Assembly (NCBI GenBank): GCA_020536535.1
Contig: JAHLWZ010000807.1
Span: forward strand, 1-64,000
From: Pelomyxa schiedti
Lineage: Eukaryota; Protista; Evosea
Direction: 5' to 3'
DNA length: 64,000 nucleotides
Shown here: piece after piece, positions 1 through 64,000 of the stretch
Layout of the letters: the number at the start of each line of letters is the position of its first letter
How positions within the stretch are numbered: the first letter of the stretch is position 1
Translations under genes and position numbers: made by a program
The notes under the pieces: generated by a model
What the model was told of the DNA's origin: nothing
The model's input: only the letters and a program-made list of their open reading frames with translations
Database searches by the model: none

Positions 1-10344: not shown

Positions 10345-11383
10345 AGGAGCCAGAACCCTTTCTGAATTGGGCTACCAATGCAAAGCACTAGTAATTGGGC
10401 ACTATGGCCCTGACAGACGTTTCAGTGCTACAACTGCCATTTCTGACGTTTGCCTACTTCCCTTTTCGATATTTTTCCTTATTTTTAATTTTATTCATTT
10501 GCAATAGTTTCTGCGGCGCACGTGTAACTTCACAGTTGTGGAGGAACCAAGCTCAGTCACGTGGAAAGGCACCTTGGATCGATTCCTGGCTTTACCTGTC
10601 GATAATCTGGAGTCTGCAAAGGTATGTCCTGCAAAACTCTACATTTGTCTCACAAATGGCCAAGGTGGCAAGCATTTTTTATTTTACAGGAACTGTGAAA
10701 CAAGTTGGCAACCAACAGAACTTGTTGTTGGCTGATGACAGTGCATTTTCTCCCACAGACTACATGATGCCACTTAGCAATATTGTGTCCCGTATAGCCA
10801 TGGAATCTCATTTGATCATTGCCATAGTGGATGCAGTCCAATCGGAACACGTTTGGGGGCAGTGGGTGTGGAATGTTTACTTCCAACAGCCACTCATCTT
10901 GATAGGTACCTCAAGGAGCATTTTCTTACCTCAGAGGAGCTGAACAGTTAGCACGAGAACATCTCCCAACAGGGTATTACCTGGTGTTATCGATGAATCA
11001 AGGTTGGTTTTGTTCGGTGACTGTCATACTCAACAAACAGCAGGTTATGAGGTGTCTGAGAGCAAAAGAAAGTTCACCAGTTGTTTCAGAGATGGTACTT
11101 CTTTTTTTGTTATACTGTAAGATTTATTTATGAACACAGAGCTTTTGAGTGCAACGACAGGGACACCTTTTGATGACATTGTGGATCGCGCTGTGACTCA
11201 GGTTCAGTTAGGCACAAATGGATGCCTGTGTCCTTGTGTCAATGACACTGTAGGCACCACTTTCGCCCTTTTCTGACTTGAAAAAACAAGTTCCTCGATA
11301 ACAAAGCAACTTGGAGAACGCAACTGAATGCCTTCGAGTTCACTCTTCCTGTAAACAAAAAAAGCCCCAACCAACAACCAAAA

Positions 11384-13764
11384 ATGAGAAGGGTACCAAC
11401 GGTCCCGCCGAAGGCACCGTTTTTCGTGCTAATGGGCGACGTAGGCTCCGGGAAGTCAACGTTGGTCGAAAAACTCACTGGGTTGACTGGTCTAAGCTCA
11501 CGTCAAAGCATTACGTTCACATTGGACTCCAAGGTTCAGCACCCTTTCTTTTTGTTTTTTTCCTAACCGATGTGTTTCAGGTTTTTATTGTTGACCAAGT
11601 GTGCTGCATCGCCGACACACCAGGGCTGAATTCTATGAAAGGCCGTATTGATCACGCACTGAATGTGCTTGGAGCGATGAGATTCAAACCATTGACGTGC
11701 CTGCTCATGGTTTGCTCCCTCAAGGACAGACTCGATGGTTTGGCACAGGCCGTCAGTGACCTCGTCACTCCGTTCATTGAAGAGTTTGGGAACAACATTG
11801 CGGCCATTGTGACGAAGAACGATATCGTACCTACGATCACGCCTGAGGAAATCCGCACAACACTTGGGGAGCTGGGAGTGGAGAGAGTGATGGTAACGAA
11901 CAAAACCACAACAAAGGCGGAGCTGGTTGCCTTCCTGCAAACCCTTCAGGGAATCCCTCCAATTGATGTCACTATTGCCCCTGCTCAGTTGGTTTCCTAC
12001 TTTAAACTGGCCCCTCCCAACCTGAGGATGCGAGCCGTTTACAACAAATACGTGGCGCACTATAAGAAGCTGGCTGAAACGGGCACACAACGGATGAACT
12101 CATTGCAAGGAGATGACAAACGTGATTTCGCTTTTTCGTTCAAGGCATTCATGTATGATCTCATTCCACAGTATCAGGACCAACTGAACCTGGAATTGGG
12201 AGAATGTGAGGGAAGCCTCCTTTTCTGTGGAGAGATGAAGAAAGAGTTCAAACGACAACTGTTGGAAATCAGAAATCAATGCAAGGAGGAACTCTACCTT
12301 TCCTCCAACTCACAGTTCAGGAAGTGCCCTCACTGTGGAAATGTTTGGGTACTGGTTGAAGGTTGTACAGGAAATACTGTATGTGGAAATCGGCCGCTAG
12401 CTGCTGACGTCTGGCGCCCATTCAGCGTATTTGAGTGGGACGTCAATGCCCTCTCCACTCCGGAGTACAACTGGCCAACAAGCCCTGCCACCACAAGAAC
12501 CCACGCCTGCCGATTCACGAGCGCACAGGTCGCACAGTACTTAGATCATATCAGCGCACCAGAAAAAAGACAAGCAATGATTTTCTTGAACACCCTCTTC
12601 ACAAATACAAGTCAACCAAATCAAGACAATGTCAACCAACAGATAGCTCTACTTGCAGCAGAAACGAAGAGAGAGTTGGAAAGGATGAGCCGTGAGCACA
12701 TTTCTCGGCAGGAAGAAGACTTCAGCCGGGCGTATCGCATACTCTGCCCTCCAAAGGAGGCAGAGATCTTCAGCATCAACCAGCTAAAACTTTGCTTTGA
12801 ATACACCCTTGCCCGTTTCTTTTCACACGAAACTGCAGGGCGCAGACCAGAACTCCCGAAGCCTTGTGGAAGAACCATTTCATGGAAGAACATGGCTCCT
12901 GTGCCCCCACCACCCGAGTGGACAAAACAGTTGGAACACATGGAGAGAACTGTTGATGTGCAGGACTCTACAGTTGACCTCAACCTTCACCAGCATCTCA
13001 GCAGCAAAAGCACGCCACAAGTAGCTGTTGTTGCCGACCCATGCATTACAGAAGCTTTTGACGCTCTGAAAACCATGCGAAAATGGAGCCAGAGTGACAC
13101 TTGCGTTGTGAAGGTTCGCGACATGGCTGATGCTGGCAAGTTCCTCTTCCCACTCCCTGAAAGACCAGCTACCCCTCTTACAAGTGTGCTTGCCAGCAAT
13201 CCCAAGTTCAATGACCCCACTGTGAAAAGTGTGGTGGCCAACAACAGGGAGTGGAATGGCCTCGCGGATGACGAAATTGGACTTGTTGCGTTGTTCGCAT
13301 CTGGCCTGCTTTCTGATAATCTGCACAAGGCATTGGTGTACAGAGAACCAACAGCAGACAACCTTGAAATCGCAAGTCACCTTCTTCAGGTGCTCAATAA
13401 GTGTCCAGCAAAGCCTGGGAAAGTGTACCGGGGAGTAGAACTCCACCAGGCCGCCTCACGTTACGTGCCTGGCAAGTGTGTGATTCAAGATTTTTTTTGT
13501 ACTTGCACCAGGGATTCCCGTATTGTTGAGCAGTATGCAAACACCAGTGGGTCTGTAATGGGGCCTAGGACACTTTTTGAAATTGATCAATTCTCTGGGA
13601 TTGACATCCAGTGCATGGCAGCTCATAGGCCACAAAGCACTCTCTTGACACCAAACACAGTTTTCCAGGTATTAAGTGTGGAACGCGAGAGGAAACTGGA
13701 CAAAATACACCTAAAAGAGGTTCATGGAGATGATCTTCTACTCATCATGGAGCACTCCACCTAG
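11384..13764 (+). CDS. Paralog C of the GIMAP/IRG-like GTPase family with a C-terminal ART-like domain. Exon 1 is 11384-11533, the intron is 11534-11580 (GTTCAG..CAG) and exon 2 is 11581-13764.
   Basis: G1 is 'FFVLMGDVGSGKSTLVEKLTG', G3 is 'IADTPGLNS' and G4 is 'IVTKNDI'. 'CPHCGNVWVLVEG..VCGN' follows. The C-terminus has 'KVYRGVEL' (R-motif-like), 'FFCTCTRDS' and 'PQSTLLTPNTVFQV'. Confidence 0.65.
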
Positions 13765-13831
13765 GTCTCTGAACACTCATGCATTGTTTGTTACACATTT
13801 GAATTGGCTGAAAAAAATATTCAACAGACCG

Positions 13832-13897
13832 GAACGCTGTCATTTTCCTTATCGTCGCTCAGGATCGGCGGTCTGGTGTTTTTTTTATTTCGCCAAT
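13832..13897 (+). promoter_or_regulatory. Second copy of the conserved ~60-bp element, 3' of the last paralog. The 5'-UTR-like sequence that follows it resembles the leader of paralog B.
   Basis: 'tcaacagaccggaacgctgtcattttccttatcgtcgctcaggatcggcggtctggtgttttttttatttcgccaa'. Downstream, 'tttaattggttgaaagttcgggg' resembles 'ttaattaaaatcgggttgaaaggg' found 5' of paralog B. Confidence 0.4.
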
Positions 13898-14019
13898 TGA
13901 ATTCATTTAATTGGTTGAAAGTTCGGGGTGATTGGGTACAAGGCACGAGTCAAACTGTGGTCATTGAGCAACAGGTGCACAGCAGAGACACAAATCACAG
14001 GAAAAGAACACATCGACAA

Positions 14020-16491
14020 TCAGGACTTCTTTTTGGTTGTTGACGGGAATGTTACGAGCTGTTGAGTTTCAATATCCCCTTTCTTGCATTTCCTGAGTCT
14101 CGTGATTACACACAAGATCAGAAGGATGAGAGTGATAGTTAGTAGAAGTGGTGCATAAAGCCTTCCTGGGGAGTGTGTTCGGGGAGCTGGAACAGAGGCA
14201 AGAGTAAGTGCTGCAACAGCTACTGTGCGAGTGATAGCTGTGTGGTAGTTTTTATCTATTGAACTTGTGGTATCTTTGTTGTCATGATAGCCGGCCCTCC
14301 GGAAGTTATATTCGGCATTGAAGTGCTCGTTCACTAGCACAACCTAAATATGGAGTGAGATGGGGTTACAGCAAAGGGTACTTATACTGGGTAACCAGCT
14401 AAGGCCACAGTTATGCCATCGGTGTTGTAAAGAAAACTTGTGGAGTCCCACCTGTCTGGGGAGATTACCTTCAGATTTGGAGCTTCTTGTTGTGCTGCAG
14501 CCATAAGAATTTTAGCTATGTAAGAAGATTGCCTTGTGTCACTTGGGTTGATCTTGTTTGCGTGAGTACGATAGAAAAAATTAGTGTGGTTACCTGAAAC
14601 GTGTTGTCACTGTTGAACCCAATCATATCCAAAACTATAAATGCTGTAGCATCGCGCCTCATTTCTAAAAGTTTACTAACAAGAAATCTTGCCCCAAGAT
14701 CATCAGCAGGAAATTCCTTTTATTGTGCACTGTCACTCACTACAAGGAAATGGAAGGAATAAAACCTCTCCCACGAGGTGAGCAAGCCAAATATCCCTCT
14801 GAAGAGAACTGACATCTTTCAATACTTGAGCTATGATCATAAGGGCTGCCGTTCCAGAGGCGTCATCATCAGCACCAAGAGACGCAATCAGAGTTTTATT
14901 GGTGGAATACACATCTTCACGCCATGCGACATCAAAGTGATCAGCAATGATAATGGGATACTTCCCGGAATTACTATTTCGACCAGGAATAACCGCCACA
15001 AGGTTTTTGAACGCTTTTCCTTGCCAACTGACTTTTTGCGTCCAAGTTTGCAGTCCCATGCTGGTATAGTATTCGGAGAGGTAGGTGACCACTTCCTGCA
15101 ATTTTGATTCTTCTGCTAAGTTTGAACACTGGCGATGATTTAAGTACAGCATAGGGTGCCTTTCAACAGGTACTTCTCCTGCTTGCTGTTGTGTGAGATA
15201 ATGTAGCTCTTCTGTGAAAGTGCTTGGGAAAGAAATGGTTCGCACGTGCGGTGTATCTTGAAGACTATGCGCTTCTCTCATTGCCTTAGTATTCACCCAG
15301 TTCCATTCCTTGGGCCACTCAACAATTCCATCACATACGTGGAGGAGAAAAGAAGTACTCTCTCCACGTACACGTGGGGGTTGCGGAAGATAGATACAAG
15401 CCCGCTGGTTGAGTTTTGGGGTCACGGAGTACAAATTGGACATCTCCAGAGGCAGCCAGGAAGATCGCCCGGGAAGTGGTACTAAAGTAGAATTGTCCAC
15501 CCATAGACAGTCACCAAAAAAAGGCTTATTAAACCAGAACCACTCAGATGGGGGGCCTAAAACAAGATAAAAAAACATGGATCAAAAAGAAGAATAATGT
15601 ACCTTGGAAGATACACTGCGAACCATAAGTCTCAGAAGGACGGTATAACTCTGCAAATAATGGCTGTGTTTTTTCGTAAGAAGAGGGAAAGAAGGCCCAA
15701 TGGAAATTGCCCTCGCTAAATGATGGAGTACTTGAACGTTTGGATTTCTTCCACCTAGCAATTGCCCAGGTAATTTGGCCAAAGTCATTTTGCACAGGCC
15801 AAGCCTCCACATCAATACACTCAGGGATTTCTGGTTCTATCGGATTGAGCAATATTTTGTGGCTTTTTTGTTTTTTTTTTGTGGTTGGTGTTTTATTTTT
15901 GCTCCATTATCTTTCTAATTTTTGCGCACTTCCAATTGCCGTAGTCTGTGATTCGTTGTTGTTAACAAATAGCATGTCCCATAATCCTCTAAAGTGCGCT
16001 TCACCCAACGCCTTCGCAAAATCCGGCAGGTCAATCCCGCCCCTCGCGCACCCATAACACTCAAACGACGACTCGCACCTCCCAACATCCCCCTCCATCA
16101 CTTTCTCAGTCTCCGTCTCCGTCCCTGCAACCCCAGTCCCAGTCCCAACCCCACTGGCCAACTCCCACATGCTACCACACAGATACAGTGCCGTCCTCTG
16201 TTCCGAGAAGGCATAGTACGTGCCTATCGGCTTGGTCTCGAACACGTGTGCACTCAGAGGTTGCTGCGCCTGTCGTACGGCGTCTCCCTGCAGATCCGAC
16301 GCTGGCCCAACTGCAGTTGCAGTAGATATGAATGAGACTGAGACTGAGGCCAGCAGCGCCCAGTAGCAGTTGCACCCACAAAGTACAACGAAGACCGGGT
16401 GCACGTGCATCGAAAAAAATGGCTGTTTTTCGGATAGAATTTCCAAGAAAGCGCCAAAATCGTGTGATGTAAGAAGGGGTTGTCTTGACAA
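14020..16491 (-). CDS. M28-family zinc metallopeptidase. It is a multi-exon gene with an N-terminal signal peptide and a probable C-terminal transmembrane segment.
   Basis: The minus-strand exons encode 'IIADHFDV', 'GADDDASGTAALMIIAQVL', 'HLVGEE' and 'ATAFIVLDMIG', which are M28 hallmark blocks. The N-terminus 'MHVHPVFVVLCGCNCYWALLASVSVSF' is signal-peptide-like. The 14020-14340 exon ends with the hydrophobic 'LLLTITLILLILCVI'. Confidence 0.5.
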
Positions 16492-16567
16492 GACAATTGA
16501 GATAGGGGTTTTTCCTGGTTTTTAAGTTGGGGTATTCACATAGGGGTTACATTGAATCATTCCTCCG

Positions 16568-17791
16568 TCATGAAATCGAGCATGAGTGCTTTGGGTGAGA
16601 ATGTGTTGGGTGGTGGGGATGTGATGAAACTGGGTGTTTCCTGGATTCCTCACGTGCAATCGCCAGTTCTGTCTCGTGCCTACTCTTGCCCTCTTTGATT
16701 GCTTGCAGTTCTCGCTGGCATGAATTAATCATTGACTCATAGCACTCTAGCACACGGTCTCCATTGAGAGCTGAGACCTAAAACCCACCATGTTACAGGG
16801 GAAAATTGGGAGGAAGAAAGAGTGTTGGTAACCTCGTAATACGCCACTGCTAGTGAATCGGCAAGTGCAAATGCTTCTGTTGAGGTTACTTGCCGCTTTA
16901 GGTCGGATTTATTCCCGACCAGAAATACAAGCGGCAGAAGTTCACCTTCCAAACACGTAAATCTGTCAATTTGTTTATGCCATTGCCACGCACACTCGAA
17001 CGATTCGCGATCAGTCAAGTCAAAAATGATAAAGAACCCTGAGTTGACAGTTTGTTAAATTCCCAAAAAAAAAAAAAAAAAGCAAACCTAGACACCTCTT
17101 CATCCAGCTAAGATTTATTTGAGCGAACTTCTCGTCACCAGCTCGATCCCAAATCTATGATAGTATATTGAGGGATTTATGAAAATATCAACAAAGTGTC
17201 CAACATGTAGGGCTATGTCTTTGTATCTTGTAGAAACGTACCCCTCTGTATCAGGTGTGAATTCACCAGAGGCCTACAATATGTTCCATTAACACTTTCA
17301 GTGGTGAGGGAAACAAAAAAAAAAAAAATAAAAATAAAAAACTAAAACTGCAAATGTCCAACAATGAATGACACCTCCACTTGATCAGGGTCCTGGACAG
17401 GACAGGGAGTGCCTTTGATGCAACACCTCATGAATGATGTCTTGCCAGCACCAGACTCGCCCATAACTGCCAAATAGCTCTCGTGGTCCGACACAGTGGC
17501 GAACCTACTCTCCCTGTACGGCCGTGCACTCGTAGAGGTGCTCGTTGTTGCGGTTGTAGTGGCCATCGTTTGATTTAGGTGGAACTTTTTAGAAGAAGAA
17601 AACGCGGGGGTAGCCACCCGTGTTATCCTCCAGCCGTAATGCTGTGCTACAGGAACTAGTGGACCGCGTTTTGGCAGGTGATATCTCCCTATGAGTTGAC
17701 CGCTGCAGAAGGCGCCGCTTTGGCCAGACAAACTCGCCGTCTCTGGTAGAGAAGAGACAGCCGAGTCCACAATAGATTTCCGGAGACCCAA
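16568..17791 (-). CDS. Ras-superfamily small GTPase (Rab/Ras-like). It is multi-exon and probably starts at 'MATTT..' near 17566.
   Basis: The P-loop is 'AVMGESGAGKTSF', the G3-like motif is 'IWDRAGDEKF' (about 17100-17160) and the G4 motif is 'LVGNKSDL'. Confidence 0.45.
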
Positions 17792-18879
17792 GCAATACCC
17801 ACGGGAAACACAATTTATGCTATGTTGTACTGCATGTGAATATCAGTTCTCCTTTTACTACATTGATACAAAGAAGAATGCCACGCTTCTGCGTCGGTGT
17901 GACTTATAGAATTAGGAGGTTCCAAAAACGGGGAAGGGAGGAATGCAACATGCAACTTTCTTGAATCTCACACCCTGCAGCACAGAGTAAAAATATTACC
18001 CAGTACGATAAATATCTGTCTGTATCTGGCAACTCTGGTTTCATTTGGCCTTATAAAGGCACTACTGAATGCAAAGTGACCATTTAAAGAGAGACAATGT
18101 CTCAAAAATCCTCTCTTTCAAGGTACTCAATACAGCAGAAAATTTTATATGTGACGTCCAGAACTGACTCTGGTTCCTTTAGTCCCCGCTGCCAAGGACA
18201 TGGCTTCCTTAAAGATGTGTACAAAATCGCTCCCAATATAATGTGTACACAAAAATGAGAAAGATGCGTGCTGAAGAACGCTGCAATTGACTATTCGTCC
18301 TGTTTGCATGGAGCATCACCCACCAATATCAAAAATTTGCTGCATGATATATTTCTGCGTTGAACCTGATGCCCTCCAGCCACTATGCACACAAAGATAC
18401 CAAACATAATGTTCCATGAACAAAGGTGGATTTTGATTGATCTGGAATTTTGTGCACAGTTCACATGGGAAGCATCCCAAATACATGCCCCCAGAAATAA
18501 CATCTGGCAGAACTAAAGCCTGCCGGAATCACACAGACATGTTCATAGTTCTCGGCCGGACCGTGTGCACGCTTACTGCCACATACACCATCTGGCTGAG
18601 CCTGCAAGTGCCTTGATAGACCAAATGCTGTCTGATAATTCATAAAAGATACCCAGTGCCCTACAAGCACTTGCGTCCTCTTACTTGTCAGAAAGAGAAA
18701 CCATCAGACCCAATCCACCTCTGAAAGTATTTCTCATGTGGTGCAGGGCACTTTTTTTTTTTATCTTTGTGATAGCATTAAGGCTAAGATACATTGTTAT
18801 CCTTTGCTAGCGAAGCTTCGCCGATGGCATCTCTGTTTCATAACTGTAACAATCGATCAATCCAGATTTCTCTCCATTT

Positions 18880-19100
18880 GCAACACTTTATTGTAGTTGT
18901 TGTACAATGAGTGGAGACGGGGTAGGCGGACCCAACTTCGACGCCACTGCCTCGTGCGACGACATGTCTGACGACGTCAAGATGCCCATCGTGGCCGACG
19001 ACGACACGTCGGACGCGGAAAGGCCCCCGCCGCCCCGAGCCCCGGCGCCCCCCGCGTCCCGGCAGCAACACCCCCCTTCCTCCTCCTCCTCGTCGGGCTC

Positions 19101-19139
<39 letters not shown>

Positions 19140-19500
19140 CTCGTTTTCTTCCACGGCAGCCACGTACTCGCGGCGGCCGCGGCGTGTGATCTCGCCCACG
19201 ATGGGGCCCACGTCGCCCTCCGCCGCCCACCTAGCCAAGGAGCCGCCGCCGCCGCCCACGTCGGCGTCCCCCGCCATCGCCGCGTCCACAACAACCACAG
19301 GCACCCACGGGAAGACAGGGAGCACGACTCCCCGGGGAGCGCAGGGAGCCGGGGGCGGGGGGACAACCACAAGCACAAGCACAAGCACAAGCACAAGCAC
19401 AAGCACAAGCACAAGCACAAGCACAAGCACAAGCACAAGCGGCTTAGTAGTGGGGGAGGGGGGCGGGGAGGGAGGAGGAGGGTTCTGTGCTTCTGCGACG
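18880..19500. repeat. GC-rich coding-type low-complexity region containing (CAG)n, (GCACAA)n and poly-Ser/Pro/Gly codons.
   Basis: 'cagcagcagcag..' and 'agcacaagcacaagc..' runs are visible. Every frame gives a long ORF (poly-Q, (TS)n, poly-L/V, poly-C), which is a repeat artefact. Confidence 0.7.
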
Positions 19501-19611
19501 AAGCCAAAGTTACAGCAGGGGGCGATGTGCTGGGCGACTACTCGACCAGGGACGAGAAGGCCAAGTCGGAGGAAGCTTGTGGTCAGTTATCTTTCACAAT
19601 TGTAAAGAACG

Positions 19612-20916
<1,305 letters not shown>

Positions 20917-21941
20917 AATGTAACTATGTCTGTCTACTTGCTTTATATTTTCTTTCAGAAAAAAAGAGACCACATCGGCAATGAATTCACAAACATTTTT
21001 ATTTTGATTTAGAGTTTCCTGCCTCCTGGTAAGGGAGAAACACAACCCCAAGTTTCAGACCACCAGTCCTTTATAGTCTGAATGCTGACAACATGTGATG
21101 AAAACAGCAAGTCAATGAGAGTGGTGATTGTGGCAGCCAGGGCCAGTAGCCGGTCATGCTCGGGCTCAGTTATGGGAGTCAGGTTGGTGAGCTGCTGGAA
21201 CACAAACAAGTAGTCAGTCCCCCTCTTGAGAGGCTGAGTGAGTGCAACTGACAGAGGAAATCCGCCGTACTCATCAAGGTTCTGAAGAATGCCGGTGAGT
21301 ATGAACACAGGTGGATGTGTAGGTAGCAAGATAGAGAAATTGTTTGTTGGTGGGTTTTTTTTTTGTGTCCATCTAATAAGAGGGAGATGTGCTGGGGATA
21401 TGGATGGGGAAGTTTACGTTGAGGACTGTGCCCATACTGGTATCGCTTTGCGTTTTTTGAATGTCAATGAGTGCAAGTATATCAGATTGAAACTGCAGAA
21501 CATAGTCTGAATAAGAACTGTAGGCTCCAGTCTGGAAAATGTTGTGCTTAATAATTTTCTATGCCACTTTTAGGTGAAAAATACTGAATGGAAAGTTTCC
21601 ATAAGATGTGCATTGGAAGGTTTCGCAGAGGCCATTTTTTCACAAAACCTTGGGTGGCAGTAAGTTGGAACTTACATGATCAAGTGCAAGTGATACTCAC
21701 ACAGTGTGTGTCTGTAACAAATTTTCGAAAAGAGCACATGTGGAAACTACCAAAGGATGCTTATTTGTAACGGGATTGGCTTTCAGTGGTCTTACAAATA
21801 TCTGTATTTTATTCATTCAATAAGTTAGATAGTAAGGGAAAACGCACATCATGTGACTTTTCCAGTTCTTCAATATAAGTACTTTCCGTGGCTAAGAGTT
21901 TTGCTATAAGAGTGGATACCCGTTCCTCTCTTGTTCCCTTA

Positions 21942-22835
21942 TTATTTATTAGGGATAAAAATTAGTAGTGAGCTTACATCTGTAAGTTGAAAGCCGGTAT
22001 AAAACATTGATTTTCTTGCTGAGGCACAAGCTTCACTGATTTCAAGTGCCCAAGTCCGTTTCGTAGAGCTAATTGCACTGGCGGTCGCAGAGCTTGATAA
22101 ATTCTTTTGGGTTGTCACTGATGTCTCACATTTCAAGACGGAATTTGGAGAAAACAATAAGAACACTGAGCGAGTATCACCATATTCCAGTGAGCATTTA
22201 CTCAACTCAATTTCATCAATGAATTCGTATTTCTTTGATGCATTTTCGCGTTTGGTAATTACAAGTATGTCAGAGAAGAGCCACATATGAACGTCGTCAT
22301 TGTTCACAATCATCAAACCATCCCGCAGATACTTGCGTTGTGGCATTGCCACAAGCCATGTCTTTTGGAGAAGGTGTGGTGCTGATGGGGGAGCACAAAT
22401 CAGCTTAGAGATGTCAAACAATTTCAGTACATCCTCAATGTTCGGAGTAAATGAGTGTGCATATGCATCCATTTCAATCATGAAGGATGAGGCTTTGAGT
22501 AATTTTGGGTAGTCAGGGTGGTGTTCGTGAGTGAATTGCAGGAGCTTTTCAATGAAGAACGAATCTTTTCATTTATTGGAAGAAGATATACAAAGTGCAC
22601 GCTCACATTTAGAAAACCTATGCAATGGGTCGATGAGTGCTAATTCTACAGGGAATTCAAGTTCATCCAGTGCGTGCTGAAGGAAATGGGAATGCAAAAA
22701 GATTATCATGAAGATAACTACCTCCAAAAAGGCACGGAACTCCGGGTATCTTTTCTTAAATACATCAAAAGAGCCAACACATAGTCCAAATCCATTGATA
22801 AACTGCTCGTACAATGATATCCAGTCATTCTGCAA
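21942..22835 (-). CDS. Putative RhoGEF (DH-PH) gene fragment. The gene likely extends from 21009 to about 23400.
   Basis: The PH-like block is 'HMWLFSDILVITKRENASKKYEFIDEIELSKC'. The upstream DH-like block is 'LALIDPLHRFSKCERAL'. Both identifications are weak. Confidence 0.3.
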
Positions 22836-23536
22836 GGGAAGGTGTGTGCAAGTTCAAGCCTGCTTGTGGGTGGGTGGTGCAAGCAAGTATTGTGCACGTA
22901 AAATATAGGAGAGGTTCGTAGTTTTTACACACGTTTCGTTGATACAAATCTCCGACTTCAGTTGTTTCCTCCTTCCAAGTTGACAATCTTTTCAGGATTG
23001 CTTCGGCAATACTGTAAAATGTCAGACTAGTCCTGATTAAAATGAATAAATACCCTTGGTGGTGCAGTTGAAGGGCTGTTAAGTTGCACCAAAAATGTAA
23101 GTCATCACTCTTAGGTAAAAGAAAAAACCTTCTACATTGGACATCATGAATGCCATTTCCTCTACACTAATTGGAATTTGTGTCGAATGTATTTGTCTAA
23201 AATACTGGCGTGCATTGAGTATAATAGGAGGAAAAAAAGGAAACGAGGCCTACTGCCATGGCAATCTTTGTTCTGGAAACAAAATGCTTCTCCTCCATAC
23301 ACAAGCACTCAATGACATTTCTTCTACAAGTTGCGTCTTCAAGTTTGAATACAATAGGTGCAGGTTGGTCTTCCAGGAGTGACAGAGTGATATCAAGCTG
23401 CCTGTGTAATAGTGTTCACATTTTGTACTTTACTCTTTTCAATAAAGGAGTATCATTTGTACTTATTTCGATCCAGAAGATCATTTAATTCCCCTGTCAC
23501 AGCGGCAATATTAGCTTCCAAATCTTTTGTGATTTG

Positions 23537-24262
23537 CTAATAACATTTAGTTAGACTTCCAACGATAAGTGCCTCATTTAGGATGATTTCAAAAAAAAAA
23601 AAAAAAAAAAAAATCCAACGACTTGGCATTTTGTTGTTGTTGTTGGAACTGTTCATACACACATCGGCAGTTATGGGATCGTCCAGCCTGTGAGATGCAA
23701 CGGCCAGCCTCTCATTTGGCAGAGGTGGGGAGCTAAATTCGTTCCTCTGAGAACCCCAAGTTGGCGCCTCGTAAAAGTCGCCGTAAAACCTCGTGTCAAC
23801 GTCGTCCACGTTCTCGCTGGCCCTAAATCCCAGTCCCAGTCCATAGTCCTCATCTGACCCAGATCCCAAGCCCAGCAACTTCCCACAAGTCTGTTTCCCC
23901 GTCGGCGACGTGGTCTTGGACGACGCTGTGGCCGTCGACGCAGTCGCGGTAGCTGTTGCAGTTGCATTCGCAGCGGCTGATGACGTGGCGGCGGTTGAAG
24001 GGACGGTGAAAATCGAAGGGGTGTCCCATTGCCTGACGCCGTTCAGGGTGTCGTACCAGTAGTAGGCGCACACGCTCTCGCACCACACGCGACGAACCGA
24101 CGACGAAGAGGAGAAGCATAGAGTGGTCGGGGCCGGCGGAATTATGGGGGGAGGAGGCACCAGTAGCGCCGATGTGTCGCTCAGAAAGTCGTCGAAAAGC
24201 TCGGCGGCCGTCATTTGTTTTGTGACTTTTGGAATTCCTGCTTTTCGAAGAAGACGAAGCAT
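23537..24262 (-). CDS. WW-domain-containing low-complexity protein, divergently oriented to the actin-like gene.
   Basis: 'VWCESVCAYYWYDTLNGVRQWDTP' fits the WW pattern W..YY.N..T..T.W..P. The protein is Ser/Thr/Ala-rich. Confidence 0.35.
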   Translation of the reverse strand: MLRLLRKAGIPKVTKQMTAAELFDDFLSDTSALLVPPPPIIPPAPTTLCFSSSSSVRRVWCESVCAYYWYDTLNGVRQWDTPSIFTVPSTAATSSAAANATATATATASTATASSKTTSPTGKQTCGKLLGLGSGSDEDYGLGLGFRASENVDDVDTRFYGDFYEAPTWGSQRNEFSSPPLPNERLAVASHRLDDPITADVCMNSSNNNNKMPSRWIFFFFFFFEIILNEALIVGSLTKCY

Positions 24263-24405
24263 AGATCGATAGCGGAGCCAACAACAGCGCCTTTAACTTG
24301 CTGGACACTTGTTTCTGCACATAGTTGGTATGCAGACACACCTGCTCTTGGCCACACAAAAATGAATCTTTTTCTGAGAACCCTGAACCAAGGAAAACTG
24401 CCGAC

Positions 24406-25682
24406 ATGGGGAACAGCAACACTTCCTCACCGGGGGAAATCGTCAGTCCCCAGCCCGAGGACCACGAGCACAACGATGGACCCGACGACGATATGTTGCG
24501 TCCCACAAGAGGAGGGCGGCCGGATTTCACTACTGTGGTTGTGGACAATGGCACCCACACGATCAAGGCCGGGTTTGCCGGGCACAACTCCCCACGGGGT
24601 ATGTTTCGCCCTATCATTATGGGAGCGAGCTCATCTGGTGACCTGCGAGGTATTTCTTCTGTTTCCCAGCTGTAACTTTGGTCTTTGGTTTTTCCCCGCA
24701 TACTTGATAGGTTTTAACCTTTTTTTTTTAAATAGTTGGTGACGAGGTTCCTGTAAAGTGCACCTCTGCTAGGTGTCCTATGGAGAATGGTGTGGTAACG
24801 AACTGGGAGGATATGGCTGTGGTGTGGGAGCACATGTACAACAAGGAACTTAGGGTTTCGCCATCAGACCATCCACTGTTGATGGGTGAACCTGCTCTGA
24901 ATCCACCCAAAAACAGGGAGAAAATGGTAGAACTTGTGTTTGAAAAGCTCCATGTGCAGGAATTTTATGCAGCAAATGCGCAGCTTCTGGCTTTGTTTGA
25001 CTCAGGGAGGAAAACTGGAATTGTTGTTGACTGTGGATTCCAAAGCTCCCGTGCTGTTCCCTGTTTTGAGGGTTCCTACCTACCTCATACAGTAGGAAGG
25101 TTGGACATTGGCGGCAAGCACATATCTCAGCTCATGGAAAGAGCTCTGTCAGTTACGCCGGAGATTGCCTCTGATGTTGTAAATCAAACAGGTTACGTTG
25201 CACTGAATTTTGAGGAGGAATCAGCAAAGGCTGCAGAAGACCAGTCCTTGTACAAGACATATGAACTGCCTGATGGACAAGTCATCACAGTTAAGAGGGA
25301 TCGGTTTCACTGCCCCGAGGCACTTTTCCAGCCCTGTCTTGCTGATGCACCAGCAACATATGAGAAATGTGGAATCCACACCACCTGCTTCAATGCCATC
25401 ATGATGTGTGATCCCAGCATCCGGTTAGAGCTGTACAACAGCATTGTGCTCAGTGGAGGAGCTTCAATGCTTTCAGGACTGGCAGATAGGCTGACGGCGG
25501 GGGTTGCTTCCTATGCCCCTACAGCAGCCCGTGTGAAGGTGGTAGCACCACCAGAGAGGAAATATGCAGTGTGGATTGGAGGGTGCATTATTGGCTCAAT
25601 GTCAACATTCAGCCAAATGTGGATAAGCCACTCAGAGTATGAGGAAAAAGGCGCTTCGTTGGTGCATTACAAGTGCTACTGA
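24406..25682 (+). CDS. Divergent actin/actin-related protein (Arp). Exon 1 is 24406-24649, the intron is 24650-24735 and exon 2 is 24736-25682.
   Basis: 'VVVDNGTHTIKAGFAGHNSPRGMFRPIIMG' corresponds to actin '[26 protein letters not shown]'. 'VGDEVPVKC..MENGVVTNWEDMAVVWEHMYNKELRVSPSDHPLLMGEPALNPPKNREKMVELVFEKL' and 'TGIVVDCGFQSS..' follow. Confidence 0.7.
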
Positions 25683-26066
25683 GTGCAAGCACAGTGTCAA
25701 CACAACAACTTTTTTGTTTGTTATTTTTTCCATAAATTATAAGCCCTTGCGCTTTGTGTTTCGTGATAGTGCATGGATACCACGTGGCAGTCACTATTCG
25801 AGAAGTGAAATTTGCAGCAATTGAGGGAACAAACTTGTATGTCTCTTGGAAGTGGTCATCACGGCAACGACGGTTATTTTCACTTCGTCAATTTTCTTAT
25901 CCAGGTACAGAATTTTTTCTGTACTTCGAGGCGAAAAGGGAAAAAAAACCTTTGGCATAAAATCAAATCCCCTGCGTGTCAACAGAAAAAGCAAAAAAAA
26001 ACCACCTACTCACAACATAAAAAAAAACCCAACATCCCAACCCACATCCAGACCCACCTACAAGCA

Positions 26067-29000
26067 ATGAGCGGACGCGGACGCGGACGTGGACGTGGCG
26101 GCCGAGCAGGATCTCGTGGCGGGCGTGGCGGGCGCGGTGGGGCATCGTCCTCACGCGGGGGGTCGCGCGGTGCATCGCGTGGCGGGTCGAGGGGCGGTTT
26201 TGGCCCTCGTGGTGGAAGAGGTTTGTTTTGTTTCGTTCTGTTTCGTTTTTTTTCTTTTTCCCCCCTAGAAACTACTTGCTCACTCGTGTTTAACGTGTAG
26301 GGGGTGGTCCTGGTGGCGACCCTTTCTCTGGTCTCCCTGGTTTCGATGCGGCAAACCAATTGCAAAAGCTCAAGGATGTTGCTGTGTTCTCCAAGCTTTC
26401 TCCTAAAGAGCTTCGTGTAACAAAGAACGCGCTCCTTAATGTTGTATCAGCCTCTCTTGTCCGGGAGGTAATACTTTAAGGGTTTTTTTTTTGTTTTTTA
26501 ACTTTCTTTTTCCAGCCCAAATTTGATTCCCCTACCTCTGCAACTGTAAAGATAAATATCTTGGTTACACAGATTGCTTTTTACGATCCCGAGTTCATTT
26601 TGAAAGTTGCCCTTTACATGCGAACAGAACTCAATATTCGTTCCACCTCAAATTATGTGGTTTCCTTGGCTAGCAACATCAGACATGTAGGACCAAAGTT
26701 CGCTTTTTGCAAAATAATAAGCTGTTTAGTGTTCGCCCTTCCTTCGCAAATACTGCAAGGCCACAATCAGGCTACCCTCTGATTGGCTTGACATCGCTTC
26801 TACCTACCAGTGCCTCCCAGACAAGACTTTACGTGGGAATGGTTGGTTCCCCAATATCTTTTTGAGGTATTAAACCGCTGCAGCCCTTCCAACGGCTCTA
26901 CGAAAGGCCCTGGTGGATAAGTTCCCTGATTTTGATGTTTATCAACTTGGAAAATACAACAAAGAGAATTCCCTCAAGCGCAAGAAGAAGAAGCTCCGCT
27001 TAAAAGCCGAAAAGGAACCCACCAAGGCTGTATTCCAAGCTGGTATATTTTTCTTAATTTCAGGTTGGAAACTAAACTCTACACAGGTAAACCTCCTGTG
27101 ACGATTAAGCAACTTGTCCGACAGCTCCACATCTCTGAGCCTCCTTATCATGTTATGTGTATTTTGGGTAAGAAGTACCCAACAACAGAAGAAGAGTTCA
27201 AGAGGAATAGATTACCAGGCGAGTTCCAACCCAAACTTGCGGGAACTCGCATGAAATTCCCCGTACCAGAAACCTGGGAAACTCTGCTGTCTCAAAAAGG
27301 CAATAGGGTACAAATTCCAACAGACTAATGCGTATGAGTAACTTTTATTCAGTCCTCAACTTGGGAGGAGCTAATCGAGCACAAGAAGCTTCCGTTCATG
27401 GCAATGCTTCGAAACCTCCGCAATCTAATCTTCACTGGCGTTCACCCACGATACCACAAGTAAGTTAAAGCTTGAAACAAGAGAAACTAATTCCTTTACC
27501 AGGTGGGTAATGAACAAGCTTACTAATGAAGGGACAATTGCTAATAGCAAGCAATTCCCTTTCCGATTCTTCAGTGCTTATGAAGTCATTCCCAAAGATC
27601 TTAATGACTTTAATGAACAGCTGGATAAAATGAACAATCCTAAGAAAGCTGCTGCTAAGGATGGCGATGCAACTAAAATTCGAAGGAAGAAGAAAAACCC
27701 CATCGTCCCCACACACAGACCACAAGATGACCTCTTCGAGAAATACAGAGCTGCCCTCGACACAGCTGTGAAACATGCTACTACCCACAACGTAAAGCCC
27801 ATCCGGGGAAGCACGGTTGTTTTTTGTGACGGCAGTTCAGCGATGAGGGTATGCTTCTCCTTGTGGTTACATCAAATCCTAATTTAAACTATAGGAGGCA
27901 CAAAACCAGTGCGGAGTTGGCAAGTTCAATCAATTGAACCAATTGGGTATCCTCCTTGGCCTTATGTGCAAGTATGTTTGCGAAGACTGCGACTTCCGTA
28001 TCTTTGGTGGTGAAGTTGACGGTTCCCGCCACCGAAGCGTCACGTTGATGGAAGGAACAATTCTAGAAAACATGCGTATCGTCGAGGAATCCAGCAAAGC
28101 TTTTGAAAATGGTGCTGCACAATTCCCATTCGACTACTTTGAAGACCTCATCAAGAGGAAGGAAATAATCGACAATTTCATTGTCTTGTCTCACCACCTA
28201 ATTCTGCCAACCGAAGAAGGAAGTGGGCCAAATACCATCCCCAGCATTCTTCACAAATACCGGCAAGAAGTCAACCCAAGAATGCTATTCGTGAGTGTAG
28301 ATCTAAGTGGAAGAGGAAGCAATATCAGCCAGGGTGATGATGAACACCCCAATGATATCCTTGTCAGTGGTTTCTCGGATGCTATCCTGAGGTTCATAGC
28401 CGAAAGAGGTGATACCAACCAACTGCAGTACGTGGAGCACATTGACATTGCACACAACTTGGTTAAGAAATCTACTGTTGAGGCTGTTGTTTCTCCACTT
28501 TATGCACCCGAGCCCCCCAAAAACCCACTTGCAGCTCTAGAGGCTCCCAAGATTGAGGAGAAGGCTGAGCTGCCGGCTCCTATGAAGATTTTCACCACTG
28601 AAACGAAGTGGCGAACTTGCAGGGTTTTCATCTCTTCCACCTTCCTTGATATGCACGGAGAACGTGATATGCTCACACGGAAGGTTTTCCCAGAATTGAG
28701 GGACAGATGTATGTTTAGCATTGAATTTTCTGCAATCTCACTCATTTCCAGGCGCCAAGAGGCATATTCACCTTTATGAAGTAGATCTTCGGTGGGGTGT
28801 AACCGAGCACGAGACACAACAAGACAAAGGACTTGAACTGTGCTTGGATGAAGTCCAAAACTGTTCCCCGTTCTTTATTGGCTTGGTTGGCAACCGGTAC
28901 GGCTGGGTCCCCAACGAGTACACAGTCCCCGACCACGAGCGCTTTGATTGGGTCAAGTCATACCCGGTAGGCCGAAGTGTTACCGAGCTGGAAATGTACA

Positions 29001-32000
29001 GTGGAGCCATCAAGGATAGCAATCCTCATGCTTTCTTCTATTTCCGAAATCCTGCCCTCGTTTCTGAGATCCCTCAGTGAGTTACCCGCTTTCCTTTTCT
29101 GCTTCTTTAACGTCCCTCAGGGAACACCAGCGTGCCTTCGCCTCCGAATCACCTGAAGCAGAACACCGGATTAATGAACTCAAATCGATGATTCGTTCTG
29201 CTACAAACAATGTGGTTACATACAATGCCTCTTGGAGGGGTATTGTCGATGGCAAGCCTATGACGGGAAATCTTGCTGCACTGTGCAAAAGAATTACAGA
29301 AGACTTGTGGAAAAACATTACTGCGGTATTTTCTTTTTCATGAGTTTATTGAATATGACTTTTCACAGGTTTTCCCGGAGGAATCCGCTGAAGAGTGTGA
29401 CGCTCTTGATATTGAGCAGGCTTATCACGATGCCTTCGCTGAAGACAGACGGAAGTTGTTCGTTGGAAGAAAAGACGTGTTGACTGAATTGACCAAATGG
29501 TGCGATGAACCAGCTGCTGGCACTATTATTCTCACTGGGCCTCCTGGCTGTGGAAAATCTTCCATAGTTTCCGTCTTCGCCAAGCAATACCAGGTTTCAA
29601 CCAATCAACTTTCCAACCATTCTAACATACTTCAGGCCAGAAAACAGAAAGTTGTGGTACTTCCGTTCTTTGTTGGAGCTTCCCCAGGCTCCACTGACAT
29701 ACGACGCGTTCTCAAGAGTTTGTGCATGCATCTTGCAAAACGATTTGGAATTACAGATCCAATTCCAGAAGATTACAAATCTCTTCAGAAGGTAAGATAT
29801 TAGACATATTGGTTTTGAATATTAACACGGTTTTCCAGACCTTTGCGCGCTTCCTTGAGCAGGCGTCTTACATTGCTCGCCTCGTTCTCATTTTGGATGG
29901 TGTAGACCAATTGGACAAGACCAACCGCGCTCACTCCTTGGATTGGCTCCCTCTTGTCCCTCCAGCCAAAGTGATTTTAACTGCTGCTGAAGGCCCAGTA
30001 CTCAAAGCGTTGTCCCAGAGGACCTCTGCTCCAACCAACACTAATACCCTCCTGGCTCCAAAACTTGGTCCCATGCTCGGAAATACTCGTGAAATCGCGG
30101 TTGGGTCTCTCCCAATTCAAGACGCCAAGCAAGTTGTTCAAGGAGTTCTTGCCGAGTATCACAAAAAGTTGGAAGATGGCCCAATGAACGATCAGCTTCG
30201 CGTGTTGCTGAAGAAAGGCGATGCTGGCCGTCCTCTGTACTTGACTGTTGCCTGTGAGGAACTGCGAGTCTTTGGAGTTTTTGAACAGCTCACTGATAAG
30301 ATTAAGTCTCTTCCACCTTCCCTGCTCAAGTTGTACGACGAAGTTCTGGCACGTCTGGAGCTTGATCACGGGCATGCACTCGTTCCTCAAGCGTTATCTA
30401 TGTTGGCCTGCTCTCGTGGTGGACTGAGGGAAGACGAACTTTTGTGCACACTGAAACGAAACAATGACGAGGAAGCCCTTCCACGTGCAGTCTGGGCACC
30501 ATTGCGCCACGCCTTGAGGGTATTCGTGCGTGGTGATGGTGAAGAAACACTGGACTTTGTGCACGCACAATTTAAGACCGCTGTGGAGAAGAAATACCTC
30601 AATCCAGTGAAGCTTCATGGAATTCATTGCGCCCTTGCAGCTTACTTCATGGACAAGGTAGTTGTGAACAATTCTTCACTGTCTCTAACTGTTCCTCAGG
30701 CTGATCCCAAGCACAATGGAACATATCAGGGTGCGTCCCTGCGTGGTGTGTCCGAACTTGCGTACCATCTGACAATGGCGCAAATGTGGCCACAACTTAC
30801 TAATGTGCTCACATCACTTCATTACATTGAGAAGAAGTGCACCATGGGACTAGCTAGCGACCTTCTTGCCGATTACACATCAGCTGTTTTAATGGGTACT
30901 GAAGGCAGATCAAAGGAGTGGGCTGGCATGGATTTAGTGAAGCAGTTCTATAACTTCGTGTCGAACTCTATCCATGTCCTTTCGGCTCTCCCCCATCTCA
31001 CCTTCCAGCAAGTATGTTTTCGTTGGCTATGTGTTTCCTTATAGTTATTGTGCCTTTAGGCAGCAAATCAACCCGACGTATCTGCTGTTGCCAAGGCGGC
31101 TAAGCAGTTATGGGACGATCATTTGGAAAAGAGAGCTTGGATCAAGTGGGTCAACAAGCCCCAAGTTCTTGATCTATGCCGCTTGACTGTTTCTGCTATG
31201 ACCGACGGTGTTACAAGCACTGCTTTCTCTGCGGATGGGCAGCTCATTGTCTGTGCTTCTAGAGACTGTACTCTGAAAGTGTTTGAGGTGGCAACCGGAC
31301 GTGAACTGGCCACCCTCAAGTCACACTCAAGCCCAGTTATCGACTGCTGTTTCTCACCAGACGGAAAGTTCATTGCCTCTGCAGCTTGGGATAACACAGC
31401 TAAGGTTGTCTAACGTCCTGTCAAATTAGAACCTAACACTACCAGATCTGGGACACAACCAACTTCATCGTGGCACAAACGTTGACTGGTCACAATGAGC
31501 GGTTGTCTGCTGTTTGCTTCACTTCCGATAGTTCCAAGTATGTCCTTTTTTTTTTTTTTTTCTCTAACTTGGGTTCAGGGTTGTCACTGCAGCGTGGGAC
31601 AACACCATCCGTGTCTGGGATGCCACCATGGGATCCTTCCTCTTTGAACTGAAGGGACACAAAAGACCCATCAACTCATTGTCCCTTGTTCCAAATGGAA
31701 ATATGATTACCTCAGGTTCGTACTATTTCCACGATTAAAGTTGTAACAATTACACAGGATCTTGGGATGGTGAATTAATCGTGTGGAACTTGGATACAAA
31801 GGAAATGTTTAAGAAGCTCAAGGGACACGAGAAGTCCATCAAAACTTGCTCTTTCCATCCAAATGCCCGACAATTGATTTGCAGTTCCAAGGACGGAGCC
31901 ATTATGCTGTGGGACGCCCAAAGTGAAAAGAGAGTTGCACAGATTGGCTCTCACGCCCTCCCTACAAATTGCAGTGTTTACAGTGACATTGGAGATTATG

Positions 32001-34213
32001 TAGCAAGTGCTAGTGACGACGGCAGTGTGAAGGTGTGGGATGCTACCTTGGGTAAGGAGACCGCTACCGTGAAGCTTGAGGACAATAACATTGGTGCTAT
32101 GGCGCTTAGCCCGGATGAGCGATATTTGGCTGCTGCGCACTCTGATACAACCATTCAGGTTATTTCTCCTTGTTTGGTTGGTGAACTCACTCCGTTTTCA
32201 GATCTGGGACTTGACACTACTGAAGTCAGTCCGTACGCTGCGAAAACACACCCAGGGGGTTACTAGCCTGGGCTACAGACCTGACGGCCGCTTCATTTGC
32301 TGCGCCTCGGTCGACGCAACAATGAGTGTGTGGGATACTAAGTCTTGGGAATGTGTGCGTGTCTTGACTGAGCACACTGCCCCAGTCAACTGTGTCAGTT
32401 TTTCGCCAAATACACCCAGAATGGTGTCGGCTAGCGACGACTTCTCGTAAGCAGCACAGAACTCTACAAGTGATCTAACCTTTATTTAGATTGATCATGT
32501 GGGATACGAACACATGGAAGCCTGTAGCCACTCTCAAAGGACACACTGCAGTGGTGAAGTGCTGTGCCTATTCCCCTGATGGAAAACACATCGTCTCGAT
32601 TGCTCGGTATGAGAGCTCAAACATTCTTTCCTCCTTACTTCTTGCAGTGATGGCACAATCCGTGTCTGGCACGTTGAATCTGGGAAGTTGCTCCACACCA
32701 TGTCTGGCCACCTTGATTGGATCAACTACTGCGCTTGGTCTCCTGACTCCAAGAAGGTGGTGACTGGTGCTTGGGATTTCAACTGCAAAGTCTGGAGTAT
32801 GAAGAAAGGAAGAGAAGTAAAGGCTATGCAAGGCCACGGAGGATCAGTGGAGGTTTGCAAGTACAGCCCAGACGGAAAGGTGATTGTGACTGGCTCCTAT
32901 GACAAGTCGATGAAGGTGTGGGATGCCGAAGGGGGGACTGAAATTACTGCACTTAATGGCCACGGTGCTCGCATTAACTGCTTCGTATTCATCCGCGGTG
33001 GAAAGAGTTTGGTGAGTGCCGCCGATGATAATACACTGAAGGTTTGGGACCTCCTTGCATCGAGAGAGGTTGCCACACTTGTTGGACACAGTGCCTCAGT
33101 CCGCAAATGCTCGTTCTCACCAAAGTCTGAATTGATTGCTACTGCCTCCGATGATGGTACCGTGAAGGTGTGGGACTGGAAGCGTCAAGCGGCAGCTACC
33201 AAGACCGCGGAATCGATGAGACACGCTGGCTCCATAACAAGCTCATGCTTCTCTTTGGAGGGTGATTTCCTTTGCACCTGTGCTTCTGATGGCTCTATAA
33301 AACTCTGGAACACCCTGGTCACAGATGAAGCCTCCCTTGGAAAATGCGTTACTCTTGCCTTGGGTGGTGGGGAGACACCCGCTGTGCGATGTTGTGTCTT
33401 TGCTAAAGGAGGTGTTCTTGCTACGGGAAATGACCGAGGCCTTATTACTCTCTGGAATACCAAGGATTTCACGGTAGTTGGTACTCTTTCAGGCCACACT
33501 AACGCTGTGCGTGGGCTCGCCTTCACTCCTGACGGGAAGCACCTTGTGTCTGTTTCTTGGGATACCCGCGCCATAATCTGGAGTGTCGCAGGCCTAAATC
33601 AAGTTCGCGAAGTAACTGCCCACTCTGAGTGGTTGGAGTGTGTTGACATCAGTCCGGACGGCAGTCTCGTCGCCACAGGTTGATCTCTTTCCCGTGCGTT
33701 ACCAATGTCCTCACAATTTTCTTGTATAGGTGGTAGGGACAACAATGTTCTCCTGTGGGAATTTGCTACTGGTGAGGTTACTGGGTACCTCAATGGCCAC
33801 ACACAATGGGTCATGTCCCTGGCCTTAGGTGGAGATCATAAGATTGCAACTGCCTCCTACGATAACACTATGAGGTTCTGGGACCTTGCTGTTGCAGGCT
33901 ATGGCTCTGTTGCCTGTGAGGGTCACAAACAAGCAGTACGTTCCCGCATTTTGGCAGGCTTTTGTTTTAACTGTATTTGCAGGTTACGTGCGTGAGGTTC
34001 GCACCAAACGGCAGGCACCTTATCACATCGTCACTTGATCACACTATCAAGCTGTGGGATAGCAGCACACCAACACCAAAGCCCGTTCTGGAGTTCATGG
34101 CAGTTTCTCCATGCACAAGTGTTTCTATCTCGCTCAAGGCACAACTCCTGGCTTGTGGTGACCTGCTTGGCAACGTTTACCTCCTCAAGTACACACGCCC
34201 CGCAAGAAGCTAA
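26067..34213 (+). CDS. TEP1: TEP1-like (telomerase/vault-associated protein 1-like) multi-exon gene. The domain order is an N-terminal RGG box, a TROVE module with a vWA/MIDAS-like motif, a NACHT P-loop NTPase, and a long WD40 repeat array.
   Basis: The RGG box is '[22 protein letters not shown]..'. The TROVE-like block is '[23 protein letters not shown]'. The MIDAS-like motif is '[11 protein letters not shown]'. The NACHT Walker A is '[22 protein letters not shown]'. At least 15 WD40 units run from about 31120 to 34210 (for example '[21 protein letters not shown]' and '[11 protein letters not shown]'). The stop is at 34211-34213. Confidence 0.6.
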
Positions 34214-34302
34214 ACTCCCCTTTTCGGAGCCTGAGAACAAAACAAGGTTGAACTGCTTGAAGCGTTTGTTTTTTTTTTTCGTCCCTTTGGGACTTTTGTT
34301 CA

Positions 34303-37300
34303 TCACAAAAAGTAGTCCCATAGCAGGAGCACGGCTTTGATCGATGGCCTTGAGGATGGGTTGCGTTCCAAGCACACCCTCACAATCTCATGTGCCAGTC
34401 GATGAAGGCGCCAGTGATGAAGGTTTTGTGTTAGTCTGCGAGGCGCTGTGGTTATGGGTGTGTTTTGTGGTTTTGGAGGAGGAATGGGGAATGGAGTGAT
34501 GCAACCCCTGAGGAGGTCCCGGCCGATAACCCACGGGCAAAGGCGGGGCAGGTGGGTGCTGTTATGGGATGTGTAGGGTGTGAAGAGGTATTTGTTGCTC
34601 CTGGTTGGTGTTTTTCCCGACGTGAGGTGGGAATATGGCTGTTTTAACGGGTACAACAGCAGGGATGCTGTGATTCCTTTGGACAATGTCAATCAACGAG
34701 CTGGGAATTAGAGAGATATGGGAGTTAGGTTTACCAAAGCCCCAGACATCGGCCTTTGTGTCAAACGTCAGTCCGGAAAGAACCTCCGGGGCACAGAAGT
34801 TCACATCCTCTGGCGAAATTGGCGTTGAAGCCGGCATACAGTAGGATCCAAATAAGAGGGTAACCGGTGTGTGGGGAGCCTTGATCTGAATTCCCTTTGA
34901 CGAAAAGAAAGGATGATTGTGAACGAACGAACCTTTGCCCAAGGACCGGGTCCAGATTCATCCAGTGACAGAACAATGATGTTATCTGTTTGCATTAAGT
35001 TTTAGTTGAAGGAGGTGTCATGTCATGCACATACCAGGCGAAATTTTGGTGTGCACATTTGGGGAGTTCGGGCCATTGTGAAGGCGATCTAATGCCTGTG
35101 CCACATCCTTCAGAATCTTCAACCTCGAACTGATTGGGAGAACTCGGTCGAGGATGGATGTAGTCCCATTCCCTTTTCTGATGAGTGAAGTCAGAAGCTC
35201 ACCCAAGCTGATGCATTGGTCAATATTGATGTATGACCCAATAATTGCCCCTATTGCAGGCGGGATGATGGGTCTTGGTGATCCTGGTATTTTTATCTCT
35301 GATTCAGAGGGAGTTGTATCCCGATGAAGTGCCACAATGTTGGGGGCAACTGATACAAGATCAACTTCACAATTTCCATTTTCACACGTCAACTTGTGTT
35401 GCCCATTTTTCACTGCATTGAGGATGTGCTCCTTGTGGAAGTAAAACAAGTTGGATGGCAATGCGGATGGTTTGTCATTGTCAGTCCACTTATCCGGTGA
35501 AGAATTGCCCTGCATCAGGCAATGGGGACAGGGGAAGAGCTCAATAACCCCAGGGAATGGTGCCCCACTTTCTTCCTCAAATCGAGACTGACTCAGATTG
35601 TAAAGAGTTCCCATAAGGGATGCCCAGAGGTGTTCTTGCTGTGGGTGTTCGTTGCACTCTGATCGCAGGTAAATCGAAACCATGTCATCTTGGAATGTAA
35701 TGAACAATAGGACTTGTTGTTCTGATCCTCCATGTGAGCAAGAGTATGAGAACGAGAGTGCATCCCTCCAACAGAACTTGATAACCCACCCACTAGAGAG
35801 AAGAGACCTTGAAATACTTGAAATGGCTTTGAAGAACAAGTCATGAGGCAACAATGGGAGTTTGATCGATCTCCCATTCGATGTGACCGGAGCAGTGAGG
35901 GAAATGTCAGCGTGAAATTGTTTTAGTATAGCAGGGGGGATAGTGTGAACCAGAGGGAGAAAGGAGCGGTGTCCCTTGACGATATGAGAGAAATTTGACA
36001 GGGTCTTGTGAACATCACCAAACTCAACCAAAAGTGACCCTAGCTCATTCATTGAGGGGTTTTTTCTGTTTTGTGGCTCTTGTCTATCCGTTATTATGAA
36101 CTTCTGGAGCTGAGCCAAAAAGGAGTAAGGTTCGACAATGACCAATTCAGGTAGATGTATTGGTACCGCGTGTGACAAGAGCCAAAAAGGATACCTGAAG
36201 TGAACAATGGTCCCAATGTCCGCCAAGAAGTTTGCACACAGCTCAATCTCCAGTGCTTTCGACATACCACACCTCCTGGCCAGCTTACAAAATTGAGTCC
36301 AGGTAAGTAAGAACCTTTTGTCCCTACGTTGTATAACTTTCTTGTTCAGTGCAATCCAAGTCTGTGGAACAGACTGGGGAATTCCATCACATATTTCACC
36401 TTGAATAAAGTCAAGGAGTGAATATACACATCTGGGTTCTTCTGCTCTATGAGATTTTTCATACTTCCATCCCTTTCCATTGCTGAGTTGCAGCAGGAAT
36501 GCAATAGGAATGTCTTCCAAAATAAAAATTCGATTCATGAGGTCGGTGACATTAGGGGCATTTGGGTCAATTCCCTCCATGTGGGTTCCAACAGGGATTA
36601 TGCTCCTCCATGCCTTGTCACCGCGGCTTCTCGCAAATGAGATTTCATTCACCCAACGATAAACTGCCATGGAGGGTTCCTTCATCTGCAACGCCTTGGA
36701 TACATCAAAAACGAGGATGATTACGGACCTGCTGAGGAGGAACCATTGGTGAAGCGGTGACAGAGAATCCCCTCCTGTGTGTTTTATGAGTATCCCATGA
36801 AGCAAAAAGGAGCCATACCAAGGTCCCAAATAGTCATATTGTGCCCAATTGTAGTGTTACGTGTATGATGCACAGCAATAGCGTGCGTGTGCTTTGTGGT
36901 AAGTGTCAGCTTTTTTGTACTCTCCATGAACTTCAAAAGTGTTGTCTTCCCAACACCAGTGTCTCCCACAATCACAAGTTTATGTGTGTTTTTCTGAATC
37001 TCGTTTTGTCTTTGGTTCACTGTGTATTCCTTTTTTTCATTTCCCAATCTCACATTGGGCATTTCAACCAACCACTTGGGAATCTTTTTAAGCTTGTTAT
37101 TGGAGAGGTTGAGCGTCCTGCACGTCAAAGGCCTCAATGATTCGGGAACAGACTCCAATTTTAAGTCAGAAAGGTCAACGTTCTCAGATTCTGTGAGAGA
37201 CCGAGAAAGGCACACAACACCAAGAGCAGCCTCGTTCCTTGTTTTCACCCAGGTCCTCAGTGCCATTGACACTGTGAAGAATGGGAACTGCGGTCGGTAG

Positions 37301-38248
37301 TCGTGCACTAGTTGCATGATCATGTGGGCTGTGATGACATCAGCACATGTGATATCTAGAATGGCCGGTATCACAGGAACCAGAACTGGTTGAGATACAG
37401 GCAGTGTAATGTCACTGAAGTGGCAAAAGGTTATTGGCGTTTGGCACAGTGGGACCTCTGGGGATTTCGCTATTACTGACAGAAGGGTGTCCAGAGTTCC
37501 CAGTTTTGGTGTCCATTTCAACATTTTGTAAGCACAAAACTAGTGTATGTCAGAGTATTTTTACAAAATAAGACCCGGACATTAAAAGCCATATGAATGG
37601 GCAGCAGTGTGTGCTTCACTCTATCTGTTTCTGGAAACTGCGCCATTGTGTCACTGCAGTCAAGAAGTAGGGTTACACATGATAGTGGAACCTTAGCAGA
37701 TGCTTCTGGGAACCTGCTTCTTGACATACCGATCAGATCATGCAGTATCCTGCTTATCGCTCCACAGGAATCCCTGTACTCACCAGTGTGAAGGATCAGC
37801 AAGACTTTTTTACCAACCCTGACAGGTTTGGTGAGTGGGACAGAGAAAGTTGATTTTTTCCCCATTGGAAACTGGGACAGCCATACCCATAGCAAAGTTT
37901 ATTTGCTATAACTGTGGAGTCACAGTCCCCAGAGCATCGGTAGAAGAAACACATCTGTTCCGGGTGATTACAGTCCCCGGGATCCCACAATGTCAGCTCG
38001 TTACACGTCTGTGCCATGCTAGACATCACGACTTTGTTGTCAGAAATCTCTTTCTCTGTATGTAGTGACCTTCCCCCCTCGGATTCGGTCTCAACAGGTC
38101 GAGCCATTCTATTGAGCTTGATCCATTTGATGTTAATGTTGATGCTTGCTTGTAGTTCGCCGGCACTGGCTACAGCAGTGAACACAGAGTCGACACAAGG
38201 CTTGGAACCAACAACGAAACACAGCCGATTCTTCAATGCACCAGCCAT
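34303..38248 (-). CDS. ROCO-family protein (LRR, Roc GTPase, COR and a C-terminal kinase-like domain), multi-exon. The kinase catalytic motifs appear degenerate.
   Basis: The LRR block is 'LNLSNNKLKKIPKWL'. The Roc P-loop is 'KLVIVGDTGVGKTTLLKFM' (about 36950). The COR-sized 603-aa exon spans 35018-36829. The kinase-like tail has 'NVHTKISPG' in the HRD position, then 'APEVLSG..DVWGFG' and 'ERNPSSRPS'. Confidence 0.5.
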
Positions 38249-38530
38249 TGGGAATGATTAAAATGCGTGGTTGCTCTTTTCACAAGAGTGAACTGCTCTT
38301 TCCATTCGGAACCTTCCATCTAGCGTAGTAGTGGACTTTTCGTGCTGCCCCCCAACCGGTATCACTATCATCAAAATATCGATTCTTCTAATGGGAATTA
38401 CACCGTAATCAAGGGGGGATTTGCTGTTCGTTGGGAACAGCAAATCCAGAAGGCTTTGTATTGTGGTCACTAGTTTCGTTCCAAAAGGATAGGTAATAAG
38501 TCGATTTTATTTACAAGTGGGTTGATCCTC

Positions 38531-39907
38531 TTAGGACGACCTGTTTGGCAATTGCAGAGCTTCAAGGAGACGGTCCAGTCTGGGAATTACTTCCCGTAGG
38601 TTAGGTCTTGTTGCTGGTGATGAACACCAACAATTCGTGATAATTTCGACAAGCAAGGCCGGGCATCCAGAGGGTATTTTAGGTCGCTGGCCTTTTCGGG
38701 CCACTGTATCTACAAGTACACTCATTTCGGTGATGTGCCCAAAGGGAACTTCCGCGCTTATCATTTCCTGGTCATTATTCAGCGTCGTGTGAAAAATTGG
38801 GTGGTAGTACCCATAGACACACGCCGAACGAGTATACGTCCGTTTTCTCTGTGTAAGCCGATCTTGTAAGCATTTCCTGAGAGAGATTAGCGGAAAAACA
38901 AATATATCTGGTGTGTGGCTGACATACAGGGCTCATCCAAAGAGGACTTCCTACTCTCTTTTGAACATATTAGTTCGAACACAATGTGTGTGTGAATGTG
39001 GTGGGAACCTCCGTTAGGTTACTTCCATCGGATGGCTCTACAATTGACAGACTAACAACACGTTAGAAAGAGCTTTCAAAAAGGATAGGATAGAAGTACC
39101 CAAAATCACACAGCTTGAGGGCAAAGTGAGAGTCGAGTAATAGATTCTCACTCTTACAATCACGATGAATAATTCTTTTCTCTGTTAAAATGGAAGGAAG
39201 GGTAACAGTTGTACTTCGGGTGTAAGCTGTGAAGGTGGCATAAGCCAACAGCCATTTGTTTTGCCAAATGGAGAGCCATCTCCAGGTCTGTATACTTATT
39301 AGAATCAATACCAAGGAACTTCATTACCTATTTTTGTATCGTTCCTTTCATGTAGAAGTTGATATACACTCCCCCCAGAAAGAAACTCCGTACATATTGA
39401 CAAATGTGGCATATGGGTGCAGGCACCCATCTTTTTTTTTTTTGGTGAGGCGGGCATTTTTCATTTATGTTCAGTACATATAATACAATGTTAGGATGCC
39501 GTAGACTTCTGTGGAGGAGGTTTTAAAAAAATTTCTTTAAACTGTGGTACGTACGCAAGGATGGCAATTTCTTGTTTGAAAGCCTTCATCAATCTTGCGT
39601 CAACGTTCTGAGCTTTCAATTCTGGACCAATTGAATAAGAACAGAGAACATGTTGTTGTACCCTTCACTGCAACATCACAATTCCTCCACTTGGATTTAT
39701 ATACAATTCCAAAACTTCCTAGAATGACAGAACGTTGGTGAGTGCGCGTACATCTTGGACATGGCTTCCTTTACCCTCTCCCAGCTTCTCTATCATTTTT
39801 AGCTCAGAATGAGGGATTTCCCACTCATAATTCTCTGAAGAGGTCGTAACACGATGACGTTCACGCCACAAGGAAGTATCCCATTGATATTGAACAACAG
39901 CTCTCAT
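38531..39907 (-). CDS. Protein kinase (TKL-like), multi-exon, with canonical catalytic motifs.
   Basis: The Gly-rich loop is 'IEKLGEGKGSHV', the catalytic loop is 'IIHRDCKSENLLL', 'LKLCDFGY' carries the DFG motif, and the C-lobe has 'CWCSSPATRPNLREV'. Confidence 0.55.
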
Positions 39908-40467
39908 AAATCTTGCTGTGGGTAAGAACAGTTGGGGAAAGACTTTTGGTTTTTGTTACTCGTCAAGAGTCACCAGTCCATCACGGTTTATGTCAATTTG
40001 CCCTGTTCATATGCATATCACGAATTTATCAATTCCAGAAAGGGTGAGCCTACCATAAATCCTATTGGCTTCTGGCTTGGTAACTTCAGGATAAAGAAGC
40101 TGCAACCTGGAAAAAAAAAATAAACTCGAGCTGGGAGAAAAAATACACTCGTACCCCTGGAAAAATTCGGTGCAATCAATAACACCATTTCCGTTGGTAT
40201 CTATATTATTGAAAGCTGCAATTCATTCCAGGTTAGAGGGGCAAGGTAAGAATTTCAATAATAGGTCTACACAATACCTGTGAGGACTTCAATTTGTTGT
40301 TTTTCGGTCATCTCAGCAAGGCTGCCGCTGGATGTACTGTTTGGAAGTGGGTTTTACTTCTCCAATTTTCAGCTACAAATTTGAATAACTTAACACACCC
40401 AATTTTCCCAGATGAAGTACCATTTCGTGCCTATTATTTGTTAGAGCAGCAAGAACTAGGTTCTGGA

Positions 40468-42009
40468 TTATTTACCTGCCGAGTGCCATAGGCAGACTTC
40501 AGAGCTTTCTTGGAGATTGTGAGTGCAAGGAAAGGTACAGCAGTAAAACTGTACCCCAGAACTATTGGTGATAGCAGCTGCCTTCAGAGCTTCTTTAAGT
40601 GCGTGGTCTTCAACACGTTGCTGGAACTCTAGCTCCTTTTTTGCTACAGCCTCCTCCTTTCCGGCAGTTAGAATTTTTTCTAATAAAAAAAGAAAAACCC
40701 TCTCAAAGAGCTTTTGCTCTCGTGCATTAAGTTCCTGTTCTCTTCTGTTGAGATATTCTTCCCGGTCGTCCAATATACTAAGATCGTCTCTCCGACACCT
40801 AATCATGGGAGGGCTGTGTGGTGCTGTTGGATTTGGGCTATCATCTCTTCGAGATCGGGCCATGGGAGGACTGCGTGGTGCTACTGGGGAATGTGTTGGG
40901 GATGATGGTGATTTCTCAGTTGTGGGTGACTTAATGCACGGAATTAAAGGTGCTGAAATTTTGTGTGTCCCTTGCTCCACTGGATGGAGTTCAAAGTGTA
41001 TTTTGTCGCAAGACTGGCGTGCAGAACTGTGAAGCTGGTCCTGGTTGTAAAGCAAAGTGTTGTCAGTGGGTGCCGTGGTAGAATTTGCATCGAAGTTTGC
41101 CTGAATGCCGAATGTGATATGCTTGTCACTATCCGGAGTCCCAATAGGACTAGCTTCCGCAGTGGAGGTTGTAGTCCCATCAGAAGGACTTATAGCACGC
41201 GGTAGTTCCAAAAAGCTAGGAACTTCAGTCACACCCTGATGAGATTGATGTGCCGTTGTTGTTGTTGTTGTCGTGTGAAACTGAATCGTCGGGCTTGTAA
41301 TTGAATTCGCGGAATTAGACGAAGGCACCTGAACGGGCGGCAACGTGGAATTCGTCAGGATCGCCGGCGAGCGAGATCTCTGCGGGTGCGCCTGTTGCGG
41401 CGACGTGAAGGCCGTGACGCAGGAAGAACGGACCGGCGAAAGAGAGGCCCTGCCGTGCTTTGATATCACAGAGGGGTGTGTCCTCAGAGACCTGAGGTGG
41501 GACCCCGAAGCCAGGACCGTGGGCGTGAGGTTCGGCATAGGACCCAGGCCGCTGGTCCCGGTCAAGTTGGCACACGCGGCCCCGGAATTATGGGACCGCG
41601 GTTGCGCGTGGTGATTGTTGGTGCTGCCGTTGCCGTTGTTGTTGCTTCCATTTGCGGCGTTGTTGGTGTTGTTGTTGTTGATGCTTGTTGGCGTTGGGGC
41701 GAATCTGACGCCGCTAGTGGCCGTCGTTGTTGTGTGACTGTGGGGATTGAGAGTTGGGCAGTGTGTGAGGGACGTAGAAGAGTGTGGTTGTTGCTGTTGT
41801 TGTTTGCTGCGAATTGGGGCTGCGAAGGATGAGTTGATTGGGGGTGGCGCTGCCACCCTCAGGCTCGTTGTGGTGGGAGGCGACTTGATCATTTTTTTGG
41901 TTTTGCGATTATGGGTCTCTGGTGTGCTATGTGTGCGTGGGGAGGGAGTGACTTGGGCCTTTTTTTTTTTGTTGTTGTTGTGTTGATTCCCTTGACGAGA
42001 AAGGGGCAA
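40468..42009 (-). CDS. Ser/Thr/Pro/Asn-rich low-complexity protein with tandem 'SP.APRSPPM.R.RRDD' repeats and a C-terminal coiled-coil-like segment. Function unknown.
   Basis: The 513-aa ORF has a strongly biased composition. The repeats 'HSPVAPRSPPMARSRRDD' and 'HSPPMIRCRRDD' are visible. The C-terminus 'EEYLNRREQELNAREQKL' is coiled-coil-like. Confidence 0.3.
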   Translation of the reverse strand: MPLSRQGNQHNNNKKKKAQVTPSPRTHSTPETHNRKTKKMIKSPPTTTSLRVAAPPPINSSFAAPIRSKQQQQQPHSSTSLTHCPTLNPHSHTTTTATSGVRFAPTPTSINNNNTNNAANGSNNNGNGSTNNHHAQPRSHNSGAACANLTGTSGLGPMPNLTPTVLASGSHLRSLRTHPSVISKHGRASLSPVRSSCVTAFTSPQQAHPQRSRSPAILTNSTLPPVQVPSSNSANSITSPTIQFHTTTTTTTAHQSHQGVTEVPSFLELPRAISPSDGTTTSTAEASPIGTPDSDKHITFGIQANFDANSTTAPTDNTLLYNQDQLHSSARQSCDKIHFELHPVEQGTHKISAPLIPCIKSPTTEKSPSSPTHSPVAPRSPPMARSRRDDSPNPTAPHSPPMIRCRRDDLSILDDREEYLNRREQELNAREQKLFERVFLFLLEKILTAGKEEAVAKKELEFQQRVEDHALKEALKAAAITNSSGVQFYCCTFPCTHNLQESSEVCLWHSAGK

Positions 42010-42364
42010 TCGGTGACGATTGGCCCTTGGGTACCTGAAGGACCTTGGTTGTGTTGGTTACTGTTGGTTAACACCAGTACCTGAAGGGACGGGGAAGATC
42101 GAATTTCGCTTATTAATACGTTCTTTCGGTGAAACTCGATCACCTTCCTTTGCAGTCGAATGAATAGTTTTTGCTTCTGCCAATCCACAGAACGACACTG
42201 TGCGAAGTGTTTCTGCAGGAAAACAATGAACACAAGCACTGGAGTTCTGTCACAGAACAACTTGAAAGAGCCACATAATCTTCCAAAGGATCCAAGTGCT
42301 GGAACCGAAACGGTGAAGAAAGGAAGGAAAAAAAAAAAAAAGCGAAAAAACGAATTAAACAAAG

Positions 42365-43354
42365 ATGGATCTGGTTGAAGAGGAGGAACACGACTTCTTG
42401 ATCAAGAGTACTCATGTACACTCACACCAAGACAACTTATAGCAGCTAATACAGTTGTCATAATTGGTGACAGTGGCGTCGGGAAGACAAATTTATTGTC
42501 TCAGTGGTATAGGTATCCAAATGACATACTTTCATAAACACACAGCACAACTTACTTTTTTTTTCCCCTCTCTTCCACATCGGCAGACATGAATTTAGCG
42601 AAAAGACAGCTTCCACTATAGGAGTCGAATTTGGATGGCAAATGAAAGAAATTGATGGCAAGAGGGTAAAAGCTCAAATATGGGACACAGGTCTCCACTT
42701 TCGCATATTATCTCTTACTGACTGAGACTTCCTTTTTTCCCACTACCTAACACTCAGCTGGACAGGATAGATTCCGCAGTGTTGCACAGGCATACTACAG
42801 AGGGGCAATGGGGGCACTTGTAGGTTGCTGACCTCACATTTATTGTTTAAATTCACTGTCCTAGTGTATGATATCACCAACCGATCGTCTTTTGTAAATA
42901 TCTCCAAATGGCTTGAGGAATTGAAGTAGGGCCTCATTACCGCGACATATTCTTACACTCCATGCAGGCAACACGCTGAGCCCAATGCAGTTGTAATGCT
43001 TGCTGGCAACAAATGTGACTTGGATACTCGCAATATTTCGGAGGATGAGGGAAGGGAATTTGCCACCAAGAATGGCATGCTGTTTATGGAGACCTCAGGT
43101 AAAAACAACGTGATGTTATTGCAAACTTAAATTATCTTTTCATAGCCCGCACCGCCGCCAATGTTGATTCAGCCTTCACATCCATAATCACTGGTGCCAA
43201 CTATGCCCCTACTTCTCGAAGCACTAACATTTTACTAGAAATTTACACAAACAACTTTTCGCCTGCTAAACCTGTTGTACACAAGGAACCCACAGTAAAG
43301 GTCAAACCTGCACCCGCACCCGCACCTGCACCACCCAAGAAGAAATTCTGCTGA
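42365..43354 (+). CDS. Rab11-like small GTPase with 6 exons.
   Basis: The spliced product reads 'MDLVEEEEHDFLIK / VVIIGDSGVGKTNLLSQ / HEFSEKTASTIGVEFGWQMKEIDGKRVKAQIWDT / AGQDRFRSVAQAYYRGAMGALV / VYDITNRSSFVNISKWLEELK / ..VVMLAGNKCDL.. / ..PAPPKKKFC*'. Introns are 45-70 nt and GT..AG. Confidence 0.65.
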
Positions 43355-44369
43355 GTTCTACAAGCGCAAACCAAAAAAAAATAACTGCTCTATGAGGAAC
43401 TCTGTTGTTATGTGCTGTAAAAATAAAGAAAGAAGTTTATAGAAATATTGCTTATTTACAATGAATTAACCTTTGGGTGGCCAACGCGGCAATAACCACC
43501 TTTGGGTTTTCTCTACGGGTGGTTGTTACGTTCCGATTTGTTCAACGTTCTTCTCGAGCGGCCCTCTAGTCCGCTACCAATATGTGAAAGTCTTCATCAA
43601 ATGTAAACAATGCTGCCCTATTGGCTCTGCAGTGGAAGTAAATGAGATTGTATTACACAAACATTATATACGAACCCTTGGCACGTGAGTAATACCGCCA
43701 GTTGATTTCACTGTTCCAAGCATGTAAAGCACACAATCTAATGTGTATCTTGTTCCAACTATCCTCATTGGCAGCAAGTTGACGCCATGAGTAGCACACT
43801 TGGCCAAAGGCCAAGTGATAGCCGAAGATTCTTGGGCAACTAAAGTATAATACAAGATGTTATGCATTGGGTGCGACATGTGTTTTAAGCCGTAAAATAT
43901 TCAATAAAAAAAGAGTACCCGCAGGTCCCACTAAATGGCGATTTACAGCTAGAAGGAAGGCAAAGGGCATTCCAAATCAATTCCAAAATGTCTCTGCCAG
44001 TTGTTCAACAAATAAACAGCAAGAACCCAAATGGCACAAAACTAAAACATGCGCGCCAAAAGATCGTACCTACCCGCAGTTGCAAATCCTTCATTCTGCG
44101 GCACGCGTGGCACAACAACAGTAACAGTTGTCGGAAGTGGCGCCACAGAAGTCGCGGGGTCGGTCCCGTGAGGCTCCAAAGCCGCCGTTGTTGAGGGTTG
44201 GGCAGCGTCGGTGGTAGTTGTTGTTGTTACTGCCGATGTAGTGGCCCTTGGTTTCGACTGCGTTGCACCCAGTAACCTCTGCCACATTGTGGAACCGTAA
44301 CACGTGTGATTTTACAGTAAAATGGAAGTTACATTAAACTTGTTCTCACGGAATCCAGTGGTCGCGGTA

Positions 44370-46497
44370 CTAATCATCACTTGGAAGAAGCGCTATTGTT
44401 ACGGAGCCATTGTCGCGCCTGGACGCTAGCCTCACGCTCCAACCAGGGCCCCCGGAGTTGTAGGCAAAAGACCCGCCCCCGCCGCCGGCCGTGGTGCCAG
44501 AGTGACCATCAGATGAACCAGGGGCGCCGCCACTGAAGCCGCCGCCGCCGCCGTAGTACCCCTCGGCGCTCCCGCCGCCGCCGCCGAACCCCCCATTCCC
44601 ACCACAGTCGCATGCCACTCCCCCCTTGCCACCATTTAAGGGCGAGGTGCACGGATATGGCGGAAGTCGATCGGCGGCGCGGGTTACACAGCGAGAGCCG
44701 TTTGACGACCACCCAGCTCCGCCACCGCCTGAAACGATAATGGCTGTGGTGGCACACCTTCCTCCTCCGCCTCCTCCGCCGTTTGTCCCTCCACGTGAAC
44801 AGGAATCCAACACTGAGTTACCATCTGGGGAGAGACTAGCAGACTTCCCCAAATACTTGGGCCCAAGTGTTGCCCCACCACCGCCACCGCCTGCACAAAT
44901 CAGAATCTTGCCATTTGTAGTGATTGGTGAGCCAGATAGAGTAACACCATCCTCCCACACAAATGTCCCACCTCCGCCTCCAGCTGCCGGGGACCCACTT
45001 CTGCCAACCTGTCCCACAAGTATGTTGAGTGGTTGTCCTTCCCTAATTTCACAGATCGTTGTCACAATGGCACCCAGACCCCCGTCAGACCCTCCGCCAC
45101 TGGCACCAACTGCAGTGACTCTGTATTTTCCGGTCACAAGTGCCACCCAACGTTGTATCCCTCTTGAAAGTGTGACATTCCCCGGAAGTGGAGCGTAATC
45201 GTCTGTGGGAGCGATGTCGTATTCCCCATTTAGGCTGGTGAACCTGACTCGCGTGGGCCTCAGCATATCGATTTGTTTTTGTAAATGATCTGCGTCGAGG
45301 AGGACCTTCTCCAGCTCTTGCATTCTCGACGTGAGTTCCAGCATTCTGGTGTGACAGCTTGCTTCCATCTCCTGCAACATATTGGCTTGGAGACTAAGCA
45401 TCTCTTTCATTGCCTTGTTCTCAGAAACCAGGAATGTCAGAGCCGGACTCATTTTCACAAGAACGCAAGACTGGATGTGTTCAGTGAGGCCACCCCTTTG
45501 CCCACTCCAGGTGCAGAACTGGGCACAACACTGAACTATCACTTTGGGACACGTCGAAGACTTATGTTCAGTCAGGTGCCTTGGTTTCACTTTTTCCCCA
45601 CATCCCTCAGGGCAATCTTTTTTCAGGCATTAAATGGCAGATATGCAAAAAGTGTTACCGATTGGGCAATCCAATTGTGTGTGAGACATGTCCTTTATTA
45701 ACTTCCTTGCAACCGATGCATTGCATCGAGTGCAAATCACAGGTACACTCAAGCAATCAGTTTGTTCGTGAGCAGCTTGATTTTTTGGTTGTACTTTCAT
45801 GCCACATAGGTTGGGACAATCTGCACCAGTGTTTAAATTAAAGTTTACATGCTACGTTACTATTGGTGTAATAGTACCGACTGGGCAGTCCAGCTTCTTG
45901 TGAGATAGGTCTTTCATTGCACGTCGCGGGACAAATTCATGGCAAAGTTCACAAGCAACGAGCACGCTGAGGCACTCAGTTTTTTCGTGCTGGGCTTGAT
46001 CCACAGGTGCCACTTTTACCCCACACTCTTTTGGGCAATCTGTGGGTATTAGATGACAATTTCGTGAAAAGCATGTTGTACAACCAACTGGGCACTGCGA
46101 GATGTGGGAGAGCAGAGACTCCCGAAGGATTATTTCATTGCACACGGTACAGTGCACTTCAATCGCAGATAGTTTTGCTATAATAGGCTTTGCTGTCACT
46201 GGTTTCAGTCTTCCCTCCAGTTCCTCCTCACATGTTGGACACTTTGTCCCGGTTAGTTTCGCGTCTAAGGAGAAAGGAAAGTGGAGCAAATTATCGTCAA
46301 ATTGTTCAGAGGGAAAAGGTTGATCGGTGATTTCTCACATTCTTTCCACTGTTGCAACAAGCCTCACACAACCAAGAACCACAGTCGTGCACCATGGGTT
46401 GATACGCGGGATGCTCGCACACAACGCAATTGTGCCTGACATCCCATTTCCGCAGTGTCCCTTTGGCGTATTTGAACCACGATCCTGGCTGTGTCAC
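44370..46497 (-). CDS. RING/TRAF-type zinc-finger protein with a coiled coil and a C-terminal glycine-rich, ALK-GRD-like domain in place of a MATH domain. Multi-exon.
   Basis: The N-terminal Cys/His-rich exon is 'CVVCEHP..HDCGSWLCEACC'. The TRAF-type zinc fingers are 'CPTCEEEL..HCTVCNEII..HISQCPVGCTTCF..' and 'CPKVIVQC..CTWSG..LTEHIQSC'. The coiled coil is 'MLQEMEASCHTRMLELTSRMQELEKVLLDADHLQKQIDMLR'. The Gly-rich tail has 'GGGGG' blocks punctuated by F/Y/W residues. Confidence 0.5.
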
Positions 46498-46769
46498 AAC
46501 ATGTCAGAAAAGACAACAAGTTGGGCGAGGGTGCGGTACTTTTTGAGTTGCGAGACAGGAACTGCCTGGCCCCGTTTGGCCCGCCATCAAAATCTAACTC
46601 GGAATGTTCAATTCGAGTGGAAAGTTGCCACATTGACAAGCAAAAGTGAAAGTTAGCTCAGATGCTTGGGCTTGGGGACTCTGGCTAAGTGAATCAGAGA
46701 GGCAGACGATACAAACAATTGATGATATATTCCAGATACGAAGAAACAAAAACGAAGAAGGCGGTTGCG

Positions 46770-49708
46770 ATGACGAAACGTCGCGAGTGGGAGTTCGAAG
46801 TTCTGCTGGGGGCGCTGATGACAATTTGGCTCTCGTGCGTTTTGTGTCGCGGCGCCTCCCTGTGCGTGAGCCCGACGGCCGTTGATGGCGGGGACGGCAG
46901 CGGCGCGGACTGGTCGAACCCAATTGTGGGATTCCCGATGAAGCCGGCGAGGGCTAGGGGCAACGTGTACCTTTTCGCAGCTGGCGAGTACAGATTCAAG
47001 GCTGGAATTCAGCTGGATGACGTGGAAAACGAATCTCAATTTGTGGAATTTGTAAAGGCAACTGCTCTGAACCACGGCCCTGGTTTGTAAATAAATGGCT
47101 ATCTGACTTTGTTTTTTTTAGCTTGACTGACCTAGGGGACAGATACCGGGTGGGAGGATTCTCTGTCAGATGGACAAGTTGTCTTTTTGGGAAATTCAAG
47201 TGCCTCTGGATTTGTATTTCTGCTTCGACGCAGTTTTTATTCATTTGATGGAGTAACCCCATTTGGCATTAAGCTGGGGTTTGACTGCTCCACGGTGCAC
47301 AATGACGAAGAAATTTCTGATTTCCTTATGCAGTCTTTTGACTATAGCACAGATTTCAACTCGGTTCACTTCAGAAATATAGAGTTTTCCATGTGTGGCC
47401 CCCACGCATATTTTGCAAGTGAGGATGCTGTGTACATGTACGCACAGCAAGGGATACATGACTTTGTTATGATAAACTGCTGGATTCACGACTCTCCACG
47501 GTTTACTGCCCCCTTGATTTGGTTGATCTTTAATTGATCTATTTTTAGAAGTGCATTGCTTTTACTGGAGGCCACTGACATAGTTATTGACCACTTACTT
47601 GTCGAGAGAAACGGGGGCAATGAAGAAAGTAGTGGGCTGCGCTTCGGAGCTGTCTCTAATGTATCTATCACAAATTCTGTGTTGCAAGACGTCCAGTCTG
47701 TGAACATTGTATTTCAGCAGTCAAGTTCTGATATTGTGGTAGAAAACAATCTCTTCATCAAGACTTCTGAATATCTCCCTTGGGCTTCAGTGGACACCAC
47801 TGTCATTGGAGCTCAAGATGCAGTGGATAATATAGAGATTGTGGGAAACATGTTCCTCAATGTCCATGGTCTTGACTGTGGAATAGAGTTGAGTGATGCT
47901 AGTGACGTTGTTGTAAATAATAACGTGTGGGCTTACTGTGTAGCAAACATCATCAATTTTGCTCTCCCAAGTGTGTCTGCCACCTTGCATATTTCATTCC
48001 TGATGGATTCACAGGCGGCACAAGGGATTACAACTCTTTTTGCAACAATTATCGGGATTTGAGCCCTGGAGCACAGCTTCTTGATGATAAGTCGGCCGAA
48101 GGAGAGAACCATGGATCTAGCTGTGGTAATAACTGGACCAAGCAGCTGTTTGTGCGCTACTCTCCCGGAATGCGGTTCCAGGATTCTGACTTACACCCCG
48201 TGGAAGTGGGTGATTCGGCTTTATGGCTCAATACACACACGAAGGACTTCTTTGGTACCCCACGTCAAAATCCTGGTCCACGAGGAGCCTTTGTTATGGC
48301 TGACCCATGCGCCTCCAGTGAAGTCTGTGGGGCTAGCACTCCTGAATGCTGGATGCCCCCAGTCTGTGATTCTTCCACTGGCTCTTGTATCTCCGATCCA
48401 ATTCCTTCGGCAGATGGAATGTTGTGTGGCGATAGTCCATCAGAGTTCACAGCTTGTATAGAAGGAGAGTGCCAATCCGGTGTTTGCCTGGGTGCCCCAT
48501 CAGATAGATACGCACAGTTTTTTGACTGTGGTGTGGTTGGAAATGGGGATCTTTGCCACTTTGAGTGCATTTCTGATGGTTCTGCTGGTACTGTTGAATG
48601 TAGTGACTCTGAGGTATTTGCCACTGACTTTTTTTTTTGATGTATTCTCACGTTGTTCAGTGGCTTCCGGCAAGTATAAGTTGCACAAGCCCTTGTGAAG
48701 CGACTCCTTCTATTCCACATGCATCTCTACGTAGTTGCTCAAGAATACGTGAATTTACTACTTGTGTATACAATTGTGATAGTTCTTCTACACAACTCGT
48801 GTTCAAGTGTGAAGATGGTGTCTGGCTTGACGAGACCTACGGGGCCACATGCTCCGAGTGGTGCTGTGATGACAACCCTTCATTTGCTGGGTATACAGTC
48901 ACAAATGAATGCTCCGGCAGCGCCGAGGATGATTACTGCACTTCAATCAGCTGCACATATTCTGGTACTATTACAAGTTACCCTCGCTGCCTATCATCTG
49001 GAGAATGGTCAGAACCTTCTGGATGCTTGGAATCCGAACCCAATTGCGGCATCTCTCACTGTACTGTATGTAAACTATAAACACATTAATGCCTCCACAT
49101 TTTCCATGCTCCCGTGCTCAATTTTACCAAGGTTTGTAGCACTTCAACAACCTGCAAGGAGTGTGATCAAGGCTGGACCGGGAGCCAATGCACTGAGGCA
49201 TGCACAATTACAAACTGTGAGGAATGTTCCAGCCACTGGACATGTTCTGAATGCTCATATGGAACACTTCCAAATTCGGAATCCACGGTCTGTGCTTCCT
49301 CCTGTAATACTATTGATCACTGCCTCGTATGCAATGACGGCGCTTGTGCTCAGGTAATTTTTTGACTTTTGCCTGAATTCCCTTGGAATTTCCACCCTAC
49401 CTTTTTCGTTTCTACTAACGCGCACCCGACGGCAGTGCGAGGATGGGTATACACCGCCAGATTGCACAGTGCCATCTTGCTCAATTGTGGGATGTGAACG
49501 GTGCAGCCAGAGTGGGCTGTGTGTGCTGTGTTCGGACCCATCCCATAATCCATCTGATGGGGGCACAGTGTGCACCACAGCCAGTGGTTCGACACCTGGA
49601 AGTGGGAGCACCAGTGATGCTCCGCCACTGAGCTCCCATTATATATTGCTGACTGCAATACTTCTGCTACTAGTGGTTCCCACCAACAATCTTGTTATCA
49701 TGTCTTGA
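46770..49708 (+). CDS. Secreted or surface protein, multi-exon. It has a signal peptide, a right-handed parallel beta-helix (pectin-lyase-fold-like) region, a Cys-rich EGF/furin-like repeat region and a C-terminal hydrophobic tail (possible GPI anchor or TM segment).
   Basis: The signal peptide is 'LLGALMTIWLSCVLCRGASL'. The beta-helix start is 'VSPTAVDGGDGSGADWSNPI..GNVYLFAAGEYR'. The PbH1-like repeats include 'VSNVSITNSVLQDVQSVNIVF..DIVVENNLF'. The Cys-rich modules include 'CTEACTITNCEECSSHWTCSEC'. The C-terminus is 'ILLTAILLLLVVPTNNLVIMS*'. Confidence 0.5.
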
Positions 49709-50208
49709 TCCTCCACTAAATTCAAAAAAAAAGTATTGGTCTTGTCACCCATATGATCATTGAAACAAATGGCTACTTGAGAAGTACACCAACCAAGGCG
49801 GAGAACAAAAAAAGAGGGGATGATTGTGAGGTATGCAACTCCAACAAACCCCTGAACTGCCTTTCTATCAAGCTGATGTACTTTGGGAAATGGCTTGGAG
49901 TTCTTTTACCCCGTCCTGAGCCAACTTTAGTGCAAAGCTATGCACCGAAATTGAACCCGAGAGGGGCCGAAGAACGACCAGGCCACATTTTTTCGCAGGG
50001 AGCACAACAGTCGATGTCAAAGCCGTCCATTAGATGGGGCTCGTGGAGGAAAATTAGCCCCCAAAATTATCGATGAATCGTCAATGTCGGGGGCAAAATT
50101 TCGAAGGAAAATCAATTTTTTAGCAGAAAACTGTGTGTCTTTGTTGGGGTTTCAACAGACTTCTTCTCTTCAAGAATAATTCTTGTTAATCGAAGTAGCA
50201 CACCTCAT

Positions 50209-53200
50209 TTGCATCCTCCTCCGAAAAACATACTCCTGCTCTCGGGTAAAAAAAGCATAGTTTTTCCCGCAAGTTGCATTATGGGATACAGGGGGTTGGT
50301 CTGTTGTAATTCTCTCTGTACAGTGTATCGTTTGACTTTCCAAATGAGCTTGCTGTTAGTTTTATGGGACCCTTTGGAGCCTGGAACACCACCCCCTTGT
50401 GGAAGTTCCACTTTCCTCATCAACCACCAATCTTCCAGAACCGTACACTGCATGGGGAACCGAAACACTACAACAGGTCACCTGACAAGTGAACACACAG
50501 CGAGGGTGGTTGGATATGAAGAGTTCCAAAAGGCACTGCAAAGCCGGAACGAGTTCTTCACCAGGCTTGGGCAGTCTGCCACCGTAGAAGACGTCCAAAA
50601 GTCACCCGTTAGCGTTGTTGTGGCCAAAAACTTCCGACTTGTGAGGCCAATTTCACACGGTTGCAACGGTACAACCCCCAAAAAGCACACAGAAAAAGGT
50701 TTGTGACTGACTAACAGGGATTGTGTATGAGGTGAAGTGCATTGGAGAGGGACACCCCAAGTTGTTCATGGACCAGTCCTATGTTCTCAAGGCTCCTTTC
50801 AATATCAGTTTCACCACGACAAGTGTTCAGACCGCTTTTGAGGTATCTATTATGTAAAAAAAATACATAATATAATAACTCTTATTCTTTTAAAAGAATA
50901 CAATACAACGACTACTTTCCTTTTTTTTCCCTCCCCCACTTTTGTTTCTTATGCATTCAAGAATGAGTATCTTGTATCTTCAACATTGGAGCCACACCCA
51001 AATATCAATCGATATTTCTGTCACTTCACAGACCGCATCCCACAAGAGTATTACAATCACCTCCCGCCCGTTGCCAAGGAGCTGGCATTTGACAAAGTGC
51101 AGAAGAGGATGCACGCGTGCATGTGGGTGGTCTTTGAGCATCATTCAGAGACCTTGGAGAAATTTTTAAGCAGCATCAACACCCCTATAACACCATGGCC
51201 CATTGTTCACAAGTATTCAAGGGATATTTGCGCGGCTCTGGTGCATCTTTTTTTGAATCACACTATCCACTTTGACCTCAAACTGGACAACATCGTTATA
51301 TCTTCCGTGCGTTGCCTTCCCAGACACTAACAACAATATTTACAATCCCGCACAACTTAACTTAGTCAAGATACTTACAAACAACAGAACAAAGAACAGG
51401 CAATCCTGATTGACCTTGGGTGTGCAAAAAAATTCTCAAGGACAAGAAAGGCATTTGAGATTGATACAGTGTCTCTCATTTCAATAACAGGAAATACAAG
51501 TCACAGAGCACCTGAAATCCTCAACGGCACCGCACGATACAGGCAGGACCCAGACGCCATACCAACGTGGTGCTGTGACAAGGTATTAAGTCCAGATATT
51601 TCATTTTTTTCGACTTTCACCCCCTGAAAACAGCAAGCATCATTTGAACTTGGGTGCATTCTGTTTGAACTCTCCATGTGTGGAAAACACCCTCTCCCAG
51701 GGTACCCTGGGGGTTATGGTCCAGGTGGAAAGGTCACATTTTCATTTGAGAGGGAGGAACTGTTCCCTATGAAACCGACAGATTTCCCAAAGGAGTTCTG
51801 CAACGTCGTCCGTTCGTTACTGCAGTGTGACCCTGAAAAAAGGATGCCTCTGCTGGAGGCATCGGAGGTGCTGTCCAATCTTGAATCACCATGCCCTTCT
51901 GATCTGCTCTCATTTTACACTGGTTTTGTGCCTCTATCGAATGATGCAGGTTGACTTTACAGGTTGAACTGAGTAAATTTACACTGACCCACAAAAACAC
52001 ACAAACAACAGTAATGTTGACAACCAAGGCAACATGTCAGATTCTTTGTGGTGCCACAGAAGACTCGCTTGACACCCTCCATAAAGCCCTGGAAATTGAA
52101 CCGTTGTTTTCGCCTGCTTTGCTGCTTTTGCATTATCTTCATTCTTACCAGCAGAAGTTGGACCATAGCTACGAACAAGCAATTCTCACAGCACTCACAG
52201 GCAGGATGGCCTCATTTACAACCACAGACGTGGAATTTACAAGGGCCATCATCAGCAGGCGGCACAGCGCCACACTCCCTGAATTGGTTTTGGCAGCACT
52301 ATGGACAAAACACATTTCCCACAAGGTTGACGAGTACCGCACCCTCGCAAAGTTGCTTTTGAAGAAGATACCAGAATCAGAGGGTCAGTCTCAACAGCAA
52401 TCAATGGAGTTGAATTACGTTTTCTTGAAGAAGGTTATTGCCACACGAAACGAGACGATGTTGGGTGCACTTCTGCAGTTGGAAGTGGGAAACATTGACT
52501 TTGCCCTCGCGCTTGTGGCCAGTGCATCCTTACAATTCCAATGTGAAATGATGAACTGTCCCAGTGGTGTGTGAATGTCTCTTCCTTTCTTCTCATTCAA
52601 CTATATGAAAGGGGTAGCACAACACTGTGAGTACCTTCCCGCTTTGTTGTTCCTTTATTGTCTCCGTTGTGTTATCAATGACCACTTGTCACTTCAACAA
52701 CACATACCAACTAGCCTGTCAGAGGCTTTTTCTCAGGCGGTCTCCTCCACACTAGAGTCAATGAGAGCTCTGTGCCGGCGGGTTTTGAATGACACAACTA
52801 ACGTTGGTGGGGCAGAGTTCTCTGACCTTGCCACAACAGTAGCATTGAGAGCCAATGTTGATAACCAAACATCAGCCATGATGAGTTCGGAGCAGTCATG
52901 GTCCTGCATGTACTTTGTTGCTTTGTGGAGGACTTTCTGTTCTTCCCATATTCAATGTAAAGGTGCGGCACACATCTGGGAGGAACTGAGTTCAATGACT
53001 CCAGCCTCATCTCAGCCCCACAACATGATGACTGGCAGCGTGGGTGCTTCCTCCCTCACCCGCCTTGGTCTCTGCTATGAACTTGGTGTTGGTGGTGTTC
53101 ACAAGGACTTCAACAAGGCCGTGGAACTGTACCGGAGGGCCGCTGATTCCGGCGACGCCACTGCACTCTGCGTACTTGTTGGTGTGTGTCATCACTGGAA

Positions 53201-53585
53201 CGACGAATTCGGGCTGTACGTGAGGGCTGCTGGTGGCATCTACACGCAAGCAGCGTGTCATTGCCATGGCACCCCCCAAGCAGTGACCCTCCTCCAGCAG
53301 GCCTCTGATGCCGGTATTGCGCAGGCGATGAACAACCTTGCTGCATGTTATGAACGCGGATTAGGCGTTGGCAGGGACATCCCCAAGGCTGTGACACTGT
53401 ACCAGGGGGCTGCTAGCGCAGGTCACGCCGTGGCCATGTACAACCTGGGCGCGTTCTACTTCTATGGCACTGGTGTTGTCAAGGATATGGACAAGGCAGT
53501 GTCACTGTGGCGCAGGGCTGCTCAGCTAGGCAATGAAGAGGCCATTGCTAAACTGAGGGATAACGGGAAAACAGAAAGTGAGTAA
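50209..53585 (+). CDS. Protein kinase fused to a TPR-like helical region and Sel1-like repeats, multi-exon. The 5' start is uncertain. Proposed introns are 51928-51962 (35 nt) and 52567-52611 (45 nt).
   Basis: The kinase blocks are 'VYEVKCIGEGHPKLF', 'HPNINRYF', 'IHFDLKLDNIVI', 'ILIDLGCAK', 'APE' and 'LGCILFELSMCGKHPLPG'. The Sel1-like repeats include 'AVELYRRAADSGDATA', 'AQAMNNLAACYERGLGVGRDIPKAVTLYQGAASAGHAVAMYNLGAFYFYGTGVVKDMDKAVSLWRRAAQLGNEEA'. The ORFs at 51951 and 52575 are in the same frame and separated only by a TGA that lies inside a GT..AG 45-mer. Confidence 0.45.
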
Positions 53586-53989
53586 CGTGGGTGTTCCACA
53601 CATTCTGATTATTGCTAGTTGCTTGCGTGACTACAATGAATTCTGTAATAAACTTTGTGTGTTTGTACTCGCTTTCTCCCTTACTACACAAGTAAAACAA
53701 CAACCATCAACACCCCAGTGTGGTGGTAACTACCCAAACCCAATCCACCTCGGCACACCATGGCTCATAAATAAGGAGAAACTCGGGTGCAATGGTTCGT
53801 GTATTTTTTCTTTCAAAGAAAAAAAACAAAGGCTGGTTTTAGTGGTCAGAGGTGGGGGAGGGCTTGTCCTTGGTGGCGAGGAGGTTGTAGAGGTTTACTA
53901 CGTGCTTCATTTTGATTGATTGTGGGAATAACTTGACCCACGGCTCGTTCTCCAGCTCTGGCATTAGAGTCAGTGCATCATTCAGTGGT

Positions 53990-55020
53990 ACTTCCTGGTA
54001 CAACAGTTAGAATGACAAATTCGGGGCAAATTTGATGTATTGCGGGATGTTGCTGGGAGAACGGTTTGTTTGTTTGCGTACCATTCCCATGTTGGTGGAA
54101 GAGCTTAGAATATTGACAATAAACTCTTTCACTGCGGACAAGAAAAGTTCGAGATTGGCGGCTCGAAGGAAGCCATTTAGTTCTGCTACAAGTGATGGCT
54201 GTGCGGGAGTGGTTTTCAGGTTAAAAATTTGTCAACTTGATGGTGGAGTACCTCGAGTGGGGACTTGTACTTGGATGGGACCTGTTCAAATGGATCCACA
54301 ATAAGTTTTTGTTCAAGTGCATTCCACAGGGAAACTAGATGGCACAACTGAACGCTCTTTCCTGTTGTCCATATTAGTTGCGTCCCAGGTATGAAAGGAG
54401 AACCAATAGTTGTAGATTCCGCAAACTCTGGCTGTTGCCCGAGAAGAAGCGTTTCTTCCAAATAAACACGCAGCAGAACATCGCCAGGTATTTGTTTTAC
54501 ATGTGCCCCACCTATTCCTCTTTACTTACAAACAATAAAATGGTCCATGCACACCAGTTGCTGAAAGGAACCCTACACAAATTTCAATTACTTGAAGGCA
54601 GTGGCGCATAGATGCTGGGCTCCCTAGCTCTTGAAGTATCTTCCTCTTATGTTCTTTTTCCGTTGTTATAACGGGGAAAAAAACCGTAGTGGAGTTCGAC
54701 CTGGGGGCAGTTCCACTTGGGCAATACGGTGCTTCAAACCCGCCAGTGCTCCTGTTGTTCTGCTTTCATTCGCGAAGTTAAACTTTCGTATCTCAAGGTC
54801 AATGAATGGTTTTCCCAGCAGAACGTTATCAATCAAACTTTGTTCGATCCTTTTCATTGTTGTTAGAAATATGTTTTTGAAGGTTAACTAACCTCTCCAA
54901 GTTATAATTCACTTCAGACCCACTACCAAATTGCAAAGATTGTTCTGCCTGCATTAGAAGCACAGGAACAATTTGCCTCTCCATATCGTAGGAAATCACA
55001 TGTGAATCATTGAGCATGAA
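53990..55020 (-). CDS. Hypothetical multi-exon gene of unknown function.
   Basis: Three consecutive minus-strand ORFs (54216-54461, 54666-54857, 54829-55017) look coding. No recognisable motifs. Confidence 0.2.
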
Positions 55021-55801
55021 ACTCGAGACCTGAGAAACTGAGAAAAGTTTGTTTTTTCTTAGAGTACCTCATAACGCTCGCCGGAGGAGGATTGGTCTCT
55101 TGTGGTAAGTTGCCTCAGTTGTTCCACGAACCGATTATGCAAATTCACCATATATGCGGTAAATGAGAGGGGGCCTAAAGGAGATGTAAGTGGTGGGGCG
55201 CGACGGAAGCCGTACATATCCCCTCATCACGCTCGTCAGGGAGGAAAAAGCACAAGGGAGTCTAAAAGTGTGGGTTAGATACAATAAAACAAAAGGAGAC
55301 TACATTTTCATCGACTCGGACGTCACGAAAGATCTTGGGGATTTCCATGCACACATAACGGTCAACGTAGCACCAAGAATCATTCCAAGCAGTAGAAAAT
55401 CCATCAAAGACTTAAAGAAGTGATGAGTTAAGGTTGATCATTGAGTGGAGTACCTTCTTTCCATTTATGTTTTTGGTCGGGAGGAAGTTCAGAAATGATA
55501 CTCCCGATTGAGTTGTCACGAGCCCATTGCCTTTTTTTTATTGTTTGCATTGTATTATTGAACACTTGTGAACCTGTCAATACGCCTGTCAAAACGGACA
55601 CAGAGCATTCTTTGCAACTCCAAAACTAAGGGAAGGTACCTGTAATGTTTTTTTTTTAGTGACTATCAAAATAGATATGAAAACCTCAAGCAACGAAGCT
55701 TTTTCTCCTCTGCAAGGAACAAATGGAGAATAGGGAATGTAGTTTTGTTGGTTGCATTAAGGGCAAATTGTGACTGTAAATGGTTGATGGAGACAGTTGT
55801 C

Positions 55802-56360
55802 CTATCTGGTTTGATTGATAAGCGAATTGAGTGAAGGAGCGAAGTGTGTACATCGCCATAAAGAAGCAAGGGTTTTCGTTTTTGGTTCAAGAGCTTCAAA
55901 CGCTGCAGAAGTTTCACCCATTTCTGCAATAAGACTATCATCACTCTTGTTGGCGCTTTTCACATTGTTAAAGTGGAAAAAAGTAGAACATGCAAAGGTA
56001 CTTGTAGTATTGTAGTAGAGCTTTCTGTGGATCTGATACAAAGCGGTTAATATAATTGTCCCTGAAGTGCAATTCCCACTGGGTCCGTTGCTCCTTGGTA
56101 GCCAAAGGGCTGTACGGCATTTCACTCCCGGTATCTGTATCGGAGCCATAGGCCTTGTGCAGTTTGTTAGGTGAAAGACACAGCCAACCCTTCTCTTCCC
56201 TTCACTTTTATTACCTCAATTATCAGGTGCAACAGCATGGCTGTATCCTCATCTGAGAGCTTAAGAATCTTACACAATGCTTCCCAGTCTCCCAAAATAT
56301 GCTCTGCGACAAACGTTATAATATCGAGATCCGACTGCTTTGGTTGAATAAGAGCTGAAA
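55802..56360 (-). CDS. Death-domain-containing protein. The last two exons were resolved; the 5' end is unresolved.
   Basis: 'FVAEHILGDWEALCKILKLSDEDTAMLLHLIIE' followed by 'CRTALWLPRSNGPSGNCTSGTIILTALYQIHRKL' fits the death-domain helix pattern (lg.dWk.La..Lgls..di..i ... LL.W..r.g..at...L..aL). The stop is at 55802-55804. Confidence 0.45.
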
Positions 56361-56461
56361 CCTATAAAGGGACATGAGACAATGAAGAATAGTCTTACAA
56401 ACGAACTTGAGACTTCAAAGAAGCGTCAAGTAGCGAAGAAACAAATAGCACAGAGTGAAGA

Positions 56462-59400
56462 AGTAAATGTATTATGCGATAAACAACAGGAGCAAGCTCG
56501 CGCTGGCTATGTGCTTCTGTAGACCCTCCTTCTTCTGCCGCTCGTCCTCCAATATACCTGGTGGTCACAGTGAAAGTGAGAAGGATATGAGACACACAAA
56601 CCCTGGTAAGGTTTTATCAATTTTCTCAGCTTTTGTATTTGTGGGATCAAGAACGTGATCAAGACCACCAATTTTAGCTCCACACGTTGGACATTTGTAC
56701 TCCTGGCATGGCCGTCCACATTCACTAACATAATATGCGTGTCCTTGTGGGCATTCATACCAGCCACCGCCGAGTACGGCTGGAGTACTGAATTTATTTT
56801 AAGGTTTGGGGGTGTTAAAACTAACCCATCAGTGCTTGCCGCATATCAGAGGGCATTGTTGGTAGGAATACAGTTTTTAAAGAAGCTGGTTCATACAGTG
56901 CCTTTTGGAGTAAGCTTCCACGTTTCCTCAACCCAATAACTACAGCAACAATGTGGTAAATGACGCTCAACATTTGTACAGAAGATGGAGTGGACTGTGG
57001 TGACACTTGGAATTGTGGTGGTGCCGCTGAAAGTTGGGGAATGATATTTGTGGAAAGCATAGTTAAAAGGCAAAGGGATGGTGGTTCCAGTGATGACGCT
57101 TGATTTGAGATCCATGCAGTGATTGCACTGGCTTCATCCGGAGGTCTCGGCATTGTATGCAGGAGAGTCACCTGATGGAAGTTAAGTACTACATCAGGTC
57201 ATCGGATTCACCTCTTGGAAGGTCGCTAGAACAAGAAGTTTATTCTTTTGAGGTCCAGAGGACCTGCCATATAAAGCAGAAAGGTTCCTAAGGCTTCCAT
57301 CAACAGCTTTACGCATGGAATCCGCCATTTGCAGATATCCAACTTCCATTCCAAAAGGGTCAGCCTGGTAGTGGAATATTAAGTGTGAAGATTACACTGA
57401 ACGGTACTTGAAACAAGTGCCTCTTACGAAGGAAACGTTTAACCCGTACATCTTGGCACCATGCTGTAACCCAGTTGTTCTGTCTGTTAATAGAAGGACT
57501 AAAAATAGATGGAAATTAGATCGTAATATATATATATAGGTAAACCTTTGCAACAGCGATTGCGCAAATCCGATCCCCTTGCGTTTTACAACCAACTTGA
57601 GGAAATAGACATGTACATTTGGGGTATCATAAGGAAGAAGCATTAGTCTGTCTGCTTCAGCACACAGTGGCTGGAGAGCTGGTACGCCTTGCTCGTGAGT
57701 TGCAATAAGATGTGTAGCCAGAACACCAAGGAAAAATCTCAATTTTCCGATTGCCTCCAGTTTTTCCACAGTCCGACAACCCACAGAGGTATCCACCAAC
57801 TGAGTTGGAGAAATTGTAGATGCAACGTCCTTTGCAAATTTCAGAGTTTGGCCCCCAGAAAGCCCATTGGATTGTTCGAGCAAAAGGTCTTCAACGACCT
57901 TTTTTTCAAAAAGAATTTGTAAAAAGCACAAGCAAGTACATGAAAACCTGTGCAAATAAAATATAGGGAACAGAGTTCTTGGGCAGGGGTGTGAGATGTG
58001 CTTCAATTTTGTGCATTAGACCTGAGTAGATAGGACTGGTCTTTGGGGTGCTAAAATTTTGAGATGCCAAAGGTATAACGTGTTAAGTTCGTACCTTAAA
58101 AATATGCGAAGTAAGAACGCTTTTAGCCTGGTGGATGCTACTATATGTGGCTTGCCCTGTAATGCTTTCTCCACTACTGTCTGCAGTAACTTGTAGTAAT
58201 CATCTAACAGTACAATGAACTCACGATTTCAGAGATTTATGCTTACCAGCAGCAGGAAGTTTCGTTGTTCCTTGTGGTGGTTGTGCTGGTGGAGGTGCTG
58301 AGAATGAAAACAGAGAGGAAAAAGTAGAAGACGGGATCACGGATGGAGGTGGTGTCTGAATTGAGGGAGAGGAATCCACAGAAGGAATAAAAAGGCTATG
58401 TCTATCAGTGAGCAGCAAGAGAATCTCCTCCAAAAGATTTTCTGTTTTTTTCCCCCCTTTTTGTAAAGAACAAAAAAGAATGTAAAAAAACCTTCAATAG
58501 TTTCCAATCTTGCTGATTCTTGTAATAGATATTCTGAAACAAATAGTTCAAAGAGCATACTGCAACGAACAAGGGCGTTCAATGAGGTTTTGCAGAGAGG
58601 AATAAGGTAACTACAAACAGTTAGGTTGACGTAAAGCTATACAAACATACTGAATCAGTTTTGTGAAGGTGTCAAAATTGAAGTTTGTGCTGGACGAAAG
58701 TGTTCGATAGAACTCAACTGACGTTTCACCTGTCATTTTTAGCGGTACACTTACATCGCGTGCAAACGCTCTTGTTAGCAGTAGAGCTCGCCACTTGTTA
58801 GCTTGAATCACGTGTGCTAAGCAGTGGTGAGATTTTACAAATCTTACTTGAATTTATTGTTTGTGAAACCTTGGGTTCTGCCTAAGGCAAGCAGACTTTC
58901 TACACTAGGTCTGCTTGCCGCCAGAGCAGCTGTCCATTTATTTAACGCTGCCACCGAGACTAGAATGGACTGAGTTGGGGCTAGTGTGTTGATAACTATT
59001 TCTATCAGGCAACAATCCAGACTCTCGATTGTGAATTCCCTCTCTCCCAGTCTGTCAAAGGATGCAAAGAATTGGTTCACCACCGCTGAGCCAAATTGAT
59101 CCAACAAAAGAAAGATGTGTTTCAGGCGGGATTTATTTGCCCAAAATGCTGAGTGAATCTGTACAAGATCTGTGGGTTGTGCACCAATGTGCTTCAGTAG
59201 AATTGCCGAATTTATTCGTTGCTGCATGACTGGATCAAGTTTTGTAGGCCAACAAACGATATTGATGAAATCATGCATATATTCTGCAAGGAAAGTGGAG
59301 TCTAAGAATTCCTCAGAAAGGAGTCCAGGGAAGGTGCTCTTTAAAAGTCTTTGAACGGACTCCACTAAGCTAAGTAGCAAGTCACTAACAACTACGTTCT

Positions 59401-62400
59401 TTACATAAATTACCTTCCCGGGAGTTTTTCAGCATCAACTTTAAGCACCTCTATCGTGTGACAGAGGATAAAACTGATTTTAACAAGTGAGTTGTAGTGT
59501 TAAAAACCTACTTTTACCTGAAAGGAAACCTAGCAGAGAAGCGCCCAGACTTTCCATCACATACAACATCATAACGACTGCCCCCAAATATCAGTCCTTC
59601 AAGGCTACAGAACAGCCGATTTGTAAACATGGATAACCACATGGAACGTCTCTTATTGGCAAGTCTCTTATCCTCTGAAACGTTTTAGTTTATTTCCTCA
59701 AAGCACAGAGTTCACCAACCTTTATTTGCAGTTTTTGACTTTTCTGTTACATAACACCGGTGGTAGATTTTCAAATTACTATTTCTTTCCAGTAATGACA
59801 ACATGTGTGAGAAGACATCAGAAACTGCAAGTGTTTAGATTCCCAAACAATAGTTAAATACCCACCAAGTCCAGCGAGATGCTGGTATAGAGCTTCTTGG
59901 AATGAAGTACAAGCCGAAATGATATTAGCTGAGGAAGCAACAGTCTCCTGCCATGAAATCTGACCACTACTTTCAGCAGACCTCATTGAGACAGCCTTTT
60001 CCACCAATTCAAAAAGCTTACAGTATTGGTTAACAAACTGCCATGGCAAGTACCCCATACCCGTTTTTCCAGGGCGGTCAAAAATTCAGAGTCCTCAAAT
60101 AGACCTAGCATGCTCTCGATTTGGTCTTGAATATCATCAGAAGACCTATTTCTTTCTGTAAGCAAACACTAAAGGAGAAGAAAGAACCTCTGGTAGGGAT
60201 AGATCAATTTTGCAAGGCAGCTTCTGAAATTCATGGAGAGAATTGGCTTGATTTGCATGCTTCTCAATAAGTCCATCTCTGTGCCTCTCAGCAATTCTAT
60301 TACAGGGGGAATGTGTGTTCCAGATAACTTGATGTCATCGAGTTGAAGATGCAACCAATTCCTGTCCCACTCGAAGTTGAAAACAGTGGCAGAGGCCCGA
60401 TTGAGGTGAACCATAATTACTACATGCTTGCGGGGAACTGAAGAAGAACCAGAATGCCTTTTTGTGAAGAGAGCTCTTTCTTTCTCACAGATATATTTTG
60501 CGTGGTTTATCCGTTGAATTGAGGTTGCAGTGGGATCACATTGAATTACAAGCATCCCTATTCGAATTTAGAAGTAGGTAGTTTCAGTACAAATAATACC
60601 TGAAGAGTCAGAGGATGCAAAGAAAGACTGTGTCAAAGAAGACAGCTCATTGGAACTAGTCAATTCATGCAACTTCACTGAAGAAATAGCAAGCCTTTTT
60701 TTGCGCTGTTAACTTTGTGGTGAAGAAGGAGAAGACTACTGTTTGAGGAGTTCAGGGGATGATGCTGAAACAGACTTGGAGATATCGTCAGATACAGGAG
60801 AGAAAGTGAGAACCACAAGCAGCAAGCCAAAGGCATCCTTCCAGTATTGCTTTTTTATTTCCTCAAACCTGCAATGTGTCACCACTGATGTGAGATGTAT
60901 GGAATACTTTTTCGTTAATTCGCTTTGGCGGTCAACTTCACTTTGCTTCTGTTTAACTTGTTCTTCTCTGATTTTTTTTTCAATTTCCGCCTTCAAGTTG
61001 GCCAGCTGTTGGCGTTGTTCTTCTGGCGTCCCAGACTTTTGAAAGATATTTTTTTTGGTTGGAGGGAATGGGGGGTCAAAGATAAGGTTGGTGTAATCTG
61101 ATGCTAACCATTGCATCAGCTTTGGGCTTTACAGCTTCGAAATGTGATTCTATTCGCATGTTCAATTCCGCATCTTGTTGTTCTGTTGTCTGGGCGAATA
61201 TGTTTCTTCACAAAGTCATGCGGAAATACTTACCATGGTCGGAACAGTACTACCTGGCTCTGATGGAGATGAAAGGTTATATGTAACCATAAACATTTGT
61301 AGCAAGGCCCCCAAGCTGGAGTGAACTTGTTCCTGGAAGTACATATGGCGTAGATCACGTGGAAGTCCTAGTGTTTCACTTGCCCGGAGTGCCCGCACAA
61401 CACCCTCTGGACGTGCAACCCATAGCAATGCTTCACCATAATTAGTGCTAGTGAGAATCAATCGCACTACCATCTATGGCCGCATAGAATAGAACTTCTT
61501 CATCGGCAGTGTTAAACTTAGATGATACATCTAGAACAAGAGAGGCCAGTGAGTCATCAGATAAGCTTGAAACGAAAGCGTCATGAATGTGGTACTTCTT
61601 CTCTTTGCAACTCCCCTTGATGCGGGTGATTATTTGGGTACTGAACGGGAAAAAAAAACATTTGTGAAGTGATTTATCCACGCCCTAAGTCTGGATACAA
61701 GCAGTTGTTGCTTCGATGTTAGCAAATCTTGCCTAGTCAATACCTTGAGCTTGTTAGAAAGTGGGGGAAAAAAAAGCCATACTTGTTTTTCAAATCTGTT
61801 TAAGAGAGGTGGAGCCAAGCGATGGAAGGCATCCTCAGCGTCAACAACCACTATACACTTGAAGTCATTGTGTACAGGGCAAAGCCTACTGTGAGTCCCT
61901 AATGCAAGGCGTACATATCTGCCAAATATCAAAATATGAAACTTCCAGAACATGACTACCTTTGTCCTTCGTATGTTGTATAGTGCTGATTCAACATATC
62001 GTAGAGTGATTCCATAAGATTTTCCGAGTGAATCAAAACAACTGCGCGACCGTCCGCCATACATGCTTTGATACTAATAACATCAATGGTGGCTAATTTG
62101 AGTAGTGCAGAAGAACCTTTGTACGTTTTGGCAAACTACCAAGTCTGATTGGTCAGCAGGAAAATCACTCCCAAATAGTACGACAGCTTTATCTAAATTG
62201 ACAATTTCTCTTTCAAAGAGTATTTGAAGTGCCGAGTCATTTCTTGTTAGAAGCTGGTGAGAGTTAAAGGAAAAGGATATATCCTTCCAGCCAGATAGTA
62301 CCATTAAGTGGCGTGCATTCCTGTCTGCTAAGTTGGATTTTATCAATTCAAGAACCATGGCATGCTGTGAACCAAAGTGGGCAAGTGCTGTGTGATAGTC

Positions 62401-64000
62401 CAGGCCCACACGGGAGAAAAACTGACGTAAAATTGCCGGAAGTTCCTCAGTACGACCACCTGGCAGAGTTTAATGACGAAAATATAAGGATGGAAAAATG
62501 GCTCACCAAAGTTACGGCAAATACCATGAAGGAGTAAATCTGTCAGATTATGTAAAGGGTGGGAAAAGAAGAGGGAGCATACCAGCAGTTACTGACTGGT
62601 CCAAATTTCGGTGCAAAAATTTAATTAGAGAATAAAAATCTCTCAATCCAAAGAAATCTCTTGTGTTCTGCTTTTTGTAGACATTATAGTAGGACTCGGC
62701 CAGGGCATGCAAGCTCGCCATCAGATGTTGGCTTGAAACAATACCTTGGGCAGTGACTCTTAAATCTTCAACTGTTGGCTCTGGGCGAGTGAGGGTGACC
62801 TAGGAGATGATGAAAAAAGTCTCAACATGGTAACAGGCATACAGCTCGATTCATCTTGGCAAGGTCAAGGCACCAACTGCGCCGTGTGTTAGAATATAGA
62901 ATAGGATTCATTTAAACATACTTGCTTATACCAACAACAGCCACCTCGGGTTCTTCTAATAGTTTATGGAGGACTTTCAGGGGCAGATGTGGGCTTTGTT
63001 CTGCTAGCCCAACCTCATCCAAAAGAACAACTACACAAGTGTTTGATGTACTATTTTGATACTTAATTGCATGTTGGAATGTCTGCTCGATGCCTGATCG
63101 TGGTGAGAAATGGCTGGAAAAAAATCCTTGGTGATGTGTTACCTTGAGGAGTACTCAAAGGGCTACACTGATATGAAAACACCTCAACCGCAGGGAAATC
63201 ATGGAAAAATGCTCTTGCTGATGTTTTTCCGTTCAGATTAGCAGCAATAAGTTCCATTGCGAGGGACTTCGAGCTCCCTGGTTTTCCAACCACCTTGAAA
63301 GAAAATCGATTAAAAAATCAGTCAAGTTCAGAGGACAGCTACATATATGGGAATCCGATTAAGGATGCAGACAAGGATCATGAAAATATTTTCACTTAAG
63401 TATGATCAGATATAAGGTTCAACAGCATTGAAAGCATACCACAGTGCTTCGTTGAGAGCAATTCCTTCTCCTGGGCACATTTGTTTCACGTAAAATTGTT
63501 GCTCAGCATTGAGGAACTGTGTAAATTCGTTTCTTGCAAGGCAAATTTCCCGTGGACCCATTTTATGCATGACTGAGGCAACCAGCTCACGATACTCTGC
63601 ACGTTTATCACTGTTTTTGTAGTCCAGTTGGTATTTCCACAAGTTAAAAGAAATTCACCTGAGACGAGAATGATAACAGTGAGCAAGGGATAGAACAAGA
63701 GAGCGGGTGATAATTTCTGGAACAGAAAGTTCTCTTCCTTGAGAAACTTTTTGTTGAAACAGACTTCGTTGGAACCTAGAGGTTGTCAGAGGAAAATTAA
63801 ACAGTGAATTCAACCAGCTATAGAGTTTGATGCAGCGAGTTACATCTCGCAGACTAACATTCCCATTTGGTCCTAGGTCACCATTTCTAATGAAGGACTG
63901 TGAAGCTGAAATCTAAAGAACTCAGCAGAGAAAGAACCAAAGTTATAGTACCAGCTCAGAAAAGAGCCTACAAACAGGAGGTGCTCTAAATTCTATACTC
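56462..64000 (-). CDS. Partial giant AAA+ ATPase with a C-terminal RZ-type zinc finger (RNF213/mysterin-like). The 5' end is beyond the window. Multi-exon.
   Basis: The AAA module has Walker A 'MVGKPGSSKSLAMELIAANLNGKTS' (about 63250), Walker B 'CVVVLLDEVGLAEQSPHLPLKVLHKLLEEPEV' (about 62990) and 'VAVVGISN'. A second AAA_5-like block is 'CIVVVDAEDAFHRLAPPLLNRFEK' followed by 'VVRLILTSTNY' (about 61700-61400). The RZ-finger-like block 'WYECPQGHAYYVSECGRPCQEYKCPTCGAKIGGLDH' is at about 56640-56760. The stop is near 56462. Confidence 0.4.
57392..58006 (-). CDS. Long exon (204 aa) within the RNF213-like gene span. No recognisable domain.
   Basis: A 204-aa minus-strand ORF with coding-like composition. 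Tentative similarity to kinase or macro folds was not convincing. Confidence 0.25.
   Translation of the reverse strand: MKHISHPCPRTLFPIFYLHRFSCTCLCFLQILFEKKVVEDLLLEQSNGLSGGQTLKFAKDVASTISPTQLVDTSVGCRTVEKLEAIGKLRFFLGVLATHLIATHEQGVPALQPLCAEADRLMLLPYDTPNVHVYFLKLVVKRKGIGFAQSLLQRFTYIYILRSNFHLFLVLLLTDRTTGLQHGAKMYGLNVSFVRGTCFKYRSV

Follow-up and report, generated by a model that had tools for sequence, protein, structure and literature searches.

Related systems

Vertebrate TEP1 (vault p240; human Q99973) carries TEP1_N repeats followed by a core in the order TROVE, vWA, DUF4062/NIR, NACHT, a helical domain and approximately 21 WD40 repeats. TROVE and vWA folds also make up the RNA chaperone Ro60 (Rsr), a stand-alone protein of about 540 amino acids with a complete MIDAS motif. 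A NIR domain with a catalytic Glu, located N-terminally to a STAND NTPase, occurs in NWD1 and NWD2 and in the bacterial NIR/DUF4062 defence proteins (Avs-NIR, Swarozyc, Vulcan, Vesta), for which the same logic as for TEP1, oligomerisation-activated depletion of NAD+, has been proposed; these proteins contain neither a TROVE/vWA module nor an RGG box. Human NWD1 and NWD2 had no NADase activity in vitro; for TEP1, TIR-like NADase activity in vault particles was recently demonstrated, that of the human protein depending on E1008 (10.64898/2026.05.01.722283, 10.64898/2026.09.04.749371). An amoebozoan orthologue bears on the age of this design.

Gene structure and identity

The locus described here very probably encodes the TEP1 orthologue (telomerase-associated or vault protein) of Pelomyxa schiedti (Archamoebae, Amoebozoa) as one STAND-type protein of 2365 amino acids. 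The gene occupies positions 26067..34213 on the + strand of the window (the whole stretch of 64,000 nucleotides that was analysed), starting with an ATG at 26067 and ending with a TAA stop codon at 34211-34213. The spliced model consists of 24 exons and 23 GT-AG introns, which are 41-51 bp long except for the first one (80 bp). The translation of the 24 exons was 100% identical, residue for residue, to P0001, the GenBank entry 'telomerase protein component 1 [Pelomyxa schiedti]'. The deposited P. schiedti gene models were produced by Augustus, PASA and EVM with transcript data (PMC8887013). The gene and its predicted domains are the following:

26067..34213, + strand: complete TEP1 coding region (splice model; translation equal to P0001)
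26067-26220, 26301-26467, 26516-26686, 26730-26841, 26884-27042, 27087-27307, + strand: exons 1-6
27353-27459, 27503-27848, 27895-28708, 28752-29076, 29121-29325, 29369-29593, + strand: exons 7-12
29636-29791, 29839-30657, 30700-31011, 31060-31404, 31446-31537, 31579-31715, + strand: exons 13-18
31758-32158, 32202-32446, 32490-32606, 32648-33678, 33730-33935, 33983-34213, + strand: exons 19-24
26067..26302, + strand: RGG/RG box, amino acids 1-52 (exon 1 and the first two bases of exon 2, spanning intron 1)
26405..27806, + strand: TROVE, amino acids ~87-465 (Pfam PF05731; Ro60-like helical-repeat RNA-binding module)
27807..28461, + strand: vWA-like domain, amino acids ~466-668 (predicted fold; Foldseek)
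28606..29371, + strand: DUF4062/NIR, putative TIR-like NADase domain, amino acids ~717-928 (PDB 11gz_A; Pfam DUF4062)
29522..29985, + strand: NACHT P-loop NTPase core, amino acids ~979-1103 (Pfam NACHT)
30751..31110, + strand: APAF1_C-like helical domain, amino acids ~1345-1448 (Pfam PF17908, E=1.7e-10)
31204..34210, + strand: WD40 region, amino acids ~1480-2365 (Pfam WD40 and blade periodicity)

A homologue search gave 245 matches at E<=1e-10. The full-length matches (36-75% identity, 83-100% coverage) included the TEP1 proteins of Strongylocentrotus, Lytechinus, Anneissia and Branchiostoma as well as dictyostelid proteins; the values were 38% identity and 96% coverage for S. purpuratus TEP1, and 37% and 93% for that of Branchiostoma. 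Amoebozoan orthologues, represented by the 'WD40 repeat-containing protein' of Dictyostelium, Heterostelium, Tieghemostelium and Cavenderia and by Mastigamoeba m51a1_g310, matched over the full length with 36-49% identity. The order of the core domains is the same as in vertebrate TEP1, and the P. schiedti protein is approximately 260 amino acids shorter than the human one. The TEP1-like architecture of the original prediction was thus borne out by Pfam, structure and fold matches and by full-length collinearity with named TEP1 proteins, and all sequence strings quoted in support of it were found where they had been placed. The gene is already annotated and adds no new kind of system; the finding is correct and largely ordinary. 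What it adds is a small, lineage-specific N-terminal variant of a known gene, which appears to be undescribed.

TROVE and vWA domains

The assignment of the TROVE domain was confirmed by a PF05731 match with E=1.2e-86 (292 bits, cut-off 23) and by the PDB TROVE chains 9kop and 9l5y, which matched the region both by sequence and by fold. A TROVE motif of 10 residues was located at amino acids 341-350. The AlphaFold model of amino acids 70-718 could be aligned over approximately 600 columns with the Ro60/TROVE structures 1yvp, 2i91, 9nen and 2nvo (E=7e-13 to 2e-8). Because TROVE and vWA are fused in one ORF to NIR, NACHT and WD40, and Ro60 is stand-alone, the protein is not Ro60.

The vWA domain was missed by searches with sequence profiles alone; its location directly after TROVE is supported by the predicted structure. 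The model of the fragment had a pLDDT of 74 overall and 80-94 in the vWA part, with an alternating beta/alpha fold at amino acids ~395-570 of the modelled fragment. In Foldseek searches the vWA part aligned with the vWA of Ro60 and, separately, with those of RGLG2, TFIIH p44 and MDN1. A Pfam DUF5920 match (E=6.6e-9) fell inside the same region. Of the vWA/MIDAS 'DGSSAM' claimed originally, the string itself (amino acids 473-478) and the vWA fold are present, but the MIDAS is incomplete: the MIDAS-like D473-G-S475-S-A477 (27828-27842) has Ala in the third ligand position and does not conform to the metal-coordinating DxSxS motif, and the MIDAS column was not conserved among 10 aligned orthologues.

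DUF4062/NIR domain

Between vWA and NACHT the protein contains a DUF4062/NIR domain, which was missing from the original domain list. It matched the TIR-like domain of human TEP1 (PDB 11gz_A) with E=1.1e-55 and Pfam DUF4062 with E=2.7e-13 (50.3 bits, cut-off 24.7). Residues were mapped to human TEP1 using an offset of +893 against the preprints. The predicted catalytic Glu831 (28991-28993) corresponds to human E1008 and Arg799 (28895-28897) to human R976; both residues were invariant in 120 of the 120 orthologues examined. The residues R908 and R954 of human TEP1, which coordinate an anion in the active site, are replaced by Leu730 and Lys776 in P. schiedti, i.e. two of the three positions are not Arg. 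Retention of the catalytic Glu suggests that the P. schiedti NIR domain is a putative NADase, and it is this predicted TIR-like NADase domain that constitutes the true tie of the protein to immunity-type signalling.

NACHT, helical domain and WD40 repeats

The NACHT domain was recognized by Pfam with 34.1 bits (cut-off 26.7) when the spliced model was used, and scored 22.7 bits when the 42-bp intron located in this region (29594-29635) was retained. The NACHT class and the Walker A sequence had both been predicted correctly: GPPGCGKS, conserved with vertebrate TEP1 as are the catalytic Glu and the R976 equivalent, is at amino acids 984-991 (29537-29560). The Walker B motif is at amino acids 1069-1078 (29881-29910). 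Matches to NPHP3_N, AAA_16 and nSTAND1 overlapped the NACHT core. The APAF1_C-like helical domain is placed between the NTPase and the propellers.

In the WD40 region Pfam PF00400 matched 19 stretches (E=1.5e-168), and the TEP1-specific propeller family Beta-prop_TEP1_2nd was matched with E=5.6e-91. A scan for blades identified 20 'xxVWD-like' ends at a strict spacing of ~42 amino acids and a terminal blade, hence there are approximately 21 blades, and the 'at least 15' WD40 units counted originally were a conservative estimate. About 21 blades of 42 amino acids would fit three seven-bladed propellers.

N-terminal RGG box

In place of the TEP1_N repeats of the vertebrate protein, the P. schiedti protein carries a 52-amino acid RGG/RG box, in agreement with the original prediction. 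The box contains 14 R and 24 G residues, which form 8 RGG and 13 RG motifs, and its coding sequence is interrupted by intron 1 (26221-26300). TEP1_N repeats (Pfam), which are vertebrate-specific and are not needed for TEP1 membership, were not detected in the P. schiedti protein, and a Pfam search with amino acids 1-107 found zero families at E<=0.01. In the RGG-motif literature, a Tri-RGG pattern denotes at least three RGG repeats spaced closely together. The order RGG-x4-RGG-RGG-RGG, followed by further RGG/RG repeats, conforms to this pattern by sequence, and the box is predicted to be a disordered tract of the Tri-RGG type. The likeness to the RGG/RG proteins FUS, nucleolin, FMRP and fibrillarin is compositional and does not indicate homology. 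At the DNA level the tract is no simple microsatellite, because TRF found just two short arrays (25 and 20 bp) and the codons are varied, with five Arg and four Gly codons in use. In the literature library that was searched, no paper connected TEP1 with an RGG box.

Comparison of N-termini revealed RG-rich sequences in 14 orthologues. An MSG(R/I)… start followed by an RG-rich tract was seen in P0003, P0004, P0006, P0009, P0010, P0012, P0017, P0031, P0046, P0047, P0073, P0085 and P0111, and in the NJ tree the orthologues with RG-rich N-termini grouped with Archamoebae and Dictyostelia. None of the approximately 60 metazoan-type orthologues had such an N-terminus, and the N-termini of the invertebrate and amoebozoan orthologues inspected were unrelated to TEP1_N. 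Other amoebozoan TEP1 orthologues thus share the RGG box with P. schiedti: most of them are RG/RGG-rich N-terminally and start with MSG or similar. Among the amoebozoan orthologues both the length and the sequence of the tract differ widely, with 1 to 20 RG/GR dipeptides. It is nearly absent from the Mastigamoeba orthologue P0005, which has a single RGG ('MPMRGGRPGPFAGIEGF'), and absent from the Stereomyxa orthologue P0026, and is therefore dispensable in some amoebae.

Alternative explanations and possible function

The RGG exon is part of the TEP1 gene and not, as might be feared, a separate upstream gene. The length of intron 1 (80 bp versus 41-51 bp elsewhere) and the low-complexity, GC-rich character of the tract, which is of the kind that gene predictors can mis-join, could suggest that the exon stems from another gene or was annotated wrongly, the true TEP1 start being further downstream. 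This is very improbable, however, in view of several observations. The upstream neighbour, an actin-family gene, closes with its own stop codon at 25682. There is no ATG in exon 2 or in intron 1, an in-frame stop codon immediately precedes exon 2, and the first internal Met (amino acid 142) is already within the conserved TROVE domain. The deposited gene model begins with the RGG exon, and in the Trinity de novo transcripts of the orthologues P0003 and P0017 ('ORF type: complete') the same MSGRG… start as in P. schiedti is fused to TROVE. Moreover, in P0003 and P0005, too, the RGG tract is followed by the Gly-rich segment PFxGxxGF, which exon 2 encodes in P. schiedti. It is similarly hard to believe that an NWD/NLR-like immune receptor independently gained TROVE here and that the protein is not a true TEP1 orthologue. 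TROVE-less DUF4062-NACHT-WD40 proteins (NWD1, NWD2, many NLR-like proteins of protists) are widespread in Amoebozoa (10.64898/2026.09.04.749371), but metazoan TEP1 proteins were collinear over 83-96% of the 1503-amino acid N-terminal query comprising TROVE, vWA, NIR and NACHT, and the matches to Beta-prop_TEP1_2nd (E=5.6e-91) and of the NIR domain to the human TEP1 structure (E=1e-55) also argue for TEP1.

By analogy with mammalian TEP1, the Ro60-like TROVE/vWA part would bind small structured RNAs (vault RNA, telomerase RNA) and tether them in the vault particle, and the NACHT and WD40 part would serve as an autoinhibited oligomerisation switch. Homology suggests that the whole protein may act in vaults as a STAND switch that binds RNA and has an NADase as its effector; we infer this by a transfer of function from mammals that spans a very large evolutionary distance. 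The RGG tract, which appears to hold the position of the unrelated TEP1_N repeats of vertebrates, would, judging by what RGG boxes do in general, be a disordered extension, probably arginine-methylated, and would most likely add low-specificity RNA affinity or aid RNP assembly or localisation. We tentatively propose, as a rather doubtful possibility, that the box functions as a second module for RNA handling, which arose at the TEP1_N position in the Archamoebae-Dictyostelia branch of Amoebozoa and either assists the loading or retention of small RNAs at the TROVE ring or links the binding of RNA to NIR NADase activation. If this were true, amoebozoan TEP1, including that of the genetically tractable Dictyostelium, would offer a natural system in which to ask which RNA signal controls the vault NADase.

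It is quite conceivable, if short of probable, that the tract does not bind RNA. It might instead be a site of protein-protein interaction, a signal regulated by arginine methylation that directs nuclear import or condensate formation, or a low-complexity extension that is close to neutral. In general, RGG boxes are methylated by PRMTs, bind transportin and mediate phase separation; in the amoebozoan tracts sequence and length are poorly conserved with composition alone retained, and P0005 of Mastigamoeba has one RGG and other amoebozoan-like orthologues none. Against this, the RG-rich composition was kept across Archamoebae and Dictyostelia despite their deep divergence, the heterogeneous codons do not look like a product of slippage, and the tract adjoins a fold that is proven to bind RNA, the known partners of the protein being RNAs. 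In this anaerobic amoeba the protein might act outside vaults, either in telomerase biology or as an RNA-sensing NADase switch free in the cytosol, which we consider improbable. In mammals, TEP1 occurs both in vaults and in telomerase fractions, but in mouse TEP1 knockouts vault RNA is reportedly destabilised and telomerase unaffected. The P. schiedti genome paper makes no mention of 'vault' (PMC8887013), but MVP paralogues have been reported from Dictyostelium and from the related archamoeba Mastigamoeba balamuthi (PMC12547018). The matches listed in our MVP search were all vertebrate MVPs and thus uninformative on P. schiedti, and an Rfam search of the 64,000-nucleotide window had no hit, with no vault-RNA or Y-RNA-like gene detected. 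All catalytic hallmarks are retained in this amoebozoan orthologue, therefore the RNA-binding/NADase/STAND design would be at least as old as the ancestor shared by amoebae and animals.

Identity and structure of the gene

ORF scanning and reading of the DNA revealed that the following region consists of consecutive open reading-frame segments with very little sequence between them:

26067-34213, plus strand: TEP1 gene, encoding an RGG-TROVE-vWA-NIR-NACHT-WD40 protein

When the segments were joined at GT-AG junctions, a stop-free coding sequence was obtained, which begins with the ATG at 26067 and ends with the TAA at 34211-34213. The splice model, refined by comparison with homologues, consists of 24 exons and 23 introns and encodes a product of 2365 amino acids. 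This translation is identical, residue for residue, with P0001, the deposited protein 'telomerase protein component 1 [Pelomyxa schiedti]'. The genome of the archamoeba P. schiedti was annotated using Augustus, PASA and EVM together with single-cell transcriptomes (PMC8887013). All structural features tested for membership in the TEP1 family were present, with the exception of the vertebrate-only TEP1_N repeats. The locus, originally predicted to be TEP1-like, is thus a TEP1 orthologue, and it had already been annotated. The protein differs from Ro60 because its TROVE/vWA module is fused to further domains, and the presence of TROVE sets it apart from NWD-type proteins.

The exact protein was deposited and named previously, and the TEP1 family is well known. 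A full-text literature search combining TEP1, RGG and vault yielded no relevant publication. The sole undescribed element that we found appears to be the RGG-type N-terminus common to the amoebozoan orthologues.

All introns of the gene are of the GT-AG type, and their length is tightly constrained: 22 of the 23 are 41-51 bp long. The only longer one is intron 1 (80 bp), which is T-rich and contains a GTTTCGTTTT-like repeat. An exon-4 donor at 26832 was discarded in favour of the one at 26841 (homologues have 'SGNALPT'). A 22-exon version of the gene encoding 2390 amino acids does not agree with the deposited protein in three places. Two introns are exactly 42 bp long, preserve the frame and contain no stop codon, and retention of either would add 14 amino acids to an unbroken ORF:

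29594-29635, plus strand: TEP1 intron within the NACHT core, just past Walker A
30658-30699, plus strand: TEP1 intron

Both segments were treated as introns after comparison with homologues. For the second, homologues have an 11-residue string spanning the junction. With the first removed, the NACHT domain scored 34.1 bits in Pfam instead of 22.7.

Domain composition

The RGG N-terminus and the DGSSAM and GPPGCGKS strings noted in the original prediction were all found in the spliced protein. The TROVE domain, whose presence had been set beforehand as a test, was detected by Pfam at amino acids ~87-465 (E=1.2e-86). A profile built from the TROVE-vWA region of 10 orthologues and run against PDB sequences matched Ro60-like proteins of phages and bacteria in their TROVE part and no further. 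Structure prediction and Foldseek were required for the vWA domain. An AlphaFold model of amino acids 70-718, computed from a 10-sequence alignment of orthologues, had a mean pLDDT of 74, with values >85 across most of the folded core. Foldseek aligned this model with Ro60 and TROVE structures over ~590-610 columns (E 7e-13 to 2e-8), and its C-terminal alpha/beta part also matched the isolated vWA domains of RGLG2, TFIIH p44 and MDN1. These matches support, at the level of the predicted fold, the assignment of both TROVE and vWA. The vWA half of the predicted vWA/MIDAS unit therefore stood, but the MIDAS half did not: the DGSSAM segment (amino acids 473-478) offers an incomplete motif (D-G-S-S-A instead of the expected DxSxS), and its column shows no conservation in the 10-sequence alignment.

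The NIR domain (DUF4062 in Pfam) lies between vWA and NACHT. The Walker A sequence GPPGCGKS occupies amino acids 984-991, the P-loop residues are conserved, and the predicted NACHT class was confirmed with the 24-exon protein (34.1 bits, Pfam cut-off 26.7). An APAF1_C-like helical domain is C-terminal to NACHT. The WD40 region was recognized with E=1.5e-168, and the TEP1-specific propeller family with E=5.6e-91. Twenty blade ends at a strict ~42-aa spacing plus a terminal blade give ~21 blades, where at least 15 had been predicted; this number fits three propellers.

The NADase domain

According to two 2026 preprints, DUF4062 is a TIR-like NADase domain that works in anti-phage systems of bacteria as well as in human TEP1, where E1008 is needed for activity, the R908A and R976A replacements lower it, and the enzyme is active within vault particles too (10.64898/2026.05.01.722283, 10.64898/2026.09.04.749371). 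The solved human TEP1 domain (PDB 11gz_A) matched the Pelomyxa NIR region with E=1.1e-55 (residues 714-925 of the 22-exon version). With a chain-to-protein offset of +893 in this alignment, all four published residues fell on the correct amino acids. Glu831 and Arg799 of the Pelomyxa protein correspond to human E1008 and R976, and both columns were invariant in 120 of the 120 orthologues retrieved. Leu730 and Lys776 correspond to human R908 and R954, in columns that are variable across these orthologues. Judged from the alignment, the catalytic core of the domain is conserved, and by analogy with the human enzyme we infer that the Pelomyxa domain has NADase activity.

The RGG-type N-terminus

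The first 52 amino acids contain 8 RGG and 13 RG motifs. Pfam matched no family in the N-terminus, TEP1_N included, in agreement with the predicted lack of TEP1 repeats.

Ownership of the RGG exon by a separate upstream gene had been set as the second test. The actin-family gene located 5' of TEP1 has its own stop at 25682, and no in-frame ATG of the TEP1 gene precedes the one at 26067. Exon 2 has no start of its own: intron 1 contains no ATG, an in-frame stop lies just ahead of exon 2, and the next Met is residue 142, within the conserved TROVE domain. Moreover, the homologue P0003 (a Trinity transcript labelled as a complete ORF, 64% identity) begins as the Pelomyxa protein does and continues with …NPFAGIAGFD, a segment that parallels the one encoded by exon 2. 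Orthologues start alike: RG-rich N-termini were found in the homologues P0004, P0006, P0009, P0010, P0012, P0017, P0031 (Heterostelium), P0046, P0047 (Tieghemostelium), P0073, P0085 (Dictyostelium) and P0111 (Cavenderia). An upstream owner was rejected on these grounds. A recent microsatellite expansion was rejected as the source of the tract as well, since TRF found only two short arrays (20-25 bp) in its DNA and the codons are mixed, with five different ones for Arg and four for Gly.

Most of the RG-rich orthologues grouped with Pelomyxa, Mastigamoeba and the dictyostelids when a neighbour-joining tree was built from the NIR domain. The Mastigamoeba orthologue (P0005) has kept one RGG, the Stereomyxa orthologue (P0026) none. 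None of ~60 metazoan-type orthologues had an RG-rich N-terminus; Ser/Leu-rich extensions were found there instead. The RGG box is genuine and part of the TEP1 gene. As a compositional feature it is conserved in the amoebozoan TEP1 lineage, and it is no peculiarity of this locus.

The Ser/Leu-rich extensions ('…SSLL…', '…LLS…') are ~200-250 amino acids long and occur in echinoderm, mollusc and amphioxus TEP1 orthologues (P0098, P0100, P0107, P0110, P0113 and P0115-P0117). They represent a third N-terminal type, different from the RGG box of amoebozoans and from the TEP1_N repeats of vertebrates.

Possible function

By analogy with mammalian TEP1, as described in the 2026 preprints and in older studies of its RNA binding and of knockouts, the Ro60-like ring would bind small structured RNAs and anchor them in the vault, and NACHT with WD40 would form an APAF-1-like autoinhibited switch, whose oligomerization would activate the NIR NADase. 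The immune-like, RNA-linked role proposed originally agrees with current thinking, but its concrete basis is the NADase domain, which had been overlooked.

Vaults are plausible in the Pelomyxa lineage because paralogues of the major vault protein (MVP) have been reported from the archamoeba Mastigamoeba balamuthi and from Dictyostelium (PMC12547018). When human MVP was used as query (100% identical to a primate MVP cluster), the best 120 matches listed were all vertebrate. At the Rfam gathering threshold the whole window gave no match to any RNA family, vault, Y and telomerase RNAs included. Given the general properties of such tracts, the RGG box could provide extra RNA affinity, methylation-regulated localization or condensate formation. 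We argue that its role would be auxiliary, because the sequence of the tract is poorly conserved and occasionally lost.

Other genes in the window

TEP1 is flanked by two genes:

24780-25682, plus strand: actin-family gene directly upstream of TEP1 (last large exon, Pfam Actin E=4.8e-91)
~34300-37524, minus strand: large gene convergent with the 3' end of TEP1

The stop codon of the actin-family gene is separated by 384 bp from the TEP1 ATG. Within the minus-strand gene a 603-aa ORF (35018-36829) gave a weak COR-A (Roc-COR) match (27.6 bits, under the cut-off of 35.3). This match and more exon-like ORFs down to ~34303 suggest that the gene encodes a ROCO-type protein, its 3' end being ~100-300 bp from the TEP1 stop.

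Three tandem paralogous long ORFs span 5775-13764:

5775-7958, plus strand: ORF 1
8161-10344, plus strand: ORF 2
11311-13764, plus strand: ORF 3

ORF 1 and ORF 2 are 72% identical in amino acid sequence, but solely across an N-terminal segment of 252 amino acids; between ORF 1 and ORF 3 the identity is 56% over ~725 amino acids. None of the three matched Pfam at E<=1e-5, and they look like a lineage-specific expanded family. Two further ORFs had Pfam matches:

14733-15578, minus strand: ORF with a peptidase M28 fragment (E=5e-7)
52575-53585, plus strand: Sel1-repeat ORF (E=3e-31)

What the first reader, a model, noticed from the sequence alone, without database searches (positions are those of the whole stretch)
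44370..46497. RING/TRAF-zinc-finger/coiled-coil protein ending in an ALK-like glycine-rich domain instead of MATH
The N-terminal Cys/His-rich exon, the tandem TRAF-type zinc fingers and the coiled coil are typical of TRAF adaptors. The C-terminus, however, is a ~270-aa domain of poly-Gly blocks interrupted by aromatic or hydrophobic residues ('GASGGGSDGGLGAIVTT..', 'GGGGGTFVWEDG', 'GGGGGGATLGPKYLG', 'GGGGFGGGGGSAEGYYGGGGGFSGG', '..GGGGGSFAYNSGGPGWSV'). This pattern resembles the glycine-rich domain (polyglycine-II helices next to a TNF-like fold) of ALK/LTK receptor ectodomains. A cytosolic TRAF scaffold carrying such a domain would be a previously undescribed combination.
Basis: partly seen in the sequence, partly recalled or inferred. 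Interest (0 to 1): 0.6.

Follow-up and report, generated by a model that had tools for sequence, protein, structure and literature searches.

The report
TRAF-like protein with ALK-type glycine-rich head
An amoeba gene (Pelomyxa schiedti Pelo_11004) encodes a TRAF-like RING/zinc-finger/coiled-coil protein whose C-terminal head is not the usual MATH domain but the TNF-like plus polyglycine fold known from the ligand-binding region of the ALK/LTK receptors, so this otherwise extracellular fold appears here on an apparently cytosolic ubiquitin-ligase-type scaffold.

Summary
The window is Pelomyxa schiedti DNA. A six-exon minus-strand gene (46587-44370) translates exactly to GenBank KAH3757183.1, "hypothetical protein Pelo_11004", 641 aa. 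The last zinc finger, the coiled coil and the whole glycine-rich domain lie in one uninterrupted 406-codon exon, so the fusion is not a gene-model artefact.

- **N-terminal half:** its family profile and its AlphaFold model both match the TRAF6 RING-zinc-finger region best. The RING is non-canonical.
- **Location:** there is no signal peptide or membrane segment.

The architecture is not unique to this gene. P. schiedti has at least five TRAF-like proteins and two B-box (TRIM-like) proteins with this head. Sister scaffolds carry SPRY, pentapeptide, LRR-phosphatase or phage-tail-collar heads; none scanned carries MATH.

The most likely function is a modular E3 ligase or adaptor whose coiled coil presents TG heads as the target-binding unit. 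No function has been tested. I found no description of the combination in the literature. I class it as a new variant of a known kind, of moderate interest.

The parts
44370..46587 (-). Whole coding region of Pelo_11004. Six exons: 46587-46540, 46488-46339, 46241-46085, 46039-45878, 45820-45659, 45616-44370 (stop TAG 44372-44370). Introns of 51, 97, 45, 57 and 42 nt, all GT-AG; the last three interrupt the repeated CP[VI]|DCP junction between zinc fingers in phase 1.
   Evidence: The spliced translation is identical to P0111 / KAH3757183.1. Splice choices also agree with the paralogue P0001.
46230..46428 (-). RING-like zinc-binding domain (aa 37-70, CVVCEHPAYQPMVHDCGSWLCEACCNSGKNCPTC), split by intron 2. 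Eight candidate ligands are present, but the canonical C-x-H histidine is Ser and a conserved His lies two residues before the third Cys.
   Evidence: His50 is conserved in 24 of 26 aligned relatives, while the canonical His position is N, S or A. Pfam RING matches are only weak (E=0.069). The fold model matches the TRAF6, TRAF5, LNX, RNF125 and TRIM21 RINGs, and the family profile matches them too.
45465..46151 (-). Array of about seven TRAF-type C-x2-4-C-x11-12-H-x3-5-C zinc-finger units (aa 97-277).
   Evidence: Regex map of the units. Pfam zf-TRAF scores 23.6-24.7 bits, below the cut-off of 27, but relatives score up to 116.9 bits. The best single-sequence PDB hit is the TRAF4 finger 2eod, E=0.0016. 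Fold match to TRAF6 RING-ZF1-3.
45258..45443 (-). Coiled-coil segment (aa 285-346), equivalent in position to TRAF-N.
   Evidence: No Pro or Gly; a/d hydrophobic occupancy is 0.63-0.88. AlphaFold predicts one continuous helix over aa 278-344 at pLDDT above 90.
44382..45251 (-). TG module: a TNF-like beta-sandwich with an embedded polyglycine (glycine-rich) domain (aa 349-638), homologous to the ligand-binding region of ALK/LTK.

Best explanation
Pelo_11004 is a bona fide, apparently cytosolic TRAF-like protein of the anaerobic amoeba Pelomyxa schiedti. It has a variant RING, an array of TRAF-type zinc fingers and a coiled coil of about 60 residues. In place of the TRAF-C/MATH domain it carries a complete ALK/LTK-type TG module (a TNF-like sandwich plus a polyglycine-II lattice).

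The most likely mode of action is that of a modular RING E3 ligase or adaptor. The coiled coil oligomerises the protein and displays several TG heads, in the way the TRAF stalk displays MATH and the Pam3 phage fibre displays the same TNF-like/glycine-rich tip. The TG head binds the target. The RING-zinc-finger end recruits an E2 and ubiquitinates the bound target or its neighbours.

- **Shown:** gene structure, domain identities and folds, absence of secretion signals, recurrence of the architecture, and swapping of the C-terminal head among paralogues.
- **Inferred:** oligomeric state, ligase activity, that TG is the recognition element, and what it recognises.
For: - **Gene and fusion are real.** One exon holds the last finger, the coiled coil and TG. 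The model matches the deposited protein exactly.
- **The N-terminus is TRAF6-like** by profile and by fold.
- **The C-terminus has the ALK/LTK TG fold** by profile and by fold.
- **No signal peptide or TM segment.** The maximum 19-residue hydropathy is 1.27.
- **The same fusion recurs in four other P. schiedti proteins:** P0001, P0108, P0112 and P0116.
- **TG also follows a B-box plus coiled-coil scaffold** in P0122 and, without a Pfam hit, in P0119.
- **Sister RING-zfTRAF scaffolds carry other heads:** SPRY (P0109, P0110), pentapeptide repeats with or without SPRY, LRR plus dual-specificity phosphatase, thioesterase, Neuralized and a phage tail-collar domain. This is the pattern expected if the C-terminus is an interchangeable recognition head, as in TRIM classes (PMC3503706, abstract as listed).
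- **Paralogue conservation fits a recognition head.** Within the Pelomyxa TG paralogues the beta-strands and Gly blocks are invariant, while the connecting loops are indel-rich.
- **Amoebozoan TRAF-like E3s act in cell-autonomous defence:** Dictyostelium TrafE (PMC10181826).
Against: - No expression, localisation, oligomerisation, E2-binding or ligand data exist. I could not retrieve transcript evidence.
- The RING lacks the canonical C-x-H histidine, so ligase activity is uncertain.
- Neither Pfam zf-TRAF nor PF12810 passes its threshold on this single sequence. Assignment rests on profiles of relatives and on predicted structure.
- ALK's TG domain is not known to trimerise, and its ligand is a metazoan cytokine with no counterpart expected here.
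- Some paralogue gene models (P0112, P0116) are obviously chimeric predictions. The family census is therefore approximate.
Confidence: 0.6

Rival explanations
1. The protein is a non-catalytic adaptor or scaffold. The variant RING no longer supports ubiquitin transfer, and the protein only bridges a TG-bound partner to other factors through its zinc fingers and coiled coil, as TRAF1 and TRAF3 do in adaptor roles.
For: The canonical RING His is replaced by Ser or Asn in this protein and in most relatives. Pfam RING models match only weakly (E=0.069).
Against: Eight zinc-ligand candidates are conserved, including a compensating His (24 of 26 relatives). The predicted fold still matches catalytically active RINGs (TRAF6-Ubc13 complexes 5vo0 and 3hcu). 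The arrangement of RING plus first zinc finger required for TRAF6 activity is retained.
Confidence: 0.17
2. The TG domain is a structural or self-association element rather than a ligand-recognition head. For example, its polyglycine-II lattice could drive higher-order assembly or bind Gly-rich segments of other proteins.
For: The PGII lattice is a rigid scaffold. [quoted passage not shown] The Gly blocks are the most conserved part of the domain.
Against: In every characterised case the module is a binding unit: ALK/LTK bind ALKAL ligands, and the tips of the phage Pam3 gp24 and S16 gp38 fibres bind the host. In paralogues it occupies the slot otherwise taken by SPRY, Kelch, LRR or pentapeptide recognition domains. 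Oligomerisation is already provided by the coiled coil.
Confidence: 0.1
3. The gene is an annotation or assembly artefact, a decaying pseudogene, or an unexpressed recent fusion in a single-cell-derived draft genome.
For: The genome comes from single-cell genomics with automated annotation (PMC8887013). Some paralogue models are clearly chimeric: P0112 is named VPS34 and P0116 RBM25. No transcript was retrievable here.
Against: The finger-coiled-coil-TG junction lies within one intact 406-codon ORF. All five introns have canonical GT-AG ends. The same order of domains is conserved at 42-55% identity in several paralogues on different contigs, which requires long-term purifying selection on the fused product.
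Confidence: 0.05
4. The protein is secreted or surface-exposed like almost all other TG/PF12810 proteins, and the N-terminal Cys/His-rich region is an extracellular Cys-rich module.
For: Nearly all other family members found have signal peptides, T9SS sorting tails, or EGF or PAN domains.
Against: The deposited N-terminus has no hydrophobic leader and there is no TM segment. The N-terminal half is TRAF6-like in profile and fold, a zinc-dependent architecture known from cytosol and nucleus. Only one Cys of the TG domain is invariant among the Pelomyxa paralogues, so there is no conserved disulphide pattern.
Confidence: 0.03

Closest known systems
TRAF family (TRAF6-type RING E3 ligases/adaptors; Dictyostelium TrafA-E)
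   Same: It shares the domain order RING, then an array of TRAF-type zinc fingers, then a coiled coil, then a C-terminal beta-sandwich head. The best profile and fold matches of the N-terminal half are TRAF6 RING-ZF1-3. It is amoebozoan, like the TRAF-like E3s used in cell-autonomous defence (PMC10181826).
   Different: The defining TRAF-C/MATH domain is absent and replaced by a TG module. The RING has a shifted His ligand. There are more zinc-finger units (about seven) than in TRAF6.
ALK/LTK receptor ligand-binding region (TNF-like + glycine-rich 'TG' supradomain; Pfam PF12810 ALK_LTK_GRD)
   Different: There is no signal peptide, EGF-like module, transmembrane helix or kinase. It is apparently cytosolic and C-terminal to an E3-type scaffold. 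It comes from an amoebozoan, where ALKAL-type cytokine ligands are not expected.
TRIM (RING-B-box-coiled-coil) ligases with variable C-terminal heads
   Same: It follows the same logic: an oligomerising coiled coil presents an exchangeable C-terminal recognition domain. P. schiedti paralogues carry SPRY on this same scaffold (P0109, P0110). P0122 joins B-boxes and a coiled coil to a TG head.
   Different: This protein has TRAF-type fingers, not B-boxes. A TG head is not among the TRIM C-terminal domains known to me (my own knowledge; I did not check the class list of PMC3503706).
Phage receptor-binding fibre tips with TNF-like/polyglycine domains (Pam3 gp24, Bxb1 gp33, S16 gp38)
   Different: The similarity is much weaker than to ALK. 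The phage proteins are virion components, extracellular with respect to their target, and have no RING or zinc fingers.
Bacterial and protist secreted 'glycine-rich proteins' of PF12810 (Bacteroidota T9SS surface proteins, Trichomonas TVAG_338590, cnidarian ALK-like proteins)
   Same: These are the closest non-Pelomyxa sequence relatives of the TG head (36-48% identity).
   Different: They carry signal peptides, Ig-like, fn3, PAN or EGF modules, or T9SS sorting tails. None of the best 120-150 hits outside Pelomyxa combines TG with RING, zf-TRAF or B-box domains.

Membership tests
TRAF family | N-terminal RING domain | tested here: inconclusive
   The fold model and the family profile match the TRAF6, TRAF5 and TRIM21 RINGs. 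However, the canonical C-x-H His is Ser, with a conserved His two residues upstream of the third Cys. Pfam RING E-value is only 0.069. Zinc binding and E2 recruitment are untested.
TRAF family | TRAF-type zinc fingers (PF02176) | tested here: met
   About seven C-x2-4-C-x11-12-H-x3-5-C units. The single sequence scores 23.6-24.7 bits, just under the cut-off of 27, but 15 of 30 aligned relatives match at E<=1e-4, best 6.6e-34. PDB: TRAF4 finger at E=0.0016 and the TRAF6 RING-ZF profile hit at 8e-15.
TRAF family | Coiled-coil TRAF-N segment preceding the C-terminal head | tested here: met
   A predicted continuous helix over aa 278-344 with heptad pattern. Whether it forms a trimer, as TRAF-N does, is not testable here.
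TRAF family | C-terminal TRAF-C / MATH domain | tested here: not met
   No MATH hit in any Pfam scan. The C-terminal 290 aa have the ALK TG fold instead. The protein is therefore TRAF-like, not a canonical TRAF.
ALK/LTK glycine-rich domain family (PF12810) | Sequence match to the family model | tested here: met
   hmmscan of this single sequence reports no PF12810 hit. However, phmmer to PDB ranks SCD-2 and ALK first (E=1e-3). Close homologues pass or nearly pass (P0005 46.7 bits, P0003 24.3 vs 24.5). The 83-sequence profile containing it hits ALK at 5e-44 and LTK at 1e-39.
ALK/LTK glycine-rich domain family (PF12810) | TNF-like sandwich with embedded polyglycine lattice (TG fold) | tested here: met
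ALK/LTK receptor tyrosine kinases | Signal peptide, EGF-like module, transmembrane helix and intracellular kinase | tested here: not met
   No hydrophobic leader or TM segment. No kinase or EGF hit in Pfam. The protein ends 3 residues after the TG domain.
TRIM / RBCC ligases | B-box zinc finger(s) between RING and coiled coil | tested here: not met
   No B-box hit in this protein. The paralogue P0122 does have B-boxes plus TG.

The most novel reading that the evidence does not exclude
The TG heads, and the phage tail-collar head of paralogue Pelo_16082, were captured from bacterial or phage adhesins by lateral transfer and grafted onto TRAF- and TRIM-like scaffolds. This would give Pelomyxa a family of cytosolic sensors that recognise prokaryotic surface structures (prey, invaders, or its obligate methanogen and bacterial endosymbionts) and mark them with ubiquitin. 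In effect, a phage-type receptor-binding domain would be reused for eukaryotic cell-autonomous immunity or symbiont control. It would also imply that the ALK/LTK ligand-binding module descends from a microbial adhesin fold.
Probability: 0.15. Interest if true: 0.85.

Novelty: new variant of a known kind. Interest (0 to 1): 0.55.

Why it matters
The ALK/LTK TG module is known functionally only as an extracellular cytokine-binding unit of metazoan receptor kinases. Its structure was solved in 2021.

Here it sits as the C-terminal head of apparently cytosolic TRAF-like and TRIM-like scaffolds, in a lineage-specific multigene family of an amoebozoan. This shows the module to be a portable binding domain that can occupy the slot otherwise held by SPRY or, in canonical TRAFs, MATH.

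It adds a new head class to RING E3 and adaptor families. It also gives a tractable handle on two questions: what TG domains bind outside animals, and where the ALK ligand-binding region came from.

P. schiedti lives with obligate prokaryotic endosymbionts (PMC10579272 abstract). The nearest structural analogues outside ALK are phage receptor-binding tips. The family is therefore a candidate for prokaryote recognition inside a eukaryotic cell. All functional statements remain untested.

Tried and rejected
- **First gene model corrected.** My first hand-built model (656 aa) read through a 45-nt intron. I replaced it after the exact match to P0111. An alternative exon-2/3 junction ("model B") was rejected because paralogue P0001 supports SGKN|CPTC.
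- **Pfam on the single sequence.** No PF12810 hit appeared at any threshold. This is a sensitivity problem of a Gly-biased query, not evidence against homology.
- **Local duplication rejected.** tblastn of the protein against the window found no second copy.
- **Contig look-ups found nothing.** The look-up of encoding contigs for P0001 and P0111 returned no record. I therefore have no transcript evidence and no genomic context for the paralogues.
- **afdb50 fold search unavailable**. I could not survey AlphaFold-DB for the same fusion in other eukaryotes.
- **ALK structure papers not held.** PMC9343967 and PMC8639797 could not be read. Statements on ALK ligand contacts are therefore not cited from them.
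- **Simple low-complexity glycine-rich protein rejected** (cell-wall, loricrin or RNA-binding type), because of the high-confidence globular TG fold.
- **Antisense ORF dismissed.** The Pro-rich ORF at 44626-45198 (+) is the mirror image of the Gly codons.
- **No phylogeny attempted for lateral transfer.** Most relatives are unnamed metagenome proteins and the alignment is Gly-biased.
Full report
**1. What is in the sequence**

The finding lies on the minus strand. ORF listing shows a 406-codon ORF (45590-44370) preceded by three shorter Cys/His-rich ORFs. I joined these at GT-AG sites. I then refined the model against the exhaustive protein search, which returned a 100%-identical 641-aa protein (P0111).

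The final model has six exons: 46587-46540, 46488-46339, 46241-46085, 46039-45878, 45820-45659 and 45616-44370. The introns are 51, 97, 45, 57 and 42 nt, all GT-AG. The spliced translation equals P0111 exactly.

P0111 is GenBank KAH3757183.1, "hypothetical protein Pelo_11004 [Pelomyxa schiedti]", on a 130-kb contig. The window is therefore from this anaerobic archamoebid. The short canonical introns fit the published genome description of 7.4 introns per gene, 98% of them GT-AG (PMC8887013).

Otherwise the description is accurate.

The last TRAF-type finger, the coiled coil and the whole Gly-rich domain are in a single exon and ORF. The fusion therefore cannot be a gene-prediction artefact.

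**2. The N-terminal half**

Residues 37-70 form a RING-like motif. About seven C-x2-4-C-x11-12-H-x3-5-C units follow (aa 97-277).

On the single sequence the Pfam hits are sub-threshold: zf-TRAF 23.6 bits against a cut-off of 27, and RING at E=0.069. The best single-sequence PDB hit is a TRAF4 zinc finger (E=0.0016).

A 30-sequence alignment of relatives (A2) gives a profile whose best PDB hits are TRAF6 RING-ZF structures. 5vo0 scores E=8e-15 and 3hcs 4.5e-12, each covering RING plus ZF1-3.

An AlphaFold model of aa 1-347 has pLDDT 92.4. Its best Foldseek matches are TRAF6 3hcs and 5vo0 and the TRAF5/TRAF6 RING heterodimer 7l3l (E=7e-9 to 4e-7).

The RING is a variant. The canonical C-x-H histidine is Ser here and N, S or A in most relatives, while a His two residues before the third Cys is conserved in 24 of 26 sequences. 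Eight ligand candidates therefore remain, in an altered order.

Residues 278-344 are predicted as one long helix. The stretch 285-346 has no Pro or Gly and shows heptad periodicity.

**3. The C-terminal domain**

Residues 349-638 are 27.6% Gly with seven runs of four or more Gly.

- **Single sequence.** phmmer against all PDB sequences puts the C. elegans ALK homologue SCD-2 (7lir, E=1e-3) and human ALK on top. The alignment falls in the non-glycine strands: GIQxW...Y.I.A.GA.GG...ILVGQ.G.
- **Homologues.** A homologue search gave 107 proteins, many carrying PF12810.
- **Family profile.** An 83-sequence alignment (A1) hits ALK at E=5e-44, LTK at 1e-39 and SCD-2 at 9e-21 over the whole TG region.
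- **Foldseek.** The AlphaFold model built on that alignment has pLDDT 90 and pTM 0.91. All 21 significant PDB hits are ALK, LTK or SCD-2 TG domains (E=4e-14 to 3e-9, TM 0.51-0.66). The next hits, TNF ligands, have E above 1.

The ALK TG structures were released in late 2021. As far as I know, the AlphaFold2 weights were trained on earlier PDB entries, so the model should not be a recalled template. That point rests on my own knowledge.

**4. Location**

The deposited N-terminus (MAGQTGPGSS...) is not hydrophobic. The maximum 19-residue Kyte-Doolittle mean is 1.27, so no TM segment is expected.

A divergently oriented gene starts about 180 nt upstream (ATG about 46770, + strand). That leaves little room for a missed leader exon.

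Only one Cys in the TG domain is invariant among the Pelomyxa paralogues, so no conserved disulphide pattern is evident. Together with a zinc-dependent RING/TRAF-finger array, a cytosolic or nuclear location is the reasonable inference. It has not been shown.

**5. Relatives and distribution**

The exhaustive search of 1.84 billion representatives found 1434 proteins at E<=1e-3. Among the proteins retrieved up to that point, only five match both halves, and all are from P. schiedti: P0111, P0001 (auto-named "TNF receptor-associated factor 5"), P0108, P0112 and P0116. The last two are embedded in obviously chimeric gene models, named VPS34 and RBM25.

Two further P. schiedti proteins join a TG head to a different scaffold. 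P0122 has B-boxes and a coiled coil (PF00643, E=5e-11). P0119 is similar but has no Pfam hit. P0002 and P0003 are coiled-coil/TG fragments.

The N-terminal scaffold alone retrieves many more P. schiedti proteins with other C-terminal modules:

| C-terminal module | P. schiedti proteins |
|---|---|
| SPRY | P0109, P0110 |
| Pentapeptide repeats, with or without SPRY | P0117, P0133, P0143, P0158 |
| LRR plus dual-specificity phosphatase | P0113 |
| Thioesterase | P0125 |
| Neuralized | P0120 |
| Phage tail-collar domain | P0209 (Pelo_16082) |

No MATH domain appeared in any protein scanned.

Outside Pelomyxa, the closest TG domains sit in different contexts:
- giant secreted surface proteins with CHU_C Ig-like domains and a T9SS sorting tail (P0118);
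- a tail-fibre-like protein with an endosialidase-chaperone domain (P0124);
- Trichomonas TVAG_338590;
- cnidarian EGF- or PAN-containing "ALK-like" proteins.

A profile of the Pelomyxa TG domains (A4) recovered 2046 proteins at E<=1e-10. None of the best 120 outside Pelomyxa carries RING, zf-TRAF or B-box annotations.

One EukProt transcript of unknown species (P0324) has a helical N-terminus without a leader, followed by TG. This hints that non-secreted TG proteins may exist elsewhere.

**6. How it most likely works**

*Shown:*
- a TRAF6-like RING-finger array, then a coiled coil, then a TG head, in one polypeptide without secretion signals;
- the same scaffold carrying alternative heads in paralogues;
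- the same head on a B-box scaffold;
- conserved strands and Gly blocks with indel-rich connecting loops among the paralogous heads.

*Inferred:*
- The coiled coil oligomerises the protein and presents multiple TG heads. TRAF-N/TRAF-C does this for MATH. The Pam3 gp24 fibre does it for its TNF-like/glycine-rich tip, which recognises the host (PMC9608196).
- The TG head binds the target.
- The RING-finger end recruits an E2. TRAF6 needs its RING and zinc fingers for Ubc13-dependent K63 chain formation (PMC10181826 introduction; PMC5702613 abstract).

The nature of the target is unknown. Three things make recognition of microbial or damaged-compartment features an attractive hypothesis, though it is unproven: the immune-type pattern of lineage-specific expansion with swapped heads, the role of the TRAF-like ligase TrafE in Dictyostelium antibacterial defence (PMC10181826), and the prokaryotic endosymbionts of P. 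schiedti (PMC10579272 abstract).

**7. Rivals**

- **Adaptor without ligase activity.** This is supported by the variant RING. Against it are the conserved eight ligands and the catalytic-type fold.
- **TG as a self-assembly element.** This is possible, but everywhere else the module is a binding unit, and here it occupies the recognition slot.
- **Artefact or pseudogene.** This is unlikely given the single-exon junction, the canonical introns and the conserved paralogues.
- **Secreted protein.** This is unlikely given the absence of a leader and the zinc-finger scaffold.

**8. Comparison with known families and novelty**

- The protein works like a TRAF or TRIM-type modular E3 or adaptor. It fails the defining TRAF-C/MATH criterion, so it is TRAF-like and not a TRAF.
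- Its head is a member of the ALK/LTK TG (PF12810) family by profile and predicted fold. The protein is in no sense an ALK-type receptor.
- The sequence is already public but annotated as hypothetical. Standard Pfam scanning returns nothing at E<=1e-3, which explains the lack of annotation.
- Full-text searches found no description of a TRAF- or TRIM-type protein with this head (PF12810; ALK/GRD/polyglycine terms; TRAF/Amoebozoa; TRAF+GRD+amoeba). The genome paper mentions neither TRAF nor glycine-rich proteins.

I therefore rate it a new variant of a known kind: a new head class on a known scaffold type, and the first apparently intracellular context for the TG fold.

Interest is moderate (0.55). 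It would surprise specialists in ALK structure or in TRAF/TRIM evolution. However, it is a domain-architecture observation in one draft genome, without functional data.

Noticed in passing
P0209 (KAH3742527.1, Pelo_16082, P. schiedti); not in the window: A paralogous TRAF-type zinc-finger scaffold ends in a Phage Tail Collar domain (PF07484, 48.9 bits, cut-off 24). This is a second phage-fibre-type binding domain grafted onto this scaffold family in the same amoeba.
   Followed up: partly
P0122 and P0119 (Pelo_8136/12192, Pelo_6054); not in the window: P0122 is a TRIM-like protein with B-boxes and a coiled coil that carries the same TG head. P0119 has a similar Cys/His-rich N-terminus and the same TG head but no Pfam hit. 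P0109 and P0110 carry SPRY on the TRAF-like scaffold. The heads are therefore shuffled between two scaffold types.
   Followed up: partly
P0324 (EukProt Trinity transcript, species not retrievable): This 456-aa complete ORF has a helical N-terminus of about 170 aa with no evident signal peptide, followed by a TG domain. It may be another non-secreted TG protein in a different eukaryote.
   Followed up: no
window 5775-7958, 8161-10344, 11311-13764 (+): Three tandem paralogous long ORFs (727, 727 and 817 aa). The third has a weak, sub-threshold ADP-ribosyltransferase match at its C-terminus (PF01129, 20.7 bits vs 22.3). The second has instead a low-complexity Lys/Ser-rich tail.
   Followed up: no
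window 27934-33683 (+): A STAND-NTPase-like gene: DUF5920/DUF4062 N-terminus, APAF-1 helical domain (PF17908, 33.5 bits) and a WD40 propeller. This is an Apaf-1/NWD-type architecture often linked to immunity or cell death.
   Followed up: no
window 35018-37524 (-): A ROCO-type protein with sub-threshold matches to the Roc GTPase (PF08477, 25.4 bits vs 27) and COR-A (PF16095, 27.6 bits vs 35.3) domains.
   Followed up: no
window ~46770-48640 (+): A divergently transcribed neighbour starts about 180 nt from the TRAF-like gene. It has a hydrophobic signal-like N-terminus, a right-handed beta-helix region (PF13229, 24.4 bits, just below cut-off) and then a Cys-rich stretch. It is probably a secreted or surface protein.
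   Followed up: no
window 44626-45198 (+): A 190-codon Pro-rich ORF lies antisense to the TG-coding exon. It is the mirror image of the GGN Gly codons (CCN), not a gene.
   Followed up: yes
window 18888-19605 (both strands): A microsatellite-like low-complexity stretch translates as (LV)n, (TS)n, polyQ or polyC depending on the frame.
   Followed up: no
window 52575-53585 (+): A Sel1-repeat protein (PF08238, 107 bits).
   Followed up: no
P0112 and P0116 (P. schiedti): The deposited gene models named "Phosphatidylinositol 3-kinase VPS34" and "RNA-binding protein 25" each end in a zf-TRAF/coiled-coil/TG unit. They look like merged neighbouring genes, so automated names in this genome are unreliable for this family.
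   Followed up: partly
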